From the IMG/VR virus record IMGVR_UViG_3300036861_001106, positions 32,001-96,000 of that record: a stretch of DNA of 64,000 bases. One strand, written 5' to 3'. This document shows, in pieces, positions 1 to 64,000 of the stretch. The number at the start of each line of letters is the position of its first letter. The first letter of the stretch is position 1. The stretch is from a virus. The translations under genes and the position numbers were made by a program. Below the pieces are notes generated by a model, which did no database searches, was not told the DNA's origin, and saw only the letters and a program-made list of their open reading frames with translations.

Positions 1-51
1 GACGTTCCTGGTGACCAACTTTCACGACGACATCTTCGCCAAGGTTCGCCC

Positions 52-636
52 ATGACGGAGCCCAGGATCTTCACCTGCGAGGAGTGGGGTGCCCTCCCCG
101 TGCACCGGGCCTTTCCCACCAAGCCTGCGGTGGGCACCGTGATTCACCACACTGCGTCGCCGAATGCCACGCCGCTCCTGGGTCCTGAGGAGCTGCACCG
201 GTCCTTCAAGCTGGCTCGGGCCATCCAGCGGGACCACCTCGCGCGAAGGTGGGCGGACACCGGGCAGCACTTCCTGGTCAGCCGCGGTGGCATCATCCTG
301 GAGGGGCGCCATGGGAGCCTTGCCGCCGCACGCCGGGGGCGCTGCGTGCGTGGCTCCCACGCAGGCAACAACCTGGCGAACTCCCAGTGGTTCGGCATCG
401 AGACCGAGGGGCGCTACGACCAGGAGTTCCTCGTCACCGATGCACAGTGGCAGGCGCTGGTGACGCTGCATGCGTGGTTGGCCCACTGGGGTGACTTCGA
501 CACGGCGACTGTTCAACCACACAGTCACTTCAGGCCAACGGAGTGTCCTGGGCACCTCCGCGATCACCTTGGCCGGCTGCGGCAGGAGGCCCATGACCTG
601 AAGATGAGGCTCAGGTTCCCACAAGATAACCCTTGA
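52..636 (+). CDS. N-acetylmuramoyl-L-alanine amidase (Amidase_2/PGRP-like endolysin)
   Basis: VIHHTA, GQHFLV..G.I.EGR, GSHA, GIE, HSHFRPTECPG Zn-amidase motifs. Confidence 0.9.
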   Translation: MTEPRIFTCEEWGALPVHRAFPTKPAVGTVIHHTASPNATPLLGPEELHRSFKLARAIQRDHLARRWADTGQHFLVSRGGIILEGRHGSLAAARRGRCVRGSHAGNNLANSQWFGIETEGRYDQEFLVTDAQWQALVTLHAWLAHWGDFDTATVQPHSHFRPTECPGHLRDHLGRLRQEAHDLKMRLRFPQDNP

Positions 637-707
637 GGGTGACCCAGTCCGTGTCAAGTGTCGCTGAATCGCGGTAGAATTCAGACAAGTGTCAGAGTGG
701 AGGCTCC

Positions 708-1139
708 ATGTTCGAGCAATTGCTGAAGTTTGCGCTGCCGCACCTTGGAGGTGACCTCAAGGATCGTCTCCTCCACCAGTTGGAGGCGGCAGTCAAGCAG
801 CTCGCGGTGGATCAGCTCGCCAAGAGCACGGCGCACGTCCTGCTGAAGTCCATCGACAGTGTGATCGCGGTGGCGGTGGCCAACCTCTCCCGGGGTGATG
901 CGCAGAAGCTTGCCAGCGCCTACGCGCTGGAGGTCCTGCGGCAGCTCGACCAGCTCAGTGACGCGGTGCATGCCTACATCCCCATGCAGGTCACGGTGGA
1001 GGTGGCCAAGCAGGAGCATGGGGCCACAAGCCCGCAGGCTGCGGCTGCCCGCAAGGCCCGCGAGGCTGGGATTGCGGAGCTGAAACAAGAGGTAAAGGAC
1101 CTCTTGAAGTCGGCCACCGGTGGAGATGTGAAGGACTAG
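708..1139 (+). CDS. hypothetical helical protein
   Basis: ORF with GGAGG RBS, GC3-biased codons. Confidence 0.7.
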   Translation: MFEQLLKFALPHLGGDLKDRLLHQLEAAVKQLAVDQLAKSTAHVLLKSIDSVIAVAVANLSRGDAQKLASAYALEVLRQLDQLSDAVHAYIPMQVTVEVAKQEHGATSPQAAAARKAREAGIAELKQEVKDLLKSATGGDVKD

Positions 1140-1151
1140 GGGGACACGTCG

Positions 1152-4100
1152 TTGCCCTACGCCAGGACCAGCGAGCTGCCAGAGGGTGTCAAGGGTGCCC
1201 TGCCGAAGCGGGGTCAACGCATCTTTCGCGCTGCGTTCAATGCCGCTCACCGCACCTACGGTGGCAATGAGGAGCGGGCCTTCAAAGTGGCCTGGGCGGC
1301 GGTGAAGCGCGTCTTCAAGAAGAAGGGTGGCAAGTGGGTCAAGGCCAGCCAGTCTGATCTGACCACCCAGCAGCTCCTCCTGGACACGCAGCGGCTCTAC
1401 CAGGAGCACTGGCGCCGCAACCCCGAGGCGCTGCCTGCCCAGCGCACGGTCAACGACCTGCTGGCGCAGGTGGCAGCCAACCCGACACAGGACTTGCGAC
1501 TCCTGCGGCAGCTTGAGGGGCTCGGTGTCCCGTACTTTGACTTCGAGGCGCTTGTGCAGTCATACGCGAATCCAATGCCGTGTGCGCCTCACACCGATGA
1601 CTTTCCCGGCTCCCTGGACCACCGCATCCGGCGGGTGTGCTGCGCCGTGCGGGATGAGGGCGACGAGTACCTGGGCGAGTACGGGTACGTGCTGGCAGTC
1701 TACCCCAACTTCGCCGTCTGCTGCTCCCTGGACGAGGGCGATGAGGACACTGACTACTGGAAGGTTGACTACACGTTCAACCCGACGACGTTTGAGGTGG
1801 CACTGGGCGACGCCCAGCCGGTCGAGGTCCTGACCGTCGTGGTGCCGCATGAGGGGGAGGCGATGGAGACACCAGAGCGCGAGGGCCTGAACATCGGCGG
1901 GACTCAGACCGTGGTCGACCAGGAGGCCAAGTTCAAGACCGACAACGGTCAGCAGTTCTCCCGAGGTGCCTACCTCATCATCGGCGACCCTGACCTCCCC
2001 TCGACCTGGAAGGTGCGCGTGGAGGAGACGCCGGGCAAGGTGACGGTGCCGCAGCTTGGGCGTGCCTACGCAGCCCTGACCAAGGGCTTTCGGGGCAACA
2101 AGGTTGCAGCCTCCGGCGGTGACAAGTCGGCGGCGCTGGGCAAGCTCAAGTCGCTCTACAAGTCGCACGACGCCGAGTGGCCCGGTGACAAGCAGAGCGT
2201 GGCGCCTGACCTCACGGGGGCCTTGAACCAGGACCCCCAGTGGACCACCACGCCCACCTGGCTGGCCCAGGGGCAGCCGCCGCCGGGCGGGGACGAGGAC
2301 CTCGTCCAGACCTGCGCGCTTGAGCTTGAGCAGGTGGAGGTGGACAAGCAGACGGGAGTCATGCACATTCGAGCCTGCCTCACCGTCGGGAACGTCCTGA
2401 ACGCCATGGGGGAGGTCTACCCGACGCAGGTGTGGGAGGACAACCTCCCCTTCTTGCAGACAGCCGCCGAGCAGGGGGCGCTCCTCGGCGAGTCCAACCA
2501 CCCACCGCCGGGTGAGTCATCCCTGGACCGCTCCTGCATCCTCTGGGATGAGGTGTGGCTTGAGGGTGACCGGCTGATGGGCGCTGGTCGCGTGCTGCCC
2601 ACGGTGCCCTCTGGGCAGAACCTGCAGATGCTCCTGCAGCACGATGCCAAGGTGGACGTCTCCTCCCGGGGCAAGGGCACGCGCAAGCAGGGCGACTGGG
2701 TCAACCCCACCACCGGCGAGCGGTACCAGGATGCGTTGGTGATCCAGCGTGGGTACCGCTGCCGCACATTCGACGCTGTCGGGTCCGGCGCCTCGCCGGG
2801 CGCGACCATCACCACGCACGAGATGGCGCAGCAGGCCGACCTTACTGCTGAGGAGCACGACATGAAAGAGATCGAAACCCTGTCGCAGCAGGTCCAGGCG
2901 CAGGCTGCGACCCTCGCGCAGATCACCGAGACGCTGGCGAAGCTTGCCGCACCCCCGCCCGCCCCGACACCCCCTGCGGCGGGCGCTGCCACCGCCGCGC
3001 TGGATGTCCCGGTTACCGCACCAGCCACAGCAGCACTGCAGCAGGCAGCCCCGGACTTCGTGGCTACCCTCACCGCGGTGGCTGCGCAGCAGGAGCGGAT
3101 GATGCCCCTCCTGCTGGAGGAGCGCAAGCGGCAGCTCCTGGAGCAGGCGCGCACGGAGCACAAGCTCCCGCAACAGTGGCTCAACTCCTACCGCAACATC
3201 CTCAACGAGGGGCAGTGCAAGTCCATCGCGGAGCTGGAGGCGCACTCCGAGCGCATGCTGCCGGCGGTGCTCTCGATGTACAAGGAGCGCCCGCAGTTGG
3301 CGCACGGCTTCCAGGTCCAGCAGGACCCTGGGGAGCGCCCTGGCCCGAAGACCCCCCGGCAGATGATTGACTTCCTGGTCAAGGACGTGGACGACACGGT
3401 CCTCTACGACCCACAGAGCTTCATCCGGCAGGATGATGAGACAGGTGCGCCGGTGCACGCACCCGACTCGGTGAAGACCCGGCGGCGCCAACTGCGGCAG
3501 ATCCTGCTGAACATCGCCCAGCACCAGGATGACAACTGGAATGGCCCTGCTGCGCTGACGGCGTTTGTGCGGCTCTACCAGGGCTACGACCCCATCCAGG
3601 TCAAGGATGCATGGATGGACCAGGCCTGCGCTGACTGCACCACCTCGGTGGCAGCCGGTGGCGCGCCCTCCAGCGCGCTGTTCATCTTCCCGCTGGTCCG
3701 GGCGGTCTACCCGCAGCTCATCGCGCCGGAGATCGCCTCTATCCAGCCGATGGACCGGCCTGACGGGCGCATCTTCTTCCTGAATGCGTTCCGGTGCCCA
3801 GTGCCGGGCATGGACGTGGTGGACCAGTCGGGGGCCACGATCTCCAACCGGATGTTCATGGACCGCAGCTCGTCCTTCAGCTCGTCCTTCGCGGATCGCG
3901 CGGCTGAGTGCGACGAGGCGGCGAAGATCCAGCTCCGGCTGGCCTCCGTGTCGGTGACGGCGACGACCAAGGCCCTCACCTCCATCAACACGATTGAGGA
4001 GCTGCAGGACCTGCGGGCCTACCATGGGCTGGACGTGAACACCGAGCTGATGTCAGCCCTCTCCCGGGAGATTGCCCTGGAGTGGAACCTCACCGTGCTC

Positions 4101-4646
4101 AACGAGATGGTCGCGGGCGCCACGGCCAGCGCACGCTTCTATGGCACCAACGCTCCCACTGGCTACACGCAGAAGGAGTGGGCGGAGTACCTGCCGCGCT
4201 ACATCGACGCGGTGAGCATGGACATCTTCTCCAAGCGCCACGGCAACGCGACGCACGTCATCGCCGGGCCGCAGGCCATCCTCCGGTTGGGCGCAGCCTA
4301 CCGGCAGCCGGTGCAGCCGACGGGGGTCAATCCGCAGGTCTACCCCGGCCTGGCCGTGACGCCCTGGCTGGCTGGCACCAGCGCTGACATCAAGGTCTAC
4401 CAGACGAGCTTCTGGACAGGGGTGAACCAGAACACCATCCTGGTCATCCGCCGGGGTGCCGACTGGTCGGACACGGGGTACGTGTTCGCCCCCTACATCG
4501 ACTACATCGCGCCCCTCCTGACGCTGCCGGACACCTTCACCCAGAAGCAGGGTGTGATGTCCCGTGCAGCGCACCGGGTGGTCGTGGGTGACACCATGGG
4601 CACCATCACCATCGTGCCGGGTGACACCGGCGTTGAGGTGCCGTAG
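1152..4646 (+). CDS. head polyprotein: ChaB domain + T4 gp21-like prohead protease + scaffold + T4 gp23-like major capsid protein
   Basis: N-terminal MPY..ELP..VK..LP..GQ.IF..AFN.A..AW.AVK (ChaB); GESNHP and VSSRG.G (gp21 protease); IASIQPMDRPDG.IF, ELQDL.A.HGLD, GYVFAPY (gp23). Confidence 0.85.
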   Translation: MPYARTSELPEGVKGALPKRGQRIFRAAFNAAHRTYGGNEERAFKVAWAAVKRVFKKKGGKWVKASQSDLTTQQLLLDTQRLYQEHWRRNPEALPAQRTVNDLLAQVAANPTQDLRLLRQLEGLGVPYFDFEALVQSYANPMPCAPHTDDFPGSLDHRIRRVCCAVRDEGDEYLGEYGYVLAVYPNFAVCCSLDEGDEDTDYWKVDYTFNPTTFEVALGDAQPVEVLTVVVPHEGEAMETPEREGLNIGGTQTVVDQEAKFKTDNGQQFSRGAYLIIGDPDLPSTWKVRVEETPGKVTVPQLGRAYAALTKGFRGNKVAASGGDKSAALGKLKSLYKSHDAEWPGDKQSVAPDLTGALNQDPQWTTTPTWLAQGQPPPGGDEDLVQTCALELEQVEVDKQTGVMHIRACLTVGNVLNAMGEVYPTQVWEDNLPFLQTAAEQGALLGESNHPPPGESSLDRSCILWDEVWLEGDRLMGAGRVLPTVPSGQNLQMLLQHDAKVDVSSRGKGTRKQGDWVNPTTGERYQDALVIQRGYRCRTFDAVGSGASPGATITTHEMAQQADLTAEEHDMKEIETLSQQVQAQAATLAQITETLAKLAAPPPAPTPPAAGAATAALDVPVTAPATAALQQAAPDFVATLTAVAAQQERMMPLLLEERKRQLLEQARTEHKLPQQWLNSYRNILNEGQCKSIAELEAHSERMLPAVLSMYKERPQLAHGFQVQQDPGERPGPKTPRQMIDFLVKDVDDTVLYDPQSFIRQDDETGAPVHAPDSVKTRRRQLRQILLNIAQHQDDNWNGPAALTAFVRLYQGYDPIQVKDAWMDQACADCTTSVAAGGAPSSALFIFPLVRAVYPQLIAPEIASIQPMDRPDGRIFFLNAFRCPVPGMDVVDQSGATISNRMFMDRSSSFSSSFADRAAECDEAAKIQLRLASVSVTATTKALTSINTIEELQDLRAYHGLDVNTELMSALSREIALEWNLTVLNEMVAGATASARFYGTNAPTGYTQKEWAEYLPRYIDAVSMDIFSKRHGNATHVIAGPQAILRLGAAYRQPVQPTGVNPQVYPGLAVTPWLAGTSADIKVYQTSFWTGVNQNTILVIRRGADWSDTGYVFAPYIDYIAPLLTLPDTFTQKQGVMSRAAHRVVVGDTMGTITIVPGDTGVEVP

Positions 4647-4690
4647 ACTGACCGAGTGCCAGGCTGCCCCCTGGCGCTCACCAACTCACC

Positions 4691-4918
4691 ATGAGTGAAC
4701 TCCGAGGGCTGGTCAAGAACATGGGTAACGCGCCGGTGAAGTGGGGGACCACTGTGATTCCACCCCACGCCATCGGCACGTTGCCCCTGGTGACGATTCA
4801 CGTGCTGCAGCGGCGACCCATCCCGCAACTCAAGGTGATGGAGGATGACCCGCTGCTGCAGCCCTTCGTGCGGACTCCGCATCAACCGTTCTCGGCAAGA
4901 TACTGCAGGGAGGAGTGA
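4691..4918 (+). CDS. hypothetical protein
   Basis: short ORF directly after the capsid gene. Confidence 0.55.
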   Translation: MSELRGLVKNMGNAPVKWGTTVIPPHAIGTLPLVTIHVLQRRPIPQLKVMEDDPLLQPFVRTPHQPFSARYCREE

Positions 4919-4921
4919 CCA

Positions 4922-5101
4922 GTGCACAACGTTCAAATTCAACCGGGCAAGTGGTACTGCGTCGACAGTAACGCCCCGCACCACGTCAAGGCTGGGCCCT
5001 TCGACACGCAGGCTGAGGCTGCGAGTGCGTCCAGTGCAATGGATCAGGTGCTGGTGGGCACGAACTCGGTTCTCTGGGGTGATCCCATCGACGAGGACTA
5101 G
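4922..5101 (+). CDS. small hypothetical protein (59 aa, not in ORF track), paralog of 5129-5395
   Basis: GGAGGAG RBS then GTG; MHNVQIQPGKWYCVDSNAPHHVKAGPFDTQAEA.. resembles WYVVDGQDNVLSGPYTDKGAA. Confidence 0.6.
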   Translation: MHNVQIQPGKWYCVDSNAPHHVKAGPFDTQAEAASASSAMDQVLVGTNSVLWGDPIDED

Positions 5102-5128
5102 CAGGCGTCGACAACGGACGGGGAGGAG

Positions 5129-5395
5129 GTGAGTAGGATGCTGGTGAAGGACCAGTGGTACGTCGTGGATGGGCAGGACAACGTGCTCTCCGGGCCCTAC
5201 ACGGACAAGGGCGCCGCGGAGGGGCACGTGACGGGGAGTGGGCAGTTCGTGAAGCAGGCGCTGGACGGGACGACCTTCGTGGCGACTCCGACGCAGGACG
5301 TCGACCTGCTGCCCAAGGGCAAGCGGGTGTTGACGGGTGAGTCGGATGCCATCAAGGTTGACCGCACCGACGTGATGTCCAAGAAGAAGCCGTAA
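5129..5395 (+). CDS. hypothetical protein
   Basis: GGAGGAG RBS, GC3 bias. Confidence 0.65.
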   Translation: MSRMLVKDQWYVVDGQDNVLSGPYTDKGAAEGHVTGSGQFVKQALDGTTFVATPTQDVDLLPKGKRVLTGESDAIKVDRTDVMSKKKP

Positions 5396-5401
5396 GTCGG
5401 G

Positions 5402-6169
5402 ATGACCAACGAGCAAATCATTGAGGCAATCAGGGAGGGCGGCTACCCTGACAATCTCCTGGACAGCGAGATTGTCGGGGCAGTGAAGTACGTCCTGCGG
5501 GACCTCAAGTTCGAGTACCCGGTGATGCTCGGCGGCTTCTTCGACCTAGTGCCCTGCCAACAGGTGTACGACCTGTTCAACACGGTGCCGGACGCAGCGA
5601 CGAGCCAGGGGGTCTTTCCCGGCGGGCTGCGCGCCTACGAGCTGGTCTGGACCAACAACCTGTCGGGGGACAACCTCAGCGTCTTCGGGCTGGCCCCCAT
5701 CCTCCAGGGGGGGGCACCGATCCTGGGGTTGCCCTCCACCTGGTCCTTCTACACCCCTGGCGACTGGGTGCTGTGGGACCAGGACTGGGCTGCGCTGATT
5801 CACCGGTTCTCACCGGGGGAGTTCGAGCACCTGGACAACCGCCCTGGCTCGCCCATCCGGGTCTTCCCGGTGCCCCAGGGGGCCTGTCGCGCCTTCGTGC
5901 GGTTCACAAAGCCGCGCACCGAGGCTGAGCTGCGGGACGAGGACGAGTCCTGGTTCCTGAAGCTCGTCGAGGCGCGCTGCTGCCGCGTGCTGGCACGGAC
6001 GTTCAGCCTCTGCGCGGGCATCACCTTCGCCGAGGCGCTGCGGGACGACGGCAAGCTGCTCAGGCACTGGGAGCAGGAGGCCAAGGACCTGGAGGAGCAG
6101 GGGTGGGAACTCTTCAATGCGCGGCGTCATGAGGGCGTCTGGCCGGCACAGCGGAGTCACGGGCCATGA
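5402..6169 (+). CDS. putative head-tail adaptor/neck protein
   Basis: synteny after capsid and before tail genes. Confidence 0.55.
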   Translation: MTNEQIIEAIREGGYPDNLLDSEIVGAVKYVLRDLKFEYPVMLGGFFDLVPCQQVYDLFNTVPDAATSQGVFPGGLRAYELVWTNNLSGDNLSVFGLAPILQGGAPILGLPSTWSFYTPGDWVLWDQDWAALIHRFSPGEFEHLDNRPGSPIRVFPVPQGACRAFVRFTKPRTEAELRDEDESWFLKLVEARCCRVLARTFSLCAGITFAEALRDDGKLLRHWEQEAKDLEEQGWELFNARRHEGVWPAQRSHGP

Positions 6170-6591
6170 CGAACTGCTGCGCGGACCTGTGGCGCCAGCG
6201 CCTCCTTGCCCTGGCCACCACCTGTGGGTGCGGCGCTGAGTCCGTCACCACGACGTTCACGCTCTACCGGCGCACGCTGAACGACCCGCTGGCACCGCCG
6301 CGGGATGACATCGGGCTTGAGCGCCGCCCGATCCTGCAAGACTTTGCGCCGATTCTGGTTGACGAGCCCTGCGTCTTCGCCGGGGTCAACCCGAAGCAGG
6401 ACCGGTGGAACGTCGCCCCGGAGGGGCAGCAGCAGACCGAGCTGGTGACGCTGTACACGGGTTTTCAGGACATCCGTGAGGGTGACAACCTGGTGCTGGC
6501 GGCGGACGGGAAGAGCTACCTGGTGGAGGCGTCGACCTACGTGGGGCCGTTGCGACGGTGCTTCCTGAACAGCTCGAAGGCACAGCTCTGA
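6166..6591 (+). CDS. putative head-closure protein
   Basis: synteny; DIREGDNL..DGKSYLV beta-rich pattern; ATGA overlap. Confidence 0.55.
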   Translation: MTNCCADLWRQRLLALATTCGCGAESVTTTFTLYRRTLNDPLAPPRDDIGLERRPILQDFAPILVDEPCVFAGVNPKQDRWNVAPEGQQQTELVTLYTGFQDIREGDNLVLAADGKSYLVEASTYVGPLRRCFLNSSKAQL

Positions 6592-6750
6592 GGGTAGACC
6601 CCTCAGAGCTGTGGTCGAAGCCCTTCAAGCTCCCATGGCAGTAACGTGGAGGTCCGGGTCTAGAGTATGCTTAGTGATACCGGGATGGCCACTGAGTGTC
6701 AAGAGATGATTTTCTAGCGTGTTGAAACGCCGCTGTTTGGAGCGACCCAA

Positions 6751-7299
6751 GTGCCGGACCCGTTGGCTGACGTCAAGCGTGAGTTTCGCCGCGTGGAGCG
6801 GGCGATGGTGCAGGCGCTGGCCGGTGCCGTCAAGGAGGCTGCCCAGGCGGTGTTGGCGGAGATGCAGCAGCTCACGGCGGCGATTGGGCACACCCCGGCA
6901 GACCTGGCGCGCCTGGGTCACCCGTACGCCAGGCGGCTCCCGGCGGGGAGTGGCCCGTTCGAGGACTGGATCACGCACCACCAGAGCGGCAGCCTGCACG
7001 GTGGGCTGCGGGCGCCAGGCGCGGTGCGCGCGAAGGAGTTTGTGGAGGCGCAGATTCACTCCACCTCCCCGCACACCTGGTACGTGGTGCAGGACGAGCG
7101 GGCCAGCGCGGCGGGGAAGATGCGGCCAAGGGACTTCGTGACGGCCGCGCTGATCTACCAGGAGGATGCGGTGGCAGCCATCATCGCAGCAGCGCACGCC
7201 AGCGTGCACGACGTGCTGGGCACGACGCCCGGGTACCGGCCGCAGTTGACGCCCATCAACCACGGCAGCGTCGCCGCTGATCTGCCGGAGCGTGATTGA
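6751..7299 (+). CDS. putative tail-completion protein (HK97 gp10-like)
   Basis: SGSL..GL and GKMRPRDF motifs; synteny. Confidence 0.6.
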   Translation: MPDPLADVKREFRRVERAMVQALAGAVKEAAQAVLAEMQQLTAAIGHTPADLARLGHPYARRLPAGSGPFEDWITHHQSGSLHGGLRAPGAVRAKEFVEAQIHSTSPHTWYVVQDERASAAGKMRPRDFVTAALIYQEDAVAAIIAAAHASVHDVLGTTPGYRPQLTPINHGSVAADLPERD

Positions 7300-7751
7300 T
7301 GGCAGTCACCTCCAGACCCATCGCCGCCTTTCGGCAGCGGCTCCTGAGCAGCGCCGAGTTCGCCGCCTTCGTGAACTTCCTGCCGGATGGCAGCGTGGAC
7401 CCACAGGGGGGTCGCATCTACCCCCGGCATCTCATCGACGTGCGGCAGCCGGTCTATCCGTGCGTGACGCTCTACGTGGAACGTGGGCGGCAGGGGGTGT
7501 GGGCGCCACGGATCTACGACCCTGGCTTCATGCTGGTGCAGTTCTACTCGCAGGACGACCAGGGTGAGACGATGGAGATGTACGACGTGGCCAGTCAGCT
7601 CCTGCACAACCAGAAGACGCTCCTCTCGACGAGCGACTTCTGCTGCCACGAGGTGCGGGAGGTGATGGCTGACTCCGGCGTGTGGCTGGAGGCAAGTAGC
7701 GCGTGGCAGGTCAGTGCGCGTTACCTGTTCCGCGGAAGCGTGCTGACCTGA
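7296..7751 (+). CDS. putative tail terminator
   Basis: GRIYP..YPCVT..VQFYS pattern; immediately before the tail tube gene. Confidence 0.6.
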   Translation: MMAVTSRPIAAFRQRLLSSAEFAAFVNFLPDGSVDPQGGRIYPRHLIDVRQPVYPCVTLYVERGRQGVWAPRIYDPGFMLVQFYSQDDQGETMEMYDVASQLLHNQKTLLSTSDFCCHEVREVMADSGVWLEASSAWQVSARYLFRGSVLT

Positions 7752-7789
7752 CAACCCCGGGCGCCGCCCGGCTGTGATCGGAGGACAAC

Positions 7790-8413
7790 ATGCCTGCTGG
7801 GACGCGAATCACCACCGCCGACATCAGCCTCGGGATCGGCGTGCTTGAGTTCGGCAACTACGACACCAACGACGTCTTTCAGGGCTTTCAGGACGTGGGG
7901 GCCATCAAGGGCGTCTTCTCCATGGAGATCACGCGTGAGACGCGGGACTTCGAGACGAGCCAGCCCCTCATCGTCGTGAAGCGCCAGGTCCTGCGGGAGC
8001 GCGTGCAGATCACCTTCACCATGGCGGAGTGGCGCGTGGCCAACTTGAAGCTTGCCTTCGGCGGCGGCGTCATCTCCAGCTCGCAGGCGGGCTTCACCTT
8101 CATCGACGGGACCACGGTGGCGCCCACTGGCGACCTCACCACCAGCGTCACTGTAGTGGGAACGAACGACCAGTTCAAGCTGGGTGGACAGTGCGCCCTC
8201 GACAAGGTTGGGCTGCGGTTCACCCACGTCAAGTCCTGCGTGACGGGGAAGCGACAGATCGCTGAGGTCTACTTCGCGCAGGCTGTGGGGACGGCGACGC
8301 TGCCCTGGAACGAGGAAGATTGGAACCAGTTCGAGGTGCAGTTCATCGCGCTGGCAGACACCACCCGGCCAGCCGGTGAGCAGTACTTCACGCTGATTGA
8401 CGAGCGGAACTAG
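7790..8413 (+). CDS. major tail tube protein
   Basis: DVGAIKG, ITFTMAEW..NLKLA, EVQFIAL.D; synteny. Confidence 0.75.
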   Translation: MPAGTRITTADISLGIGVLEFGNYDTNDVFQGFQDVGAIKGVFSMEITRETRDFETSQPLIVVKRQVLRERVQITFTMAEWRVANLKLAFGGGVISSSQAGFTFIDGTTVAPTGDLTTSVTVVGTNDQFKLGGQCALDKVGLRFTHVKSCVTGKRQIAEVYFAQAVGTATLPWNEEDWNQFEVQFIALADTTRPAGEQYFTLIDERN

Positions 8414-8463
8414 GAGTGCGAGGTGGCTCCGCTTGGAGCCACCTACCCCTTTCCTGGAGGACC

Positions 8464-8940
8464 ATGAGCAATCGAATCCTTGACCTTGACGCTGACGCCA
8501 TGATTGAGGTGACCCTGGGTGGTCGCTCCTTCACCATCACGCAGCAGCGAGCTGCCGTCCTGGAGCAGGTGCTGCTGGCGGTCTACAACGACAGCCAGCA
8601 GGCGGACCTCAAGGACGACGCTACCATGCGGGAGCTGTCGCAGCTCAGCCTCGCCCGCTGGCAGGAATCCATCCCCACCTTCGCCCTCATCCTCGGGGTG
8701 GAGCCGGGTGACGCAAACCACCGGGACACGGTGGCGCACCTGGAGACGCACCTGACCTTCCCGAAGGCGCAGCAACTCTTTGAGGCGTGGTACGAGCTGA
8801 ACCAGGTGGAGAGTTTTTTCTACCAGGCCGGCAACCCGCTGATTCCGCTGGCCCGCCTGCGGGAGTTCAGGGCAACGGCCAACGGCGACGCGCTGACGCT
8901 GTCGTCCGCCGATTCGAATCTGACCCCGACTTCACCCTAG
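8464..8940 (+). CDS. tail assembly chaperone (short form)
   Basis: lies between tail tube and tape measure; GGAGG RBS. Confidence 0.75.
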   Translation: MSNRILDLDADAMIEVTLGGRSFTITQQRAAVLEQVLLAVYNDSQQADLKDDATMRELSQLSLARWQESIPTFALILGVEPGDANHRDTVAHLETHLTFPKAQQLFEAWYELNQVESFFYQAGNPLIPLARLREFRATANGDALTLSSADSNLTPTSP

Positions 8941-9311
8941 ACTACGTGGACCGCTGCGAGGCCCTGGGGGCGGCCTACGGGTGCTCACCCCTCGTGGTCC
9001 TGCGGTGGCCTCGGGTGAAGGTCGAGGAGCTGTGGCGCTCCTACAGCAAGCGGGAGCGCCGGAGGTGGAAGATGGAGCTGTTGACGCGGGGGGTGGCGGC
9101 TGGCGCAGACCTGGAGGGTACCGATGCCGCCGAGGGGGCCACTGGGTCAGGCGGCCGCAACGGTGAGTTCGAGCGCCGCCCACGCCCCTACTACGCCCCG
9201 ACTGACGTGGGCATGCGGCCGGCGCAGGACGGTGATGACTGGGACGTGCCGGAGTCCGAGGTCAACCGCCTTGCCATGCTCTTCCCGGAGGCCATCAAGA
9301 TCCGGCACTGA
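8464..9311 (+). CDS. tail assembly chaperone, -1 frameshifted long form (~282 aa)
   Basis: in-frame slippery heptamer T TTT TTC at 8814-8820 leads into the -1 ORF ending at 9311. Confidence 0.7.
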
Positions 9312-9385
9312 GCCCGCACCGCAAGTGCTGCCCCTGACGGCAGGGCCTACAATGGGGTAGGTTCTGCCGTTTTCGTTGGGACACC

Positions 9386-12300
9386 GTGATGCCGAGTTCC
9401 CTGGTAACTGCGCTTCGAGTCGACCTTGCCGAGTGGCGGAAGCAGCTCCGCGCCGCAGAGGCGGAGTACGCCGCCTTTGTGCAGCGCATGCGGCAGGTTG
9501 GCGTCGTGGCGCCCGGGGGGGCAGCCGCTGGCCGGGCCAGAGCTGGCGCTGCTGCTCCAGCGGTGACGCAGGGGTTTCGCACGGCACAGCAGGTGGCCCA
9601 GTTCACCGGCGTGCCGCGCACCACCATCCAACTGCAGGTCAACGCCGCAACCCAGGCGGCACAGGCGCAGCAGAACCTCGCCAACGCCACGAATGCCGCA
9701 GCCACGCAGGTGCGGAGGAGCACTGCCAAGCGTGACGCGCTGGACCGGCAGGTCGAGCAGGAGGCGCGGCTCAGGATTCAGCAGGGTGGTGTCCCCACGG
9801 CGTTTCCGCGGGGCTTCCGTGGCCGCGTCGTGCGGCAGGCCTTTGAGGAATCCGAGGCGCGCAACATCCTGGCGCTGCAGGCGCGTAGTCGCCAGGAGGA
9901 ACGTGAGCGACGAGCCGCGAATCGGCGCGACTTCACGCAACAGGCTCGCGATGCCAGGCGTGACCTGCGAATTCAGGATCAAGAGGCAGCTCGACAGCGT
10001 CGCACGGAGGAGACGCGGGCTGCCGAGGTTGTGGCGCGCCTCGGCCTCCGCACCCCGGCGCAGGCTGCACGGGAGGCTTTTAGGGCTGAAAATCGTCCTC
10101 CGCTTCGAGTTCGCGGCGGTGGCGGTGGCCCCATTGACCCCAACCGCCTCCAACAGGCTGTGCGCCTCGTCGGCACCAACCTCACCAACGCCTTTGACAA
10201 GGCCACGCGGGCCGCCAATGCCCTGGGGATCGTGGCCAACGTCAGCCTCCTGGGTGGCCTCGTCGGCCTCGTCGCCGAGGGCATCAAGCTCAACGCCGCC
10301 CTGGAGCGCACCAACCTCACCATGGCGGCCACCCTGGCCCTGTCCAACGACGTGGTCGACTCCCAGGGCAGGACCGTGGAGGGGGCCGCGAAGGCCAACG
10401 CGCTCCTCAGGGGCACGGCGGGCATCTACAACATCATCCGCGACGTGGCGGCGAAGTCCCTCCTGGAGCAGCAGGAGCTACAGGAGACGGTCACCGAGAA
10501 CCTCGCCCTCGCCCAGCGGGCTGGCTTCCGCTTCAACCGCCTGCGTCCCGAGTCCTTCCGCCCGGCTATTCAGGCCATCGCCAACGTCGCGCAGATCGCC
10601 CGGGCCATTGGTCTCCCCGGTGGTCAGCGACAGACCTCGCAGGAGGTGCGGGCTCTATTGCTCGGCGAGCGCCTGCAGGGGGCCACGGTTGCACGCCTCC
10701 TCAACTTCCGCAGCATCAGCGAGATTCAGCGCCTGCAGGCACGTCCTGGCCGTCAGGGTCCGAGGGGCCCTTCAGCCTTCGTGGAGGAGCTGACCAAGCG
10801 GTTCCAGCAGGCCAAGCCCATCCTGGACGCCTTCGCGCAGTCCGCCACCGGGGTGTTCACGACCCTCATCTCGCAGGTCAAGCTGTTCCTGCAGATTGCC
10901 ACCGAGGCGGCCTTTAAGCAGATTGTGGGAGTCACGCGCAACCTGCGGGACTTCCTCACCGACGAGCGCGTCAAGAGTAGTGCCCAGGAGGTGGGGAAGG
11001 TCATCGGCACCCTCGTGCGCGACGTCGTTGGCCTGGGTCGCGCGCTGGCCCCCGCCTTGACCTTCTTCCGCTTCCTGGCGGAGCACGCGCGGGAGCTGAT
11101 TGCCGTTGCCCTGGCCTTCAAGGGGCTGCAGCTCACGCAGACAGCGGCTGGGTTCCTCGGGGGTCGTGGCGGCGGCGCTGCCGGCGCTGCCGGTGCCGCC
11201 GGACAGGCAGCCGCCGGGGTTGCGGGGGCGGCGGCCCCGGGCTTCCTCGGGCGCTTCGCGGCGGCGCGAGGTGGGCTTGCCCTCGGTGGTGCAGCGCGGC
11301 TTGGCCTGCTGGGCCGGCTCGCAGGCCTGGGCGCTGCCGGTGGGCTCGCCGCGGGGGCGCTCCCGGCGACGCTGGTTGGTGGTGCCGCGCTCACGGGGCT
11401 CGGGGTTGGTGCTGGCGTCAACTTCCTCGCCCAGGGCTTGCCAACCCAGCTTGGGCAGCGCGCAGGTGCGGGTCGCGTCGTCGAGCAGGTGCAGCCCGAG
11501 CGTGCAGCGCTCGTCGAGCCCCTTCTCCGCACCCGTGAGCGGCGCAGTCGCCTGCGGGAATTCATTCGACGGGAAGGGACGGAAGCCGCTCAATTTACAC
11601 CCCTTGAGAGATTTGCGGGTCTGTTCGGAGGGGGAGGTTTTGGTGGTGTTCTCAGGCGACTAGAGCAGCAACGGGGCCCAGACTTCGGGCCAAAGACGAC
11701 AGTTGCGGGTGCCCGTCGAGCGGAACAACAGCTCAAGGCGCAGGAGGACCAGCAGTCCAAGACCGCCAAGGAGGCCGAGGAGTACCGGCTGCGGGTGCAC
11801 GAGAGCGCCCTGCGGCAGGAGCAACTGCAGGCGAAGCTGGCCTTCGCCGAGCTGAACCGGGACCGGGAGGCAGCCCTCAAGCTCCAGGCCAAGCTGGAGC
11901 AAGAGAACATCATCACCCAGTTCGAGGACAAGAAGGCGGCGGCCATCCGCCTCAAGGCGCTGGACAAGACCCTGCAGCGCGACCTCCTTGAGCTGCGGGA
12001 GGACGAGGCACTCGCGGTCAGGCAGCTCCAGGCGGAGAGCCTCCAGGACGAGGAGGGCCTCATCCGCCTGCGCACCCTGCGGGAGACGATTGACGCGCGT
12101 CGCCGCATCAGGGACAAGCGGCAGCTCACCCAGACCCTGGCGGCAATCGAGCTGCAGGGCCGGCGGGCCCTCATCTCGCAGTTCCTGACGCGGCAGGGAG
12201 AGCGGGCGGGGGTCCGGGGCGAGCTGGCCACCGCGCAGGGGCGCACCCTCACCGCGCTCCGCGAGGAGGCCCTGGGGCGCGTGGCCCAGTTCGGGCAGCA

Positions 12301-13555
12301 GGTGGCAGCGGGGAAGGCCACGGTCGCGGAGTTCTTCCAGTTCTACAACGCCACCGTCAAGGACACGGCCCGCCGGGAGATCGAGGCGCGCCAGGAGGTG
12401 CGGGACAAGGCGCGGGACTTCGGGCTGCAGATCATTGACCTGGCACAGCAGGGTGCCCTGAAGCGCAAGGAGATCGAGCTGGACGTGGCCCACTTCCAGG
12501 AGCGCCTCCGCGACCGCGACATCGAGAACGTCAAGGCGCGGCTGGCCGAGGAGGTGAACCTCCGCCGGGCCGCGCAGGCGAGGATTGATGCACGGGTTGA
12601 TGAGTCACTGTTCAAGCGCCAGCGGGCTGCGAAGCAGGCCGCAGCGCAGGCGCTGCAGACCCAGCGGCAGGGAGTGGCCGCCCCCGTCATTGGCCCCAAC
12701 GGTGAGGTGCTCTTTCCCGGTGGCGGTCAGCTTGGGCAGCCGTCGTTGCCCATCACCCTCCCCTCCGTGCAGCAGGAGGTGCAGCGACGACTGCTGCAGC
12801 AGATCCAGCGTGGACCTGAGACCAGACTGCTTCCTGGCGCGCAGCAGGGCGAGCTTGCAGCACAGCGGGCACAGGAGTTCATCCGCAACCTCGTTGACAC
12901 CCTCCTGGGGGAGGGGGGGCTGGAGGAAGCAGGGGCGCAGCTTCGTGGGCTTGGTGTCAACGTCACCCCGGGCATTCGGCAGCAGCTCGCCGGCGCGGCC
13001 ATCACCGCCGGTGGGGTGCGAGAGGATCAGCGCACCTTCGCCGACATCCGTGAGGCGCAGCAGGTGCGGGAGCGCACCATCGACGCTGACCAGGGTCTGC
13101 TGGACGCACAGGAGAGTCGCCGGGAGCGGGAGCTGCAGGACCGGCGCAGCTTGCGGGATGAGGGAGTTGAGCGGCAGCGGCTGCAGGTTGATTCGGCGCG
13201 GGCGCTCCTACAGCTCAACGTGGAGTTCGGGCGCACGCAGGACGCAATCCGAAAGTTTGCAGGGGAGGCAACGCGGGCTGGGATTGCGCTTGACCAGGGG
13301 CTGACACGGATCTTTCAGACCTTCCTGGGTGCCCGCGTGCCTGCCCCTGAGGCGGCGATTGCCGGACAGGCCCAGCAGCAGCTTGAGCGTGCGGGTGCCC
13401 CTCGCAAACCCGGTGAGACCCCCACCAGGAATCAACGGGGGGAGGGTGGCACCACCATCAACCTCAACATCGGGCAGCTCGGCGCCGACACGAAGAAGAC
13501 GTTGGACACCCTCAAGGACCAGCTCATCCGCGACAGCCGCCGGACCACCGCGTAG
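9386..13555 (+). CDS. tape measure protein
   Basis: 1389 aa, Ala/Gly/Arg/Gln-rich helical, follows the chaperone pair. Confidence 0.9.
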   Translation: MMPSSLVTALRVDLAEWRKQLRAAEAEYAAFVQRMRQVGVVAPGGAAAGRARAGAAAPAVTQGFRTAQQVAQFTGVPRTTIQLQVNAATQAAQAQQNLANATNAAATQVRRSTAKRDALDRQVEQEARLRIQQGGVPTAFPRGFRGRVVRQAFEESEARNILALQARSRQEERERRAANRRDFTQQARDARRDLRIQDQEAARQRRTEETRAAEVVARLGLRTPAQAAREAFRAENRPPLRVRGGGGGPIDPNRLQQAVRLVGTNLTNAFDKATRAANALGIVANVSLLGGLVGLVAEGIKLNAALERTNLTMAATLALSNDVVDSQGRTVEGAAKANALLRGTAGIYNIIRDVAAKSLLEQQELQETVTENLALAQRAGFRFNRLRPESFRPAIQAIANVAQIARAIGLPGGQRQTSQEVRALLLGERLQGATVARLLNFRSISEIQRLQARPGRQGPRGPSAFVEELTKRFQQAKPILDAFAQSATGVFTTLISQVKLFLQIATEAAFKQIVGVTRNLRDFLTDERVKSSAQEVGKVIGTLVRDVVGLGRALAPALTFFRFLAEHARELIAVALAFKGLQLTQTAAGFLGGRGGGAAGAAGAAGQAAAGVAGAAAPGFLGRFAAARGGLALGGAARLGLLGRLAGLGAAGGLAAGALPATLVGGAALTGLGVGAGVNFLAQGLPTQLGQRAGAGRVVEQVQPERAALVEPLLRTRERRSRLREFIRREGTEAAQFTPLERFAGLFGGGGFGGVLRRLEQQRGPDFGPKTTVAGARRAEQQLKAQEDQQSKTAKEAEEYRLRVHESALRQEQLQAKLAFAELNRDREAALKLQAKLEQENIITQFEDKKAAAIRLKALDKTLQRDLLELREDEALAVRQLQAESLQDEEGLIRLRTLRETIDARRRIRDKRQLTQTLAAIELQGRRALISQFLTRQGERAGVRGELATAQGRTLTALREEALGRVAQFGQQVAAGKATVAEFFQFYNATVKDTARREIEARQEVRDKARDFGLQIIDLAQQGALKRKEIELDVAHFQERLRDRDIENVKARLAEEVNLRRAAQARIDARVDESLFKRQRAAKQAAAQALQTQRQGVAAPVIGPNGEVLFPGGGQLGQPSLPITLPSVQQEVQRRLLQQIQRGPETRLLPGAQQGELAAQRAQEFIRNLVDTLLGEGGLEEAGAQLRGLGVNVTPGIRQQLAGAAITAGGVREDQRTFADIREAQQVRERTIDADQGLLDAQESRRERELQDRRSLRDEGVERQRLQVDSARALLQLNVEFGRTQDAIRKFAGEATRAGIALDQGLTRIFQTFLGARVPAPEAAIAGQAQQQLERAGAPRKPGETPTRNQRGEGGTTINLNIGQLGADTKKTLDTLKDQLIRDSRRTTA

Positions 13556-13584
13556 TTGACAGGTGTCAGCCCGTGGGGTAGAAT
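13556..13584 (+). promoter_or_regulatory. sigma70-type promoter, probably leaderless
   Basis: TTGACA-17 nt-TAGAAT, GTG start 6 nt downstream, no SD. Confidence 0.7.
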
Positions 13585-13590
13585 AAGACT

Positions 13591-14016
13591 GTGCCGACAC
13601 CACTTGCAGCCAGCAGCATGTCCCTCCGCAGCCTCGACGGCGGCAACATCACCACCTTCTCCGTCGACCCCACCCGGTACGACCCCTTCCAGAATGCCAA
13701 GCGCGGCAGCAGCCACCGGGTCCTCTCCGGCTCCGTCATCCACCAGGACCGTGGGCTGCAGGTGGCGGACTTCGTGATCAACCTGGAGGCTGAGGTCACC
13801 GACTATGTGACATGTCAAGACCTCTGGACTAAGTTTCGAAGTCAGGGCACGACCTGGGAGCTGCGGGACTGGTTCCCGAATCGCTTCGAGGTGCTCTTTG
13901 CCCCAGGACAGGCAGCCTTCCACCCAGTCCCAATTCGAGGAAGCTGCGACAGCTTCGAGATTTCGATGGTCTTCTACGTTGTTAGAGTGATACAGTGGTT
14001 CGGTTCCTCGTATTGA
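13591..14016 (+). CDS. putative distal tail-like protein
   Basis: small beta-rich ORF right after the tape measure gene. Confidence 0.5.
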   Translation: MPTPLAASSMSLRSLDGGNITTFSVDPTRYDPFQNAKRGSSHRVLSGSVIHQDRGLQVADFVINLEAEVTDYVTCQDLWTKFRSQGTTWELRDWFPNRFEVLFAPGQAAFHPVPIRGSCDSFEISMVFYVVRVIQWFGSSY

Positions 14017-14026
14017 GGAGGCTTGC

Positions 14027-14908
14027 TTGGCTGACCAGCTCAAGGTCTTTGGTGCGCTTGGCGGTGGCGTGGGTGACCTCTGGTGGGACTGGCTTCACGA
14101 ACCCAGCTTTCGCAAGCTGGCCAGTCTCGTGGAGCGCAATGGCGCGCGCGTGCGCATCTACTCCCAGTGTCACTGCGCTGGTGCTGCCACGGACCTGTTC
14201 CACGGTCACCCCCACGTCCATGAGGTCGTGGAGGAGCCCTGGGCACCACCCACGCCCGAGCTGCAGCACCGGTGGAACACCCCCACTGCGGATGGCTTCA
14301 TCCCGCTCTCGCGCAATGACCTGCTGCATGACGCGGGGGTGCGCCAACTTGACCTTCAACAACCGCAGATCCACCTGCTGGAGGGTGAGCGTCACCTGCT
14401 TGGTCAACTCCTGACGCGGCGCCCCTGCGTCGTGGCCCAGCCCTACGCGGGGCTCTCTGACCGCGATGGCTTTGACGTGGCTGCCATCGCACGGCTGGCT
14501 GCAGCCCTGCAGCACCTCGCACCGGCGGCCAGCCTCCTGGTGATTGGCCGGAACCATGACCGCGGCCACAAGTACACACAGGAGCTGTGCCCAGCCGCAC
14601 CAAACCTCACCGACCTGATTGATCAGCTCAACATTCGGGTGACCTACCACCTCGTGGCCAATTGTGACGCCTTTGTCGGGGCGCACTCAAACCTCATCCG
14701 CGCTGCCTGGGACCACCGGCGTCGCACGGTGCTGGTGGTGCCCGAGCCCCTGATGACGCGCCACCTGCCGACGCTGGACTCAAAGTACACCTACGGGCTG
14801 CGACACCCAGAAAATAGGGTATTCACGTATCCCTTCGACCATGGTCAGGAGCGACAATTTGACCAGCTCGACACCAGCGCCATCGCCGAGTTCCTCCTGC
14901 GGGGCTGA
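14027..14908 (+). CDS. glycosyltransferase family 9-like (heptosyltransferase-like)
   Basis: GGVGD, HPHVHEV, DLIDQL, CDAFVGAHS..AA GT-B/GT9 pattern. Confidence 0.7.
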   Translation: MADQLKVFGALGGGVGDLWWDWLHEPSFRKLASLVERNGARVRIYSQCHCAGAATDLFHGHPHVHEVVEEPWAPPTPELQHRWNTPTADGFIPLSRNDLLHDAGVRQLDLQQPQIHLLEGERHLLGQLLTRRPCVVAQPYAGLSDRDGFDVAAIARLAAALQHLAPAASLLVIGRNHDRGHKYTQELCPAAPNLTDLIDQLNIRVTYHLVANCDAFVGAHSNLIRAAWDHRRRTVLVVPEPLMTRHLPTLDSKYTYGLRHPENRVFTYPFDHGQERQFDQLDTSAIAEFLLRG

Positions 14909-15641
14909 GCAGCGCGAGCGCTGCCCCGCCTGTGCTCGGGACTTGCTGTACCCCCACCAGCGGGGACTTGGCTACTGCTACCACTGCTTCACCTACTGTG
15001 CTGCTGACCGACACACGACTGCGGTCTATGACCGTGCCTACGTGGCAGAGCGCTATGATCGGTACCCAGCCATGCAGCAGATGAGCGAGCTGCGCCTGCG
15101 CGTGTTGTGGCACGTCCTGAGCCTGCACGAGTGTGCTGCCACCGGCGAGCAGCTTCGCCGGGGCCGGCTCCTGGACGTGGGGTACGGGAATGGCAGCTTC
15201 ATTCGCGCCGCCGCTGCCGTCGGGTGGGCTGCCGTGGGGAATGACGTCAACCCCACCGAGTACCCCGGTGTGCGGCGCGTGGCGCTGCCGACAGACCCAC
15301 TGCCGCCGGAGGAGCGCTACCGGGTCATCACGTTCTTCGACTCCCTGGAGCACTTCGAGGACCTGGCCGCGCCACGAGCGGCAGCGCTCAGCACTGACTG
15401 GCTGATGATCAGCGTGCCCCGGGCTCCCCGGAGCTTCCCCAGTCGACCCTGGAAGCACTTTCGACCTGGGGAGCACCACCACTACTGGTGGAACCCCCGG
15501 TCGTTCGAGCTGATCTTCACGACGCCGGAGGTGCAGGCGCGGCTCGTCTACGCCGAGCACCCGGAGGACCACATTCGCGGGACACTGCCGGATGGAGTGC
15601 CGAACATCATGACCTGTGTCCTGAGGCTGGAGCGGCTGTGA
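14841..15641 (+). CDS. class I SAM-dependent methyltransferase with N-terminal Zn ribbon (start uncertain)
   Basis: LLDVGYGNGSF, FDSLEHF, WKHFRPGEH. Confidence 0.8.
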   Translation: MVRSDNLTSSTPAPSPSSSCGAEQRERCPACARDLLYPHQRGLGYCYHCFTYCAADRHTTAVYDRAYVAERYDRYPAMQQMSELRLRVLWHVLSLHECAATGEQLRRGRLLDVGYGNGSFIRAAAAVGWAAVGNDVNPTEYPGVRRVALPTDPLPPEERYRVITFFDSLEHFEDLAAPRAAALSTDWLMISVPRAPRSFPSRPWKHFRPGEHHHYWWNPRSFELIFTTPEVQARLVYAEHPEDHIRGTLPDGVPNIMTCVLRLERL

Positions 15642-16300
15642 GACACGACATCTTCCACGTCAGCGAGCGGTACCCAGTGCCCATCTCCAGCTTTGCAGTG
15701 CCCTCGGACATCACCATCTTTGGCGGCCGCTGGGCAGATGACACGTATTACGCGGATTACGCGGGCATTGCCAGGAAGTACCGGCCCGAGGAGATCCTGG
15801 AGATCGGGGTGCGCTTCGGTTACTCCGGCATTGCGATGTGCCTGGGTGCCCTTGCAGGACGCCCAAATTACGATCCAGAGGTGTGGATCCTCGGCTACGA
15901 TGGAATCGACGCTTGCTTCTTCAGTCACCCTGAAGATCCAGCAGTCTCAAGCAACGAGGTTGCCAGCGCGAACTTCGCAGCCCAGACGCCAAGCGTTGGT
16001 GTTGAGCTGTTTCGCCACGACACACGAGCGGGGCTGCCCGAGAAGGTGTGTCAGTACCTTGGAGTCTATGACCTTGTCAACGTTGACGGGGACCACTCCT
16101 ACGAGGGGTGCTACCGCGACCTTGTCAACATCTGGCCCCTGACTGCCCCTGGTGCGGTTGTGATCGTAGACGACACGGGGATGACCGACGTGAAGCGCGC
16201 GGTGGAGCAGTTCCGTGACGAGCACCTTGCGGAGTTGCAGGCGTTCCAGTGGCACGAGAATGAGCGTGGGCTGGCGCTCCTGCAGCGGAACGCAGGCTGA
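15638..16300 (+). CDS. SAM-dependent methyltransferase (Methyltransf_24-like)
   Basis: LEIGVRFGYS, DLVNVDGDHSYEG..DL, VIVDD. Confidence 0.85.
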   Translation: MRHDIFHVSERYPVPISSFAVPSDITIFGGRWADDTYYADYAGIARKYRPEEILEIGVRFGYSGIAMCLGALAGRPNYDPEVWILGYDGIDACFFSHPEDPAVSSNEVASANFAAQTPSVGVELFRHDTRAGLPEKVCQYLGVYDLVNVDGDHSYEGCYRDLVNIWPLTAPGAVVIVDDTGMTDVKRAVEQFRDEHLAELQAFQWHENERGLALLQRNAG

Positions 16301-16830
16301 TGGGAAAGCGTGCCTACTTTGTGCTTGGCCCCGAGAACTCCGGCACGAGGTTCTTCCGGCGGTGCCTCTGCTCGGCAGGGTGCTACGGTGACCCGGACGC
16401 CGGTGAGAGCACCGATGACCTGTGCTTCCGCGACAAGCCAAGCAAGCTCGCACTTGCGCGCAGCGTGCCCAATGGGCTGCTGGTGCCGGACGTGCTTGCC
16501 ATCGCGGGGCTGCTCAAGGCAGCGGGGTACCGGGTGACGCCCATCCTCATCTCTCGGCGCAGCGACTTCGTGGTGGCAGGGCAGTTGAAGAACTACGAGG
16601 GGCGCACCTTCGAGGCGGCGCGGCAGACGATCCTGGTGGCGGCCAAGCTGGCCTACGAGCTGGCGAGCTGGCTGAAGACGACCCTGGTCGTGGTGCCGTA
16701 CGGGCTCTTCGTGACGGTGCCGGAGGTGCGGGGACACCTGTTTGCGCAGCTCGGGCTGCCGCCGCCAACCGTCGAGGTCGTCAACGCCAATGAGAAGTAC
16801 GGGCTGGCAGGGCTGCTGCTGCCGTTCTGA
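16300..16830 (+). CDS. sulfotransferase-like P-loop protein
   Basis: FVLGPENSGTR resembles the PAPS-binding loop; R...V..S-like and VPY..FV segments. Confidence 0.5.
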   Translation: MGKRAYFVLGPENSGTRFFRRCLCSAGCYGDPDAGESTDDLCFRDKPSKLALARSVPNGLLVPDVLAIAGLLKAAGYRVTPILISRRSDFVVAGQLKNYEGRTFEAARQTILVAAKLAYELASWLKTTLVVVPYGLFVTVPEVRGHLFAQLGLPPPTVEVVNANEKYGLAGLLLPF

Positions 16831-16842
16831 GGGGAGGCTGAC

Positions 16843-17526
16843 TTGGTTGTCGAGGTGGAGTTCCTGACCGAGCCGGAGTGGTGGAAATTTGATCGTCGGC
16901 TGGTGGACCAGGTGGCCTTCCCGCTGGGTGACCGGTACCCGCAGGAGATCATCGACCGGTACTTCGCGGTCTACGGTGGCCTAGTCCACAAGTTCCGCCC
17001 ACGACACATGCTGGAGATTGGCGTGCGGTTCGGCTACACGGGCATCGTCTGCTGCGCGGCAGCGCTGGCGGCGGGCGTCGAGCGCTTCGAGTACCTGGGC
17101 ATCGACGATGAGAGCTACCACGCCGGGTCGTGCCAGCAGGCCAACGACAACTTCCGCATCGTTGGGTTCCACGCGCGCTGTCGGGCGCTGCGGTGGAACT
17201 CCTTCGACGGCATCCCGGCCAAGCTGGGGACCTTTGACCTCATCCACGTCGACGGCAACCACGACAAGCACGGGGTGCTCAATGACCTCATGAACGTGTG
17301 GCCCATCCTGCACCAGCGGGGCTTCGTGATCCTCGATGACTACTACTTCCCCCAGATCAGGGAGGCCATCGACCAGTGGCTGGAGGAGTTCGTGGACAGT
17401 GACAACGTCGTGGCGGTGCAGTTCGTGGAGGATGAGCGTGGCCACGCCATCATTCGCAAGACAGGGCTGCGCAGGGAGGAGCTGCAGGACCAGGAGGGGT
17501 TGGTGATGGAGGCCCTCACCCTGTGA
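16843..17526 (+). CDS. SAM-dependent methyltransferase (Methyltransf_24-like), paralog of 15638-16300
   Basis: LEIGVRFGYT, FDLIHVDGNH, VILDD. Confidence 0.85.
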   Translation: MVVEVEFLTEPEWWKFDRRLVDQVAFPLGDRYPQEIIDRYFAVYGGLVHKFRPRHMLEIGVRFGYTGIVCCAAALAAGVERFEYLGIDDESYHAGSCQQANDNFRIVGFHARCRALRWNSFDGIPAKLGTFDLIHVDGNHDKHGVLNDLMNVWPILHQRGFVILDDYYFPQIREAIDQWLEEFVDSDNVVAVQFVEDERGHAIIRKTGLRREELQDQEGLVMEALTL

Positions 17527-18563
17527 TTGCGGAGGCTACTCGCGTGCTCAAGGTGTGGCCCACTCGGGTTGTCCGTGAGCCAAAGCTCAAGAAGATCACC
17601 GTCTTCCGACAGCTTGGCGGAATCGGTGACGTCCTGATGTGCACGCCAGTGTTCCGCGGGCTCAAGGAGAAGTACCCCGGGTGCTTCTTGACCGTGGCGA
17701 CTGACAGCAGCTACATGGCGGGCTGTCTGCCGATGATCTTTCGGCACAACCCCTTCATCGACGATCTCGTTCACGTCAACCCCTTTGAGTTTGTCTGCTC
17801 TCCCACGCGGCACGTGCGGCAGGAGTTCCGCAACGCGCCGAACCACGCTGACATGGTGCCTCACTGCGTGCGGGACACGGACCTGGTGATCGACCTGAAC
17901 GTCGTCTGCGCCCTGACCGAGACTGCCCAGCAGCCCCACGTCAAGGACCACCGCACGGACATCTGGTGCCGGGCTGCGGGGGTGGCACCCTCCAACCGGC
18001 GCCCCATCCTGCACCTGACCGGCAGCGAGCTGGCGGAGGGAGCACGGTGGTGTGAGGAGCGCCTCGGGGCCGGCGTGCGGGTCGGCGTGGTGCTCACCAC
18101 CAAGGACCCGGCGCGGGACTGGCCCTTCGCCTCCCAGTTCGCCTGGGAGCTGCAGCAGCGTGGCTACAAGGTGTGCTCGATCGATGCACTCAAGAAGGTC
18201 ACGGACCAGGTGCCAGCCATGCTCGGCATGCACATCCGCAAGGTGGCTGCCGCCATCGCCCACCTCGACGTCGTCGTCTCCCCGGACACCGGCATCCTCC
18301 ACGTCGCGGGCACGCTGGGGGTGCCGGTCGTCGGCCTGTTTGGTCCCACCGACGGGGCCCTGCGGATGCGGGAGTACCCTGGTAGCTACGTCAACCCCAC
18401 CGCCATTGTGGACTGTGCTCCCTGCTGGTACCTGCATCCCTGCCGGAAGGAGAATCCGAAGGAGCCGGCGAAGCACTACGTGTGCATGCGACGCCTCACC
18501 AAGGAGCTGGTGCTCCACGAGCTGGAGGCCACCCTCCGACGCTTCGGCAAGGAGCCGCTGTAG
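17523..18563 (+). CDS. glycosyltransferase family 9 (ADP-heptose heptosyltransferase-like)
   Basis: GGIGDVLM.TP..GLK.KYP, NPFID, DTG.LH.AG.LG.PVVGLFGPT, CAPC..C..CM. Confidence 0.9.
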   Translation: MIAEATRVLKVWPTRVVREPKLKKITVFRQLGGIGDVLMCTPVFRGLKEKYPGCFLTVATDSSYMAGCLPMIFRHNPFIDDLVHVNPFEFVCSPTRHVRQEFRNAPNHADMVPHCVRDTDLVIDLNVVCALTETAQQPHVKDHRTDIWCRAAGVAPSNRRPILHLTGSELAEGARWCEERLGAGVRVGVVLTTKDPARDWPFASQFAWELQQRGYKVCSIDALKKVTDQVPAMLGMHIRKVAAAIAHLDVVVSPDTGILHVAGTLGVPVVGLFGPTDGALRMREYPGSYVNPTAIVDCAPCWYLHPCRKENPKEPAKHYVCMRRLTKELVLHELEATLRRFGKEPL

Positions 18564-18589
18564 GCGGTATAATGACAAGGAGGAGCTTG

Positions 18590-18922
18590 ATGAAGATTCG
18601 TCAGTTCAGCGCGGTGGTTGTGGTCCTTGGCCTGTTCTTGCTGGCACTACCATTGCCGGCCAACGCCAGCCCCACCGGGCGGCGCAACACCGCCCTCGGA
18701 GTCAGCGCGCTGGCCATCTACGAGATTGCCCGGGGGAACAACGGGCTTGGGCTGCTGAGCGCCGCGGGCGCAGTCGTCGCTTGGAACCGCTACAGCCAGG
18801 GACGGCGCGAGGAGCGCTGCCGGGACGCCTTCAATGCGGGTTTCCGGGCGGGTGTGCGGCGGGCGTGGCGGGAGTGCCCCGACCGTGGGCGTCATCGGGG
18901 TCAGCGGCGTCGAGGCCGCTGA
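18590..18922 (+). CDS. small secreted/membrane protein (host-like moron)
   Basis: signal peptide ending ANA, two hydrophobic Gly/Ala helices; TATAAT at 18568 and AGGAGG RBS. Confidence 0.65.
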   Translation: MKIRQFSAVVVVLGLFLLALPLPANASPTGRRNTALGVSALAIYEIARGNNGLGLLSAAGAVVAWNRYSQGRREERCRDAFNAGFRAGVRRAWRECPDRGRHRGQRRRGR

Positions 18923-18935
18923 CGGGAGCTGAGCT

Positions 18936-19307
18936 GTGCCAGCGTCACTGAGAATGCTCGACAGCGACGAGTCCACGGTCATCACGACGTCCGATCAGGG
19001 GAACGTGCCGACCCCGGGCTCGTCCACCGCCAAGAAGTTCTTCGTGCAGAACTTCGGCACCTCGACAGCGGAGGACGTCGTGGTCACGATCGAGGCAGTG
19101 GGGACCAACGACGGGGCGGACTACACGCAGATCGCTGCGGATGTCGCGGGCTCGCCGGGGACGTTCAGCCAGAGCGACGTCAACCTGGGCGACATCGCTG
19201 CCTTGGACGACGCACCCTTCTGGGCGCAGATTGTCCAGCCGAGCGGCCTCACCGCTGACAACAATCCCCGGCGCAGCAGCCTCGTGGCGTCGGGCACAAC
19301 CGTCTAG
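18936..19307 (+). CDS. putative virion structural protein
   Basis: Thr/Ser/Gly/Asp-rich beta composition in the tail module. Confidence 0.5.
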   Translation: MPASLRMLDSDESTVITTSDQGNVPTPGSSTAKKFFVQNFGTSTAEDVVVTIEAVGTNDGADYTQIAADVAGSPGTFSQSDVNLGDIAALDDAPFWAQIVQPSGLTADNNPRRSSLVASGTTV

Positions 19308-19314
19308 GAGCACC

Positions 19315-19575
19315 ATGGGCAAGCAGGCTACGGACGTCGACGTCAAGACCACCACTGTTGAGCGCCACCTGGACCAGGCGACGGCGGACGCGCATGAGCT
19401 GGTGCCGGGCGACTGGTGTGTCCTCCTGAACGAGGAGGGCTTCGAGACCGGGCGGTGGGGCATCGTGTGCAACTCCCTGCGCAACACCGCGCACACCCTG
19501 GAGGTGCGGCTGGGGGCTGACCCGATCCGCACCTTCCCGCGCCGCAAGCTGCGGTGGCTGGGGCCGTTGGACTAA
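19315..19575 (+). CDS. hypothetical protein
   Basis: AGGAG RBS, GC3 bias. Confidence 0.6.
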   Translation: MGKQATDVDVKTTTVERHLDQATADAHELVPGDWCVLLNEEGFETGRWGIVCNSLRNTAHTLEVRLGADPIRTFPRRKLRWLGPLD

Positions 19576-19585
19576 AGGAGAGGCA

Positions 19586-20161
19586 ATGGAGCGACGGGAC
19601 CTGTTTCGCAAGGCACTTGGCGCGGTTGCTGGCACAGCCTCGGCGCTGCTGGTGGGCCGCTACGTTGACCCGCCGGTGAGCGTGGCACGGCTGGAGGCGA
19701 CAGCCCTGGCGCCAGCCACGTTGGGGTTCTCCAGCCCGCCGCTTGAGCCGGGCAGCGTTGAGTGGTACTTTGCGGACGGCACCCTGAAGGGGACCACCGT
19801 GGTGCCCATCATCAATTACAAGGAAGATAGTGATCGCTACTTCATCCTTGCTGGTCACGTGCCGGCCATGTTGCTGGGCCACTGGTCCAAGACCCGGGTG
19901 CTTGACGTCGGTCTTGCCTGGACGTACTTGCACGGTGAGCGCGGTGACCTGACCCTGGGTGTGCCGGCAACTGGTCCGCTGGCCCCGGGGACCCTCTTCA
20001 TGTGGGCGGAGGGTCCGGCGGCTGGCCGCTGGGGCGTCGTGACCAAGCCCTACCTGCAGTTGCCAAGCATCCAGCGCCATCTGGCGGACGGGAACTTCGA
20101 GGCGATGCTGGCCACCGAGGAGGGTCGTGTCCTCCTCGTGCACCGCAGCCAACTGGGCTGA
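19586..20161 (+). CDS. hypothetical protein with Tat-like signal
   Basis: MERRDLFRKALGAVAG followed by a hydrophobic stretch. Confidence 0.6.
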   Translation: MERRDLFRKALGAVAGTASALLVGRYVDPPVSVARLEATALAPATLGFSSPPLEPGSVEWYFADGTLKGTTVVPIINYKEDSDRYFILAGHVPAMLLGHWSKTRVLDVGLAWTYLHGERGDLTLGVPATGPLAPGTLFMWAEGPAAGRWGVVTKPYLQLPSIQRHLADGNFEAMLATEEGRVLLVHRSQLG

Positions 20162-20172
20162 GGGAGACCACC

Positions 20173-20340
20173 ATGACACTCAACCTGCTGCAGACTGTCG
20201 ACGCCCCGGAGAAGCCCATGGACCCGACGGCCCCGTGGTGGCCCAGGGAGGAGCCCCTGGCGCCGCCCACGGAGCCGGACGTGCCCTACGAGGCGCCGCC
20301 GGCGGACGATGAGCCGGACGACGATGAGGATGACGACTAG
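20173..20340 (+). CDS. small acidic Pro-rich protein
   Basis: GGGAG RBS, ATG at 20173. Confidence 0.5.
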   Translation: MTLNLLQTVDAPEKPMDPTAPWWPREEPLAPPTEPDVPYEAPPADDEPDDDEDDD

Positions 20341-21203
20341 CCGAAGCGGAGCTGGTCCCGGTACTTCGGGAGCGCCAGGTAGTGGTCCAGGACCCGCTGG
20401 CGCTTCCGGGGGAGGTAGATCGTGGCCCCCTCGTAGAGGAGGTTCACGATGGGGAGGCACTGAGCGTTGCCGTGAAACTGCAGCTTCCAGGCGGTCTTGC
20501 TGTTCTTGGCAGCGACGGTGTGACCACCAATCTCTGGTAGTTCGATTTTCAGATACTCATGTGCAGCCTTGGCAAATGCTTCGGTGGACACGATCTTGAT
20601 GGCGGCGTTCGGTGGGCATACCCCATCCTTGCGAGGGCGATTTCCAGCCTGGGATCGAAACATGCCGTCGCCGTCGAAGTAGCCGCGAAGATAATGCGGC
20701 TGCAAACGCCACGAGATGAAGTGCCAGGTAAGCTTTGTCGTCTTTCCTGGTATGATGCCAAATTTCTCAACATCTCGTAGAAGGTTGACCGAAACCAATG
20801 CGAGCCGGCTCGTGGGGTGTCCATTCGCAAGGTAATGGTACAGGGGATTTTCACACTCTGTGTCTCTCCTGAAAGACTCCAGGTGATCGGCATCTTTCGA
20901 TGAAAGATTTACGATTACAGAGTTTCTCTGCGGACAGGCGTAGCCGTCTGCAGCAAGGAAACCAAGCCAGTAGGCTTGGCGTTCAGTCTCAATTGAAGAA
21001 AAGTAGCCTTCATTGAGGCTGAACTTTCGCTGGCAAGCTGATCGGTCGCGCCTAGTTATGCCTGCCATTTTCAGACAGGCGTAGATTGGCATCTCTGAGC
21101 AGCCAAACAAAGCAGCGAGTTCGTAGGCGCTCTTGCCCTCTCGGTAGAGACGGCAAACGACTTCCTTCTGACATTCTGTGAGATGGCCTCTGTAGTTGCT
21201 CAT
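20337..21203 (-). CDS. free-standing double-motif LAGLIDADG homing endonuclease with N-terminal HTH
   Basis: AYWLGFLAADG and YLRGYFDGDG; lower GC; own promoter. Confidence 0.9.
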   Translation of the reverse strand: MSNYRGHLTECQKEVVCRLYREGKSAYELAALFGCSEMPIYACLKMAGITRRDRSACQRKFSLNEGYFSSIETERQAYWLGFLAADGYACPQRNSVIVNLSSKDADHLESFRRDTECENPLYHYLANGHPTSRLALVSVNLLRDVEKFGIIPGKTTKLTWHFISWRLQPHYLRGYFDGDGMFRSQAGNRPRKDGVCPPNAAIKIVSTEAFAKAAHEYLKIELPEIGGHTVAAKNSKTAWKLQFHGNAQCLPIVNLLYEGATIYLPRKRQRVLDHYLALPKYRDQLRFG

Positions 21204-21208
21204 ATCGG

Positions 21209-21237
21209 AGTCTACAGATTTTGTCTCCAAATGTCAA
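21209..21237 (-). promoter_or_regulatory. sigma70-type leaderless promoter of the LAGLIDADG gene
   Basis: TTGACA-17-TAGACT-5 nt-ATG. Confidence 0.7.
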
Positions 21238-21295
21238 CTGGCTGCCACGACTTTTTGCGGGAGCGTGGCTAAAAAGTGAAAGGAGGTGCGGTCTC

Positions 21296-22269
21296 ATGGC
21301 CGCTACCTTTCTCGTGGAACCAGCGTAACGGAGCGAGCGGCACGGCGACAGACCTCGGATCAAGCGGAAATTTGGCTTCAAGAAGTTGGCCCCTCGCGTA
21401 GGAATGCGTGAGTGAAAACGGCGTGAATTGCGGGAAGCCTACAGCGAAGGCCATGGTAATCCGCAGCCAAGCTCGACAGGGCACTGGTTGTCGAGAAGGT
21501 TCAGAGACTAGAGGGTGAGTCCCAACAATAAGCCCTCCACGAGCGCGCCGCACCCAGATCGGGTGATGAGATAGTCCAAGCATCGGGGAAACCCGGTGAA
21601 CTAGAACTTCAAGACCACGGACACGACGGGGATTGGAGATTACGCCGCGAATCCGGTCTCAGCCGGCTCGAACTCAATGGAAGTCGTACTGCGGATGCAC
21701 TTCACAGGGTCTGCGGCCCCTCCAGCCTGAAAGGGCTGGTCGTGATGGCGTGAATTCGGGGAAGCCTACAGCGAAAGCCATGGTAATCCCGACCCAAGCT
21801 CTCCAGGAATGGTGAGAAGGGCTAGAGACCAGAGCAAGTAGACGAGACCCGTCGAACGCTCCACGAGCGCGCCACACCCCTCGGGGTGATGAGATGGTCC
21901 GACACTCCGTGGAAACGCGGAGAGCCTTGGATAAAGAGCCAAGGTGTAACTGGTGCCTTCAACCGCATCGCCGACTTCCGATTCTGGCAATCGACGGCGT
22001 TCTCGCCGTCCACCGGCTTGCAGGTCTTCTGGTCCGGCACGCAGGTCATCTACCTGCAGCCGACCACCGGCACGTCGTCCATCGCCACGTCGTCCATCCC
22101 GACGACCGACCCTGGCACGGCGAACGTCAGCGTGGGTGGCTCCCTGACCGGATGCCTGACGACATCTGGTTTTACGGACCACATCTACCTTCAGCTCAGG
22201 ACTGCGTCCAACGCTGCGGCAGGTGACACATCGCTCGGAACTTTCACGGGCAGCTACACTGAGAACTAA
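21296..22269 (+). CDS. spliced putative virion protein (~166 aa): exons 21296-21377, 21605-21710, 21956-22269, plus one extra base near codon 5
   Basis: AGGAGGT RBS; joined exons read MAATF/SWNQRNGASGTATDLGSSGNLA|NFKTTD..MHFTG|SFNRIADF..YTEN. Confidence 0.7.
21378..21604 (+). ncRNA. group I intron 1 (no internal ORF, 227 nt)
   Basis: P AATTGCGGGAA, Q AATCCGCAGC, R TTCAGAGACTA, S GAGATAGTCC; P1 GGCU/GGCC with U.G; P10 GAAGUU/AACUUC; terminal G. Confidence 0.9.
21711..21955 (+). ncRNA. group I intron 2 (no internal ORF, 245 nt)
   Basis: P AATTCGGGGAA, Q AATCCCGACC, R CTAGAGACCA, S GAGATGGTCC; P1 GGGU/GCCC; terminal G restores the frame. Confidence 0.85.
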
Positions 22270-22270
22270 G

Positions 22271-22465
22271 GTGCGTGCCACTGTCAGAATCCTGATCGCT
22301 GCCCTGGCCCTCTTTGCCAGCGCCTTCTGGCTCGCGCTCTCCGGCGTCATCTGGCTCGACTGCCCGTGGCTCGGTGCCCTGATGGGGGCCCTCGGGGGGC
22401 TCGCCTTTGGGGCGGCCCTCTGGCTGCTCGGGGTGCTCGACGAGGGGGCCAATGGCGCACACTGA
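22271..22465 (+). CDS. small two-TM membrane protein
   Basis: two hydrophobic segments. Confidence 0.5.
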   Translation: MRATVRILIAALALFASAFWLALSGVIWLDCPWLGALMGALGGLAFGAALWLLGVLDEGANGAH

Positions 22466-22673
22466 GCTGATGCAGGTCACCTTCAGCGGGTACTGCTGGC
22501 GCTGCGGGGTGCGGCGGTTCAACGAGGTCTGCCTGGAGTGGCCGGTGCCCAAGGACTGGCTCGTCAGGGCCATCACGCGGCTGGAGGGGAGGGGCTGGTG
22601 CTTCGTCGATGGCACCAGCGAACACACCGCGCGGGCGTACTGCAAGCAGTGCGTGGAGGCCACGGAGGGGTGA
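22452..22673 (+). CDS. small Zn-ribbon protein
   Basis: CWRC..CKQC. Confidence 0.55.
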   Translation: MAHTELMQVTFSGYCWRCGVRRFNEVCLEWPVPKDWLVRAITRLEGRGWCFVDGTSEHTARAYCKQCVEATEG

Positions 22674-22933
22674 TGAGCCTGCGCGAGACCAACTTCGTCC
22701 TGGCGCAGCGAGCGCCCACCAGTAGCACCCTGCGGCTGGAGACGGCAAGCGGCGACCTGGTGACCGCGCGACCCTGGGACCGCGTCAAGGTCCCCCTGCT
22801 GGTGCGGTGGTGTGGCCGGGTGTTTCAATTTCAGTTCAACTCCTGCCACAGCCGCATTCACAACTTCCGCGAGCTGGCCCCCGAGGACGCGGCAACTGCC
22901 GTGGGGAGCTTTGAGGTGCACGAGCTTGAGTAG
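22673..22933 (+). CDS. hypothetical protein
   Basis: TGATG coupling, GGAGG RBS. Confidence 0.55.
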   Translation: MSLRETNFVLAQRAPTSSTLRLETASGDLVTARPWDRVKVPLLVRWCGRVFQFQFNSCHSRIHNFRELAPEDAATAVGSFEVHELE

Positions 22934-22943
22934 AGGAGGTTCC

Positions 22944-23738
22944 GTGACCGAGATTGAGCTGACCGAGGCCCCCCGGGAGGGTGAGGCGCAGCGCGGGGAC
23001 TTTCGCATCCAGATTGCCCCATGCAACGTGACGGGGGAGCGCGCGAAGGTCATCAGCCACATGGCGGGCACCATCGACCTGGAGCTGGACAGCGGGGAGC
23101 AGAAGTCCCTCGACGTCTGGGTGAGCTACAGCGCCGAGGGGCTGGCGACGCTGCAGCGGACCCTGGAGGCAAGCCCCTTCCCGGTGGACCTGCCGACGGC
23201 GGAGGAGATTCGGAAGAACGTGAAGTACCAGTGGGTGGCGCACTACGCTGACGGGGAGGTTGTGGCGCAGTTCCCAGACGACCTGAACCTGGGGCACCTG
23301 GACCTGCCGCGCGTGCAGCGCCTCGTGCTTGAGCCGCGGGGGGAGAACGTCGACGGGCTGCCCCACTTCTGCCTGGACCGGCAGTGCGGCTTCCAGTACC
23401 TGGACCTGACGGGCATGTGGCAGCCCCTCTGTGACAAGGCGACGCGGGCCCCGTTGCCCTGCCCCACGGTGCCCTTCCACCTGGAGTACCAGCGCCGCGT
23501 GCACGTGACCTTCGTCGCGGGTCCCGGGGTGGAGGAGTGCTTCCCCCCGAGCGTGCGCCAGGAGCTGGGGTGGCGCGTCGACTGCCTGCACGGCGACGCG
23601 CAGGAGACCTGGTTCATGATCGCCGTCGAGGACAGCGACGGGACGTGGCAGGTGTGCCGCCAGGAGCCCGTGGGGTCACGGCACTTTGGCCCGCGGGTGA
23701 TCCCGGGTGACGTGCGGTTCATGGAGCCCTACGGGTGA
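22944..23738 (+). CDS. hypothetical protein
   Basis: GAGGAGG RBS, GC3 bias, W.A.Y.DG motif. Confidence 0.65.
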   Translation: MTEIELTEAPREGEAQRGDFRIQIAPCNVTGERAKVISHMAGTIDLELDSGEQKSLDVWVSYSAEGLATLQRTLEASPFPVDLPTAEEIRKNVKYQWVAHYADGEVVAQFPDDLNLGHLDLPRVQRLVLEPRGENVDGLPHFCLDRQCGFQYLDLTGMWQPLCDKATRAPLPCPTVPFHLEYQRRVHVTFVAGPGVEECFPPSVRQELGWRVDCLHGDAQETWFMIAVEDSDGTWQVCRQEPVGSRHFGPRVIPGDVRFMEPYG

Positions 23739-23967
23739 GCCCCGAGGTGATCCTCCTCGACTTCTGGTGGCGCCTGCGCTGGCCGGCGCTGTGGCGGCTG
23801 CAGTGCTGACCGACGTGGAGCGGGCCGAGGCGCGCCTGCGGGCCGCCGCCGCCGTGGCGGACGAGCGGGACCGCACGACCGTGCGGGGCAGCGACCTGCA
23901 GCTCCTGCTGGTGCTGCTGACCAGCCTGCGGGAGCTGCTGGCGGACTGTCGACCGAGGGACTAATTG

Positions 23968-25665
23968 ATGGCTTGGCTTGTGGGTAGCTCAGACATTGCC
24001 AACCTCCGCGCGGACCTGTACGCCCTGTTGAGTGGCACCATGGCGGCTGGCACGCGCGGTGGTGGCCAGGCGGGCAATGGCGTCACCGTCGGTGGCACTG
24101 ACGCCTGGACGGCACTGGACGGGACCAACTTCATCATCCGCAGCCAGCGCACGGAGAGCCCCTGGACCTCGGAGTATGGACTCTACCGCGGCGCCCCCCG
24201 CTTCGCCGCCCGCACCACCAGCACAGTCTTCCAGTCCGCCATCCAGACGCAGCTTGGCAAGCCTGCCTTCAGCGGGGCCTACTCGGGTGGCACCGCGCGG
24301 GTCTACCTCGCGGCCTTCGTCTCGACGGCCAACGGCACCCCGGGCTCCCTGACGGGCACCGTCATCACCTGGACCCTGGTGAATGCCGACACGGCGGCCA
24401 CTGTGGCCTCTGGGACGACGAGTGCCTGGTCCGGGTCCACTGACACCAAGCTCATTACCAATGGCATCTCCCTCACGCTCACCCTCGGCGGCAGCGACCA
24501 GTTCGTGGGTGGTGCCAACGCCGTGCTCTGGCTGCGCGGCTACACCACCACGTTCACGCAGGGCATCGACTACTTCCCCGAGGCAGCAAACATCACCGGG
24601 GGCATCACGGTCTCCAACACCAGCGGGGGCAGCAACAACTACACGGGCGGTGGCACGGACTACACGCTGGTGCAGCAGGTGCACACGCACCCCATCGCCG
24701 TCGCCGACGCCAACACGATTGCCCCCTTCAGTGCCATCCTCGACTGGGGTGGCAACGGCTGTGGCTGCGGCATCGCCTGGAACGCAGGTGGCTCCCCGCC
24801 GGCAGTGGGGGCCAACTACTTCATCCCGGCGGACTACTCGCTGTACGGTGCTTACTACCAGGTGCCCAACCTCGTGGCCTCCACCGACTACAAGCTGACC
24901 GGGGCACCCATGGACGCGTGGGATGCCACGCTGGCGGTGGGCCGGTGGGTGATGACCAGCTCGACCACGACGCCCAAGTCCACGGTCAACACCACCCTGT
25001 TCTACGGCCGCGTGTTCAGTGGTGTGGGCCAGCCGACGAGTACCTTCATCAACTTCTGGATCAGCGTCAAGTCGGACAAGATCGTCATCATCCTCCGGGG
25101 TGACCCGGGGCAGAGTGGGCAGGTGACGATGCTGACGCTGCAGCGCGCCACAGCACTGGTGGCTGCCGACAAGCACCCGTGGCTCTTCGCCTGCACGGGC
25201 TCGGCACCGAGCACCGACGGCTGGTTCGCCTACGAGGTGACCTCGAAGTACACCTACGAGCAGCCCTACTACGGGACACCCGCCACGACCGTGACGAGCC
25301 TGGGGCTGGCAATGTGGTCTGGCCTCCTCTCCAGCAACGCAGGCCGCACCGTGTTCGCCGGCATCCCCACGGCCAGCCTGCCGATTCAGAACCCCAACAA
25401 CTTCGACCTGCGGTTCTGGCTCTACTCCATCTACCCCTACTGCCTCAAGGGGGGCAGCAACCTCGCAGGCACCTTCGACGTGACCAAGAACGCTGGCATC
25501 CGCAGCAAGCTGCAGGGCATCTGGGTCATCGCCCTGGACAACTTCTCCTCCCTGGACACTCTGGCTGACAGCTCGGGGAACTACCTGCTCTTCACCCCCA
25601 ACTCGGCCTTCGGGGCAGGCTCGGGGTCACAGGCGTACACAGACCTGGGCGTTTTGAACGAATAG
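23968..25665 (+). CDS. putative minor tail/receptor-binding virion protein
   Basis: Ser/Thr/Gly-rich beta composition in the tail module. Confidence 0.6.
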   Translation: MAWLVGSSDIANLRADLYALLSGTMAAGTRGGGQAGNGVTVGGTDAWTALDGTNFIIRSQRTESPWTSEYGLYRGAPRFAARTTSTVFQSAIQTQLGKPAFSGAYSGGTARVYLAAFVSTANGTPGSLTGTVITWTLVNADTAATVASGTTSAWSGSTDTKLITNGISLTLTLGGSDQFVGGANAVLWLRGYTTTFTQGIDYFPEAANITGGITVSNTSGGSNNYTGGGTDYTLVQQVHTHPIAVADANTIAPFSAILDWGGNGCGCGIAWNAGGSPPAVGANYFIPADYSLYGAYYQVPNLVASTDYKLTGAPMDAWDATLAVGRWVMTSSTTTPKSTVNTTLFYGRVFSGVGQPTSTFINFWISVKSDKIVIILRGDPGQSGQVTMLTLQRATALVAADKHPWLFACTGSAPSTDGWFAYEVTSKYTYEQPYYGTPATTVTSLGLAMWSGLLSSNAGRTVFAGIPTASLPIQNPNNFDLRFWLYSIYPYCLKGGSNLAGTFDVTKNAGIRSKLQGIWVIALDNFSSLDTLADSSGNYLLFTPNSAFGAGSGSQAYTDLGVLNE

Positions 25666-25688
25666 TTCGGCTGTAAAAGGAGTGCGCA

Positions 25689-26054
25689 ATGGCCTCGTTT
25701 GACTTCAACCAGACCGCCGCCGTGATCGACGGCACGACGACCACAACCTACCAACCAGTCGACTTCACCGACGCCAATGTCGCAAAGCATCTGGAGAAGG
25801 ATGTGAACGTCGCCGCGCTGGCCACGGACGCGGAGATCAGCCTGGACGGGCTGACGGTGAAGCACCTGCGGCTGGTCTGCGGGGCCACCATCTCCGTGAA
25901 GCTGAACGGCACGGGCAACACGGCCATCGCGTTGACCCCGAACGCCGACCACCCGGCGGTGCTGTGCCTCATCGGGTGCAACGTGACGTCGATTCACGTG
26001 ACCAACACCGGCGCCTCCGCCGTGGAGTTGAAGCTGATCGCAATGGCTGAGTAG
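25689..26054 (+). CDS. putative virion protein
   Basis: AAGGAG RBS; beta-rich. Confidence 0.55.
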   Translation: MASFDFNQTAAVIDGTTTTTYQPVDFTDANVAKHLEKDVNVAALATDAEISLDGLTVKHLRLVCGATISVKLNGTGNTAIALTPNADHPAVLCLIGCNVTSIHVTNTGASAVELKLIAMAE

Positions 26055-26063
26055 AGGAGGAAC

Positions 26064-26267
26064 ATGGGCAACTGGGCAATCACCATCCAGGGCATTGGTG
26101 CCCATCACAACAAGCTTAACTCGGGCGACGCCAACCGGATGGCCCGGAGATTTGTCCGGCAGTTGCGGAACGCGGGGCACACCGTCGTGCGGGCTGACTT
26201 CACGCACGGGGCCAACGAGGACCTCTGCGACGAGCACCTGGCACACCCGGACGATCGGCTAAAGTAA
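26064..26267 (+). CDS. hypothetical protein
   Basis: GAGGAGG RBS. Confidence 0.6.
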   Translation: MGNWAITIQGIGAHHNKLNSGDANRMARRFVRQLRNAGHTVVRADFTHGANEDLCDEHLAHPDDRLK

Positions 26268-26298
26268 GATTCTTCACGCGCGGCGAAAGGAGTAGGCA

Positions 26299-27201
26299 AT
26301 GCCCGAGCAGACCCTCGACATGCGCGCCTACATCTTGCCGCGCTACACCCCCACGGCCTTTGGTGACGCCCCGGACGACAGCATCGGTGGCATCGCCACC
26401 ACCGACGCGCCCCCCGCGCTCGACTACTACGAGGGTGAGCAGGAGCAGGCCACCACCCGCGGCGACGCCAGCCTCCCCGTCTACATCTGGGACCTGGGCG
26501 TGCCCACGGTCGGTGGCGTCGTCACCGTGCGCCTGCGGATGCGGGCCAACATCCGCAAGACGCAGGAGCAGACGATCCAGCTCCGCGCCAAGGTCACCAA
26601 CCAGGTCCTGCGGCAGATCCAGATTCGTGCCTACGTCGTGCGCCCGGTGCGAAAGACCATCAGGATGCGAGCCCGGATCTTCACGGGCGTCTCCACCAAG
26701 ACCATCCGCCTGCGCGCGAACGTCCGCAACACGGTGACCCGCACGCTCACCATGCGTGCGTCGATCCAGCGGCCCAACTTCCAGATTCAGCTCCGGGCCA
26801 GGATCACCAAGGCGGTGTCGCAGACCATCCAGCTCCGCGCGGCCATCACCCCGCAGACCCTGCAGAAGATCGATCTTAGGGCCAACATCCAGGCAGTGGC
26901 CACACAGTCGCTGCAGATGAGGGCAAGAATCCAGCCCTTCACCGACCTGCAGATGCGGGCGAGGATCCGGCAGGTCGTCTCGACTACGCTGGAGCTGACC
27001 TGGAACGCCGCCGAGCCCCTGCGGTCGCCGCTGCTCCTCACCTGGAACGCGGGCGAGGGCACGCGGACGTCACACGTCATCACGATGCGCGCGATGATCG
27101 TCAGCCCACGCAGCACGACGGTGGAGCTGGAGTGGCGGGTGGAGGCGCCGGTACCCGAGGGGCCGGTCACGGAGCCGATTCAGAAGCTGGAGACACCCTG
27201 A
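26299..27201 (+). CDS. tail-associated protein with ~14-aa [IL]x[LM]RAxI repeats
   Basis: about 13 repeat copies. Confidence 0.7.
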   Translation: MPEQTLDMRAYILPRYTPTAFGDAPDDSIGGIATTDAPPALDYYEGEQEQATTRGDASLPVYIWDLGVPTVGGVVTVRLRMRANIRKTQEQTIQLRAKVTNQVLRQIQIRAYVVRPVRKTIRMRARIFTGVSTKTIRLRANVRNTVTRTLTMRASIQRPNFQIQLRARITKAVSQTIQLRAAITPQTLQKIDLRANIQAVATQSLQMRARIQPFTDLQMRARIRQVVSTTLELTWNAAEPLRSPLLLTWNAGEGTRTSHVITMRAMIVSPRSTTVELEWRVEAPVPEGPVTEPIQKLETP

Positions 27202-27398
27202 TGCCAAGTTCAGAGGACTTTGAGCGGGTGCGCCCTCTCCTGCGGGAGGCAGCGCACTTGTGGAGCAACTACCGCGACTTCTACCGTCACTTGACGGTGG
27301 AGGAAAGGGTTTACTGCCTCCCACCCTCCCTGGTGGAAGATTTTGAACGGCTGGGGAAGGTGATCGGCGACGTCGATCTGACCATGGCTGACATCTAG
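27201..27398 (+). CDS. hypothetical protein
   Basis: TGATG coupling. Confidence 0.5.
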   Translation: MPSSEDFERVRPLLREAAHLWSNYRDFYRHLTVEERVYCLPPSLVEDFERLGKVIGDVDLTMADI

Positions 27399-27405
27399 GG
27401 GCTAA

Positions 27406-30339
27406 ATGGCACGCTACGGTCTTGTCATCGCGCTCGACACAGGGCGCCTCGTGCAGATTGACCACGACACTGGGGCGTGGGTCCGCAACTACGGCGCCCT
27501 GAACGAGACCTGGGCCGGCAACGTCAGCGACTTCGACCCGACCACCGGGCTGCCCACCCCGGAGGCCCTCGGCGCGACCGACACCAGCAACCCCTGCGGC
27601 ACGACGGCGACCAGCGCGCTCGCCTACCTGCTGGACCCCAGCACCTGCCGCGTCCTCGCCTTCGACCCCCTCACCGGTGACCTCTATGCCACCTTCGGCG
27701 GTCGGCGCGGGATCGGCAGCGGCAAGATCACCCCGGACCCCACGCGGCGCTCCATCATCGCGCTCGCGAATGGCAAGATCTGGGTCACCGACAATGCGGG
27801 CGACTTTCTGGTCCAGTTTGCCACCGGGGGCACCTTCGAGGCGGACCACGCCATCAGCGGGTGGGCCACGGCGCTCAGCCTCGCCTTTGACCAGTGCACG
27901 GGCTTCGCCTTCGACGTGGCGCGGCAGCGGTACTGGGCACTCGTCGGCGCCACCGCCACGACGTACCTCATCGAGCTGGACACCAGCCTCGTGCCCACCG
28001 GCACGGTCATCGACCTCACGACGCGCCTGGCCAGCAGCCTCGGCATCACGGTCAGCGGCCACGGTGGGAGTGACCTGGGGCGTGCGCAGACCCGGGGGCT
28101 CTTCTTCCACAACGGCTACCTGTGCCTCACCTCCACGACCTACGTCGTCAAGGTCGACCTCACCAACAGCAGCGGGGATCAGCTCCTCAAGACGTTCGCG
28201 CAGGACGTCGGCCCGGGCGCCTGGGCCAGCGATGGGACCGAGTTCTCCTTTGTGGGGCGCGACCAGGTGGACGGGCAGCCAGTCGTCCACGTCCTGACCG
28301 TTGCCACCCTGGCGGAGCGCACGTACGGATTCCAGGTCACCGTGGACGATGGCGACCCCACCCACGTGGCTGCGCCGTGGGACTTGACCGTCTCCCCCAA
28401 CGTTGAGGACCCCAGCACCCGCACCAGCCGGGACCTGCAGGTCCGGGCGCGCATCCAGGCCACCGCCACGCGCGGCATCCAGCTCCGGGCCAGCATCCGC
28501 AACACCGTCCCGCGGACCCTCGACGCCCGGGCGCGCATCCTCCAGGGGGCCATCCAGCAGCTCACGATGCGGGCCCGCATCGTCGAGGCGACGACGCTGC
28601 TGGACCGCATGACGACGGCCTGGACGCTGGAGGACAGCGTCGGCAGCTTCAGCCGCGGGCTCACCCTGAGCTGCGCGGCCAACCCGGGGCTGGCGGTGGG
28701 GGACACCGTGACGCTCTACGCGGGCTACAACGACCCCGTGGACGGACCCACCCTGGTCAAGGTCTTCCACGGCGAGGTGGACGACGTCACCGTGGCGGAG
28801 GAGGCGGACTCCGCCCTCTACACCTTCACCCTGCGGGATGTGGGGGCCAAGGAGGCCAACAGCCGCCGGGTCACCCGCACGACGCAGACGCAGTTCCCGC
28901 GCACGACGACCGACGTGCCGTCGGTGAACGCGAACAACGCCCTGCTGGACCATGGAATTCTCAACCTGCCGGACTTTGAAGCTGGCGTAGGCGCTGGTGC
29001 CCCAGCCTTCTCCTTCTACGGCAACTTCACGGCGCGGGACGTGTCGCCCATCCAGGTCCTGCAGCAGCTCACCGAGCCGTGGAACCTGTTTGCCAGCAAC
29101 CAGTACTACCCCACTGTGCGCGACGGGCGCACCTTCAGCCAGCACATCAACTGGGCCAACCCACCAGCGGATGGGTACCGGCTCCCCCGGGCCCGGCTGA
29201 CCAGCCAGGTGCTGAAGCAGCAACGGTACATTGAATCGCCCAACCTGGTGGGGCTGGCCATCCAGGTGCGCGGCGCGACCTTCACGCTGCAGATCATCGA
29301 CCAGCTCGGGCCGCAGACGCGGATTGAGTACATGCGGTCGCTGGCCCAGAGCGACGTCACGACCCCCAGTGCCAGCAACATTGGCACCACGGCCTTCGCC
29401 ACCGAGTACGTGCTCACCGAGACCAGCAACGTCGAGGAGACCTGGGGGGACAAGGTGCTGTCGCGCACCTCCGAGACCTACGAGTCGCGGTTCACCTCCA
29501 CGGACGGCGGCGGGGGGGGCACGAAGCTCATCCACCGGGAGGTGGAGGCCAACCTGTACTTCGAACCGCCCGGGGACCTTGGCTTCGACTCCATCCAGAC
29601 CTCCAGCGCGGGCCCCTCCCCGCTGGCGCTGCCGCTGCAGGTCAACTCCATCGTGTCCGGCATCGACCCCACCGACTCGGTCTTCCGGGAGCTGCAGCGC
29701 ACGCAGACGAACTACTACTACGATGCCAAGAACAACCTTGCGGCGGAGAGCACGAGCGTCACCCTCTTCGATTCAAGCACCAACACCTGGAAGCTGGACA
29801 GCGTCCAGCAGCGGTTCCACAGCGAGACCACCGGGGGCAGCACGCGCACGCGGCGGCTCTCCTTCGCCAACGACGATGGCACGCTCACCTTCGACACGGC
29901 GGATGGCCAGCAGGTCGGGGGACGCCGGCCCAACCCGGCCCTCATCTCGGGCCTCGCCTCGGTGGTGACGTCGCAGGCGATGTTCCCGATCCCTGACATT
30001 GTGGTCGACTTTCTCGGCTCGCACGTTAGCCTCCCGGTGGCCACGCCCACGTGGCTCTACGAGAACCCACTCCTGGGGCAGGACGACTGCGAGACGGTCT
30101 ACAGCTTGGCGGTCACGGAGCAGGGGCTGCAGGCCAACCCGCTGGTCCGGTGGGAGACGATCGACTTCGCGGGGCCCTTCGACCCGAACCTGCAGTCGGG
30201 CATGGCCCTCCAGTTGGAGCGCCAGCCCGGGGTGTGGGTGGACTACTGGGTGGAGAGCGTCGCCCACAGCTACACGGCGGACGAGGCACTGTCCCGGGGG
30301 TCGGCCAAGAGGATCACAACTGACCCGCTGCCAGCATAG
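27406..30339 (+). CDS. putative tail tip/hub protein (N-terminal propeller-like region, RARI repeats, C-terminal hub-like region)
   Basis: 977 aa; KVFHGEVDDV and YWVESVAHSY hub-like motifs. Confidence 0.6.
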   Translation: MARYGLVIALDTGRLVQIDHDTGAWVRNYGALNETWAGNVSDFDPTTGLPTPEALGATDTSNPCGTTATSALAYLLDPSTCRVLAFDPLTGDLYATFGGRRGIGSGKITPDPTRRSIIALANGKIWVTDNAGDFLVQFATGGTFEADHAISGWATALSLAFDQCTGFAFDVARQRYWALVGATATTYLIELDTSLVPTGTVIDLTTRLASSLGITVSGHGGSDLGRAQTRGLFFHNGYLCLTSTTYVVKVDLTNSSGDQLLKTFAQDVGPGAWASDGTEFSFVGRDQVDGQPVVHVLTVATLAERTYGFQVTVDDGDPTHVAAPWDLTVSPNVEDPSTRTSRDLQVRARIQATATRGIQLRASIRNTVPRTLDARARILQGAIQQLTMRARIVEATTLLDRMTTAWTLEDSVGSFSRGLTLSCAANPGLAVGDTVTLYAGYNDPVDGPTLVKVFHGEVDDVTVAEEADSALYTFTLRDVGAKEANSRRVTRTTQTQFPRTTTDVPSVNANNALLDHGILNLPDFEAGVGAGAPAFSFYGNFTARDVSPIQVLQQLTEPWNLFASNQYYPTVRDGRTFSQHINWANPPADGYRLPRARLTSQVLKQQRYIESPNLVGLAIQVRGATFTLQIIDQLGPQTRIEYMRSLAQSDVTTPSASNIGTTAFATEYVLTETSNVEETWGDKVLSRTSETYESRFTSTDGGGGGTKLIHREVEANLYFEPPGDLGFDSIQTSSAGPSPLALPLQVNSIVSGIDPTDSVFRELQRTQTNYYYDAKNNLAAESTSVTLFDSSTNTWKLDSVQQRFHSETTGGSTRTRRLSFANDDGTLTFDTADGQQVGGRRPNPALISGLASVVTSQAMFPIPDIVVDFLGSHVSLPVATPTWLYENPLLGQDDCETVYSLAVTEQGLQANPLVRWETIDFAGPFDPNLQSGMALQLERQPGVWVDYWVESVAHSYTADEALSRGSAKRITTDPLPA

Positions 30340-30347
30340 GAGGTACG

Positions 30348-30614
30348 TTGGCCAACATCGCTGAGATTCTGGCGCAGCGCCGGCGGGAGGCCACTCCTGG
30401 CACCGCTGCCAGCACCGCCGGCGCCGTGGTGAGCGGCATCATCGTTGCCCAGGCGGGGCCACGCTTCGTCGTGTCGGTGGCGGGGATGGACAGCTTCGCC
30501 GCGGAGACGATTGTGACGGAGACCCTGCGCGAGGGCGACCGGGTCTGGATCGCCACCGGCAAGGCGACGGCGGTGATCGTGGGGCTGCAGGGTCGCGATT
30601 CAGAGTTCGACTGA
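30348..30614 (+). CDS. small tail-tip OB-fold-like protein
   Basis: LREGDRVWI..AVIVG; AGGAGG RBS. Confidence 0.55.
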   Translation: MANIAEILAQRRREATPGTAASTAGAVVSGIIVAQAGPRFVVSVAGMDSFAAETIVTETLREGDRVWIATGKATAVIVGLQGRDSEFD

Positions 30615-31738
30615 TGGCCAACCTCCTCGACGCCTTTGAGCCCCACCGCACGGCCACGGGCCAGCCGCAGGAGCAGGGCGCGGCGCTGCGCATCGTCCCG
30701 GCGCAGCCCACCGGCACGCCACCCAACACCGTGTGGATGGGACCGGAGTTGGGCTACCTCTACTACACCGGCTCCCAGCCCAAGGCGGATGACCTCGTCG
30801 CCGTGGTGGGCATCCAGGGAGCGCAGGTGGTGATGCTGCGGGAGACCCCGCCGCTGCGCGACCCCGTGATCGTCAGCGGCTGCAAGTGCCGCTGCCAGGC
30901 CGGGGTCGGCACGATCTTCACGGTGATCAGCAACGTCAGCAGCCAGCGCCTGTCGCACGTCGTGGCGTTCGGCGTGCCGGACTTCCCGGTGCAGCAGTTC
31001 TTTGGGCACGAGGAGACCTTCAGGATCGTGGGGCTGGCGGTGGACCGGCTCACGCCCTTCACGCTCTACCTGCTCGACGACCGGCGCTCGCTCTTCAACA
31101 AGGTGACGGACGCCAGCCCCCTGCAGCAGGTGCCGGAGAACAGCTACTACACGGTCGTCCAGCTCGACCTGGTGGGGGACACCTACGCGGCGACGGCCAG
31201 CTACACCCTCGCCAACCCCGGGGTGCCCGGGTCCATCATCTTCACGCTCGACCCGGTGGAGGACCTCATCCGCAACCAGCTTGACCCGCCGTCGATCTAC
31301 CCGGGGAACCCACTCTCCGTCATCGACAGTCAACTGCACGTGACCATGAACCGCGCGCCGGCCCGGTACCAGCGCCTGGAGGCGGGGGTGCTGGTGACCC
31401 ACACCCTCACGCTGGACGGCGACCCGTACGCCAAGGGGCTGCGGGGGCGCATCGTGCAGGTGCGCGACCGGCCCGCGAAGCGGCAACTGCGCTACGCCAT
31501 CGCCTGGGCTGGCAGCGACAGCTTCGACGACGCCAAGCCAGGAGCTGCCTTTGAGGTGCTGGAGTTCAATGACGCCGACGAGATCACCGCCCGGGTCACG
31601 GACGCGGCGCTGATTAGCCCCTTCCAACTGGCGAACAACTGCAACCGCCTGGTCGTGCTGCAGTCCGACCGCTACGGCCGCACGGCCAACGACCTGGGCG
31701 GCACGGCCCTGCCGCGGGAGGCGGACGAGGAGGCCTGA
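30614..31738 (+). CDS. putative minor tail protein
   Basis: coupled ORF at the end of the tail module. Confidence 0.55.
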   Translation: MANLLDAFEPHRTATGQPQEQGAALRIVPAQPTGTPPNTVWMGPELGYLYYTGSQPKADDLVAVVGIQGAQVVMLRETPPLRDPVIVSGCKCRCQAGVGTIFTVISNVSSQRLSHVVAFGVPDFPVQQFFGHEETFRIVGLAVDRLTPFTLYLLDDRRSLFNKVTDASPLQQVPENSYYTVVQLDLVGDTYAATASYTLANPGVPGSIIFTLDPVEDLIRNQLDPPSIYPGNPLSVIDSQLHVTMNRAPARYQRLEAGVLVTHTLTLDGDPYAKGLRGRIVQVRDRPAKRQLRYAIAWAGSDSFDDAKPGAAFEVLEFNDADEITARVTDAALISPFQLANNCNRLVVLQSDRYGRTANDLGGTALPREADEEA

Positions 31739-32952
31739 TGGCGGGTGAGAAGGAGTTCATCGCCGACTTCTGCAAGGCACGCCGCTTCACGCGGTTCCAG
31801 ACGAAGCGCAACCTGGCTGCGCCCCTCGACGTCCTGGACGTCACCACCATCGCGCCGCTGGGCTGCAACCTGATCGCCGGGCACCAGGGGACGGAGGCAG
31901 GGGTGATCCTCTCGACGGTGGACCACCGCACGGGGGGCTACGGCAGTGCCATCCTCACCTCCGCAGACCCTGAATCGGTGTTCAACCCAGGCCCGGCGAC
32001 CAACGTCGACGCCACGCCCACGCTGCAGCTCACGGGCGCGGCGACCCTGCCCTTCCCCACCACCAACGTGTCCTCCACGATCGACTACAACCTCGCCGGG
32101 CGCCTCTGGTGGGCCGAGGTGGACGACGTCGAGACCTACGGGGAGAATCAGCGGAACGCCCTCACCTTCGGCTTTGGCGGCGACTACGGCCCCACGAAGA
32201 CCCTGCACCTGCCCACCGGCAAGGAGTTCACGCACTCCTTTGGCCGCCTGGCCTACCACGTCTACACGAATCAGGTCCTCATGCCGCGCCTCAACGTGCC
32301 GCTGACGCCCCTGGGGCTGGGGTACGTCCCCAGCCACAGCCGGTACGAGTGGCCGGCGGGCGTGCCGGGTGTGGGGGGGATTGCGACGGAGACCAGCTTC
32401 GCCGGGGAGGTGTGGAGCTTTGGCGTGTTCTTCTACCAGGTGCACCCGGCGCTCGTCGGGTTCAACGGCGAGGAGGTCTCTGACTACATCCTGAACCCCC
32501 TCCAGCCCCACGTGGTGCAGAATGACATCTTCGACCGGAAGTACTGCTACGTCGACCTGGAGACCCTGACGTGGCCCGCCTACGGGGGCAGCGTGGCTCG
32601 TGCCTACACCATCCCCGGTGGGCTGCGGCCGCAGTCGGTGATCTACAGCCAGAGCGCCAACTCCCCGGGCTGGACCCTCACGATCAACGGCACCCCGATT
32701 GGCCTCGGTGGGGGGAGCGCCGTGCTACCCACGCCGCAGCTCATCCCCTTCCCCCCCTCCTCGGTCGGTGGCAGTGCCACGCCCTGCGACGCGGCGACTG
32801 AGGCAGACCTGGGCCTCGACACGACCCTCTTCACCTTCGTGGCCACGGGCTTCGCGAAGGTCCTGACGGTGGGACCACTCCTCTTCAGCGGGCTGGCAGG
32901 CCCCCGGCAGTACGAGTTCATCGTGTCATTCCTACACGTGCCGCCGCCATAG
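31738..32952 (+). CDS. putative minor tail protein
   Basis: coupled ORF, last + strand gene of the module. Confidence 0.55.
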   Translation: MAGEKEFIADFCKARRFTRFQTKRNLAAPLDVLDVTTIAPLGCNLIAGHQGTEAGVILSTVDHRTGGYGSAILTSADPESVFNPGPATNVDATPTLQLTGAATLPFPTTNVSSTIDYNLAGRLWWAEVDDVETYGENQRNALTFGFGGDYGPTKTLHLPTGKEFTHSFGRLAYHVYTNQVLMPRLNVPLTPLGLGYVPSHSRYEWPAGVPGVGGIATETSFAGEVWSFGVFFYQVHPALVGFNGEEVSDYILNPLQPHVVQNDIFDRKYCYVDLETLTWPAYGGSVARAYTIPGGLRPQSVIYSQSANSPGWTLTINGTPIGLGGGSAVLPTPQLIPFPPSSVGGSATPCDAATEADLGLDTTLFTFVATGFAKVLTVGPLLFSGLAGPRQYEFIVSFLHVPPP

Positions 32953-33456
32953 GACGCACTCGATCAGGGGGGTGACGTCCCACCCCTGCCCCGGCACCCA
33001 GGTCAGCGTGAAGGTCTGCGGCGGGGTGGGCCACTGGGTGAGAGAGGTGCGCCCTGGGTCCTCGAACATCGCGAGCGTCCAGGTGTGGGTGCGCACCAGG
33101 CTCGCGTACGGCACCGCGAACGCCTGCCGGCGCGAGCTGCCCAGGTCCCGCAGCTCCGTGAGCACCAGGGCCACGCTGCCAGCGTCGTGCGCGCGCTGCA
33201 GCCCCCGGTGCTGCGAGGGTCGCACGTCGGCGAGCCTCACCACGACCGTGTCGGGACCCCAGCCGTGGGGCTTGTCGCGCGTGCCGAGCTTCCGCAGCTT
33301 CGTCTCGATCTTCACGTGCCGCCCCCGCACCCCGCACACGAGGTCGCAGGGCTTGGACACGCCACGGGCGAGGTCAGAGAAGCGGTCAGCGTCACAGCCT
33401 GCGGCCCGGAGGGCCTTGATCAGCTCGGTCTTGAAGTCAGCCTCGCGGTAGTTCAC
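32932..33456 (-). CDS. PD-(D/E)XK nuclease, Holliday-junction resolvase-like
   Basis: E..F, PCDL, IETK, Q..L..AG. Confidence 0.7.
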   Translation of the reverse strand: MNYREADFKTELIKALRAAGCDADRFSDLARGVSKPCDLVCGVRGRHVKIETKLRKLGTRDKPHGWGPDTVVVRLADVRPSQHRGLQRAHDAGSVALVLTELRDLGSSRRQAFAVPYASLVRTHTWTLAMFEDPGRTSLTQWPTPPQTFTLTWVPGQGWDVTPLIECVLWRRHV

Positions 33457-33722
33457 CGGCCATTCTCCTGGCGGCGCTCAGCCCACCGGCGGCGCTGACT
33501 TGCCCCGATCTTGGCTCTGGTCGCGGCTGACAGCCGCTTCCCCAGGCGTGCCGCCCGCAGCTTGGCCCGGGTCTCGAAGCTGGCCTGCTGCCCCAGGCGT
33601 GCTGCCCGGAGCTTCGCCCGCGTGGCCGCCGTGACGGGCCTGCGCTGCGCCTGGCTCAGGACCAGCACGCGCCGCTCCAGGGCAGCAAGGTGCTGCAGCA
33701 GGTCCTGCAGCGGCCAGCTCAC
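33453..33722 (-). CDS. NUMOD3-repeat DNA-binding protein
   Basis: three S/TxxTRAK[LI] repeats. Confidence 0.6.
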   Translation of the reverse strand: MSWPLQDLLQHLAALERRVLVLSQAQRRPVTAATRAKLRAARLGQQASFETRAKLRAARLGKRLSAATRAKIGASQRRRWAERRQENGR

Positions 33723-34099
33723 TGGACCTCCAGGTCATCCAACGGTACCGTCGTGACTGGCAGCAGCTCGCGGCTTGGCGACTGCCGCTCCACGTCCTCG
33801 TCGTCGTGGTGGGTGGAGGTCTCAAGCAGGACCAGTTCTGGCGCAGCCATGGGGCACCAAAACATGTGCCATGACCCCGTGGGTACCTCCACGATGACCC
33901 CCGGAGTCAGGTCGATGGGCTCGCCGTCCAGCAGCATGCCCCCACGGCCGCGTTCCACGATGAAGCACTCCGACTTCACCCTGTGCCGGTGGAGGGAACA
34001 GCGCCAGCCGGGCTTGACGAGCAGCCGCTTGGCGCAGAGCTGGGGGCTGTTGAAGTAGACAAGCTCAGTACCCCACGCTTTGGAAATTCGGTGGCTCAT
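33719..34099 (-). CDS. cupin, sugar-isomerase-like
   Basis: KAWG.E, CSLHRH..K.E.F, WHMF, LETST.H. Confidence 0.8.
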   Translation of the reverse strand: MSHRISKAWGTELVYFNSPQLCAKRLLVKPGWRCSLHRHRVKSECFIVERGRGGMLLDGEPIDLTPGVIVEVPTGSWHMFWCPMAAPELVLLETSTHHDDEDVERQSPSRELLPVTTVPLDDLEVQ

Positions 34100-35139
34100 G
34101 TGGGTGTCTCCGCGATGGGTGAGCCGACTCCGTACTGCCTGCAGCAAAGTGCGGCTTTATCCTGCCCCACCCCCACCAGCACGCTCAGCGCATCATAGCT
34201 CACCTCGGTCCCATGTGGGTGCGGTGCTGCCGGGTGGCTGAGCTGGACGGCGATGGCTGCCAGGAAGGCGTCGCCAGCCCCCGTCACGTCCACCACCTCG
34301 GTGGCGCGGCTCCGGTGCAGTCCCGTCGTCACAAAGGTGCGCAGCCCCCCGCAGCCAGTGCCGACCGCGCGGTAAGCAGCCACGCCAAACTCGCCCAGGG
34401 TCACGAGGACCAGGTTGGCGGCGAGCCTGGGCCACGACCAGGCCGGTTCATCGATGAACCCAGGCCATGCCGCATCCATCTCATGGCAGTTGCACACCAG
34501 CGCGTCGGCGGGGAACTGTGCCCACCGCGCGGGCTGCTTCGAGTTCACGACGGCCAGGAGCCGGTGCTCCTCCACGAATGCACCGAGCCTCTCCACGAGC
34601 TGCGCCCCAGGGTCCCCAGTGAACATGCCCTTGTCGTAGTCCACCATGACAAGCACTGGTGGGGTTGGCGTGCAGCGGAGGGAGTTGCGCAGGTTCTCCA
34701 GCAGGCCAGCGACGTCAGGCGGCTGGAGGGTGAGGTCCGAGTCCCGGTCGAGGCGCACGACCTGGCGGTAGCGGTCGCCCGGGCGCTGCAGGTAGACGCG
34801 CTCCTTCACGGTGTTGATGCCCACCTGCCGCTGGAGGGCGTAGCAGATCCCCACGTCCGCCTGCCGCGCCAGGCTCTGGATCAGCGCGGCCTCGCTGCCC
34901 TGGCGCCCCAGGAGGCAGTGCAGCCGCGTGCGCCGCCCACTCAGCAGCCGCGCCCACCGGGCCACGTTGCCGGCGAGGCCCAGGTGCACCTCCCGGCGCT
35001 CCTGGTCGCCGATGGGGCACTCGGGGCACTCTGGGGACTGGCGCTGGTGCTGGATGAAGCGGCCCACGTCGACGCCACAGTCGCCAAGTACCCAGATTGG
35101 CGCGCCTTGCGCAGTCACTGAGCCCGTTGAGTCAACCAC
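34096..35139 (-). CDS. PfkB-family kinase, heptose-7-phosphate kinase (HldA/RfaE domain I)-like
   Basis: LGD..VD, SPE.P.PI, G.AGNVA, KER, RLD, DY.KG, DVTGAGD. Confidence 0.8.
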   Translation of the reverse strand: MVDSTGSVTAQGAPIWVLGDCGVDVGRFIQHQRQSPECPECPIGDQERREVHLGLAGNVARWARLLSGRRTRLHCLLGRQGSEAALIQSLARQADVGICYALQRQVGINTVKERVYLQRPGDRYRQVVRLDRDSDLTLQPPDVAGLLENLRNSLRCTPTPPVLVMVDYDKGMFTGDPGAQLVERLGAFVEEHRLLAVVNSKQPARWAQFPADALVCNCHEMDAAWPGFIDEPAWSWPRLAANLVLVTLGEFGVAAYRAVGTGCGGLRTFVTTGLHRSRATEVVDVTGAGDAFLAAIAVQLSHPAAPHPHGTEVSYDALSVLVGVGQDKAALCCRQYGVGSPIAETPT

Positions 35140-35324
35140 TCCTCACCCTCCTTGTCCCCCTGCTCAGCGTCGCGCGCCCAGTCCCAGACCACGTACGTCT
35201 TCTTGTTCTCCGTGCAGAGTTGCTGGCTCTGCAGGACCCAGCCCTCACCCTCCGGCTGCAGCGGGTTCGGCACCTGCTGACCCGCTCGCACCTCCTGCAT
35301 CGTCCGCGTCAGTTGCTTGAACAT
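35115..35324 (-). CDS. hypothetical protein
   Basis: GGAGG RBS. Confidence 0.45.
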   Translation of the reverse strand: MFKQLTRTMQEVRAGQQVPNPLQPEGEGWVLQSQQLCTENKKTYVVWDWARDAEQGDKEGEEWLTQRAQ

Positions 35325-35483
35325 CTGAACTACCTCCCGGCACCGTGGTGGTGTACCGCTGAATGTGCGCCAACAGCCCCTCACAGCGGGCCAGCGCCTC
35401 CTCGACGCGGCCAAGCTTGCCCTCAAGCTGCTTCAGCCGTTGCTCCAGGTCATCGAATCGCGCGTCCGGGGTGTGGTACAGGT

Positions 35484-36074
35484 TCACCGCGCCGCCTCCG
35501 CGCGCTCCCGCAGCGTCGCCACCATGCGCTCAAGCTGCGGCGTCAGCGCCCCGGTCACCGGGTCGAGGAGCTGCAGCAGCGTGAAGCTGCCCTTCTGCTG
35601 CACCTGTGACCGCGCCAGCAGGTGGTTCAGGTCGGTCAGCCACTGACCCAGGCGCATGGTTGACCATCCCTTGGCGCGCTCCACGTCCTTTTCCTCCAGG
35701 CGCAGCTTCACCCGCCAGGGGAGGTCCACCAGGCAGAGGAGCCACGCGTCGCGCGCGGCCAGGTCCGCGTCGATGGCGCGCCACTGGGCCCCGGTGAGGT
35801 CGCTGGCCTCCTCGCCCGCGCAGGCCCCTGCCGTCAGGTGGCAGCGCGCGATGACGAGCGGCTCAGCAGTGAGGGGGCGCTGCAGGGTCCACTGCAGGTT
35901 CTTGAACTCCTGGTCGACCCGCACGGCGTGGCGGCGGAGGGTGGCGGGCACCTCCTGGGCCAGCCGTTGCGCCAGCGTGTGCACGCCCGAGCAGGGCATG
36001 CCGTCGACGATCACCAGCGGCGGGGGGGGTGGCTTCTTGGGTAAGTCCAGCAGCGAGCGTGGTCTCTTGTCCAT
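35484..36074 (-). CDS. thymidylate-kinase-like P-loop protein with degenerate Walker A
   Basis: VIVDGMPCSGVHTLA; VIARCHLT. Confidence 0.55.
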   Translation of the reverse strand: MDKRPRSLLDLPKKPPPPPLVIVDGMPCSGVHTLAQRLAQEVPATLRRHAVRVDQEFKNLQWTLQRPLTAEPLVIARCHLTAGACAGEEASDLTGAQWRAIDADLAARDAWLLCLVDLPWRVKLRLEEKDVERAKGWSTMRLGQWLTDLNHLLARSQVQQKGSFTLLQLLDPVTGALTPQLERMVATLRERAEAAR

Positions 36075-36565
36075 CACCAGGGCTCCGAGGTCCACTGATA
36101 CCGCCGGAGGTGCTCGGCGACCTCCGCGTCGGTGTCACTCCACTCCTTGACCATCTCGCGGCTCAGGGCGTGGAGGTAGGTCTCTGGGTTCTCTGTCACC
36201 TGCACCCTGGCTACCTGCGGACCTGCGACGGGGGCAGCCAGTGCCTCCTCCAGGGTGTGGAAGATCGCAAGCCCAAGCTCCTGTGCCAGGCCCAGCTCCT
36301 GGTCAGCCCCGGGCGACGGGGCCAGGTAGAGGAGGCCCTGACACTGCCGCACCCACGTCAGGGCCCACTGCAGCCAGCGGTGGTAGGGCACCTCCGTGCC
36401 CCGCCCCACGTTGTGCAGGTGCCAGAAGTGGCTGAGCAGGGGGCAGAAGGGCTCGTGCCCCGCCAGCAGGAGGGCAGTTGCAGCCTCCAGGCTACGAAGC
36501 ACGTTGCGGTGGACGGCCTCCGGGGTTGCCGCCGTGTACGGCGAGGCGATGTAGATCCGCATCAC
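36074..36565 (-). CDS. DUF1937/nucleoside deoxyribosyltransferase-like protein
   Basis: IYIASPY, PFCP, SPGADQE..A..LG. Confidence 0.75.
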   Translation of the reverse strand: MMRIYIASPYTAATPEAVHRNVLRSLEAATALLLAGHEPFCPLLSHFWHLHNVGRGTEVPYHRWLQWALTWVRQCQGLLYLAPSPGADQELGLAQELGLAIFHTLEEALAAPVAGPQVARVQVTENPETYLHALSREMVKEWSDTDAEVAEHLRRYQWTSEPW

Positions 36566-37068
36566 GTCCCTCCCTCGGGGCCAGGTGGTCCAATGGGTGG
36601 GGTGATCGCGGCGATCTCCGCCACCTTGGCGGCGACGTCGGCGGCCTTGACGGCGGCGTGCGCCGTGCGCTCGGCCAGCTCCGTCAGCGTGGTGGCCTGG
36701 ACGGCCGCCTTCACCTCCCCCTCGTCGCGGCCCAGGAGGCGCTCCGCCTGGGCAGTGCGCGCCAGCAGCTCGGCCAGCCGGCCGTTCACGACGATCCGCA
36801 TCTCGTTCAGCGCGGCGGCGTTCTCAGTGCCCTTGATCAGCGCCAGGACGGCGGCGATGGTGGGCGCCGTCACGGCCACGATGGTCGCGATGAGCTGCGA
36901 GTTGTCCTGCTCGGGGCGCAGGATGAGGACGACGACGATGGTGGCAAGGGTGACCATCGTGCCGCCGATGGCCAGCAGGAGGTACGGCCACTTTGGCGCT
37001 GGGACAAACTCCGGCAACACCTGCGTGCCCCCGGGGGCGAGTGGGACCTTGGTCATGGGTGGGGTCAT
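36562..37068 (-). CDS. two-TM membrane protein (holin-like)
   Basis: two TM helices followed by VNGRL..LL. Confidence 0.55.
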   Translation of the reverse strand: MTPPMTKVPLAPGGTQVLPEFVPAPKWPYLLLAIGGTMVTLATIVVVLILRPEQDNSQLIATIVAVTAPTIAAVLALIKGTENAAALNEMRIVVNGRLAELLARTAQAERLLGRDEGEVKAAVQATTLTELAERTAHAAVKAADVAAKVAEIAAITPPIGPPGPEGGT

Positions 37069-37143
37069 TCATTCCTCATTTCTCCTGGCCAGGAAGTTCA
37101 GTGGTTCTGGACTCCGTATTGCCTTTCCTTCCTTCTCGGGTCC

Positions 37144-37551
37144 TCATCGCTTGAACAAGATGATGGCGCTCACGGTGGCACTCATCAGGGCCAGCAAGCC
37201 CGTGATGATGACCGCCACCAGGTTCCACTTCCCCTTCGTCTCCTCGATTGACCGGATCTCCAACGCCTTCCGCACGTCAGTCAGCGTGGCGGTGAAGTCG
37301 GCGATGGTGCGCTCCATGAGCGTCACGCGAATCAGCAGTGGGGGCTGCCCATTGCCGTCGCGGATGATCTTGAGCACGGTGTCCAGGTTGCGGGTCAAGG
37401 ATTGCACGTCTCGGGTCAGGTCCTGCACGTCGCGCCGGATCTCCGCGACGCTCAGGTCCGTCGTTGTCAGGGCCGGGTTGACTGCCACCTGGACTGGCCG
37501 GGGCTCCGGGTTGTTGCCGGGCTCATTCGCCATGAGTGTCGCCGCGCTCAT
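37144..37551 (-). CDS. coiled-coil protein with C-terminal TM
   Basis: heptad RDVQDLT repeats, GNGQP, C-terminal hydrophobic helix. Confidence 0.6.
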   Translation of the reverse strand: MSAATLMANEPGNNPEPRPVQVAVNPALTTTDLSVAEIRRDVQDLTRDVQSLTRNLDTVLKIIRDGNGQPPLLIRVTLMERTIADFTATLTDVRKALEIRSIEETKGKWNLVAVIITGLLALMSATVSAIILFKR

Positions 37552-38047
37552 TGATCTTGTCTTCCTGATCGCGGCTCTTCCGCTCGACCTTCTCGCGCAT
37601 CTCCCTCAAGTTTGCTCGCAATGACTTTAGCTCCTCATAGAGTTGGGGCAACCCCTGCAGCACGGGGTCGCTGATCTGTCGGGTCACGAATGGGACCATG
37701 AACGCAACTGCCACCCAGGAGGTCACCGCCGCAAGCAGGTTGATTGCCACCTGCAGCCGGTACGCTGGCCACCAGAACGAGGCGGCTCGCATCAGGTGGG
37801 TCAGTCCGGCGGTGAAGATGAAGATCACGAAGCTCTGGGTGATCCGCTTGTCGAGGACGAGGGCGAACCCGTTGCGCCGGGAGGCCGCCGCAAGGATCAT
37901 GATTGGAATGGCGAGGTAGACCGTCACGATGGAGAAGTTGCTGACGATCGTGGCGTCAGCCAACCGGTCGGTCCACCCCCCGCCTGCGGCGGGAGACTCA
38001 AACGGCGTGGCGTCGAACAGCCAGTGAACGAATCCTATCACTCCCAC
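37523..38047 (-). CDS. stand-alone ethylene-receptor-like 3-TM sensor domain
   Basis: SNFSI..VYLAIP, FIFTAGLTHLM, WWPAY, AAVTSW; no kinase domain. Confidence 0.75.
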   Translation of the reverse strand: MGVIGFVHWLFDATPFESPAAGGGWTDRLADATIVSNFSIVTVYLAIPIMILAAASRRNGFALVLDKRITQSFVIFIFTAGLTHLMRAASFWWPAYRLQVAINLLAAVTSWVAVAFMVPFVTRQISDPVLQGLPQLYEELKSLRANLREMREKVERKSRDQEDKINERGDTHGE

Positions 38048-38484
38048 GTCTCTCCCCTCCCGCCAGCTTGCACGACTGGCTCGATGAACGCCCAGAAGAA
38101 GCGGCGCTCGGTCCTCATTGCAACCCCCACTTGCAGGCGTACCGGGAGGTAGTGCCCACCTTGCGTGATTGCCGACAGCGTCAGCTCCTGTCCCACGATT
38201 GGTGCATGTCCCGTTCGCTGGTAGGTCTCGATGCCTCGCAGGTGGGCGGCTCGGTGCTCCGGTGGGATGATCGTGCTGGCCAGGGGGAGCCCAAGTGCCT
38301 CCGCGCGCGACCAGCCAAAGGTCGCCTCGGCGGCTGTGTTCCACTCAATGATGCGTCCCTCCGGGTTGATGGCGATGAAGGGTGTGGGGCAGTCGTCCAT
38401 GATTGCCCGAAACACGCTCAGCGGCAGCGTGGGAGGGATGATGGCGGGCGCTGGCTGTAGCAGCCGACGGAAGAAGTCGATCAT
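38038..38484 (-). CDS. stand-alone PAS domain protein
   Basis: I..EGRIIEWN.AAE..FGW...EALG..L..IIP. Confidence 0.9.
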   Translation of the reverse strand: MIDFFRRLLQPAPAIIPPTLPLSVFRAIMDDCPTPFIAINPEGRIIEWNTAAEATFGWSRAEALGLPLASTIIPPEHRAAHLRGIETYQRTGHAPIVGQELTLSAITQGGHYLPVRLQVGVAMRTERRFFWAFIEPVVQAGGRGETWE

Positions 38485-38840
38485 GGGTGACCTGCGTCCT
38501 CGCTGACCTTGGTCTTCATTGTCTCCTGAATCAACGCCTCCAGCTTTGCGATCCGCTCGTTGGCGATGTAGAGGTCAGTCTTGACGGCGCTGAGGTTGGA
38601 GTTCGTCAGCTCGTGGATCTTGTCCAGCTTCTCGTCGGAGCGCGCTGCAATCGCCTTCGTGGTGTCCTTCAGGTCCTGCACCTTCTCGTCGACGTTGTCA
38701 ACGGTGCGCGCGGTCACCGCCTGGAGCGTCTGGATCCGCGCGCTAGTCCTCCAGGCGGTCACGAGGTTGGTCAGCACGAGCCCAACCGCAGCGATGATGG
38801 TGAGAATCTCCTGACTGGTCATCGGGCACAGCACCTCCAA
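38481..38840 (-). CDS. N-terminal TM + coiled-coil protein
   Basis: one TM; KLDKIHELTNSNL. Confidence 0.6.
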   Translation of the reverse strand: MEVLCPMTSQEILTIIAAVGLVLTNLVTAWRTSARIQTLQAVTARTVDNVDEKVQDLKDTTKAIAARSDEKLDKIHELTNSNLSAVKTDLYIANERIAKLEALIQETMKTKVSEDAGHP

Positions 38841-38930
38841 ATTGGGCGTTAGCTGCTTCTTGCAGCTCGTTGTCCCCGGTGACGCATTCAGGCAGTCGCA
38901 ATGCGTCAGTAGCCGTCGTCGGGTTTGAAG

Positions 38931-40958
38931 TTACTCTCTTGTTCTCTCCTCCGCCTGCCTCTTCCAGTGCTCCATTCTGGCAACTGCGATCTCACAGTAC
39001 CTGGGGTCGCCCGGCGGCTCCCCCTGCTCGATGCCCAGGAAGCGGAACCCCTCCAGGACCGCCGCGCAGCCAATCGAGCCTGAGCCGCAGAATGGATCGA
39101 TGAGGAGCCCCCCTGGCGGGGTGATCAACTTGCACAACCATCTGCACAGCGCAATACTCTTTACAGTGGGATGGTTGTTCTTGACCTTGACCGGGGCCCA
39201 CCTAGGTTCAGCCTCCAAGCCCCCTGGATTGACGCGGTTCAGGATGGCATGGTCGAGTTCGTCGAGGCCCGCCTCTTTTTCGGAGCGGCTCGCCTTCGCC
39301 TGGTATTTCCACAGTATCGGGTCGATCTCGCCATCCCCATCGTTTCCACGGGTGGCGGCGGCAATGGCAAGCTGAACAGAGCCACACCACCGTCTCAACT
39401 TTTGAATAGTCGGAATGATGCCGATGCTCTCCAGGTCTTCCGCAATCGGTGCAAGGCTTTGGATCAGGATTTGCTCTTTGAGCGCGCAGATAGAATCCTG
39501 TCCAGGAATTAACCCCCGGCAAAGGTCTGGCTTTTTCTCGGCAATAGCTTGAGCAATAGTTGTTCCGCATCTCTCGCACAGGCTTGCCACAGACCAGACA
39601 TGATGGGCGATCTGTTCGGGAAGCGATGCCGGAGCACTTAGCAGAACAGAAGATTCGCTCGTTGGATTCATATTCCCAGAATCGCTTCCCGCACTGGCGA
39701 CAGAAATGCTCTCGCTTTGGTTTCTGACCTCGACTTCGGCAGGTTGATGTCTTTGAGCACGAGTTTGAACAGAAACGCCTGCTTGGTTTCGTTGGAGCAA
39801 AGAGGTTACCGCACCATTCACAGGGTCGCAACTTGTCGGTTGATGACATAAAAAGCACTTTCTCGCGTCTTGGAAGTTCGGAAAGAATCGCGAGGGCGAC
39901 TTGAGCAACTTGGACGCCTTGCAGCCGTCCTCATCCAGCTTGCGCACCGGGCAACCCGGCACACATGCCCAGAGGTCCACCACCTCCAGCCCCTCCGCGT
40001 CGCCGTAGCCCTCAAAGGTGTCGTGCCAGTCCTCGTGCTCCTTGTCGTCCTGATTGTAGAACGGGTTCTTCTTGCCTCCCTGAGTCACGGTCGTCGGGCA
40101 GCCCTTGACCTTCTGCGTGCCGACAAGCACACAGTGTTCGCTGTGGGTGAGCAAGAGATTCGGAGCGTGTCGACCCTTCTTCCCCCGGCGCGCCTGCACC
40201 TCCTCCGGCGGCATGTCGCGGATCTTGAAGGTGTCCTCGCCAAGGTAGCCGTTAGTCCGCCCATAGCTCCCTGTCTTGTGCCAGCCGGGGACATCGTCGC
40301 TGGTGCGACGCACCTCGCAGGCACCGACGTTCAGGGCACCCACACCCCACTTGAGCAGGTTGTCGGCGATTGACCCCTTGAAGGGCTTCTGAACCAACCA
40401 CCAGCACTCAACTGCGGGCTTGGTAGCGTTACCCCAGCCCAGCCACTGCTGACCCTCTTCGGAGGTGGGCTCCAGCACCTTGCTCTGCAGACGCTCACGG
40501 TCGGGGTTACTGGCGAAGGCGTTGCCCCTGATGTCCTGGTTGGTCCAGGGGCGCTCCCCTACCGCGACTGGCTCGGCACCAACCTTGCGATCCACGTCGA
40601 TGGCCACGTTGCGATTCTTGGGAAAGCCCTGACCGTGGATGTGGTAGATGCACTCCTGCACGAAGAAGCCAGCATCCTCCAGTGCCCAGGCAGTCCAGTG
40701 GCTAGTCCGGGGAAAGGCCCACACCAGGCCGTAGGCACCTGGCTTGAGCACCCGGTGTGCCTCCCGCATGACCTCGCTGAGCCATGCCACCCACTGATCT
40801 CGGCCGCCCTTGTTGCCGTCCCAGGCGCGCCCCATGAACGAGGCGCCCCCCGGGGGGTCGGTGCAGAGCGCATCGATGCTGCTGGAGGGCAGCTTCCGCA
40901 ACACCTCAAGAGAGTCACCGAGGATGACCTTGCCCCAGCTTCCCACGCGCCAGATCAT
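38931..40958 (-). CDS. DNA N6A/N4C methyltransferase (beta class) with ~185-aa insertion
   Basis: GDSLE.L, TDPP, GFPK, KPA.E, SRFF, KAS..E, NNHPTVK, DPFCGSGS. Confidence 0.85.
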   Translation of the reverse strand: MIWRVGSWGKVILGDSLEVLRKLPSSSIDALCTDPPGGASFMGRAWDGNKGGRDQWVAWLSEVMREAHRVLKPGAYGLVWAFPRTSHWTAWALEDAGFFVQECIYHIHGQGFPKNRNVAIDVDRKVGAEPVAVGERPWTNQDIRGNAFASNPDRERLQSKVLEPTSEEGQQWLGWGNATKPAVECWWLVQKPFKGSIADNLLKWGVGALNVGACEVRRTSDDVPGWHKTGSYGRTNGYLGEDTFKIRDMPPEEVQARRGKKGRHAPNLLLTHSEHCVLVGTQKVKGCPTTVTQGGKKNPFYNQDDKEHEDWHDTFEGYGDAEGLEVVDLWACVPGCPVRKLDEDGCKASKLLKSPSRFFPNFQDARKCFLCHQPTSCDPVNGAVTSLLQRNQAGVSVQTRAQRHQPAEVEVRNQSESISVASAGSDSGNMNPTSESSVLLSAPASLPEQIAHHVWSVASLCERCGTTIAQAIAEKKPDLCRGLIPGQDSICALKEQILIQSLAPIAEDLESIGIIPTIQKLRRWCGSVQLAIAAATRGNDGDGEIDPILWKYQAKASRSEKEAGLDELDHAILNRVNPGGLEAEPRWAPVKVKNNHPTVKSIALCRWLCKLITPPGGLLIDPFCGSGSIGCAAVLEGFRFLGIEQGEPPGDPRYCEIAVARMEHWKRQAEERTRE
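39208..39849 (-). CDS. Zn-finger HNH endonuclease nested in the methyltransferase, -1 frame
   Basis: three CxxCG..CSxxC units, then CTDCG..RHHSDYSK..WLCSACHCRRH. Confidence 0.8.
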   Translation of the reverse strand: MSSTDKLRPCEWCGNLFAPTKPSRRFCSNSCSKTSTCRSRGQKPKREHFCRQCGKRFWEYESNERIFCSAKCSGIASRTDRPSCLVCGKPVREMRNNYCSSYCREKARPLPGVNSWTGFYLRAQRANPDPKPCTDCGRPGEHRHHSDYSKVETVVWLCSACHCRRHPWKRWGWRDRPDTVEIPGEGEPLRKRGGPRRTRPCHPEPRQSRGLGG

Positions 40959-41170
40959 CGTCCCCCCTCCGTCGGCAGCGGCGCGGGGCCTGGCGCGTTG
41001 GCCGGGCCGTTGGGCACGAGCACGGTGGGCGGGGCCGGCGCAGCCACGAACGGCAGGTACACGCCGACGTAGAGGATCACGAACAGGATGAGGATGACGA
41101 GGACGAGCACCTCAAACACCCGCAGGTGCCACCACTCACCGTTGTCACTCCCAGCCACCCAGCGTGGCAT
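40955..41170 (-). CDS. small membrane protein
   Basis: one TM, Pro-rich tail. Confidence 0.5.
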   Translation of the reverse strand: MPRWVAGSDNGEWWHLRVFEVLVLVILILFVILYVGVYLPFVAAPAPPTVLVPNGPANAPGPAPLPTEGGR

Positions 41171-41331
41171 TATTTTTCCCCCTCCTCCTTCTCGTCCCCC
41201 CACACACCCCAGTCCTGCAGCAGCTCGCGCGCCAGGACGGCCACGAAGGCCACCACCAGCAGGAAGGCTGCCCCCAGGATGATGTTGGCGGTGGTCAGGT
41301 GCCCCGCGAGCCACGTGAGTGCGAGTTCCAT
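41170..41331 (-). CDS. small membrane protein (53 aa, leaderless, not in ORF track)
   Basis: MELALTWLAGH..; ATG 6 nt after a -10 box. Confidence 0.55.
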   Translation of the reverse strand: MELALTWLAGHLTTANIILGAAFLLVVAFVAVLARELLQDWGVWGDEKEEGEK

Positions 41332-41337
41332 GGCTTG

Positions 41338-41366
41338 ATTCTACCGGGGAGATACGTCCTTGTCAA
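41338..41366 (-). promoter_or_regulatory. sigma70-type leaderless promoter
   Basis: TTGACA-17-TAGAAT-6 nt-ATG. Confidence 0.7.
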
Positions 41367-41413
41367 CTACCTGCGCCTGAAGAGGCACGGAGCAGCAGCC
41401 CCGTGCCTCCAGG

Positions 41414-41728
41414 TCAGGGGACAGGCGGGGTTGGCGGCAGCGCCGCCTCCAGCTTGTCAGCAGCGGCCGTCAGGTCGCCCATGACAGCCTGCAGCGCAGC
41501 CACCTGCGGGGTGAAGTCGCCACCCCCACCGTCACCAGCCTGCAGCGCAGCCACGACGGCGTCGACGTCGGTGCCGACGCGCGTGACGGCCGCCTGCACG
41601 TCGCTGATGGCAGCAGCAAGGTCAGCCAGGGTTGCCATTAGTTTCTCACCTCCCAGCCGGGCCAGCGTGGCCTCGTAAAACGCGGCGAACGCAAGCGCCG
41701 CAGTCAGCAGCAGGACGAACAGTTCCAT
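41414..41728 (-). CDS. hypothetical helical protein
   Basis: ORF with GC3 bias. Confidence 0.5.
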   Translation of the reverse strand: MELFVLLLTAALAFAAFYEATLARLGGEKLMATLADLAAAISDVQAAVTRVGTDVDAVVAALQAGDGGGGDFTPQVAALQAVMGDLTAAADKLEAALPPTPPVP

Positions 41729-41920
41729 CAGAGGAACACGAACAGGAGTGTCGCGATGAGGCCGACGATGCCGAGCACGATCGCCGGGATCACCATCCCC
41801 AGAAAGTGTAGGCTGAGCAGCCCGGTGAAGACCCCCATGGCGACTTTGCCAATGCTCATCTCTCTCACCTCCCTGAATCTCGGGTTTCTGAAGTTCATAG
41901 GCGTGGGCAGTGTCTAGGGA

Positions 41921-42226
41921 CTAAAAATCGTCTGCGTGTGCCGTAGCGCCTCCCACACGCGCTTCGTTGACGTTCCGTAAGCCCTTCGGCTGTTCAATCA
42001 GACGATTGCGCTCCCAAACCTTGGGAAGTCCTCGGCGTTCGAGGTGGTGAATCACGTAGACTTCCTCACCACTCTCCGTAGCTTCGGCGAGGGTGCAGCT
42101 CTTGCAGCGGTGCTGCACGCTCTTGCCAGTAGCTCGCTTCTTGGGCGCGTAGGTGATGAAGACCAGCCGCTTGTCTCGGCAGGCAGGGCACACCTTCTCC
42201 TGGCGCTCGTAGTTCGCGATCGTCAC
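41921..42226 (-). CDS. Zn-ribbon hypothetical protein
   Basis: CPAC..CKSC. Confidence 0.5.
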   Translation of the reverse strand: MTIANYERQEKVCPACRDKRLVFITYAPKKRATGKSVQHRCKSCTLAEATESGEEVYVIHHLERRGLPKVWERNRLIEQPKGLRNVNEARVGGATAHADDF

Positions 42227-45200
42227 TGCCCGTCCTCCGAATCAATCATATCAGTTTTCAAGTCCGGCTTCCACGCCCTCCACCGCCGCAGCCGCCGCGC
42301 CTCCTGCGCGTAGAGGCGCCCGTCCGGCGCCTGCCAGCACCGCACGAGCCACGTGTTGCCCAGCCCCAGCCCCGGGCCATCGAGCAGCCTGGCCGTTTGG
42401 TGCCGCTTCCAGGCCTTGGCGCTGAAGCCCACGTCGACGCTGCCGCTCTCGTCCGTCAGGGTGCAGCGCAGCTTGAGCCGGGGCTCCCCTGGCGCCGGTG
42501 GTTGGCTGCCGTACTTCTTCGCCTGCACCGCCAGGTCGATCAGGCTGCGCTCCGTCACGCGGCCCAACACCGTCACGCTGTCGTCGCGCACCTCCCGCCA
42601 CCGGATCGGCTGCAGGCCAAGCTGCTCACGGTACGCCCGCTCCGGCGGGGTGAGGGGGCGCAACGGGTACCAGCAGGCGAGGTGCTGCAGCACGTCACTG
42701 TCCAGCCCGGCCGGCGTCACCACCGCTGCCAGGGGCTCGCGCACGGTCTTGGGCAGCGCCGCCAGCAGCTCCTGCCAGCCCCGCGGGGCCAGCCGCAGGA
42801 CCTTGGCCGCGGACTTCGCGGCGCACCCCCGGAGGCTCACGAGCCCCCCGCGCACGCGCCAGGGGTCCACCGGGTCGTGGGTGAAGTCGGCGGCGGGGTC
42901 GGTGGGGTTGAGGAGGCTGACCCGCCCCCCGCGCTCCAGGAACTCGCGCAGCAGGGCGAACCGGCGCTCGTCGGGGTCCAGGTTGCCGACGTGGCGGCAC
43001 AGGGCAGCGGTGAAGAGCCCGGGGTGGTGCACCTTGAGGTAGCCCGTCCAGGCACCTAGGTAGGCGTACTGGCAAGCGTGCGCCTCGCAGAAGAGATAAT
43101 TGGCAGCCTTCTTCACCTGAAGGAACGCCTCAATGACCTGCGCCACCGGCACGCCAGCCTGGTACCAGCCGAGACCGAGGGGCTTGCGGTACGCCTCAAT
43201 GGCGTCTGCCCCACCGCTCTTGCTGGCCAGCTTGCGGATCTTGTGGACGTCCTCGATCGGCAGCCCGGCGAGCTGGGCCAGGGCCATCGCCTGTTCCTGA
43301 TAGACGACCGTGCCGTAGGTCAGGCCCAGGATCGCCTGCAGCTCAGGGATCAGCGTCGGCATCTCCTCGCGCCCCCACTTGCGCGCCACGAAGCGCTTGA
43401 CCCCGCCGGACTGCAGGGGGCCCGGGCGCGCCAGTGCGGACACGGCAGTGAACTCCTCGAAGTTGGCGGGCTGCAGCTCCCGCAGGATGTTGCCGGCGGC
43501 GCGTCCCTGGAGTTGGAAGATCCCCAGGTTCTGCCCCTGCGCCAGCATTGCCAGCACCGCCGGGTCCTCCAGCGGCAGGGCGTAGAGCCACTCGGGGGAC
43601 TTGCCCAGGGCCTGCAGTGTCTCCGCCACTGCGGTCAGGGTGCGACTGCCGAGGAGGTCGATCTTCAGCAGCCCCTGCGCGGCGGCGGTCGCCATGTCCA
43701 CCTGCGCCGTGCGCTCCTTCCCCGGGCGTGCTCCCACCGCCACGACCTCCGCCAGCGGGCGGTCGTCCAGGAGAGCCCCCCCGGCGTGGACGCTGAACTG
43801 CCGCACCTGCCCCTCCAGTTGGGCGGCGATGGCGAGCTGCGGGCAGTAGGTCAGCAGCTTCTGGGCCTTCTCGCTGGTCTCGAAGAGCCGCGCCAGCACC
43901 CCGTAGTCGTGGAGCCCCGCGCCCTGATCCTCCCCCTCCGGCACCAGCGTGGCGGCGTGGTGCATGACCTTCTCCGGCAGGTCGTAGGCCTTGCCCACGT
44001 CCAGCAGGGCCTGCCGGGCGCCGAAGCGTGAGAGGGTCGCCACGTGCGCCACGTGCGCCACGCCGTACTTGGCTTCGAGATACTCGAAGGCTTCATGCCG
44101 GCGGTCGTGCTGGAGATCCAGGTCAATATCAGGCAAGTCAGCCCTTGTTTGGTCTAGGAACCTCTCGAAAGGCAGGTTGTGCTTGATCGGGTCCACCACC
44201 GTGACGCCGAGGCAGTGGAGGAGGAGGGACCCACCGGCGCTGCCGCGGGGGACGATGAGGATGTGGCGGGCCCGCATCTCCCGCACGAGGTCAGCCACGA
44301 CGAGGAAGTAGTCAGCGAATTGCTTCTCACAGACCACCGTCAGCTCCCGCTCCAGGCGCTGGTGGTAGGTGCCAACGACGGCGAGGCTCTTGTCCTCGGT
44401 GATCCTCTTCAAGCCCTGCCAGGCCAGCTTCCGCAGCATCTCCACCGCCGACCCGAACCCTGCGGGCACCGTGAACCGAACCCCCGATCCCTTCGGGCAC
44501 TCCGCCACGCACCGCTCCGCCAGCGCCACGCTGCGCTCGATCGCCGCCACCAACTCGATGGTGGGGACGCCGGGCAGCACCGCCTGGCAGCGCGCGAGGA
44601 TCTCTTCACCGCTGCATCTATGGTGGTAGGTTGGCAGCTTCACGCTGCGGTGGGGGTCGTTGACGCGCTGGCCGAGGTTCACCGCCAGGAGGGTGTCCTG
44701 GGCCGCCATGTCCTCCGGGCGCGGGGCGTGGGCGTCGCTGGTGACCACCAGCGGGATCTCAAGCTGCCGCGCCAGCCGCCACAGCACCGGGCAGGCAGCC
44801 TCGCTGATGCCGAGCCCGGGGCAGGGGATGATCTCCACCAGGAAGTGCTCGACGTGCGCCTGCATCCAGGCGAGCCACGCCGCTGCCTCGTCCACCCGGC
44901 CAAGGTTGATGAGCTGCGAGGGGTGCCCGATCACGCAGCCGGAGAGGACGAGCATGTCCCGCTCGCAGTGGCGGGCCAGCATCTGCCGGTCAACCAGCGG
45001 CTTGCGGTGGTAGTGCGTGAACGACTCGCTGACGAGCGCCAGCAGGTTGCGGTACCCCACCTGGGTCTGGGGGATGAGGGTGAGGTGCGCCCGCTTCAGG
45101 GCCTCCTGCTCCCCCTTGCGCCGGTCGCCGCCCTTGTCCTGGCCGAGCAGGGTCACGTCCTCGACGTAGTAGGCCTCTACGCCGAGGAGTGGGCGCAGAC

Positions 45201-45372
45201 CGGCCTTCGTGGCCTCCTGCTGGAAGTCGTGGTGCCCCGCAATCGTTCCGTGATCGCAGCAGGCGACGTGTGACTGCTGTAGCTCCAGCACGCGGGCAGC
45301 ATGCTGGCTTGGAGTTCCAAACCCATCAAGCGCAGAGTAGGTTGAGTGGCAGTGGCAGTCAACGAATCTCAT
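42223..45372 (-). CDS. dnaE: DNA polymerase III alpha subunit (family C)
   Basis: HCHSTYSALDG PHP domain, DHG, RGSAGGS, PDIDLD, HAGG, KIDLLG, RPGP. Confidence 0.95.
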   Translation of the reverse strand: MRFVDCHCHSTYSALDGFGTPSQHAARVLELQQSHVACCDHGTIAGHHDFQQEATKAGLRPLLGVEAYYVEDVTLLGQDKGGDRRKGEQEALKRAHLTLIPQTQVGYRNLLALVSESFTHYHRKPLVDRQMLARHCERDMLVLSGCVIGHPSQLINLGRVDEAAAWLAWMQAHVEHFLVEIIPCPGLGISEAACPVLWRLARQLEIPLVVTSDAHAPRPEDMAAQDTLLAVNLGQRVNDPHRSVKLPTYHHRCSGEEILARCQAVLPGVPTIELVAAIERSVALAERCVAECPKGSGVRFTVPAGFGSAVEMLRKLAWQGLKRITEDKSLAVVGTYHQRLERELTVVCEKQFADYFLVVADLVREMRARHILIVPRGSAGGSLLLHCLGVTVVDPIKHNLPFERFLDQTRADLPDIDLDLQHDRRHEAFEYLEAKYGVAHVAHVATLSRFGARQALLDVGKAYDLPEKVMHHAATLVPEGEDQGAGLHDYGVLARLFETSEKAQKLLTYCPQLAIAAQLEGQVRQFSVHAGGALLDDRPLAEVVAVGARPGKERTAQVDMATAAAQGLLKIDLLGSRTLTAVAETLQALGKSPEWLYALPLEDPAVLAMLAQGQNLGIFQLQGRAAGNILRELQPANFEEFTAVSALARPGPLQSGGVKRFVARKWGREEMPTLIPELQAILGLTYGTVVYQEQAMALAQLAGLPIEDVHKIRKLASKSGGADAIEAYRKPLGLGWYQAGVPVAQVIEAFLQVKKAANYLFCEAHACQYAYLGAWTGYLKVHHPGLFTAALCRHVGNLDPDERRFALLREFLERGGRVSLLNPTDPAADFTHDPVDPWRVRGGLVSLRGCAAKSAAKVLRLAPRGWQELLAALPKTVREPLAAVVTPAGLDSDVLQHLACWYPLRPLTPPERAYREQLGLQPIRWREVRDDSVTVLGRVTERSLIDLAVQAKKYGSQPPAPGEPRLKLRCTLTDESGSVDVGFSAKAWKRHQTARLLDGPGLGLGNTWLVRCWQAPDGRLYAQEARRLRRWRAWKPDLKTDMIDSEDGQ

Positions 45373-45782
45373 CGGTGCCGGACTCCCCACTCACGCTCGA
45401 AGAGGCGACGGATGCGCGGGGACTGCAGGTCAGCGAAGGACCAGACCCTGCGGTGGCAGTAGTTGCAGCGCACTGGCATCTCCTCCTCGGGGACCTGCAC
45501 CATGCCCTCGAACTCGGGGTAGAACGGCAGTGCGCCCATCTTTCGGCACGGGTCGCAGCGCCCATCTACCATGGGGCTCTCTTCAAAGCACCGCGCGCAG
45601 GTGAAATCCTCGTCCTCGTCCAGCTCGCAGTCACACCGTTCGCAGTGCGTGTTGGCGTAGCGCGTCTCGTCGAGGGGCTCGTGACAGCTATCGCAGAGGC
45701 AGACGCCGCCTGGACCTGTGATTCGTGCCTGGTGGCAGCACTCGCAGATGATGGAGCCATCGGTCAGCCGGTCAGCGATCAT
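45369..45782 (-). CDS. Cys-rich Zn-finger protein
   Basis: multiple CxxC. Confidence 0.55.
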   Translation of the reverse strand: MIADRLTDGSIICECCHQARITGPGGVCLCDSCHEPLDETRYANTHCERCDCELDEDEDFTCARCFEESPMVDGRCDPCRKMGALPFYPEFEGMVQVPEEEMPVRCNYCHRRVWSFADLQSPRIRRLFEREWGVRHR

Positions 45783-45794
45783 CCGAGTTCTCCT

Positions 45795-46211
45795 CTAACG
45801 CCGATGTTCGTTGCAAAACGGTGACCGTTGGTGTTCCGCAATGTCACTGGTGAGGTAACCACAGATGGGGCAACGCAACATCGGCAGTGCAGGTTCGCCG
45901 CTGACCTCATCGGGTGGAATCTCCATCTCATCGACTGCGGGGATCTCCGCCGCGATGGCAGTTGCCTGAGCAGCCAGGTGTAGAAGCTGCATCTTGGCCA
46001 GATCTAGACGTGCCTGGACGATGTCTCGGCGTTCCTCCTCAAGCTGCCACCTTTCCCGTTTCCCTGTGGCCACGTCCTCGGTGACCTCGGCTAGTCCCTC
46101 CCACCTGGACCGCAGGTACCAGCGCTGCCATCGGACGTGCTGTGCCAGCTCCTGCTCCTGCTGATGGGCGCGCTCGCGCTTCGTCATCTTGATCCGCTTG
46201 TCTGACATCAC
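45795..46211 (-). CDS. hypothetical protein
   Basis: coupled ORF, C-terminal CPIC. Confidence 0.5.
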   Translation of the reverse strand: MMSDKRIKMTKRERAHQQEQELAQHVRWQRWYLRSRWEGLAEVTEDVATGKRERWQLEEERRDIVQARLDLAKMQLLHLAAQATAIAAEIPAVDEMEIPPDEVSGEPALPMLRCPICGYLTSDIAEHQRSPFCNEHRR

Positions 46212-46426
46212 ATTCCCTCCAGTTCGGTAATCAGGAACTCATCGCCTGCCTCTCTCGCCTCTCGCAGGGCCAGCGCCCACTCGTTGCCAGCCTCGTAGGC
46301 GTCCAGCATCCCGTCGTGCTGCGCCTGGGTGAGGTGCCCCCACTCTAGGTTTCGTCGGAGGTGCCTAAGCATCGCCTCCCGTTGCCATTTCTGAGACCGG
46401 AGTCGCTTCGCTCTCTCTCGCGTCAT
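46208..46426 (-). CDS. hypothetical protein
   Basis: AGGAGG RBS. Confidence 0.5.
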   Translation of the reverse strand: MTRERAKRLRSQKWQREAMLRHLRRNLEWGHLTQAQHDGMLDAYEAGNEWALALREAREAGDEFLITELEGM

Positions 46427-46510
46427 GATCTTAATCCTCCTGCCTGCTTCGCAAGCAACCGTAATGCCAAATCCTCACACGGCACACAACGATAACTATA
46501 ACTTTCTTAG

Positions 46511-46701
46511 TGCACGCACCATGCGCATGTATACATGCGCATGGCGCGTGCATGAGAATTCTTCATGAACCCGTGAGACCCGTGAGACCCGTGAGACATG
46601 GAAGTACCATGAGACTTTTAGGCACAAAACATGCCTCACAGGTTCATCACGGGAACCTTACAAAACTCTACATCTCTCACATCCCCCCATTCTCACGGGT
46701 T
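46511..46701. repeat. putative replication origin: 42-bp palindrome + iterons
   Basis: palindrome 46511-46552 with one mismatched pair; CCCGTGAGA x3 at 46570-46596; inverted copy at 46691-46701; directly downstream of the helicase. Confidence 0.6.
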
Positions 46702-48453
46702 AGATGCCCCCTGGAGGATCGGTTCCTCAGCTCCCAGTTTCAGCCCATCACGGACACGGAGGGACTTCTTCTGCTCAGCGTCCCACTGAAACCGCGCCTT
46801 CGGGAAGCCGAGCTGGTTCAGCCGCTTCCCGAAGGCGTCCTTGTTGAGCACCTTCTCGTTCCGGTAGCCTGATCGGTCGCACCAGCGCTGGTAGTGCTCG
46901 TAGAGGAGGTTGACAGCCACCCACTGGTCAGCACGCCTGCAGCAGCACTCGTCGAGGAACTGGGCCACGGTGTCCTGGGAGAGGTAGTACTCCTCCTTCA
47001 GCCTGGCGCTTTCCTCCGGTGGGGCAAAGTGCCAGCCGCGCTGTTGCAGCCTGCGTAGGCCGGTGAGGGCAAGGTTGAAGATGCCTGGCAGCTCCAGGCG
47101 CAGCTTGTGATCCAACCTAGTGTCAGCGGGCATGACCTGTTCATCCTTTCGCCAGGGGTCCGCCTCCCCGAACTTGCGGCGCCACTCGATGATGAGCAGC
47201 CGGCGGAAGTAGCCGCGGGTGAGGTCCAGGGTCTCCGGCAGCGTGTTGCAGGAGATCACGAAGCGCATGGTGGGACGGAAGCGAAACTCCTTGCCGTAGG
47301 GGTGTCGAGCCTGGATGGGGTCCTCCCCGGTGAGGATCTTCAGCCACTTTCCACCTGTCCGCATCTCCTCCGGTGCGGGCTCGTCGATGAAGCCCACTAG
47401 CTTGCCCATCAGGCTGGCTCGGTGGTAGCTGGAGGTGAGGTTCTGCAAGATGACGGCTGCGCACTGCTCCTCCCCCACCAGCCGCCGCAGCACACGTGCG
47501 AAGGTTCCCTTGCCGTTGCTGCCCTCGCCGACGTTCACAAGCGCATCCTGGTTGCTGATGTTGCTGGTGAGGCAGCAGCCTAGCCACTCCTCCAGGAGGG
47601 AGATCCACTCCAGGCACGGTGTGCCATCCTCGTTTACGAGCACTTCTCGCAGCCACTGGGTGAAGCGTGGGCAGTCCGCCTTGGGGTCGAATTCGTAGTC
47701 GAGGCAGTAGGTGAACCGATGGCATCGGGAATGTGGGAGGAGCTTGTCCTGGGCCAAGTCGTAGATTCCATTGCGGAGGGGGATGAGACCGGGGTTTTCA
47801 TTCAGTTCCTGTGCCTTGATGATGCCCAGGTCGGTGCGGGCCAACTTGCGCACCCCCTCGATCACCTTGGGGCTCACGCTCACCCCCACGTTGCGTAGGA
47901 AGAGGTGGATGGCGGGGTCAACTTCGTCGTCCGGCGCCACATTCAGCCAGTGTGTGCCTGTGTAGCGAAACCAGAGGTTGCCAGTGACTGCCAGGAAGTC
48001 ACTCTCAACCTCGCTGGCCCAGATGTTGGCCAGCTTGTCGAGCCCCTTCGGTCCAACCTCGGTCTCCAGGTGGCCCTTCTCCTGTAGCCATGCCCGCATG
48101 TCCTTGAGCCTGTACTTCCTTGGTCCTCCTTCCCTCAGGCTGTGGGCGTGGCTGCACTTGAAGACGACGTACGGGTACTCCGTGCCGGACCCGTCGCGCA
48201 CGAAGGTGCTGACGTGGCGCGTCTCGGTTCCATGCTCATCAGCCCATGGGCATGTCACGTGGTGCTTGTCGGCCTCGCTCCGGTCCCGGGACAGGTACAA
48301 CTCGGCCCTCTTGAGGGCCTCAAGCAGCTCCTGACCCTCCCTGGCTCGGTGGGGGTTCGTCTCTCCTTTCCCAGTCTTGGTGCCCTCACTTCCGTTTGCG
48401 CTGGTCGGCGGTAGGTTGCTGATGATTTCGTCGATGTTCATTGCGACGCTCAC
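46693..48453 (-). CDS. D5/P4-family SF3 helicase (primase-associated)
   Basis: NGIYDL, GEGSNGKGT, DE, LTGED, CN.LP, RRLLII. Confidence 0.9.
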   Translation of the reverse strand: MSVAMNIDEIISNLPPTSANGSEGTKTGKGETNPHRAREGQELLEALKRAELYLSRDRSEADKHHVTCPWADEHGTETRHVSTFVRDGSGTEYPYVVFKCSHAHSLREGGPRKYRLKDMRAWLQEKGHLETEVGPKGLDKLANIWASEVESDFLAVTGNLWFRYTGTHWLNVAPDDEVDPAIHLFLRNVGVSVSPKVIEGVRKLARTDLGIIKAQELNENPGLIPLRNGIYDLAQDKLLPHSRCHRFTYCLDYEFDPKADCPRFTQWLREVLVNEDGTPCLEWISLLEEWLGCCLTSNISNQDALVNVGEGSNGKGTFARVLRRLVGEEQCAAVILQNLTSSYHRASLMGKLVGFIDEPAPEEMRTGGKWLKILTGEDPIQARHPYGKEFRFRPTMRFVISCNTLPETLDLTRGYFRRLLIIEWRRKFGEADPWRKDEQVMPADTRLDHKLRLELPGIFNLALTGLRRLQQRGWHFAPPEESARLKEEYYLSQDTVAQFLDECCCRRADQWVAVNLLYEHYQRWCDRSGYRNEKVLNKDAFGKRLNQLGFPKARFQWDAEQKKSLRVRDGLKLGAEEPILQGASNP

Positions 48454-49187
48454 TCCCTGATGTCGATGATCTTGGCGATTCGGTGGGGTCGTCCCTCCTC
48501 GGGACAGTGTGACCCCTTGCAGGCCATGGTGCCGTAGAGTCGCACCAACCGTGCTGCGTTGTGCGTGGTGACGTCGATCATTACCTCCTCGTCGCTGAAC
48601 TTGGCAGTCAAGCGTTCCAGGACTTCACGGCACTTGTTCAGGTGCTCCACGTCGTTAGGAAGGTCGACCCGCATCAGCACGTGCGCTCCATTGCCGGAGG
48701 CAGCAGTGATCAGCCCCTGGTGGCCAGTGGCGGTGAGGAAGTCTCGAACTGTCATTGCACGCTTGACTGCCTTCAGTAGCTCCTGGTTCGTGCTGCTGAT
48801 CCCGGGGACCGGGGGTGTTCGCTTGACGTCACAGTCGATGAGGAGCCATGTGCGTCGTAGCACGTGGTCATCCATCGTCGTGCTGCGTGGTCTCCAGCGT
48901 AGCCGATTCTTGCACCGGCAGATCAGGTCGCGACGGATGGGATTGGACACGAAGTAGACCCCCTCTGCTGCGCCGGAGAGCCGGGCCGCATCCCTCACCA
49001 TCGCGCGTGGGTCGTCATAGTAGCCTGATACGGTGGTCTCATACCGGTGATCGGGGTCACTCCTTGGGTCTGACCAGTTGATTGCGCGTAGCTCCCAGCA
49101 GCAGTCAGGACTCCACCGCATGATCTTTGTCATCACCAGACTTAGCTGCTTGAGGTCGAATCGTTGAGCCTCGGCGCTCACACTCAT
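48450..49187 (-). CDS. primase-like protein (AEP-type)
   Basis: LLIDCD, SGNGAH, NAARLVRLYGT. Confidence 0.7.
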   Translation of the reverse strand: MSVSAEAQRFDLKQLSLVMTKIMRWSPDCCWELRAINWSDPRSDPDHRYETTVSGYYDDPRAMVRDAARLSGAAEGVYFVSNPIRRDLICRCKNRLRWRPRSTTMDDHVLRRTWLLIDCDVKRTPPVPGISSTNQELLKAVKRAMTVRDFLTATGHQGLITAASGNGAHVLMRVDLPNDVEHLNKCREVLERLTAKFSDEEVMIDVTTHNAARLVRLYGTMACKGSHCPEEGRPHRIAKIIDIRE

Positions 49188-49229
49188 CTCCTTTCGGTGG
49201 GGACCGTTGGTGAAATTCAAACGCGCCAC

Positions 49230-49258
49230 TTGACAGTCGAGTGCTTCCTCGGTATCAT
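49230..49258 (+). promoter_or_regulatory. antisense promoter inside the primase leader
   Basis: TTGACA-17-TATCAT. Confidence 0.65.
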
Positions 49259-49374
49259 GAGAGTGGCTCGACAAGACTCTCCTTGGTCCGAAGAGCTTTC
49301 TGTGCGCGGTCTACCTGACCCTACCCATCCGTCCTCGAAGCCACAGCCGGTCCCCACTAGCTGTGGCTTCCTCC

Positions 49375-49403
49375 ATGGTAACGCTTTCCTCCTCCCACGT
49401 CAA
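49375..49403 (-). promoter_or_regulatory. promoter of the primase/helicase operon
   Basis: TTGACG-17-TACCAT. Confidence 0.6.
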
Positions 49404-49429
49404 GCAAAATAGGGGGCCTCGCGGCCCCC
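49404..49429 (-). terminator. intrinsic terminator
   Basis: GGGGGCC-GCGA-GGCCCCC then TATTTT. Confidence 0.65.
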
Positions 49430-49451
49430 AGCGTCAGCTTCTCACCGTCCC

Positions 49452-50150
49452 TCAGGCGAACTTGTCGCCAGCCGCCGGCACCTCGCGGAACCCGGGCTCG
49501 CGATACCCATCTGGGAAGCGGATGACGAATTTTATCGACTCCACCTCTGTCCCGTCAGCGCGCTCCCACTTCTGCTTCTCCGGCACAACCTCCACCCACA
49601 GCCGCTTCCCAACTGCGGTCTCGCGGCGCATCCGCACCTTCCCGGTCTCCGCGTCGCGCAGCCCGATGGCCTCGGCGAAGCGGTACGTCTTCACCACCCC
49701 GCCCCCCTCAATGGGGAAGTACTCGTCGCGGTAGTTGCCCTTGTTCGGCCCCGCCAGGCACTTCAACTCCACCTTCTTGGACTTGTTCCCTGACCGCGCG
49801 AGGTGGGGCTCGTAGCTCATGACCTCGCAGTAGTGCCAGCCCTCCGGCCACTCCAGCTTCAGGTCGCTGGGGTCCAGCTCCACGAGGTCCTCGTCCTCGT
49901 CCTCCGCCTCGTCGAACAGCCCACCCTGCCCTACCAGGGTCTCCTCCGCTGCGCCGTTGGCGCTTGCAGCCGGGGTCCTTGGCTGTGCCGGGGGTGGCGC
50001 TGCGGCAGTTCGTGTTGCCGTCTTGGGTGCCTCCGCTGCCGGTGGCCTGCTCGGCCCTGTCACCGGCTCCTCGTTCTCCAGGAACGCCAGGATCTCCGCG
50101 TCCTCCTCCGCGCTGAAGGCTCGGGTTCCAGTTGTCTGATCGCTCGTCAT
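49452..50150 (-). CDS. DUF669-like ssDNA-binding protein
   Basis: PEGWHYCEV..SGN..V.L..GP..G; acidic N-terminus. Confidence 0.6.
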   Translation of the reverse strand: MTSDQTTGTRAFSAEEDAEILAFLENEEPVTGPSRPPAAEAPKTATRTAAAPPPAQPRTPAASANGAAEETLVGQGGLFDEAEDEDEDLVELDPSDLKLEWPEGWHYCEVMSYEPHLARSGNKSKKVELKCLAGPNKGNYRDEYFPIEGGGVVKTYRFAEAIGLRDAETGKVRMRRETAVGKRLWVEVVPEKQKWERADGTEVESIKFVIRFPDGYREPGFREVPAAGDKFA

Positions 50151-50152
50151 CG

Positions 50153-50842
50153 TCAGTTCTCCTCCTGTGTGTCGTCTTGTGTGTCATCAAGGATCGCGCG
50201 CATGTCCTGGTCTGGCCAGAACAGCACGTGCGCACACTGCTCGCTGATCACCTGCCGGCTGCAGGCGTTGAACAGCATCCGATCCGGGTTCGTGATCCAC
50301 GCCCCTGGGCCGCGAGGACCACTCCGCACGAGCCCAGCCTGCCTCGCCTGGTCGATGGTGTACGTCACCCGCGCCAGCTCGTGGCCTCGGCGCCACAGCG
50401 CCACGGTGCAGGCGGTGGCGCTGCGCTCCACCACGCGCAGCTCGTACCCGTTGCGGCGCGCCAGTGCCCGCTGGAGCTGCGCGCTGAAGCTGATGCTGCC
50501 CTGGACCAGGAAGATGTGGCTGCAGCCCACCATGGGGTTCAACCCCAACTCCTGAGCCAGCACCATCTTCGTCATCAGCTCTGCGCCCTTCACGCCGGGG
50601 TACAGGTTGGACTTCGCCGCCACCAGGGCCAGGTACTCCAACTGCTTGAGGCTGAGCTGGCGGGCCACCAGGGGCTCGGCGGGGGCCACCAGCCCCGTCT
50701 CTGCCCGCTGCAGCGCCACCGGTGGTGGCTGTGCCGTCTCCGCAGGCTCCACCGTCCCTGCGTAGGCTACCTCAATCTCCTCAGGTCCCTCCACCTCGGT
50801 CTCCACCATGTCTTCATTGCTCCGTTCCATCGTCTCCGTCAT
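50153..50842 (-). CDS. RecT-like single-strand annealing recombinase
   Basis: ELGLNPM..I..VQG, YTIDQA.QAGL, W...P.RML. Confidence 0.7.
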   Translation of the reverse strand: MTETMERSNEDMVETEVEGPEEIEVAYAGTVEPAETAQPPPVALQRAETGLVAPAEPLVARQLSLKQLEYLALVAAKSNLYPGVKGAELMTKMVLAQELGLNPMVGCSHIFLVQGSISFSAQLQRALARRNGYELRVVERSATACTVALWRRGHELARVTYTIDQARQAGLVRSGPRGPGAWITNPDRMLFNACSRQVISEQCAHVLFWPDQDMRAILDDTQDDTQEEN

Positions 50843-51872
50843 TCTCACCCTCGTTCTCGCACGTGCCTGCCGTTCGCAGGACATCAGCACAGCCTTCCAC
50901 CCACGGGGCCAGGAACTCCCCCAGCTCCACCTTGAAGCGGTTGAACTCCCGGCCACGAAACACGCGCACGTGCGCCGGGTGGTGGATGGTCCGCACCCGG
51001 CCAATGCGCTTGTGGGGTTCAAGCCACCATCCCAGGGCATTCTTGACGCACAGCTCCGCCACCTTGCCGAGGCAGAGGATGCGCTCTACCGTCTCCTCAG
51101 GGTCCAGGGAGTCCAGGAGGCTCCAGCGACCCACCTCGGGCCTGAAGGTGCTGGCGTTGCACCAGGCGCCCTCCTCCCACCGCAGCCCGACCTCGTCCAC
51201 CGCGCGCCACAGGAGCTGGCTCGCCGGGCCCCGGCTGAAGGGCAAGTCCGGCGCATCCCCAGCCCCCGTCAGCGGGCACACCCCCGGTGCTGGCCCCTCA
51301 CCAATCACCAGAAACTGCGGCTTCACGCTGCCCGTCGCCAGGCTCGGTGGGGGCCGGCCTTGTGCCAACGCCTCCAGCCTGCGGGCGAGGTCGAGTGACT
51401 CCTGCAGCACCGGGCTCCCCGGCCCCAGCAGCTCGCTGCGCGTGGCGCGCACGGTGGGCAGCCGCGTGCGCCACCCACCCCGGATCTCGTGTGCCGCGCC
51501 ATCGCGGTACCAGTCCACTACCCTCGCTGAGTCGAAGTGCCGCAGCTCCAGCGGCAGGTCCTCTTCCGCCACGTCGCCGTCCGGGAGGACCACCAGCACC
51601 ACCGCGCCCAGCGCCAGCGCGCACAGCTCCACCTGGCGCCATGCCTCGCACCGCTCGGGGTGGTAGCCCAGGAACGCCAGCCGCACCACGTCGCTCAAGT
51701 GACTGCGCAGCAGGCAGAGGCGCGGCTGCGCGTCAGCCAGGAGATGTAGCAAATTTCCGGCGAACATGTTCGGCTCGACCTGGTACCGGCGCAAGCTGTA
51801 CGCCCAGTGGTCGCGCAGGTGCAGCCCAACGTCAATCAGGTCGGTCTCGACTGGCCCTTCGATGACGATCAT
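50814..51872 (-). CDS. degenerate nucleotide-kinase domain fused to a uracil-DNA-glycosylase-like domain
   Basis: MIVIEG start; C-terminal IGEGP, PF, N, LCLGKVA, HHPA. Confidence 0.6.
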   Translation of the reverse strand: MIVIEGPVETDLIDVGLHLRDHWAYSLRRYQVEPNMFAGNLLHLLADAQPRLCLLRSHLSDVVRLAFLGYHPERCEAWRQVELCALALGAVVLVVLPDGDVAEEDLPLELRHFDSARVVDWYRDGAAHEIRGGWRTRLPTVRATRSELLGPGSPVLQESLDLARRLEALAQGRPPPSLATGSVKPQFLVIGEGPAPGVCPLTGAGDAPDLPFSRGPASQLLWRAVDEVGLRWEEGAWCNASTFRPEVGRWSLLDSLDPEETVERILCLGKVAELCVKNALGWWLEPHKRIGRVRTIHHPAHVRVFRGREFNRFKVELGEFLAPWVEGCADVLRTAGTCENEGENDGDDGTEQ

Positions 51873-51879
51873 GGTTTTT

Positions 51880-52794
51880 TTACTCGTCGTTGTGAGCAAT
51901 TATGTATGGGGTTCCTTTGAGGATTATAGGCCCATGAGGAACCCGAAATTGCGATCGTGTTTCGTTATTCACATGTAGGTTCCAGCAGTAACCTAGCGTT
52001 CTAACGTGGTCGACGATTGCGTTGCCGCTAAGACGAGATTGCAGCAGGGCCTCATGGAATCGGTGGCGGGGATCTTCGCGTTTGAGCCCATCATTGAGCG
52101 CAACGCTCCTTAAGAAGGGCTCTGCAATTCTAGGGCAGTGTCTTAGAATTGCGAGGCAGAACGCCAGGTTGTGACTCGTTGTTAGCCTAATCCGAATTGC
52201 CGTGTTGCACCCTTCCATGGCATATCCAAGAGATTCACCTGCTTGTAGGAATTGCCTGGAAAGTTCGACGCGTTCGATCCGCGACATTGGAACCTTCAGC
52301 ATTCCCTTTTTCATCATGGAAGAGTGGCTAAATCCGACCAGTAAGAATGGCATCGCCGAGTGCAGTCGCGATCGAATTCGACTGGGAATCATGCTCAGAT
52401 CCTTTTCTTCGATCCCCTTGAGGATCTCATGGGCGTCTCGGCGTGTTCCTGGCTCGGTATCGAAGTGCGCCCATAATGCCTTTCGGTCTTCCTCGCTTGG
52501 AACGTTGTAATACAGCAGTGTGCATCGCAGGGGATGCGACGCCTTTGTCGTGCTGACGCAGCGGTGAAAGCCGTCGATCAGGCGTACGTCGTTATCGACC
52601 TGGCAGAGGGTTAAAGCAGTGAGTGGAAACCGACCAGTATTGATCATCCGAATCATCGATTTGATGCTGGCCTCCTTCAGGGGTCTCTGCCACACGTAGT
52701 GAAAATCGTCAACAAAACGCTGTGCCATTTTAGCGTCCAGCAAAAGATGTTCTGATCGGTGGCTGATTACTCTTGTGTCGTGCATGGTCATCAT
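51880..52794 (-). CDS. ParB/Srx-like domain protein
   Basis: WQRPL, LIDGFHR; lower GC. Confidence 0.65.
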   Translation of the reverse strand: MMTMHDTRVISHRSEHLLLDAKMAQRFVDDFHYVWQRPLKEASIKSMIRMINTGRFPLTALTLCQVDNDVRLIDGFHRCVSTTKASHPLRCTLLYYNVPSEEDRKALWAHFDTEPGTRRDAHEILKGIEEKDLSMIPSRIRSRLHSAMPFLLVGFSHSSMMKKGMLKVPMSRIERVELSRQFLQAGESLGYAMEGCNTAIRIRLTTSHNLAFCLAILRHCPRIAEPFLRSVALNDGLKREDPRHRFHEALLQSRLSGNAIVDHVRTLGYCWNLHVNNETRSQFRVPHGPIILKGTPYIIAHNDE

Positions 52795-52805
52795 CTCATT
52801 CCTCC

Positions 52806-53792
52806 TCAGTCTTTCAACAAACGCTCCGCTAGGGCGCGGCGCATCTCCGGCGGCAGTTGTCTGGCGACGCACTCGACGAGGCGCGCACAGGTCTCGTTGT
52901 CGTAGTAGCGAAACAGGGTCCTTGCGTGGTCCGGGACCGGATCTGCTTCTGTAGCTTTTTCCACGGGGACTCCTGCCACCTTCTGGCGTTCTCTCTCTGT
53001 GCAAGCGTCGTGCCACTTCTTGGCTTCACGTACTTCTCGATCGAGTTTAAGTCGCTCTTCGCGTTGGCGTTCCTTTCGTCGGTCGTCCGCTGTCCAAAGT
53101 TCGGAGGTTGTGGAGGTTTTCGGCTTCATCTCCTCCTTTCCTCGCGTGCGTGCCTCGCGCGACGCTGTGTAAGTTGTCTTTCGGCCTGCCTTGACCTCCG
53201 CGTACAGCTCGGGTGCGTCCTTTCTTACCTTCTCCAACTCCTGCAGCGCCCGTCCCTTCACCCCAAATGCTGCTGCCGCCAGGTCCCGCGCCCGCGTCCC
53301 GCACGTCGGGGCCTCCGGTGCCTGCTCACCAGATTGTGGTGAAATCGCCACAATCTGGCTGAAGGTCCCCGACTCCTCGTCTCGCGGCTTCTGCAGTGCC
53401 TGCTCTCGGGCCTGCGCTGCCTTCTGCGCTGCAAGCTTCGCGGCGAAGTGTGGCTTCAGTTCCAGGGCGATTGCTTCCCGCTCTCCTGTGGTCAGGTGAC
53501 GCCGGCTGAGATTCGCACGGATTACGAAGTCTAGCGCGGTATCGTTTCCAGTTGGCTCGAACTCCATGAAGGTAGGTTGGACATCCAGCTCAATGCAGAC
53601 CGCATGTCGGTTTCGGCCATCCAGAATCTGGTTCTCGTAGAGTACGATTGGGAAGACGCTGTCGTAACCACGGTCGCACACGTTGAGCGCGAGTTTCTCT
53701 CGCTCTTCGGGTGTCATCAGTCGGAATGTGTCTGCCAGTGGGTGCGCCGTTAAGCCGCGCCAGTTGGCAATCTGAAAGCTTTTCTCACTCAT
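52806..53792 (-). CDS. ParB-like N-terminal domain protein
   Basis: HPLAD.F.LM, ILDGRNR, N..RRHLT. Confidence 0.75.
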   Translation of the reverse strand: MSEKSFQIANWRGLTAHPLADTFRLMTPEEREKLALNVCDRGYDSVFPIVLYENQILDGRNRHAVCIELDVQPTFMEFEPTGNDTALDFVIRANLSRRHLTTGEREAIALELKPHFAAKLAAQKAAQAREQALQKPRDEESGTFSQIVAISPQSGEQAPEAPTCGTRARDLAAAAFGVKGRALQELEKVRKDAPELYAEVKAGRKTTYTASREARTRGKEEMKPKTSTTSELWTADDRRKERQREERLKLDREVREAKKWHDACTERERQKVAGVPVEKATEADPVPDHARTLFRYYDNETCARLVECVARQLPPEMRRALAERLLKD

Positions 53793-53808
53793 TTCTTTCT
53801 TCTCCTGA

Positions 53809-55551
53809 TCACCCTGCTGCAAGTGCCGTGCCATCGCTGACCAGCGTCTTGATCAGGTCCACCCGCTTCTTCCTTGCTGCATCAATGTCCTCGTCGATCG
53901 TGCCCTGCAGGATGAGGTCGTAGATGACGTACGACCGCCTTCTTCCTAGCCGGTGGCCCCTGTCCTCGCTTTGTAGTCGCTCCAGGATCTGGAAGGTGCC
54001 GGAGTGGTAGATGAGGACGTCCGCCGCTGGCGCGTCGATGCCGTACGCCCCGGCGCTGACGTTGATCACCAGGATCCGCAGGCTGTCCCCCCGGTCCCCG
54101 AAGCGACCCAGGGCTACCTCGCGCGCCGCCGGCTTCGTGCGACCGTCAATGGCCCCCACTGCGAGCCCTGCCGCCTGTAGCTCACCCACCACGCGATCCA
54201 GCTCCGGTTGGAAGCGCGTCCAGACGATGATCTGTGCGTCGCTATTCTCAATCGTCTCCAGACAGAACTGCAGCACCCACTCTGTCTTTGGACTTGGTAG
54301 CAGGTCCACTCGCCCCTCATCCTCGCCCTCCACCTCCGTCAGGGGCAGCAGCCCCGCTGTCACCTGCTGCTGCCGCGTGCAGCGTGCGATGGCGGAGGCG
54401 ATCGTCAGCGTTCCCTTCCTACCATCCGCCAACGCGGTCTCCAGCCCGTACTGCCCGGTCACCTGCTGGTACACCTTCGCCTGCGCGGGGCTCATCTTCA
54501 GGCGCACCTCACGGTAGGTCTTCGGCGGCATGTCCGTCACCGCCGCCTTGGTGGCCCGGTAGGCGGTGCGGTACATCCTGTCCACCAGCTCCGGCAGCTT
54601 GTCCGTGCGGACGCCCACGCACTGCCACCCGGTGAAGCCCCCCAGGTGGCAGTACCGCTTCATGAACGACCAGTAGCTGCCCGGGAACACGGTGGGGTCG
54701 GTGAACTGGAACTGCGCCCAGAGGTCGCCCGGGTCCGCGCCCATCGGCGTGCCCGTCAGGGTCACCCGCCAGCGGGCTGCCCTGGCCACCTTGCGGGCTG
54801 CGCGGGAGACCTGGGAGGTTCGTCCCCGGATGCGGCTGGCCTCGTCAGCGACGATGAGGTCCAGTTTCCCCGCCAGCGCCGCCAGCTCCTCCTGCAGGAG
54901 GTACAGCACGTCCCAGTTGAGGATCAGGATTGTTGGGTCAAGCTGCTCCTGCCGGGCCAGGGCCTTGAGCAGCCTGCCGCGCTCGACCACGGGCCCGGTG
55001 AGAACCAGCACCTCGGCGCCCGGGTAGCCGTTCGTGGCGCACACGCGCCACTGCTCCATGATGACCTTCGGGCACAGCACCAGCACGAGCCCGCACCGCA
55101 GCGCACGCATCAGGTCGGTCGCAAGTCTGCTCTTGCCCATGCCCATGTCGAGCCAGCACCCGAAGCCATGGCCACCCTGGCCGAACACGCGGAGGCACTC
55201 TGCCAGGCACTCAACCTGGTGGCGGAACGGTGGTGGCAAGCCTGGGGCTGGCTCGGGGTAGTGGGCCTCCCACGCCGTGGCGCTCGGCAGCAGCTCCGCC
55301 CGCAGGGCGAGGTACGCGTCCTCCACCCCGTCGAGCTTGCCGACCGTCTCCAGCATGCGCAGCGCCGTCACCGTCGGGGGCAGCAGCAGCACCGCGCGCT
55401 CCCCAGCCGAGCCAAGCGCGTAGCGTGCCCCCGGCACTGCCTCCAGCAGCGCCAGTGCCCCCTCCGTCCCGACGTAGGCAAGCTTGCCGCCAATCACCCC
55501 GGCGCGCGGGTGTGGCACGACAGCGCGGTGGCGCGCCTCCTTGACCTCCAT
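53809..55551 (-). CDS. SNF2-family helicase
   Basis: DMGMGKS, DEAS, LTGTP, QSEDRGHRLG. Confidence 0.9.
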   Translation of the reverse strand: MEVKEARHRAVVPHPRAGVIGGKLAYVGTEGALALLEAVPGARYALGSAGERAVLLLPPTVTALRMLETVGKLDGVEDAYLALRAELLPSATAWEAHYPEPAPGLPPPFRHQVECLAECLRVFGQGGHGFGCWLDMGMGKSRLATDLMRALRCGLVLVLCPKVIMEQWRVCATNGYPGAEVLVLTGPVVERGRLLKALARQEQLDPTILILNWDVLYLLQEELAALAGKLDLIVADEASRIRGRTSQVSRAARKVARAARWRVTLTGTPMGADPGDLWAQFQFTDPTVFPGSYWSFMKRYCHLGGFTGWQCVGVRTDKLPELVDRMYRTAYRATKAAVTDMPPKTYREVRLKMSPAQAKVYQQVTGQYGLETALADGRKGTLTIASAIARCTRQQQVTAGLLPLTEVEGEDEGRVDLLPSPKTEWVLQFCLETIENSDAQIIVWTRFQPELDRVVGELQAAGLAVGAIDGRTKPAAREVALGRFGDRGDSLRILVINVSAGAYGIDAPAADVLIYHSGTFQILERLQSEDRGHRLGRRRSYVIYDLILQGTIDEDIDAARKKRVDLIKTLVSDGTALAAG

Positions 55552-55553
55552 CG

Positions 55554-55850
55554 TTACTCGCCCGCCAGCTCGTCGGTCCTGGCCTGCTCCTCCGCCACGC
55601 GCAGCTCCTCGGCGCGGGTGACCAGCTTGTGCACGCGGCTGCCGACGCCGCCGCTGCCTCCTAGCTTGCCGATCTTCTGAAAGTGCTGCACGCCATGGCG
55701 CGCCTTCGTCGTCGTGCCACCCTTCTTGCCGATTGCCGCGTAGAACTCACTGCCGTGCCTGTTTCGACAGGCAGTGCCCCGGAGGTGCATTGTGTCACGA
55801 CATGTCGCCTGGCCCGCGTTCGGGTTCTTCGCGTTTGGTCTCGCCATCAT
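55554..55850 (-). CDS. KGG-repeat stress protein (GsiB/YciG-like)
   Basis: HGSEFYAAIGKKGG and HG.QHFQKIGKLGG. Confidence 0.75.
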   Translation of the reverse strand: MMARPNAKNPNAGQATCRDTMHLRGTACRNRHGSEFYAAIGKKGGTTTKARHGVQHFQKIGKLGGSGGVGSRVHKLVTRAEELRVAEEQARTDELAGE

Positions 55851-55881
55851 CCTCTCCTCGCCCTGCGAGGGCTGAAAATTG

Positions 55882-55956
55882 CGCTTGCTTTAGTCTACCG
55901 ACGCTTGCTTCCAACGTCAAGTCTCCTTGACAAAACGCTTGCTTCGCGGGCACAAT
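55882..55956. promoter_or_regulatory. divergent promoters with three CGCTTGCTT repeats
   Basis: leftward TTGACG-17-TAGACT (55920-55892); rightward TTGACA-18-CACAAT (55927-55956). Confidence 0.6.
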
Positions 55957-55979
55957 CAGGTGAGGAGGCTTCCCTGCTG

Positions 55980-56735
55980 ATGAGTGCTGACGCGCCCGAG
56001 ACCCCCCGCGACGGTGAGTACCTCCCGACGTCCGCCGAGGCTGCCCTGCAGTTCCAGTCCCTGCGCGTGCTGCGGTTTGCGGAGGAGTACGTGCGGTGCG
56101 GCAACATGCAGGAGGCAGCGCGCCGCGCCGGCTTCACCGGGAGTGAGCCGCAGCTTCGACGGTGTGCCCAGCGACTGCTGGCCCGCGAGGACGTGGGGAA
56201 CTACGTGGTCGCGCACCTGCGCTCCATCGTCTCGCCCGCCGAGGCGGGGGCCATCCTCTCCTCCATCATCCGCGGTTCGATGGGATTCTTCATCGACATC
56301 ACGGAGGAGGGCACCCCCGTGCTGAACCTCAACAAGCCCGAGGCCCAGGCCAACCTGCACCTCATCAAGCGGCTCAAGCCAACTAAGCTGGGCTTTGAGA
56401 TCGAGCTTTGTGACAAGATGCCAGCGCTTGCCCTCTACGCCAAGTACGCGCCGCCGCTCGACCAGCGCGCGATGCAGCGCCGCGCGGTGGAGGAGCTGCT
56501 GCAGGCTCTCCCGCCGAAGCTACGGGATGAGGCGCGGGAGGCGCTGTGTCAGGACCATGGCGCCAACCTCCAGGTCAGTGAGGGGCCTGACGGGGGTGAC
56601 ATGGCCAGCGCCGCTGCCGAGGTGGATCTCTCTTGGCTAAGACCGGAGGAGGAAGCAGCAGCAGCTACCACTACCACTCCCACTCCCACTGTTGCTCCAG
56701 CCCCTGAGGTAGAGGATGAGCCTGAATCTTGGTGA
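55980..56735 (+). CDS. terS: terminase small subunit
   Basis: F.EEY..GN..EAARRAG HTH, IEL.DK..AL; upstream of TerL. Confidence 0.8.
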   Translation: MSADAPETPRDGEYLPTSAEAALQFQSLRVLRFAEEYVRCGNMQEAARRAGFTGSEPQLRRCAQRLLAREDVGNYVVAHLRSIVSPAEAGAILSSIIRGSMGFFIDITEEGTPVLNLNKPEAQANLHLIKRLKPTKLGFEIELCDKMPALALYAKYAPPLDQRAMQRRAVEELLQALPPKLRDEAREALCQDHGANLQVSEGPDGGDMASAAAEVDLSWLRPEEEAAAATTTTPTPTVAPAPEVEDEPESW

Positions 56736-58473
56736 GCAGATTGCGGGGTACATTCGCTCGCTGATTCCCGCATCTGACCTCTCCTCCGCCATCGGCTCCG
56801 ACGAGCGCGAGGCGTGGCGGCAGCGGTACTGGTCGGACCCTGTCCTCTTTGCGCGTGACCACTACCGGTGGCACAACGACCGGTGGCTCGCGGCTTACCA
56901 GCAGGACATCCTGCGCCGGCTCCACACCCACAAGCGCGTTGCTGCCTACGGACCCCGCTCGTTTGGCAAGACGGCGACCGTTGCCCACGCTTGCCTTCAC
57001 TTCTGTCTCACCCGCGACGGCTTCACTGACTGGAAGATCCCCACCACCGCTGGCGGCTACCGGCAGCTTGAGAAGTACCTGTGGCCCGAGCTGCACAAGT
57101 GGGCGCGCCTCCTGCGGTGGGACAAGCTCTGGCGCAAGCCCTTCTCGCGCCGTGACGAGCTGATGAAGCTCTCCCTGGAGGGGGAGACCGGCTCCGCCTT
57201 CGCCGTGGCCTCTGACGACGCCGCCCTCATTGAGGGCGCACACGCCACGCAGATGCTGTTCATCTTCGATGAGTCGAAGAGCATTCCCGACTCCGTCTTC
57301 GATTCTGTGGAGGGCATGCTGGCCGGCGCCGGCCTTGATGACCAGGAGGCGTACCTCCTGGCGACCTCCTCCCCCGGCGACGTCAGCGGGCGCTTCTGGG
57401 CCATCTGCGACCGGCAGGAGAAGTTCGCCGACTGGGACGTGCGGGAGGTGCGCATCGAGGAGGCCATCGCCGCGCGCCGCGTCAGCGCTGACTGGGCGCA
57501 GAAGCGCATGCTGCAGTGGGGGTACAGCTCCACCCTCTTCCAGAACCACGTCCTCGGCCGCTTCGCCAGCGCCGCCAGCGACGGCGTCATCCCCAGCTTC
57601 TGGGTCGAGGAGGCGCAGGCGCGGGGCCCGCAGGAGGCGCGTGGGCCCGCCGACGGCGCCAGCGTCGTCAACTTCGGGGTGGACGTGTCGCGCGGTGGGC
57701 GCAACGAGACCGTGATTGCCGTCCGCCGGGGCTGGGCCATCATCGACCTCATCGCCTGGCAGGACAACGACACCCTCAAGGTGGTCAAGCGGGTCAAGGA
57801 GGCAGCCGCGAAGTACCGCCCCGCCGCCATCATCATCGACGCGGTGGGTGTGGGTGCTGGCGTGTTCGACGTCCTGCGCGACGAGGACTTCCCGGTGGTG
57901 TCCTTCCACGGCGGCGAGGCTGCGCCGGGTCCTGACTCCACCGGGGAGGTTGAGTTCCTGAACTTTCGCGCCTGGGCCTGGTGGCACCTGCGCGAGCTGC
58001 TCAACCCCCACGGGCCCGTCAAGCTCTCCCTGCCCGAGGATCGTGTCCTCCTCACGCACTTGACGGTCGGGACCTACAGCAAGGTGGGTGACCGGCTCAA
58101 GCTGGAGAGCAAGGAGGAGATCGAGAAGCGCCTGCGGAAGCTGAACCCCAACCCCGAGGAGAGCTGCTCCCCCGACCGCGGCGACGCCGTCGTCATGTGC
58201 TTCTCGGACGACAGCACCAGCAACTTCGCCACCCTCTACACCGTCCACACCGCCGCCTCCCTCGCCGTCGAGGCGCCCCGCCTGCAGGGTCTCCCCACGT
58301 CGCCCGTTGCCCTCACCCCCACCGCTGCGACCGCAGCGTTCGTCGCGCGGGAGCAGTGGTACGCGGCGCAGCAGGCTGCGCGGGAGAAGCAGGCGCGCCC
58401 GCTGGAACAGCAGCTCGACAGCCTGTTGTGGCAGCGGGCGCACCGGAACCACGACGTTTGGAACCAGGACTGA
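56716..58473 (+). CDS. terL: terminase large subunit
   Basis: GKT, EG.H, FDE, GVDVSR.G, IDAVGVG.GV.D, SPDRGDA. Confidence 0.92.
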   Translation: MSLNLGEQIAGYIRSLIPASDLSSAIGSDEREAWRQRYWSDPVLFARDHYRWHNDRWLAAYQQDILRRLHTHKRVAAYGPRSFGKTATVAHACLHFCLTRDGFTDWKIPTTAGGYRQLEKYLWPELHKWARLLRWDKLWRKPFSRRDELMKLSLEGETGSAFAVASDDAALIEGAHATQMLFIFDESKSIPDSVFDSVEGMLAGAGLDDQEAYLLATSSPGDVSGRFWAICDRQEKFADWDVREVRIEEAIAARRVSADWAQKRMLQWGYSSTLFQNHVLGRFASAASDGVIPSFWVEEAQARGPQEARGPADGASVVNFGVDVSRGGRNETVIAVRRGWAIIDLIAWQDNDTLKVVKRVKEAAAKYRPAAIIIDAVGVGAGVFDVLRDEDFPVVSFHGGEAAPGPDSTGEVEFLNFRAWAWWHLRELLNPHGPVKLSLPEDRVLLTHLTVGTYSKVGDRLKLESKEEIEKRLRKLNPNPEESCSPDRGDAVVMCFSDDSTSNFATLYTVHTAASLAVEAPRLQGLPTSPVALTPTAATAAFVAREQWYAAQQAAREKQARPLEQQLDSLLWQRAHRNHDVWNQD

Positions 58474-58556
58474 CCCCCCCCACCCTTCCTCGCGGATCCC
58501 TCTTCGTCGTCAGGGGCACTCCGTCTGAAAATTTGGGGTCAGGATTCAGCATTTTT

Positions 58557-59045
58557 TCAGGCTGGGTGATTAGCGCATATCTTTCTTGCCATTTCAATAA
58601 ACTCATCATCGGACATTGATGATTTTATGATGTTTATCCTCCAACAACACAGGACGGTATTCTCTTTGGTATACCCTTTAGTGACCTTTTTTCGGCTTAC
58701 GGATACACAAGCCGGATCGTTTCTTTTTATCGTCATTTGTTCTCCTGTATAGTAGCAAAGTCCTTTTTGCAACTCCCAAAGTACTTTTAAGTGGTTCTCA
58801 TCGATGTCAAAACTTAAATTTTGACACTTTGCTCTTGCCCTTGCTGATAAGAATCTGTAGTGAAAGATCGCTGTCTGTGCCCAAGTCTTGGATTGGGTTT
58901 TATACTTCTCATTGCTCGTCCGGTAGTACTTCAAGCTTGTGCACTTCTTGCACCGCCCCTTTACCGTCTCATAGAAGCAGTCTGGATCTTGGCAGCCACA
59001 CTCTTTGCACAAGTGCGGCCTCGGCTTGGAGCCTCTTTTCCCCAT
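58557..59045 (-). CDS. free-standing HNH-like endonuclease, possibly degenerate
   Basis: low GC; CKKC, QKGLCYYTG, KGYTKEN..CC..IN..K. Confidence 0.7.
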   Translation of the reverse strand: MGKRGSKPRPHLCKECGCQDPDCFYETVKGRCKKCTSLKYYRTSNEKYKTQSKTWAQTAIFHYRFLSARARAKCQNLSFDIDENHLKVLWELQKGLCYYTGEQMTIKRNDPACVSVSRKKVTKGYTKENTVLCCWRINIIKSSMSDDEFIEMARKICANHPA

Positions 59046-59095
59046 CGGATTACCCTGTCTGGTGGGGCAGAGCAGTGCCCCCTCCCTTTTTCAGC

Positions 59096-59296
59096 CTACT
59101 CGCCGAGCACCTGCGTGTAGCTCTCCCGGTACTCAGCGTCATCGATGACCTTCTTCAACTCGTTCTTGTCGTTGAACAGCACCCAGTCGCCGGGCTGACC
59201 CAGGGTCACGCTGATTCCGCCAGCGACCTTCACTCGTAGGGGCTCCTCAAGCTGCACCGCGCTCAGCACGCTGGAGAGCTTCGTCACCTGCCGCAT
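59096..59296 (-). CDS. PGDYG-like small protein
   Basis: GQPGDWVL motif. Confidence 0.5.
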   Translation of the reverse strand: MRQVTKLSSVLSAVQLEEPLRVKVAGGISVTLGQPGDWVLFNDKNELKKVIDDAEYRESYTQVLGE

Positions 59297-59312
59297 CGTT
59301 CCTCCTCTCAGG

Positions 59313-59342
59313 CAAGAAAAGGGGGTACCCGAGGGTACCCCC
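59313..59342 (-). terminator. intrinsic terminator after the PEP-CTERM gene
   Basis: GGGGGTACC stem, 4-nt loop, TTTTCTT. Confidence 0.75.
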
Positions 59343-59365
59343 GCTCAGTCAGCTAGCAGTCACAA

Positions 59366-60037
59366 CTAGGCCAGCTTCAGGACCGGCCACTTCTTGCGCT
59401 TCAGAAAGCCGAGTGCGCCGAACCCCAGCAGCCCCAGCGAGCAGGGCTCGGGGACCGGGTTAGGTAGGCAGTCGCCCTTGTCGTAGCGGAACTGTGCCAT
59501 GGCGAAGTCCACGTCGGAGTGCGCCACGACCTTCGAGAACAGCGCGCCGTCGTCCACCGAGGCGAACAGCCGTGCACCCGCCGCGCCATCCACGGGGCGC
59601 GTGATGCTGCCCAGCAGCACGTCACCGGCGTCGTAGAAGTCCGCCGTGATGTCATGCACCGCGAACGGGTTGGGCTCCGCCTCGAAGCCGAAGATGCTCG
59701 TCGGGGAGCTGAGGAGCATCGTGACCGAGGTGGCTCCCTTGGTCCACAGGACCGCGGGGGTGGCGCTCTCGCTGTCCGGGGGGCTGCTCCAGGTCGCCCA
59801 GCCGCCGCCCGGGACCGTCCGCTTCTGCATCAAGGAAGAAAACGAGACGGTCTCCGTGCCGTCCGTGATCGAGCCGACGTCAGTGAAGTTGGGCAACCCA
59901 CTGAAGTCGATCTTCGTGGTGACGAAGGTGTACAGCACGGACGGCGAGGAGATGTCCTCAAAGGTGGCGTGCGCCGGGCGGGGGCACGCCGCGCAGGTCA
60001 GCAGCAGCGACAGGGCGACCAACAGCTTGTGCTTCAT
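59366..60037 (-). CDS. PEP-CTERM sorting domain protein
   Basis: signal peptide ending AHA; C-terminal VPEPCSLGLLGFGALGFLKRKK. Confidence 0.9.
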   Translation of the reverse strand: MKHKLLVALSLLLTCAACPRPAHATFEDISSPSVLYTFVTTKIDFSGLPNFTDVGSITDGTETVSFSSLMQKRTVPGGGWATWSSPPDSESATPAVLWTKGATSVTMLLSSPTSIFGFEAEPNPFAVHDITADFYDAGDVLLGSITRPVDGAAGARLFASVDDGALFSKVVAHSDVDFAMAQFRYDKGDCLPNPVPEPCSLGLLGFGALGFLKRKKWPVLKLA

Positions 60038-60140
60038 GTAACTCCTCCCCCTCGCGGGGCTGTCAGGGGCTCCTTGCGGAGCCAGTTCCTCACCCGGCGC
60101 GACCCTCTCACGGGTCCCTGGCGTCGGGCAACTTGCTTGG

Positions 60141-60156
60141 TGCAACCTCCGTGCCA
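60141..60156 (-). promoter_or_regulatory. sigma54 (-24/-12) promoter
   Basis: TGGCAC-GGAGG-TTGCA, ~100 nt upstream of the PEP-CTERM start. Confidence 0.75.
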
Positions 60157-60161
60157 AACCG

Positions 60162-63100
60162 CTAGCCAGCGTGAAAGTCGGTGAGGATGACGCCAGGGGT
60201 TCCCTGCGTCGTGAGTTCCTCGCACGTTGAGAACGTCGCATCAAGCCAGGCGCGCTTGCCCTCGGCGCCGACACTGTGCTCGGCTGCAATCGCTCGCGCC
60301 TCCTCTGCCGTGGCAGCGCGCACCACAAGGCCATAGGTGCAGTCATAGGTGATCAACCACGGATTTTGCGCCTTCGTGTCAGGCAGCCCCTCTCTTTCTC
60401 GTAGCAGCCAGAGCTTCATGCCTCCTCCTTCGCGTGCTGCCGCGCTCGCCGTTCGTCCCGCCTCTCCACGTACAGCTCCACCGCCCGCAGGGGGTCCTCC
60501 AGGTAGCACTCAGCGAACAACACGCCGTCGAAGTCGTCCTTCGAGACGTCCTCATAGTGCACAGCGATGGAGACTGCGTCAGCCACCTGGTGGATAAAGT
60601 CGAGCCTCTCCTCTGGGCACTCCTTCTCCGCCGCGCACACGGTCATGCTAATTGGCTTTTGGACTCGGGTGATCGTGATCGGCCAGTCAGGCCGCAGGGT
60701 GCGTGCGACCATTGCGGCAATCGTCACCTGGTTGCGCCGGTAGGTCTCGAACTCCTCGTCGGTCACCTCCCAGCCGGCCGGCTTGATGGCACCCACTCGG
60801 AGGTGGGTCATGATCTTCTCGTCACTCATCCTCTGCGTCCTTCCACACCTCTGCTGAGACTGGGTACGTGCTGGTGCTGCCGGTCAACAGCCTCACCGGC
60901 ACCCACACGCCCGGTGCCTTGCGGCCCTGGCGGGCGCGCGTGTGGTTCACCTGCGTCGCCGGCACCTCGCGCCGGCCCGGCTCGCTGCACAGCCACACCT
61001 CGCGCGTCACCGCGCGGGCGAAGCGGTAGAGCCGCACGCCGCCCCGCGTGTCCTCCACGGCGTACCACCACCTCACTGCCTGCCCTCCCACCACGCCTGG
61101 GCCTTCAGTGCCACCAGCAGGATCACGATGCCCACCAGCAGGGCCCCGCCCATGATCGCCCCTGGCGACAGCGTCTCGACGCCGCCGCGGGCCAACATCA
61201 TCACCGCTGCACCTCTGCCACGTGCCTCACGTTCATCTCTTGGCTCCTTTGTCGCCGTCCGCCTCCAGCCAGTGGTGCTTCCTTCGCCACTCTCGCAGCA
61301 CCTTCTCGGGGTTTGGCTCAGTGCGGGCGTAGCGCAGCAGCAGCGCCTGCCCCACCGCCTCGCGCTCGTTGAGGTCATCCATGAGGGCGTTGTAGTCACT
61401 CCCCGACAGGTTGATGCTGTTGTAGGGGCTCATGTGGCGGTTGCGGCTCACCGTCGCACCTCCGCCACGCGCTCCATGATCACCAGGAAGCGCGCCCCGT
61501 TCGAGTACTGCACCACGGTGACCCCGCCCGGCGTCACCCGCCACCCCCGCCCCAGCCGCCCGCGCAGCTCGCTCGCCAGCTCGCTGTCCGTGCACCACAC
61601 GAAGTCCTGCTGGCGCACCTGCTTGAGCATCCCGCCGGTGGGGCCAAACCCCCCCGTCGTGCCCGGGCTCACCCGCTCCGCCTGTGCCTGCGTCACGTGG
61701 CAGAGCCCCGCGCCCGTGAGCGCCACGATGGCCAGGAGGCCAATGAGCGACCGGTGCTCCTGAAGTTGCAGCCGAAGTTCCTTGAGCATCACTCCTCCTT
61801 CATTGCGCGCTGCAGCTCAGCGAAGTCTTGGTCGACGGCGCGCATCGTCATCTGTAGGGCATCGCTGATTGCGCTTTGAATGCTGATCGTGTAAGTGGTC
61901 CTCCCATTGATGAAGATGTGGATGCATCCCCGCCACAGGTTCAATTCACCTTGGAAGTGAATCTCACCACGCACGTTTGGGGCGTAGAACTTTGTCCACC
62001 TGCCGTCGGGCAGCTCACGCCACCCTCTCACTGCGTCTTGACTGTCCATTCTCCCCCCAGGAGCCGCTCCAGCTCCGCTGTCGCCGTTGCCTCGTGGCCC
62101 TGCCGCACGCCGCGCAGGGTCACCTCACTCCCTGCCTCGTTGCGGACCACCACCCGGCGCTCCTGCACCACCCGCGTCTCCACGGTGATCAGTTGCACGT
62201 TCCACTCCCCTCGGAGCGTGCCAGGATGAACTCTGCTACCTCCGCGCGGAAGGCCACGTACCGCGCGTCCTGTGGGCTCCCCACCAGGCCAAACATGCCA
62301 CTTGCTCCCTGTGGGTCACCTCGTTCCATGTTCTCGGTGGTCAGGCCGACCATGATTTCAGCCGGCGCAAAGCCACTCGCCTGCGCCAGGATAGCAAGCG
62401 TTTCCCCGAACTTTAGTGCCGCCGCCGTGGCCTCCTGCTCGGTTGTTGCCTTTCCCCGGAGGCGGCTCCAGGTTCCCTCATTCACGGTCACGAGGATCTC
62501 CACCTCGCCCCCGCGGCGTTGCACGCGGGCCATGAACTCCTCAGCGAATTGAACGCGCTCCACAGTCATCGTCTCCCTCCCGGCAGGAGCCCAAAGCCCC
62601 CTGCCAGCACCAGGCACGTCATGGCGATCACCACGCCGTTCACCGCCCACCCCACCAGGCTCGGGCACACCTGCATGCCGAGCCAGCCAACGAGGAGCCA
62701 CCCGAGGAACCTCATCGGTCTGCCTCCGTCGGCGCAGTGAACTTGTCACCCCACGCGCACTCCACTGGGATGGCCACGAGCAGGCACTCTCGCTCCTCCA
62801 GCCAGGGCCCACGCCGCACTTTCTCATCGGCAGACTCCCAGAAGCAGGGTTGGAGGCTCTGCCACCGACCATAGTCTTCAGACATCACTCCAACCAGCTC
62901 ATAGCCCCCGCCGATGCGGCCCTCGCGCGTGTTGGTGATTCGGCCGCGCCCCAGGACGAAGCCCTGCGACGCCGCCAAGCCCTCGACCACGCCGCGCTTG
63001 AAGTCCTCAGGCAGCTCTTTCAATCCCGTCTCCCTCCTCACAACACCCGGTGGCGCAGCGCCGTCTCGTCGCCGTACAGGGTGCAGGCCAGCGCCGCCAT

Positions 63101-63608
63101 CACTGCCCGGTTCGCCTCCTCCACCGTTCGCAGGGGCCACGGCACGCGCAGGTGCCCCTTGCAGTCCAGGGGGAACAGGCGCGCGTCGGCGAGCAACTCG
63201 TTGAGCCGCCGCAGCTCCCCCGTCAGGCAGTCCACCCGGTGGGTGCCCCCGGTGGGCCGGTGGCCAATCGTCCCCTTGCTGCGGTAGATCGTGATCACCT
63301 CCGCGCCCGGCGGGAGCAGCCGGCGGAGGGTCATCAGCGCCCGGTCCTGCGCCTCCGCCTCGCACGCCCCGTGCGTTCCTGTGAGCCTCACCTCAGACCT
63401 CCTTTTTCACCAGCTCAACCACGCGCCGCGCCTCACCACTGTGTGCGACCACGCGCTGGGCACTCTCGCGTGTCAAGGTGAACCCCGCACTCCGGTAGGT
63501 CCCCAGCGTGCGCCGGAATACTTGGTTGGCGAACCCCTCGTCGTCGTCCGACCAGGCGCTGATCAGCGTCCCCGTCTCCGCGTCCGTGGTCTGCACCTGC
63601 CACCTCAT
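60162..63608 (-). other. array of small coupled hypothetical early genes (e.g. 60162-60419, 60416-60829, 60822-61094, 61448-61792, 61789-62049, 62189-62569, 62712-63023, 63038-63391, 63393-63608)
   Basis: overlapping start/stop codons with GGAGG RBSs on the - strand. Confidence 0.6.
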
Positions 63609-64000
63609 TTGTCCTCCCTCTGGAACTTGTACTCGTACCCGTCGCACCTATGAACTTTCTTGCAGGCGCGGTGAGTGACTTCAATACTGCCACCTATTTT
63701 AAATGACCCAGAGGCCCTGACTGCCACGCGTCCAACGTGGGTCATTCTGACCTCCTTTCTTGTTACCGTCGCGCTCACGATGTCTCCCGTTTGAAATCCG
63801 AAGTGCAGCTTCTTTCGGGTTCGGTGCCTCGTGGGGAATCCATGCGCGTTCAGGCCGCACATCTGTCGCTTTCCCCACCCTGTGGCCTTGATGCTGAGGG
63901 GGCGAATTCCCCTGACTTGAAGCTGTTCCGGTGTGCTCGCGCCAACGCAGGCTGCATCAAGCCAGTGCTCCTTTGGCAGTCCCAGGCGCGTTCGGTTGAA
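63605..64000 (-). CDS. iscB: IscB RNA-guided endonuclease (IS200/IS605 OMEGA), 3' part; truncated by the window edge
   Basis: FNRTRLGLPKEHWLDAACVG..G.G.RQMC..GFP..GFQTGDIV..GRVAVRASGSF..DGYEY. Confidence 0.88.
   Translation of the reverse strand, partial: FNRTRLGLPKEHWLDAACVGASTPEQLQVRGIRPLSIKATGWGKRQMCGLNAHGFPTRHRTRKKLHFGFQTGDIVSATVTRKEVRMTHVGRVAVRASGSFKIGGSIEVTHRACKKVHRCDGYEYKFQREDK

Follow-up and report, generated by a model that had tools for sequence, protein, structure and literature searches.

What does a phage gain from sensory input domains that stand apart from any signalling output? In the window studied here, by which we mean the whole 64,000-nt stretch of viral DNA, the minus strand between positions 36562 and 38840 holds five tightly packed ORFs (g1 to g5), all of which were present when the reading frames were checked. 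A preliminary description had read them as a kinase-less sensor module, with a lone PAS domain and a lone ethylene-receptor-like sensor placed among holin-like membrane genes. The five-gene layout was real, with every ORF on the minus strand and a phage-typical codon bias (GC3 0.77–0.91), and both sensor domains proved genuine and stand-alone (Pfam PAS, PF00989, E = 1.7e-14 in g2; ETR1_N, PF25487, E = 8.1e-16 in g3). To our knowledge, nearly all described examples of the ETR1-type membrane domain serve as inputs to sensor kinases of plants and bacteria. The earlier statement that the window lacks a kinase, receiver or cyclase held for HATPase_c, HisKA, Response_reg and GGDEF, none of which was found in the whole 109,530-bp phage (domain searches, controls positive). 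The block looks like a membrane or lysis-control module and not like a signalling pathway.

Gene layout and genome context

The first gene, g1 (38481–38822), encodes a bitopic protein of 113 aa with an N-terminal transmembrane (TM) segment at approximately residues 6–24, counted from the ATG, and a helical tail. Its ATG follows a GGAGG; position 38840, where the cluster had previously been taken to end, is an upstream TTG. Next come g2 (38038–38484; 148 aa), a soluble stand-alone PAS protein of FixL type, and g3 (37523–38041; 172 aa), a stand-alone ETR1_N-type protein with three TM segments and a heptad tail. The g4 protein (37144–37551, or 37533 from the second ATG; 129–135 aa) has an N-terminal coiled coil and a C-terminal TM, and g5 (36562–37068; 168 aa, or 164 aa from Met5) has two TMs and an Ala-rich helical tail. 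Hydropathy gave the same TM counts: one in g1, three in g3, one (C-terminal) in g4 and two in g5. The g3 tail and g4 showed strong heptad periodicity (equalled in 0/200 shuffles); the signal was weaker in g1 (13/200) and not significant in g5.

Most of the junctions are overlaps. The g1/g2 overlap of 4 nt (ATGA) indicates translational coupling; g2 and g3 also overlap by 4 nt, the GTG start of g3 lying in the PAS stop as GTGA, and the N-terminus of g3 read from this GTG agrees with its homologues. The g3/g4 overlap is 11 or 29 nt, a 75-nt gap separates g4 from g5, and g5 overlaps the following gene by 4 nt. No paralogy was found among the small membrane proteins or among the five block proteins. 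Searches with g1 gave only weak PHROG matches of unknown function, and g5 resembled phage hypothetical-protein clusters only.

Upstream, a sigma-70-like promoter on the minus strand (41338..41366, TTGACA-17-TAGAAT, 11/12, a consensus match only) probably heads a leftward operon of small TM genes, a methyltransferase (MTase) gene, g1 to g5 and downstream metabolic genes, whose co-transcription we infer from the sequence. The operon of the block also holds replication, methylation and nucleotide genes. In comparisons with other phages, megablast of 15 kb against GenBank phages gave no match, its DnaE is approximately 30% identical to actinophage DnaE, and IMG/VR single-protein scans with g3, the PAS protein and DnaE as queries gave no match. 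A PEP-CTERM gene suggests that the host is probably diderm.

A stand-alone ETR1-type domain and its conserved partner

The ETR1_N match of g3 scored 58.5 bits against a cut-off of 27, and 61.1 bits in the genome search. Its AlphaFold2 (AF2) model (pLDDT 93.2) has helices at 25–54, 65–87 and 94–123, which form three TM helices in agreement with hydropathy, followed by a cytoplasmic heptad helix (131–167). The positive charges of loop 1 and of the tail point to an N-out topology. Fold searches with the model against BFVD and PDB returned nothing significant; the BFVD 'Holin' fold matches had E values of 0.27 or worse.

The residue calls made earlier for g3 were correct. Of the ETR1 positions compared, Tyr32 (Tyr42 in g3) and His69 (His82) are kept, as are the equivalents of Ile35, Pro36 and Ile62, and three others are changed: Asp25 is Asn35, Cys65 is Ala78 and Lys91 is Asn101. 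Gly20 of g3 takes the place of the N-terminal Cys in the 'CGGW' motif of the family. Thus, the Cu(I) ligand pair retains its His and has lost its Cys, which is present in 113/116 fused homologues. The Asp25–Lys91 polar pair is likewise absent from g3. Fused homologues have Asp in 112/116 and Lys in 104/116, whereas among members of the stand-alone branch 15/17 have Asn in place of Asp25 and none has Lys91. ETR1 mutants of Asp25 and of Cys65/His69 lose copper binding (PMC10266040). Judged from these residues, the copper/ethylene site of g3 appears to be inactivated in this phage. That g3 should still be a working copper-dependent receptor for ethylene or another small ligand is scarcely credible: g3 retains Tyr, Ile, Pro, Ile and His, five of the seven residues that ETR1 needs to bind ethylene, and natural variants with Asn in place of Asp25 have a lower affinity (PMC10266040), but the copper ligand Cys65 is Ala and the second family Cys is Gly.

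In the phylogenetic tree, g3 lay within a divergent ETR1_N branch made up entirely of stand-alone proteins, apart from every fused homologue. This bears on whether the sensor domains are decaying fragments of one host kinase, the outcome that would have undone the preliminary description. They are not: the gene order, PAS before ETR1_N, is opposite to that of the domains in the kinases, the PAS and g3 ORFs are intact and translationally coupled, and g3 combines a confident model with its place in the stand-alone branch. Thus, g3 is not a kinase fragment.

We found one related phage fragment (L003), and it retains part of the block. The MTase gene, g3 and g4 stand there in the same order, so conservation of the cluster held for these three genes and failed for the five-gene unit, g1, PAS and g5 being missing. 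No gene lies between MTase and g3 in L003, which marks g1 and PAS as a lineage-specific addition here, and a different gene occupies the g5 position. Identity to the L003 homologue was 43% for g3 (residues 1–170) and 68% for g4, measured against the gene following the g3 homologue, and g3 and g4 are adjacent and overlapping in both phages. In the L003 homologue of g3, the ETR1-type copper site still has its histidine, and both family cysteines are present. Two further proteins (P0002 and P0158) share one 1320-bp contig and are likely a third g3–g4 pair. As the only related fragment keeps MTase, g3 and g4 without g1, PAS and g5, g3 is an established phage or stand-alone gene rather than a freshly captured host input, and the earlier idea of captured host inputs does not apply to it.

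In 50,697 GenBank phage records neither g3 nor the PAS protein had a relative, motif scans of 2.9 million IMG/VR contigs gave only one stand-alone ETR1_N copy besides g3, and scans of GTDB genomes with g4 and g3 alignments gave no match. Stand-alone ETR1_N was phage-borne in at least three cases. In a second phage (L002), the stand-alone ETR1_N gene overlaps a gene encoding a small TM and helical protein.

The partner protein, g4, is tail-anchored and belongs to a phage-wide family of 29 proteins, found also in unrelated phages. It starts with a coiled coil, carries the family's invariant motif IIRDGNGQxPLxxRV and ends in a TM. Near-perfect a/d heptads occur in the g3 tail (125–152) and in g4 (32–59). 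The five genes might still be unrelated accessory genes packed together with no joint function. The absence of g1, PAS and g5 from L003 would fit this, as would the lack of paralogy among the five and the occurrence of each of the two in other phages, g4-like without ETR1_N in G002 and ETR1_N without g4-like in G001. However, the block has four start/stop overlaps, the g3–g4 pair recurs and both its members carry matching heptad segments, and we consider a chance assemblage clearly improbable.

A FixL-type PAS protein

The closest PDB sequence matches of g2 were FixL (3.3e-11) and then DosP, at 28–29% identity, and NCBIfam FixL was matched at E = 3.7e-12. The top PDB fold matches of its AF2 model (pLDDT 81.8) were all heme-PAS domains (FixL, FG214 and EcDOS/DosP), FixL with rmsd values of 1.1–1.9 A; for FixL 1d06 the fold match had E = 1.1e-10 and an rmsd of 1.1 A across 113 columns. 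His81 of g2 aligns with the proximal heme histidine of BjFixL, His200, and the His is present in four close PAS homologues. The FixL Tyr207 and the hydrophobic distal residues are also kept. By our own mapping from the alignment, the FixL residues for propionate and O2 binding, Arg206, His214 and Arg220, correspond to Thr87, Pro95 and Leu101, so that heme or O2 sensing is uncertain. From its sequence, g2 possibly binds heme.

The PAS gene also differs from its neighbours in apparent origin. Over 57 residues g2 is 65% identical to a cellular-type protein with a TM, coiled coil and PAS; on this similarity, the PAS gene alone within the block looks cell-derived. A reading of g1 and g2 as the split N-terminus of a TM–coiled-coil–PAS kinase was unsupported, as g1 had no similarity to that protein.

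Domains of both the ETR1_N and the PAS type dimerise. The preliminary description had accordingly proposed dominant-negative decoys, in which g3 and the PAS protein would form mixed dimers with host ETR1_N–PAS hybrid kinases and silence them. Kinases of this kind, with ETR1_N, a helical linker, PAS domains and HisKA–HATPase–REC, exist in metagenomes of similar G+C (L005, L007 and L008), and the resemblance of g2 to a cellular protein would also suit a decoy. A decoy should, however, track its target, and g3 is 28–30% identical to kinase-borne ETR1_N domains, groups in the tree with stand-alone proteins only, is altered at the Asp25 and Lys91 positions, and has as its conserved partner the phage-specific g4, not PAS. 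We regard a decoy role as distinctly unlikely.

A possible role in membrane permeability or lysis, and known systems

If there is no phosphorylation signalling, what might the block do? The explanation we tentatively prefer, at a probability of about 0.4, is a coiled-coil-linked inner-membrane complex that would control permeability or lysis timing, with a PAS input added. The module would have two layers. Its conserved core would be g3 and g4. Each has a regular zipper of four heptads facing the cytoplasm, through which, we infer, the two associate as a membrane complex. The lineage-specific layer would comprise the TM protein g1, coupled to the soluble PAS protein g2, and the two-TM protein g5 after g4. 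The complex would set the permeability of the host inner membrane in the manner of holin/antiholin-type lysis timing, with g4 and g5 in the XhlA (C-terminal TM) and XhlB (two-TM) places of a two-holin arrangement, g3 as a structural or regulatory subunit, and PAS adding a redox or gas input.

Several observations favour a permeability or lysis role. Besides the recurrence of g3 with g4, their matched heptads, the kinase-free genome and the overlap of ETR1_N and TM genes in L002, a distant g4 relative (L010) overlaps the start of an endolysin-like gene directly downstream (endolysin PHROGs 7.5e-8, Hydrolase_2 4.7e-5). In L010 and L011, a papain-like peptidase is encoded a few genes downstream of the g4 relative. 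A language-model search placed g4 among phage clusters, with an XhlA cluster at rank 12. The amidase endolysin of the phage itself (window positions 52–636) has no TM and no membrane-protein neighbour, so the holin must sit elsewhere. Rice ethylene receptors have been reported to be cation channels independent of Cys65, a precedent for a pore role of the ETR1-type fold (PMC13261662).

Other observations weaken it: the setting in an operon of replication, methylation and nucleotide genes 36 kb from the endolysin, the separate occurrence of g4-like and ETR1_N genes, the absence of g5, g1 and PAS from L003, and the replaced FixL residues of the PAS domain. Further small TM ORFs occur in the genome (22223–22465, 41170–41331 and 41728–41898), and an assignment of the block genes as holins by elimination was dropped for this reason. 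None of the block proteins matched holin, spanin or XhlA models in Pfam, PHROGs and NCBIfam. The 'holin-like' label given earlier to the neighbouring genes thus stands for their architecture and for the one endolysin-adjacent g4 relative, and fails at the level of family matches. XhlA itself (PF10779) was ruled out for g4, with no match at E up to 1 for g4 or 15 family members. One g4-family member had a weak 'hemolysin' PHROG match (E = 0.0035), and g4 matches in Xanthomonas jumbo phages (E = 6e-3, beside a head–tail connector gene) were judged to be coiled-coil noise.

Superinfection exclusion and envelope remodelling typically involve small phage membrane proteins that belong to no known family. 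The block could accordingly act early in either way, its membrane proteins excluding superinfecting phages or remodelling the host envelope without taking part in lysis, and PAS tuning them to host physiology. The sigma-70-like promoter ahead of the block, the early or middle-type genes around it and the lack of a holin family match agree with this. It does not account for the g4 relative directly upstream of an endolysin-like gene, and no data tie any of the five proteins to the blocking of DNA entry. We consider this alternative unlikely.

A more specific form of the permeability reading, which we hold to be quite improbable, is a gas- or redox-gated membrane switch in which the lineage has swapped its sensor. 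Within the membrane itself, the L003 homologue of g3 might detect ethylene or some other small ligand; here, both cysteines would have been lost and a membrane-tethered FixL-type heme-PAS (g1 and g2) gained. Coiled coils would relay the signal to g4, and to g5 where present, and so time permeabilisation and lysis. If true, a virus would here be seen for the first time to encode and use the ethylene-receptor fold, with a kinase-free output.

As far as sequence comparison can tell, what is new here is an ETR1-type domain as a stand-alone phage protein, with its Asp25/Lys91 pair systematically altered and paired with a phage-specific tail-anchored protein; a literature search found no report of such phage-borne stand-alone ETR1-type proteins. 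Were the permeability or lysis switch correct, the ETR1-type fold would have a kinase-independent output, in line with the rice channel report (PMC13261662), the phage would use a FixL-like PAS domain to read the redox or gas status of its host, and the g4 (IIRDGNGQxPL) phage family would have its first functional lead.

Holins of the XhlA/gp24.1 type have a C-terminal TM and work with a two-TM holin (PMC6316719). The gene order here, a C-terminal-TM g4 and then a two-TM g5, is similar to XhlA/XhlB of PBSX and gp24.1/gp26 of SPP1. However, endolysin adjacency is seen only in the distant g4 relative of L010, the endolysin of this phage being 36 kb from the block; none of the 15 g4-family members compared matches the XhlA model, and the host here is probably diderm. 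The PAS protein shares its fold, proximal His and Tyr207 with FixL and EcDOS (DosP), without their kinase or phosphodiesterase output. Like the short LOV/PAS proteins, it lacks an effector domain and consists of one PAS domain extended briefly at either end; it differs from them in being encoded by a phage, in the translational coupling of its gene to those of membrane proteins and in its chemistry, which would be FixL-like and not flavin-based, as the LOV Cys motif is absent. Finally, g3 shares with ETR1 and the bacterial ETR1_N sensor kinases a three-TM domain and a helical linker after TM3. Unlike them, it has no GAF, PAS or kinase output, and it is phage-encoded and paired with a tail-anchored phage protein.

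Genome setting and layout of the five-gene block

The window covers bases 32001–96000 of the IMG/VR virus record (109,530 bp), which has terminal repeats and is graded complete; the G+C content is ~65%. No close relative was found among GenBank phages, and the phage DnaE is only ~30% identical to actinophage DnaE. Structural genes occupy ~1–33 kb of the window on the plus strand. There, a single ORF of 1,164 aa (1152–4646, +) matches phrog_207 (head maturation protease) at residues 391–650 and phrog_138 (major head protein) at residues 918–1140, and looks like a protease-capsid fusion. PEP-CTERM/exosortase systems are tied to diderm hosts. The phage encodes a PEP-CTERM sorting signal (59393–59458, −; 25.5 bits, above cut-off) at the end of a 328-codon frame, which thus points to a diderm host with exosortase.

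Beyond ~33.7 kb transcription is leftward, on the minus strand, with DnaE (42223–45390), DNA methyltransferase (38931–40958, −), the block g1–g5, a nucleoside deoxyribosyltransferase-like gene and a pfkB kinase. A Cys-rich 216-aa ORF (39208–39858, −) lies in another frame inside the methyltransferase gene, in a lower-GC stretch. The block, all on the minus strand, encodes a TM segment with a helical tail (g1, 38481–38822), a lone PAS domain (g2, 38038–38484), a stand-alone 3-TM ETR1_N protein (g3, 37523–38041), a coiled coil with a C-terminal TM segment (g4, 37144–37551) and a 2-TM protein (g5, 36562–37068). All five ORFs share the phage's own codon bias (GC3 0.77–0.91). The overlaps are ATGA for g1/g2, GTGA for g2/g3 and 11 or 29 nt for g3/g4; a 75-nt gap separates g4 from g5, and g5 shares 4 nt with the gene after it. 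The g3 start is GTG at 38041, giving an N-terminus collinear with all homologues. Matches of g2 to Pfam PAS (1.7e-14) and of g3 to ETR1_N (8.1e-16) bear out the preliminary description of a five-gene cluster with a lone PAS and a lone ETR1-type domain. Its statement that kinases and receivers were lacking extends to the entire phage, in which HATPase_c, HisKA, Response_reg and GGDEF were not found, control genomes being positive.

The sensor-like proteins g3 and g2

Exhaustive searching with HMMER gave 2,174 relatives of g3, and residue statistics were taken from the top 150. The eight best relatives were all short (165–192 aa), with long sensor proteins ranking after them. Within the top 150, fused forms kept Asp25 (ETR1 numbering) in 112/116 cases, Cys65 in 113/116, His69 in 114/116 and Lys91 in 104/116. 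Of the 17 short proteins grouping with g3, 15 had Asn in place of Asp25, none had a Lys equivalent to Lys91 and only 11 kept Cys65; all 17 carried a charged helical tail of 37–73 residues. A quick maximum-likelihood tree of the domain, with few columns and poor resolution within each side, separated 114/114 long forms from g3 and 18 further short, long-branched rows across a branch with SH-aLRT 92. In ETR1, Cu(I) is held by Cys65 and His69; binding of copper, and of ethylene with high affinity, depends on Asp25, which also forms a pair with Lys91 in signal output. Asn at Asp25 is a rare natural variant (PMC10266040).

By the residue statistics, the tree and these published roles, g3 is a member of a distinct stand-alone subfamily with a changed output-coupling pair. 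The suggestion that g3 is a decaying piece of a kinase is rejected. The residues had been read correctly beforehand: g3 has Asn for Asp25 and Ala for Cys65 and retains the Tyr and His, so the metal site is additionally lost in this phage. That g3 is a working ethylene receptor, the kept Tyr and His set beside these substitutions, is highly improbable. A role of g2 and g3 as kinase decoys, weighed against the stand-alone subfamily of g3, is quite unlikely. The AlphaFold2 model of g3 is confident (pLDDT 93.2): three TM helices follow a short helix at the N-terminus, and a long helix (131–167) comes after them. It had no match among solved and viral predicted structures.

For g2, the best solved structures were FixL heme domains (3.3e-11), followed by DosP/EcDOS, and the NCBIfam match was FixL (3.7e-12). 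Its AlphaFold2 model (pLDDT 81.8) superposed on FixL at 1.1–1.9 Å, and the leading PDB fold matches were all heme-binding PAS domains. His81 of g2 is the residue that HMMER aligns with the proximal histidine (BjFixL His200), and the close PAS homologues retain it. By our own mapping on that alignment, Tyr88, Ile96, Leu117 and Val119 correspond to FixL Tyr207, Ile215, Leu236 and Ile238; FixL Arg206, His214 and Arg220 are replaced by Thr, Pro and Leu. Heme binding by g2 is therefore no more than plausible, and FixL-like O2 discrimination seems unlikely. One of the close homologues (65% identity over 57 residues) forms the beginning of a TM-coiled-coil-PAS protein, to whose N-terminus g1 showed no similarity.

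Recurrence of the g3 and g4 pair

A metagenome scan recovered a 1,654-bp contig (L003) encoding, in order, the C-terminus of the same methyltransferase, a 165-aa g3 homologue (43% identity, both family cysteines retained), an overlapping g4 homologue (68% identity) and an unrelated gene. The methyltransferase and g4 segments aligned at 68–69% DNA identity, and no counterpart of g1 or the PAS gene was present in this fragment. Because L003 has g3 and g4 homologues and nothing like g1/PAS, g3 and g4 form the conserved core, with g1 and PAS (~800 bp) confined to this lineage and g5 not shared. Conservation of the cluster thus stood for g3 and g4, and failed for g1, PAS and g5. That the five genes are unrelated, for which the unshared members speak and against which the recurring pair does, is improbable. 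A third instance of the pair is suggested by a g3-like protein (P0002, 45% identity) and a g4-like protein (P0158, 71%), each from a contig of 1,320 bp; conservation rests on the short fragment and this one inferred contig.

An 8-bp inverted repeat (38870–38905, −; GACGCATT ... AATGCGTC, 11-nt loop, without a T run) sits between the end of the methyltransferase gene and the beginning of g1. Here, where this phage has g1 and PAS and L003 does not, the repeat could form an RNA structure.

Relatives of g3 and the PAS gene were absent among GenBank phages. Motif scans of IMG/VR found one other stand-alone ETR1_N gene, on contig L002, overlapping a small gene for a TM and helical protein. They also found two contigs with one identical canonical ETR1_N histidine kinase (scan positions 1811–1854, −, in the 80-kb IMGVR_UViG_3300045107_000039; 1149–1192, +, in the 245-kb IMGVR_UViG_3300045256_000050), a 390-codon open frame (stop to stop) retaining Asp, Cys, His and Lys.

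A proposed membrane complex and its possible link to lysis

By the positive-inside rule, the helical parts of all four membrane proteins (g1, g3, g4, g5) are predicted to be cytoplasmic, where g2 also lies. Near-perfect a/d heptads occur in the g3 tail (125–152) and in g4 (32–59), matched by 0/200 shuffles; g1 has a weaker periodicity and g5 has none. We propose that g3 and g4 would pair through these zippers in an inner-membrane complex which, with g5, may control membrane permeability or lysis timing, g1 and PAS being a later added input. We give this reading a probability of roughly 40%. A pore or permeability role for the ETR1-type fold is conceivable by analogy, since cation conduction that does not depend on Cys65 has been reported for ethylene receptors of rice (2026, PMC13261662).

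Several observations count against lysis: the early or middle operon setting with a sigma-70-like promoter (41366–41338, −), the lack of a holin-family match for any block protein, and other small TM ORFs in the phage. Three small membrane-protein genes just downstream of the promoter and upstream of the methyltransferase (41170–41331, 53 aa, one TM; 41414–41728, 104 aa, TM and helical part; 41728–41898, 56 aa, one TM; all −) widen the operon's membrane-protein theme. Superinfection exclusion or host-envelope remodelling by g1–g5, to be considered in the same setting, is unlikely. The amidase endolysin (52–636, +; phrog_1493, 3e-20) lies in the structural module. It lacks TM segments and is not flanked by membrane-protein genes, so the holin lies elsewhere than beside it, which is circumstantial support for the link of the block to lysis. 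An alternative holin candidate is an ORF of 80 aa (22223–22465, +) in which two TM segments are strongly predicted.

At least 29 small proteins make up the g4 family; they share the invariant motif IIRDGNGQxPLxxRVxxxE and a TM segment at the C-terminus, and some occur in unrelated phages without ETR1_N. In one of these, the complete 134-kb phage to which L010 belongs, the g4-like gene extends into the beginning of an endolysin-like gene (endolysin PHROGs 7.5e-8; Hydrolase_2 4.7e-5, below cut-off), circumstantially favouring lysis. There and in a second unrelated phage (L011), the g4-like gene is followed, after a few other genes, by a papain-family (Peptidase_C1) gene (L010: 6643–7509, +, E 2.3e-7; L011: 6978–7913, +, E 4e-3); the phage with the g1–g5 block has none.

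In the ESM Atlas, g4 fell among phage clusters, with an XhlA cluster at rank 12, and g5 resembled only phage hypothetical-protein clusters. XhlA/gp24.1 holins have a C-terminal TM segment and work with a 2-TM holin (PMC6316719). No g4 family member matched the XhlA HMM, so membership of g4 in the XhlA family was rejected. Thus, g4 resembles XhlA in architecture only, and the order of g4 then g5 is like that of XhlA/XhlB, which we count as circumstantial support for lysis.

Follow-up and report, generated by a model that had tools for sequence, protein, structure and literature searches.

A predicted HNH-like endonuclease gene nested out of frame in a viral DNA methylase gene, probably a splicing-free homing-type element tolerated as a methylase loop

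A hidden, out-of-frame HNH endonuclease, termed the ShiLan domain, has been described in the mycobacteriophage DNA methylase gp65 and its relatives (Gosselin et al. 2023, PMC9957025; Arsenault, Gosselin & Gogarten 2025, PMC11855218). The latter work also reports an insertion in the Pacc40 gp60 methylase and, in phages Sashimi and Tiff81, free-standing HNH genes adjacent to the methylase (PMC11855218). Here we describe a comparable locus in a 64,000-nt stretch of viral DNA (positions 32,001 to 96,000 of IMG/VR record IMGVR_UViG_3300036861_001106), referred to below as the window. An initial sequence-only reading of the window proposed that an endonuclease spares its host gene by being stop-free in the host frame and tolerated as a loop, which would be a third route besides introns and inteins. 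The proposal itself is supported by the depletion of stops, the existence of empty alleles and a free-standing copy without depletion; its novelty is not, as the route had already been published (PMC9957025, PMC11855218). The features of the locus are collected in Table 1.

Table 1. Features of the invaded methylase locus, with their positions in the window and the evidence used for each
Feature	Position	Strand	Evidence
Host gene: beta-class N6A/N4C DNA methyltransferase ORF, 675 aa, open throughout including the insert	38931..40958	minus	ORF list
Insert of ~564 nt, host codons ~363-550, of lower GC, missing from the closest homologous methylases	~39309-39872	minus	Alignment with empty alleles P0002, P0003, P0004, P0006 and P0008; GC profile
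Nested endonuclease ORF, methylase+2 frame, 213 aa from ATG 39849 (alternative GTG 39858)	39208..39849	minus	ORF list, homologues, AlphaFold
Three CxxCG...F(Y)CS..C zinc knuckles, nuclease residues 10-31, 50-72 and 84-103	39541..39822	minus	Family alignment
HNH-like catalytic core CxxCG..G.HRHH.DY......WLCxxCH...H, nuclease residues 133-166	39352..39453	minus	Family alignment, structural matches
Extension of ~30 codons at the nuclease C-terminus, into conserved methylase sequence	39208..39300	minus	Family alignment, relatives' stops, sequence
Host-frame CxxC (C368-C371), overlapping the nuclease start codon	39846..39857	minus	Relatives' alignment
Host-frame CxxC (C461-C464), written over the nuclease's invariant V-R-x-M-R	39567..39578	minus	Codon comparison

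The 675-aa ORF is a beta-class N6-adenine/N4-cytosine DNA methyltransferase, which matches PF01555 (Pfam, 3.7e-18) and PHROG 67 (PHROG profiles, 1.6e-45). The motif order IV...X-I accompanies the PF01555 match and the fold, and the core of the AlphaFold model (pLDDT >90) shows structural matches to CcrM, M.PvuII, M.MboIIA and M.RsrI. As claimed in the sequence-only reading, the methylase frame is open across the insert, forming a single 675-codon ORF, and the GC profile and the alignment agree in placing a lower-GC block of about 560 nt between the SRFF and KAS motifs. The GC content is 0.50-0.54 across ~39300-39900, compared with 0.61-0.66 in the flanks, and alignment with insert-free homologues shows the block to be bordered by ...SRFFPNF and (K)YQAKASRSEKE. 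An alignment of homologues had been suggested as a means of finding empty alleles and exact boundaries; the empty alleles were found, whereas the edges can be placed only to within a few codons, owing to the similarity of the two junctions. Over residues 364-548 of the 675-aa protein, the AlphaFold model has a pLDDT of only 26-62, with low-confidence helices as its sole structure.

The nested ORF, which with the GTG start spans 39208..39858 on the minus strand, had been described as a complete Zn-finger HNH protein. The ORF and its ATG at 39849 are well founded: the ATG start is conserved in an alignment of 33 nuclease homologues, together with 30 invariant residues, and since all 30 are present in the window copy the nuclease appears to be intact. 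The HNH label is based on the motif and on weak structural matches, whereas a Pfam HNH model finds no match at E<=1 in any of the 33 family members. The invariant core residues in these sequences are C133, C136, R143, H144, H145, Y148, W156, C158, C161, H162 and H166. The AlphaFold model of the nuclease has a mean pLDDT of 85.7, and the top structural matches of residues 110-178 are mostly HNH nucleases, at weak scores (Z 2.1-4.1), the best being GVE2 (Z 4.1), Gme HNH (3.6) and HNH-Cascade (3.5), with further matches to IscB, P1 Ref, McrA and I-HmuI. The zinc knuckles give weak zf-FCS and DUF2116 treble-clef matches in Pfam and structural matches to YacG and the FCS-finger (Z 3.4-4.2); a single faint PHROG match to "HNH endonuclease" is also placed over a zinc knuckle. 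Foldseek with the whole nuclease model retrieved C2H2 zinc-finger arrays only, and a PDB sequence-profile search retrieved zinc fingers only. A tblastn search of 50,697 phage records with the nuclease as query returned one uncultured jumbo phage, along with weak, distant zinc-finger/HNH proteins. The relatives of the nuclease end at a TAA or TAG embedded in host codons of the form xxT AAr; in the window, a G replaces the relatives' stop (GAA at 39295-39297), and the ORF is consequently about 30 codons longer.

The relationship between the two frames was assessed across 30 relatives, a non-redundant set taken from viral and metagenome contigs. At about 42 loci, an HNH relative is found with the N part of a PF01555 methylase on one side and the C part on the other, and its frame is methylase+2 in every case. 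The open frame of the window alone is weak evidence and not significant: given the HNH protein, the probability of zero host-frame stops is 0.12 by within-gene synonymous shuffling and 0.07 by flank codon usage, so that the chance of ~1e-4 originally assigned to it was too strong for one locus. The evidence becomes decisive only across the relatives. The intact embedded copies contain no host-frame stops and the rearranged copy L044 contains one, against an expectation of 52.8 (synonymous shuffling) or 72.9 (flank codon usage), while the third frame holds 235. The depletion anticipated in the sequence-only reading is thus observed over many independent insertions, and the joint probability across the relatives is ~1e-34 to 1e-44. 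In L026, a free-standing HNH gene located directly after an intact, uninvaded methylase, the equivalent frame carries stops. Likewise, at an invariant Leu-Met pair, an NTG Leu codon would produce a TGA; no embedded copy has one there, whereas L026 has TTG. Inside the insert, identical HNH residues share the same codon 1.4 times as often as after shuffling, compared with 1.08-1.14 times in the single-coding methylase flanks of the same loci. These flanks served as the control for host-frame amino-acid conservation; the +2 frame is uninformative in this respect, because all frames share the same nucleotides. Judged from these sequences, selection rather than chance holds the host frame open across the family.

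The methylase of the window falls within a well-supported clade that includes five empty alleles, and the invaded P0005 is sister to the empty P0023. The methylase tree requires at least three gains or losses (AU test, p = 0.009, for a group chosen with the tree already in view). In 92% of the pairs, the nuclease is better conserved than the methylase that hosts it, and HNH and methylase distances show a moderate correlation (R2 0.21). In view of this correlation, and since the nearest HNH relative of the window copy is only ~57% identical, recent homing of the window copy is unsupported. For the family, the putative activity would consist of cutting empty alleles and spreading by homing, the patchy distribution and the higher conservation of the nuclease being indirect evidence of it.

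We consider it likely that the window locus is a splicing-free nested homing-type endonuclease gene, tolerated as a loop of the methylase. This interpretation is based on the recurrence of the same site and frame, the depletion of stops, the free-standing L026, the constraint on synonymous sites, the lack of a splicing signature, the patchy distribution, the intact nuclease and the published precedent (PMC11855218). A ~564-nt cassette with a foreign composition sits in the methylase gene between ...SRFFPxF and xYQxK..., where it separates the catalytic half from the AdoMet-binding half of the enzyme. Its main product would be a zinc-knuckle and HNH-like nuclease of ~180-213 aa, whose translation would begin at an ATG of its own, in the methylase+2 frame. 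The methylase frame of this DNA is kept clear of stops, such that ribosomes could read through and yield a 675-aa methylase with a largely disordered internal loop of ~185 aa. We infer that this long methylase is made and active, and the nested HNH-like protein is predicted to have nuclease activity.

Other accounts of the locus differ in how the nuclease is translated, or in whether the insert persists in the methylase product. The sequence-only reading had raised a -1 shift at C TTT TTA, by which a programmed frameshift would fuse the N-terminal half of the methylase to the HNH protein with no independent initiation. A T-rich run is indeed located immediately 5' of the nuclease ATG, but C TTT TTA departs from the canonical X XXY YYZ heptamer and is kept in no relative. 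Moreover, nearly all relatives have their own ATG, with an in-frame stop roughly 1-50 codons upstream of the nuclease start, and 13 of the 30 possess a sigma70-like promoter, often with a Shine-Dalgarno-like motif ahead of the ATG; frameshifting is therefore extremely unlikely. In the window, where the ATG sits 21 nt inside the insert, neither a sigma70-like promoter near the nuclease start nor a clear Shine-Dalgarno motif before the ATG was found, and our guess would be that the nuclease is translated by internal initiation on the methylase mRNA. Removal of the insert after all, by an unrecognised ribozyme, an atypical protein-splicing element or long-range translational bypassing, would be in keeping with the likeness of the two junctions and with the tendency of invaded alleles to have Ser where empty alleles have Pro just past the junction, as in the ShiLan domain (PMC11855218). 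We nonetheless regard removal as very improbable. A group I or group II intron was rejected, as a search of 38500-41500 against Rfam gave no intron match at E<=1 and the nuclease ORF, which covers the insert save ~21 nt, leaves no room for a ribozyme core. An intein was rejected as well: the 675-aa protein contains no Hint/intein domain, PF01555 being its sole Pfam match, and its model shows a disordered insert region with no intein-like fold. The insert begins with Q/D and ends with ...ILW, neither residue being conserved in the relatives, whose consensus has no conserved Cys/Ser (nor does the insert have Cys, Ser or Thr) at the first position and no His-Asn at the end. The absence of group I intron and intein signatures noted originally is thus upheld, whereas ribosomal bypassing, also put forward at that stage, is disfavoured, because neither bypassing nor RNA splicing would need the stop-free host frame that is so strongly selected.

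The host frame itself invites two further explanations. The methylase could already be dead in the phage of the window, its open frame being inherited or due to chance, in agreement with the single-locus probability given above and with a motif IV that reads DPPGG in place of DPPY. However, the DPP[AG]G variant is common to the entire clade of uninvaded relatives, the invariant columns of the methylase family are all kept in both halves of the window copy, and the pattern across the family points to selection for read-through, which together make a dead methylase very improbable. A possible, though doubtful, explanation is dual-function coding, in which the host-frame peptide would be a module under selection and not simply a spacer that the enzyme tolerates; the two host-frame CxxC motifs might, for instance, form a zinc site that, together with short helices, holds the loop in place or makes extra DNA contacts. 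The first of these motifs, a CxLC that precedes the nuclease ATG in most relatives, is retained in 28 of the 30, and since TGC and TGT are both used it is the residue that is kept, rather than the codon. The second relies on the Val codon beneath it, which is invariably GTG (31 of 31 copies), whereas elsewhere in these genes ~9% of Val codons are GTG. The long, recognisable host-frame consensus and the over-conserved synonymous sites would fit such a module, but the low pLDDT across the insert and its low-confidence helices would not. Furthermore, the free-standing L026 also has GTG at that Val, so that ancestry or nucleotide-level constraint can account for the invariant codon, and the Leu of CxLC is CTT in 20 of 28 copies, with the neighbouring TTG often forming a -35 box, so that the conservation of CxLC is partly that of regulatory DNA. 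As a tentative extension of this idea, the cassette might encode its own tolerance module, the host-frame peptide, with its two conserved CxxC motifs and short helices, being a selected zinc-binding clasp that joins the ends of the loop such that the methylase still folds. If so, the same 560 nt would yield functional protein in both frames, and the element would have a counterpart of splicing at the level of protein structure.

The nested homing-type gene favoured here resembles the ShiLan element in many respects. Both reside in homologous PF01555-type phage methylases, that of the window being 31-36% identical to the cluster A1/E/F methylases, and both comprise an insert of ~560-610 nt that is stop-free in the host frame and shows no intron or intein signature. 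In both, predictions give a mostly disordered host-frame peptide with a few helices, the distribution is patchy, and the nuclease ORF occupies the third frame, with its start a few codons inside the insert and its end usually at the 3' edge. A megablast search revealed a ShiLan-type copy in phage Totinger gp66, which fits the published description, although the phage is unnamed in that paper (PMC11855218). The two sites differ: the Totinger insert lies in an ALKPxxEPxVVARKP motif that corresponds to residue ~191 of the window methylase, whereas the window insert is at residue 363, and the Pelly gp59 methylase is uninvaded at both. The Totinger nuclease matches Pfam HNH_3 (PF13392) at 4.6e-9 and has a central core, unlike the window nuclease, which has a C-terminal core and matches no Pfam HNH model; PF13392 is matched by none of the 33 members of its family. 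Pairwise BLASTP aligns only the zinc knuckles of the two proteins (CxxCGK.F..Y...CS..C). The window family is found in environmental metagenomes and diverse phages and consists of old copies (45-63% identical), in contrast to the near-identical ShiLan copies of actinophages. By these sequence comparisons, the window family is a separate, widespread lineage at a different methylase site from the published ShiLan element.

The out-of-frame arrangement, with its predicted read-through, is thus no mycobacteriophage oddity: a second, unrelated nuclease lineage uses it at a different site in this methylase family, in numerous environmental phages, and has retained it through long divergence. Beyond the 2025 description, the family adds a quantitative test of selection versus chance for the open host frame, a natural free-standing control, and specific codon positions at which each frame limits the other. 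Annotation by gene callers conceals nuclease genes of this kind and yields over-long methylases instead, and searches for mobile elements that are keyed to interrupted ORFs, introns or inteins will miss them.

As with Pacc40, Sashimi and Tiff81, one nuclease lineage may be embedded in a methylase or adjoin it, L026 being the free-standing example in the present family; the published case appears to differ in methylase subfamily, site and nuclease. Like intron-encoded HNH enzymes (I-HmuI) and inteins with an endonuclease, the window element would be a site-specific nuclease gene that parasitises a conserved spot in a phage gene while host function is preserved, but it has no ribozyme and no Hint domain, and relies on reading through in another frame rather than on splicing. 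The free-standing endonuclease gene mobE, reportedly described by Friedrich et al. in 2007, is said to be inserted in the nrdA gene of Aeromonas phage Aeh1, and is likewise situated inside a coding region without an intron or intein; there, the host gene gives rise to two separate polypeptides, whereas the methylase of the window stays one ORF.

In the composition profile, GC content falls from about 0.63 in the surroundings to 0.50-0.54 across about 39300-39900, confirming the lower-GC block recognized in the sequence-only reading, and the same-strand ORF described there lies within the methylase gene, one frame behind it. The source phage record is 109.5 kb long, carries direct terminal repeats and is rated complete. 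The coordinates of the locus are presented in the table below.

Features of the methylase locus in the window
Feature	Position	Strand	Remarks
Methylase ORF, 675 codons	38931-40958	minus	matches to PF01555 (N6/N4 DNA methylase) and PHROG 67 in its N- and C-terminal parts
Nested ORF, putative nuclease	39208-39858 (GTG start; ATG 39849)	minus	inside methylase ORF, methylase+2 frame
Insert	about 39309-39872		from alignment with insert-free homologues

The methylase alignment shows that ~185 codons of the window gene are missing from its five closest homologues (P0002, P0003, P0004, P0006 and P0008; 55-63% identical), so that the empty alleles which the earlier reading proposed to look for do exist. 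The insert is flanked by ...SRFFPNF and (K)YQAKASRSEKE; since its two junctions are alike, its boundaries can be placed only approximately. Motif IV of the window methylase (40845-40859) reads DPPGG, with an aromatic residue three positions further on (SF); the form DPP[AGSC]G is found throughout the clade of close relatives, the usual form being DPPY.

The nested protein contains three CxxCG...F(Y)CS..C zinc knuckles, followed by a C-terminal core of the pattern CxxCG..G.HRHH.DY......WLCxxCH...H. Its structure is predicted with a mean pLDDT of 85.7, and the top structural matches of residues 110-178 are mostly HNH nucleases (e.g., GVE2 HNH, Z 4.1; Gme HNH, 3.6). Since these scores are low and none of 33 members of the nuclease family matches the Pfam HNH models, the protein is termed HNH-like, on motif and predicted fold, with reduced certainty.

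Protein- and DNA-level searches revealed relatives encoded on one viral contig, 46 metagenome contigs and one genome-bin contig, the closest being about 57% identical to the window nuclease. In about 42 loci the relative is flanked by PF01555 methylase sequence, the N part on one side and the C part on the other (tblastn map and frame scan), and lies one frame behind the methylase without exception; no embedded case shows a stop in the methylase (host) frame along the nuclease match, and the remaining frame contains 3-13. In nearly all nuclease copies an ATG lies just 5' of the first CxxC, and the reading frame terminates at the insert's 3' boundary. Within the phage collection, the sole match to the window nuclease at E < 1e-10 is in an uncultured 485-kb phage (LR745208.1, 26593-27015; 51% identity), which also holds three methylase-like places.

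The open host frame was assessed by two tests: synonymous codons were shuffled with the nuclease protein sequence held fixed, or codons were drawn from the methylase flanks. For the window, these predict 1.7 and 2.0 host-frame stops, respectively, with probabilities of 0.12 and 0.07 of finding none, so the chance of 1e-4 assigned earlier to the open frame is too strong for a single locus. For a non-redundant set of 30 embedded copies sharing less than 90% identity, 52.8 (shuffling) or 72.9 (flank codons) stops are expected vs 0 observed in intact embedded copies, and the joint probability of the depletion is about 1e-34 to 1e-44; the sole stop observed belongs to a rearranged copy, L044. A natural control is provided by locus L026, where the nuclease is free-standing after an intact, uninvaded methylase and the equivalent frame has stops. 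The mechanism is clearest at an invariant Leu-Met of the nuclease, where a Leu codon of the form NTG before the Met ATG would produce a TGA in the host frame; NTG occurs in 0 of the 29 embedded copies with Leu at this position, and L026 uses TTG, with the stop present. The comparative evidence supports the proposal that a stop-free frame would protect the host gene without splicing.

In L026 (1547-3576), the methylase is 479 aa long and the nuclease gene follows immediately; a possible TTG start (2983) has a 4-nt overlap with the methylase stop, and the ATG lies at 3004. This arrangement may represent a step between the free-standing form and the nested one. In L044 (1-1235) and L045, the TGA of an unrelated upstream gene overlaps the nuclease ATG (ATGA), and the nuclease is followed by the host-frame remainder and then by the methylase, of which just the C-terminal part is present and the N-terminal half is lacking. 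In L038 (459-1995), the methylase frame closes at 1008, past the HNH insert; about 780 nt downstream, and still in that frame, the conserved C-terminal part picks up again. The gap may represent a further interrupting element, one that carries stops.

Removal of the insert by splicing would offer another means of sparing the methylase. A detectable intron is ruled out, as no Rfam family was found at E<=1 at the methylase/insert locus and the nuclease ORF fills the insert but for about 21 nt. A detectable intein is likewise ruled out: the methylase protein has no Hint or intein Pfam domain, its model shows no intein-like fold, and in alignments of the methylases and relatives the insert neither opens with a conserved Cys/Ser nor closes with His-Asn. 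Both results agree with the sequence-only reading. Its alternative of a -1 shift, which would fuse the two products, is rejected, the proposed slippery site being non-canonical and not conserved in relatives.

With the stop-free host frame, the insert may itself be translated as part of the methylase. Among nuclease pairs under 60% identity, identical residues share the same codon at a frequency of 0.52-0.54 vs 0.38 when shuffled (ratio 1.4), compared to ratios of 1.08-1.14 in the methylase flanks of these loci, which code in a single frame. The invariant Val91 of the nuclease is encoded by GTG, rare elsewhere in these genes, in 31/31 copies, which yields a Cys in the host frame, and a host-frame CxLC upstream of the nuclease start occurs in 28/30 relatives, with TGC and TGT alternating. 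These patterns suggest that the host-frame peptide is translated and partly constrained. This suggestion is weakened by the AlphaFold pLDDT of the insert in the host frame (26-62, vs above 90 in the methylase core), by the free-standing L026 nuclease, which likewise uses GTG at Val91, and by conservation of putative regulatory DNA, to which part of the host-frame conservation is attributed. A sigma70-like promoter lies directly 5' of the nuclease ATG in 13/30 relatives (background, 3.6%), many of which also show a Shine-Dalgarno-like motif. The promoters occupy the 5' part of the insert, over host-frame codons for, e.g., C-x-L-T and H-D-I-M (L039:2940-3000 and 12 other loci); that of L039 reads TTGACA-17-TATAAT. 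The -10 boxes of L039 and L051 stop 6 nt short of the ATG, suggesting a near-leaderless mRNA. The promoter/Shine-Dalgarno segment is absent from the window and L012, both with a short 5' version.

In a methylase tree built after removal of the insert columns, the window methylase clusters with five alleles that lack the insert (support 99), P0005, which is invaded, has the empty P0023 as its sister (support 99), and the 19 metagenomic hosts fall into a clade of their own. A minimum of three gains or losses of the insert is required; a constraint that places the window and P0005 together is rejected (AU p = 0.009), for a group named only after the tree was seen. In 92% of pairs, conservation is higher in the nuclease than in its host methylase, and their distances are moderately correlated (R2 0.21). 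As judged from sequence comparison, the nested nuclease is an old, persistent element.

Other insertions were observed in related methylases. A second nested out-of-frame ORF (L012:2058-2543 and L042:1428-2174), matching Pfam HNH_3 like the ShiLan type (see below) and located at a different site in the N-terminal half, accompanies the window-type HNH in two methylases, whose host frames are again open (845- and 910-aa ORFs); the host-frame edges of the L042 insert are intein-like (GCLSEDTEILT... and ...ITGN|S), with no Pfam intein domain found. The close homologue P0007 (764 aa) carries, at a different site behind ...NLVLSH, a low-complexity insertion of ~270 aa that resembles the read-through product of a further hidden element. 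In Mycobacterium phage Lamina13 (NC_024143.1, 40239-41336), the methylase match (gene 61) is about 500 nt longer than expected and is overlapped by gene 62, annotated as an HNH endonuclease, which may be another nested case, already annotated.

The published ShiLan domain, an out-of-frame HNH insertion in mycobacteriophage DNA methylases, adds about 606 nt to the gene and leaves the host frame free of stops (PMC9957025). We located a copy fitting this description in gp66 of Mycobacterium phage Totinger (L058; PQ362683.1, 41872-44196), matched by description, as the paper does not name Totinger. Annotated simply as DNA methyltransferase, gp66 harbors an in-frame LAGLIDADG-type insertion near its N-terminus, in addition to the ShiLan-type out-of-frame HNH_3 ORF (L058:1157-1846). 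The Totinger nuclease belongs to Pfam HNH_3, whereas that of the window matches no Pfam HNH model, and the two have only zinc-knuckle modules in common. The Totinger insert lies in an ALKPxxEPxVVARKP motif, corresponding to about residue 191 of the window methylase, as opposed to residue 363 for the window insert; the relative frame (+2) is identical. On this sequence evidence, the window element belongs to a kind described in 2025, of which it represents a new lineage at a new insertion site.

Follow-up and report, generated by a model that had tools for sequence, protein, structure and literature searches.

The 265-bp non-coding gap that precedes the primase-polymerase gene of a large soil phage raises the question of how entry into its replication operon is controlled. 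The phage is uncultured and is known from a complete virus record of 109.5 kb with direct terminal repeats; the stretch analysed here, 64,000 nucleotides in length, is referred to as the window. Antisense RNA control combined with a long-range pseudoknot is a textbook copy-number mechanism of enterobacterial plasmids; to our knowledge, it has not been demonstrated in a large phage of virulent appearance as a control of the replication operon. The first-pass annotation of the window had suggested that just such a switch, analogous to that of IncI/IncB plasmids, lies in the gap, and had read it as copy-number or replication control, perhaps of a phage-plasmid.

The genes encoding an AEP primase-polymerase, a D5-type helicase and a DnaE-type polymerase form one tightly packed leftward block (Table 1). 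The structure model of the primase-polymerase has a pLDDT of 93, and its top PDB matches are LigD PolDom, the PrimPol of cyanophage S-2L, Prim-PolC, PriS and RepB'. Both AEP motifs (DxD and sGxGxH) are present as IDCD and SGNGAH, which are invariant in the alignment, and LigD_Prim-Pol was matched by 4 of 16 homologues. As judged by modelled fold and motifs, the gene under control is an AEP primase-polymerase and not a plasmid Rep initiator. The leftward genes upstream of the gap, a RecT-like gene and a 232-aa gene at 49452–50150, are ended by a terminator of seven G-C pairs followed by TATTTTG. Searches of the complete 109.5-kb genome with the Phage_integrase, Resolvase, ParB_N, CbiA and AAA_31 profiles recovered no integrase, resolvase, ParA or ParB, and for this reason the phage-plasmid and copy-number idea is unsupported.

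Table 1. Features of the replication gene block and of the leader that precedes it (window coordinates)
Feature	Position	Strand	Details
DnaE-type DNA polymerase III alpha	42223..45390	-	PHP, NTPase and finger domains; same leftward gene block
D5/P4-type SF3 helicase	46693..48453	-	D5_N, DUF5906, Pox_D5; start overlaps primase-polymerase stop
AEP-type primase-polymerase gene	48450..49187	-	245 aa; IDCD and SGNGAH motifs
Primase-polymerase translation start	49179..49194	-	SD AAAGGAG 49194-49188, ATG 49187, in-frame GTG 49181
Distal pairing site CGGUCCCCAC	49197..49206	-	-19 to -10 from ATG; ends 2 nt before AAAGGAG
Antisense promoter P(+)	49230..49258	+	TTGACA-17-TATCAT, 11/12 match; predicted start ~49265
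Predicted non-coding counter-transcript	49265..49430	+	Complementary to leader nt 1-105 including hairpin; putative ends
5' leader hairpin	49337..49370	-	11-bp perfect stem, 12-nt loop UAGUGGGGACCG
Loop bases GUGGGGACCG	49348..49357	-	Complementary to 49206-49197 of same RNA
Candidate sense promoter P(-)	49375..49403	-	TTGACG-17-TACCAT, 9/12; predicted start ~49369-49367
Intrinsic terminator	49412..49429	-	Stem GGGGGCC/GGCCCCC, loop GCGA, tail TATTTTG

The convergent near-consensus promoter that had been noted within the leader, here P(+), is present. Against a matrix derived from ten further promoters of this genome, which themselves range over 19–29.5 bits, it scores 25.6 bits, while the best site in each of ten shuffled genomes reached 11.6–17.5 bits on the same matrix. 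It also carries the phage-typical CGGTA ahead of the -10 hexamer. Across the genome, nine promoter sites score at least 10/12, compared with 0.5 expected, and four score at least 11/12, compared with 0 expected. By its sequence, P(+) is a member of the phage's own strong promoter class, and it is very probably real. Most of the eleven strong promoters examined have a co-oriented gene start within ~40 nt, usually with an SD; P(+), alone among the eleven, opposes the surrounding gene block and has no plausible gene behind it, the candidate + strand frames having a GC3 of 0.57, a non-coding composition, versus 0.74–0.91 in the neighbouring genes. Because no plausible gene follows, the expected product is an antisense RNA that covers the leader over its initial ~105 nt and so takes in the hairpin; both this and the class of the promoter support the earlier prediction of an antisense RNA. 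Its predicted start lies 78–84 nt upstream of the ATG/GTG of the primase-polymerase gene. The RNA would be C-rich and G-poor, and its loop would read CGGUCCCCACUA, which repeats the 10-base sequence of the RBS-proximal target; hairpins are present on the + strand without a U tract, and no canonical terminator was found for the + strand RNA. A side product of the promoter analysis is a consensus for this phage, TTGACA-N13/14-CGGTAGAAT, which is useful for annotating the genome.

The leftward promoter P(-) has the sequence and position first attributed to it but is weak. It scores 12.2 bits on the phage matrix, within the range of the shuffled genomes, and lacks GG before the -10 hexamer. Its place is exactly between the strong terminator and the hairpin, and its predicted start coincides with the first hairpin bases. 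The two predicted starts, ~49265 (+) and ~49368 (-), are face to face and ~104 bp apart, with overlapping transcripts. A strong promoter can interfere with a weaker convergent one, and in coliphage 186 (pR versus pL) and P2, where promoters are likewise face to face, RNA polymerases that start at the strong promoter can displace complexes sitting at the weak promoter by 'sitting duck' interference (PMC6593788). These coliphages and the present phage are alike in having a strong promoter which faces a weaker convergent one at ~100 bp or less. In 186, however, both transcripts are protein-coding and belong to a repressor-governed lysis-lysogeny switch, whereas the strong transcript of the present phage is apparently non-coding, no repressor was identified, and there are no lysogeny genes. 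The P22 sar and lambda OOP RNAs are small phage counter-transcripts with promoters inside or beside the target gene, and they directly overlap the RBS or 3' end of the target. Unlike sar and OOP, the RNA predicted here would overlap only the distal 5' leader, and a long-range link would be needed for it to reach the RBS.

The leader contains a candidate for this link. The hairpin reported at its 5' end is confirmed, its arms GAAGCCACAGC and GCTGTGGCTTC (49337–49347 and 49360–49370) forming 11 bp with 100% complementarity, and the match described between ten of its loop nucleotides and the segment beside the SD is exact. The sequence GTGGGGACCG has exactly two copies in the 64-kb window, at 49197–49206 (+) and 49348–49357 (-). 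A loop complement of at least 10 nt appeared anywhere in the leader in 1 of 3000 dinucleotide shuffles and no more than 35 nt away from the start codon in 0 of 3000; for a single leader, the loop-RBS match is improbable by chance. When all 53 perfect hairpins of the genome were considered, two had a 10-nt loop complement within 300 nt, compared with ~0.2 expected per side, the other one (35572–35602) lying inside a coding region. The genome-wide chance of such a pairing beside a start codon is ~1–2% (expected number ~0.02), which is not negligible when many genomes are scanned. Since no other copy of the 10-mer lies beside any gene start in the genome, the target is cis-specific. The energetics permit a switch, since 10.4 kcal/mol is needed to open the loop and target while formation of the 10-bp duplex yields -20.4 kcal/mol. 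The target alone can fold into the mini-hairpin CGGU-CCCC-ACCG. A full 10-bp helix between loop and target would probably be strained, because no more than two loop bases would be left to span the new helix as long as the 11-bp stem persists; judging from pseudoknot geometry, only ~6–8 bp may form.

At the translation start, GGAG abuts the ATG without a spacer, and for this reason the GTG at 49181, with a spacing of 6 nt, may be where translation really begins. With the sequence AAAGGAG the SD is strong, and leader folding gave no sign of a masked SD which needs the pseudoknot for opening, the unpaired probability of the SD being 0.51 in the free leader, 0.52 when the target is kept open and 0.55 when the antisense RNA is bound. 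No SD-preceded leader peptide ending near the RBS is present in the leader, in which the only SD-preceded starts are that of a 5-codon frame far upstream and TTG 49274, in frame with the gene. A 13-codon frame detected by eye, from ATG 49259 to TGA 49221–49219, stops 12 nt before the target and is without an SD. An N-terminal extension from TTG 49274 was rejected as coding: the N-terminus would exceed those of all 15 homologues, and the GC3 is 0.62.

The logic of IncI control involves a loop, the bases that directly precede the SD and an antisense gene located ~100 bp ahead of the start (PMC4705826). As in the plasmids IncI-alpha (ColIb-P9 repZ/Inc RNA), IncB, IncK and IncL/M (PMC4705826, PMC10724649, PMC8053102), the antisense gene of the phage would lie within the leader, ~80–100 bp before the replication gene begins. 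The likeness to these plasmids extends to an antisense target formed by a stem-loop close to the leader's 5' end, to loop bases complementary to the bases immediately 5' of the SD, to an antisense loop with the same bases as the distal site, hence competition, and to a possible GUG start. Conversely, the phage pairing comprises 10 nt versus GGCG/CGCC in ColIb-P9, and the phage loop UAGUGGGGACCG is without the conserved UUGGCG motif of IncI/IncB. In the plasmids, termination of leader-peptide translation near the rep RBS exposes the site, and a weak SD and the start are masked by stable structure, which is kept open by the pseudoknot; in the phage no leader peptide is evident, and the SD is strong and not predicted to be locked. 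The plasmid gene encodes a Rep initiator, whereas that of the phage encodes an AEP primase-polymerase which heads an operon with helicase and polymerase, and the replicon, unlike IncI/IncB plasmids, is that of a phage, 109.5 kb long and terminally repeated, in which genes for partition and integration are absent. Neither by sequence nor by Rfam are the two elements related. Of the IncI/IncB features, the phage sequence has the predicted antisense promoter in the leader and the exact loop-RBS complement, and it lacks the masked SD, the leader peptide and the UUGGCG motif. A counter-transcript gate that resembles IncI/IncB in its working, without membership of the IncI/IncB family, is credible.

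We tentatively read the 265-bp gap as such a gate at the entrance of the replication operon, with loop-RBS pairing coupled to translation initiation, although we rate the case for this reading as falling a little short of even. The terminator would halt leftward transcription from upstream, and the weak P(-) would restart it, yielding an mRNA that opens with the 11-bp hairpin and continues as a ~180-nt untranslated leader. P(+), among the strongest host-type promoters of the phage, would fire from within the leader head-on into P(-), and its non-coding product, antisense to the leader's 5' half, might lower replication-gene expression both by transcriptional interference with the weaker P(-) and by binding to the hairpin in the leader. 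The loop of this hairpin would pair, through as many as 10 nt, with the bases that immediately precede the SD, 150 nt further along the RNA. Because the antisense loop bears the same 10 bases as the RBS-proximal site, both would compete for the hairpin loop, and by this competition antisense binding at the 5' end would be coupled to translation initiation. A pseudoknot is, from the sequence, a plausible part of the gate. We favour a stimulatory long-range pairing and an inhibitory antisense RNA, since interference by P(+) would necessarily be negative and a coherent switch calls for RNA-level effects of matching sign. The wider proposition that a phage without lysogeny or plasmid-maintenance genes times or meters the translation of primase-polymerase, helicase and DnaE by a plasmid-style RNA switch, in which a strong constitutive counter-transcript is set against a 10-nt loop-RBS pseudoknot, and that this switch evolved independently of IncI/IncB and without a leader peptide, is possible but doubtful. 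If true, it would represent convergent evolution of IncI-type logic in a virus of a high-GC soil host, and the compact element of ~230 bp would be suited to reporter fusions.

Counter-transcription might also act on its own, with P(+) repressing the operon by promoter interference, polymerase collision and either simple antisense pairing or cleavage by RNase III; the 10-nt match would then be fortuitous or the neutral product of a template-switch mutation, and the hairpin a 5' stabiliser or an antisense recognition loop. The strong promoter evidence (25.6 bits; nine sites versus 0.5 expected) agrees with this account, as do the absence of a leader peptide and a predicted SD accessibility that is equal with and without the long-range pairing, and interference between convergent promoters requires no RNA pairing at all (PMC6593788). 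Moreover, 10-nt loop complements occur without obvious function, since the coding-region hairpin at 35572–35602 has one nearby. Against it stands the position of the match, both in a hairpin loop and beside the SD, which was found in 0 of 3000 shuffles and has a genome-wide expectation of ~0.02; the account could hold, yet on the whole we consider it unlikely. The features might also be explained by a same-strand repressor in the style of P4 CI or P1/P7 c4, the 5' hairpin, possibly after processing to a stable small RNA, pairing in cis or trans beside the SD to block translation or provoke termination, with P(+) separate or accessory. In P4, silencing of the replication genes is brought about by an RNA which is processed from their own untranslated leader and pairs upstream and downstream of itself (PMC4825925); this leader-encoded CI RNA keeps the P4 primase-helicase off, and the phage helicase is of the P4/D5 type. 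P4 CI and c4 (PMC4825925, PMC5499578) are short hairpin RNAs from the untranslated leader of a replication or antirepressor operon and pair via their loops with sites on the same transcript, as the leader hairpin of the phage would; a 10-bp helix that stops 2 nt short of a strong SD would, moreover, be expected to impede 30S binding rather than to aid it. The CI and c4 RNAs are nevertheless same-strand, RNase P-processed, directed at two or more target sites and active in lysogens, whereas the leader hairpin of the phage has only one complementary site beside a gene start in the genome, no lysogeny genes call for immunity, and the phage element adds a predicted true antisense promoter. In Rfam searches that covered the two strands of 48000–51000 at E <= 1, the sole match was a spurious one to a microRNA, and neither C4 (RF01695) nor isrK/seqA (RF01394) was recovered. 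As it would also leave a top-class promoter facing the hairpin unexplained, the same-strand repressor is improbable.

P(+) may have another job, either the expression of a very small protein (e.g., from the 36-codon GTG frame at 49302–49412) or the transcriptional activation or priming of an origin beside the primase gene. A frame is indeed open behind the promoter, and replication origins are frequently near initiator or primase genes. The frame, however, has a GC3 of 0.57 and no good SD, direct and inverted repeat searches of 48900–49800 found no iterons or direct-repeat arrays, and a C-rich, G-poor RNA would have the wrong bias for a stable R-loop, which makes either function quite improbable. 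Finally, the two 10-bp copies might be DNA sites for a regulatory protein, e.g., a repressor that loops the intervening 151 bp over both promoters. The copies do flank P(+), and the one at 49195–49208 sits in the palindrome CGGT-N4-ACCG. The second copy is not palindromic, though, only two exact copies exist in the genome, one-mismatch copies are not in excess (9 versus 12 expected), and the 151 bp from centre to centre do not correspond to an integral number of helical turns. The asymmetric GGGG core and the inverted orientation fit RNA pairing better than a symmetric operator, and we regard the DNA-site reading as hardly credible.

The counter-transcript gate was also considered in the light of relatives. 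The region gave no match to a phage collection by megablast and blastn, and relatives were recovered neither by single-protein scans of IMG/VR with the primase-polymerase, helicase and DnaE nor by a GTDB genome scan; a pattern search of IMG/VR for the two 10-mers at a spacing of 130–160 nt was likewise negative. A profile scan of IMG/VR yielded 80 loci (best 44% identical) and a metagenome scan five (41–43% identity), without a usable leader in either set. The best primase-polymerase relatives in a protein database search, 51% and 48% identical, are on Logan contigs, and the collections covered contained none similar enough for covariation analysis. Among 32 distant relatives with leaders of at least 100 nt, a strong antisense promoter was seen in 0 of 32, with no shared design, and a loop-to-segment complement in one (L002), in which the geometry is different. 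A candidate small RNA near genome position 1600–1710 was rejected, its pairing with the leader being weaker than that of random genome pieces. Only two sequencing runs, both of soil-metagenome DNA, contain the stretch, and no RNA run does; both may be its source, and no variants separate their contigs, which are identical in sequence.

Sites matching TTGACA-16/18-TATAAT at 10 or more of 12 positions occur nine times in the phage genome, where 0.5 are expected, and four sites match at 11 or more positions, where none is expected. Alignment of these sites gives the phage-specific extended consensus TTGACA-N13/14-(C)GGTA[G/T][A/C][A/C]T. With a matrix trained on ten promoters of this phage, from which both promoters under test were left out, the rightward promoter P(+) scores 25.6 bits (training range 19-29.5), while the best site in each of ten shuffled genomes reached 11.6-17.5 bits. 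Most of the eleven promoters examined have a co-oriented gene start within ~40 nt, usually with a Shine-Dalgarno (SD) sequence, and one that lies outside the window precedes a hairpin-terminator unit resembling a small RNA; P(+) is the only one directed against the surrounding gene block. On these sequence grounds P(+) is very probably functional, and this is the strongest result of the analysis.

All the sequence elements described in the first-pass annotation were recovered at their positions in the 265-bp gap before the primase-polymerase gene (49451-49188; see table). The leftward promoter P(-), from which the untranslated leader of this gene would start, is weak (9/12 match, 12.2 bits) and is not significant on score alone, since shuffled genomes hold 0-4 sites that good. 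It fills the 30-nt interval that separates a strong terminator from the hairpin, whose 5' end coincides with the predicted +1; this is a location such as would be expected of a restart promoter. If P(-) were unused, the leader would be reached solely by terminator read-through and the hairpin would be internal rather than 5'-terminal; the remainder of the argument would be unaffected.

Features of the leader region, the replication gene block and the promoter class (window coordinates unless marked; leader elements in minus-strand order, then P(+))
Feature	Position	Strand	Remarks
Terminator	49429-49412	-	seven G-C pairs, tail UAUUUUG
P(-), TTGACG-17-TACCAT	49403-49375	-	
Perfect 11-bp hairpin, loop UAGUGGGGACCG	49370-49337	-	begins at predicted transcription start
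Rest of leader	between hairpin and target	-	~130 nt
Pairing target CGGUCCCCAC	49206-49197	-	
CG, then AAAGGAG, then ATG	directly after target; ATG at 49187	-	
P(+), TTGACA-17-TATCAT	49230-49258	+	inside leader
SNF2 helicase gene	within ~38.9-55.9 kb	-	
RecT-like protein gene	within ~38.9-55.9 kb	-	
232-aa gene	49452-50150	-	function unassigned; between RecT-like gene and terminator
Primase-polymerase gene	48450-49187	-	245 aa
D5_N/DUF5906/Pox_D5 helicase gene	46693-48453	-	start overlaps stop of primase-polymerase gene
Three small frames	between helicase and DnaE-type polymerase genes	-	
DnaE-type polymerase gene	42223-45390	-	
Further promoter of the class	13556-13584	+	
Further promoter of the class	41366-41338	-	
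Further promoter of the class	21237-21209	-	
Further promoter of the class	55927-55956	+	back-to-back with the next
Further promoter of the class	55920-55892	-	back-to-back with the preceding
Candidate small RNA gene	G000:C1:1590-1710 (complete genome record)	-	top-scoring promoter (29.5 bits) plus hairpin-terminator unit

None of the frames behind P(+) is gene-like: they have either a GC3 of 0.57 or a base composition by codon position resembling that of a shadow frame. The opposing 232-aa gene shows a coding pattern of 0.68/0.48/0.85 by codon position. The RNA expected from P(+) is therefore non-coding. Over its initial ~105 nt it would be the complement of the leader's 5' end, and it would run on across P(-) and the terminator. 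A U tract is absent from both plus-strand hairpins behind P(+); the composition of the predicted RNA (C 37-41%, G 20-23%) is compatible with Rho-dependent termination.

The loop of the leader hairpin is complementary over ten bases (49357-49348) to the target beside the SD. The 191-nt leader was shuffled 3000 times with its dinucleotide content preserved, and the products were searched for hairpins of at least 6 bp with a loop complement elsewhere. A complement of at least 10 nt arose once anywhere in the leader; no more than 35 nt from the start codon, one of at least 10 nt never arose and one of at least 8 nt arose five times. The genome contains 53 perfect hairpins with stems of at least 8 bp; for two of them a 10-nt complement of the loop lies no more than 300 nt away, where ~0.2 would be expected per side. 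The second of these two (35572-35602; 8-bp stem, 15-nt loop) lies in GCAGC-rich low-complexity coding sequence and is probably accidental. With the partner placed beside a start codon, the genome-wide expectation falls to roughly 0.02. This figure is suggestive but not decisive where very many genomes are scanned. The window holds exactly two copies of the 10-mer, with one-mismatch copies no commoner than chance, and genome-wide no further copy lies near any gene start, so that any action would be in cis on the primase-polymerase gene.

The duplex of 10 bp has a calculated energy of -20.4 kcal/mol, and 10.4 kcal/mol is needed to release the loop and the target from the unknotted ensemble. After the usual pseudoknot penalty the modelled knotted and unknotted states would lie close together in energy, a balance that a switch could exploit. 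The full ten pairs are hardly possible at once because, with the stem intact, the loop leaves two bases (UA) to cross the helix; judging from H-type pseudoknot geometry, ~6-8 pairs are more realistic. In folding predictions the target forms a mini-hairpin of its own (CGGU-CCCC-ACCG), surrounded by a weak 5-bp helix that pairs part of the SD. The unpaired probability of the SD is ~0.5 in all three modelled states (free, target held open and antisense-bound), and for this reason a locked ribosome binding site opened by the pseudoknot, the defining feature of IncI control, is not seen in these models. The sequence by itself is compatible with an effect of either sign. Pairing might act as a self-inhibitory clamp; we favour stimulation by the pairing and inhibition by the antisense RNA, because interference of P(+) with P(-) could work in the negative direction only, and in a coherent device the effect at the RNA level would have to share that sign.

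The gene downstream was correctly taken to open a primase/helicase operon. The 245-aa protein itself has no Pfam or PHROG match, but the IDCD and SGNGAH motifs are invariant across an alignment of its family, 4 of 16 homologues match LigD_Prim-Pol, and the predicted structure (pLDDT 93) has as its top PDB matches LigD PolDom, cyanophage S-2L PrimPol, Prim-PolC, archaeal PriS and RepB'. These archaeo-eukaryotic primase (AEP) motifs, homologue matches and structure matches agree, and a D5-type helicase adjoins. GGAG directly abuts the ATG at 49187, so that the in-frame GTG at 49181 could serve as the start just as well. A TTG at 49274, in frame and with a good SD (AAGGAG, 4-nt spacing), would add 29 residues. 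The alignment with 15 homologues favours the ATG/GTG start instead, and the extension (49188-49274; GC3 0.62) has a non-coding-like composition. Translation from this TTG, if any, would cross the pairing site and the SD.

The source record, of which the window covers positions 32001-96000, is a complete IMG/VR virus of 109,530 bp (G+C ~66%) with direct terminal repeats, and its DNA was present in two soil metagenome runs only. The convincing genes at ~38.9-55.9 kb of the window are on the minus strand. The product of the 232-aa gene, whose N-terminal third is rich in Pro/Ala, matched neither Pfam nor PHROG; from its place beside RecT it may be a partner in recombination or in ssDNA binding. 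Searches of the complete genome for Phage_integrase, Resolvase, ParB_N, CbiA and AAA_31 found none of these families, which were matched in control genomes. The missing matches to tyrosine integrase, serine recombinase and ParB/ParA-type families suggest that the phage is virulent or else lysogenises in an unrecognised way, and the earlier idea of a phage-plasmid that controls its copy number thus finds no support. A gate that would set when, or how strongly, the replication genes are expressed during infection is the better view of the element.

In the IncI-alpha/IncB plasmids, an antisense RNA gene ~100 bp upstream of rep gives a product that binds a leader stem-loop, while the unbound loop pairs with bases just 5' of the rep SD and so allows translation (PMC4705826, PMC8053102, PMC10724649). 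Of the analogy drawn with these systems, two defining features stand at the sequence level, namely a predicted antisense gene in the leader and a loop complementary to SD-adjacent bases. In contrast, neither a masked weak ribosome binding site nor a leader peptide is evident, the loop motif is absent, the setting is not that of a plasmid Rep gene, and neither Rfam nor sequence comparison relates the element to this group. It would therefore work like IncI-alpha/IncB control, if at all, without being a member; by analogy this is the closest system in logic. As in coliphage 186, a strong and a weak promoter converge, and there "sitting duck" interference represses the weaker one ~5.6-fold (PMC6593788).

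We regard a gate in which a counter-transcript controls the replication operon, long-range pairing included, as the best reading, and hold it tentatively, with a little less than even confidence. A further, somewhat smaller share of confidence goes to the same gate working through the counter-transcript but dispensing with the long-range pairing. An alternative is a same-strand leader hairpin RNA that pairs on its own transcript. P4 offers the precedent, since it silences its own replication genes by a leader-encoded hairpin RNA pairing with sites on the same transcript (PMC4825925); the P4 replication protein and the helicase of this phage belong to one type. If real, the counter-transcript gate would be a known kind of control in a new variant and an unusual setting.

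The region had no nucleotide match in the phage collection, and the three replication proteins had no close protein relatives in IMG/VR. For the primase-polymerase, the best identities were 44% in IMG/VR and 43% in metagenomes, none was found in GTDB genomes, and the nearest relatives anywhere (51% and 48%) were on Logan contigs. Across 32 distant relatives whose non-coding upstream sequence spans 100 nt or more, no strong antisense promoter and no recurrent complement directed at the ribosome binding site was seen. One of them stands out by a loop complement, namely the closest IMG/VR relative (IMGVR_UViG_3300036861_000520), in which the primase-polymerase is fused to the helicase. Its leader (2800-2983) carries GGAGACTTCACCTCCG, a 16-nt exact complement of the loop of a hairpin with an 11-bp stem; this hairpin, followed by TTTGTT, ends ~12 nt before the ATG. 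From its sequence this looks like a two-state leader with different geometry, of the terminator/antiterminator or loop-pairing type.

The candidate small RNA gene outside the window showed no special pairing with the primase-polymerase leader. The unit is ~70 nt long and closes with a G+C hairpin of 14 bp and UCUCUCUUUG; a second promoter, TTGACA-19-TAGAAT, comes after it.
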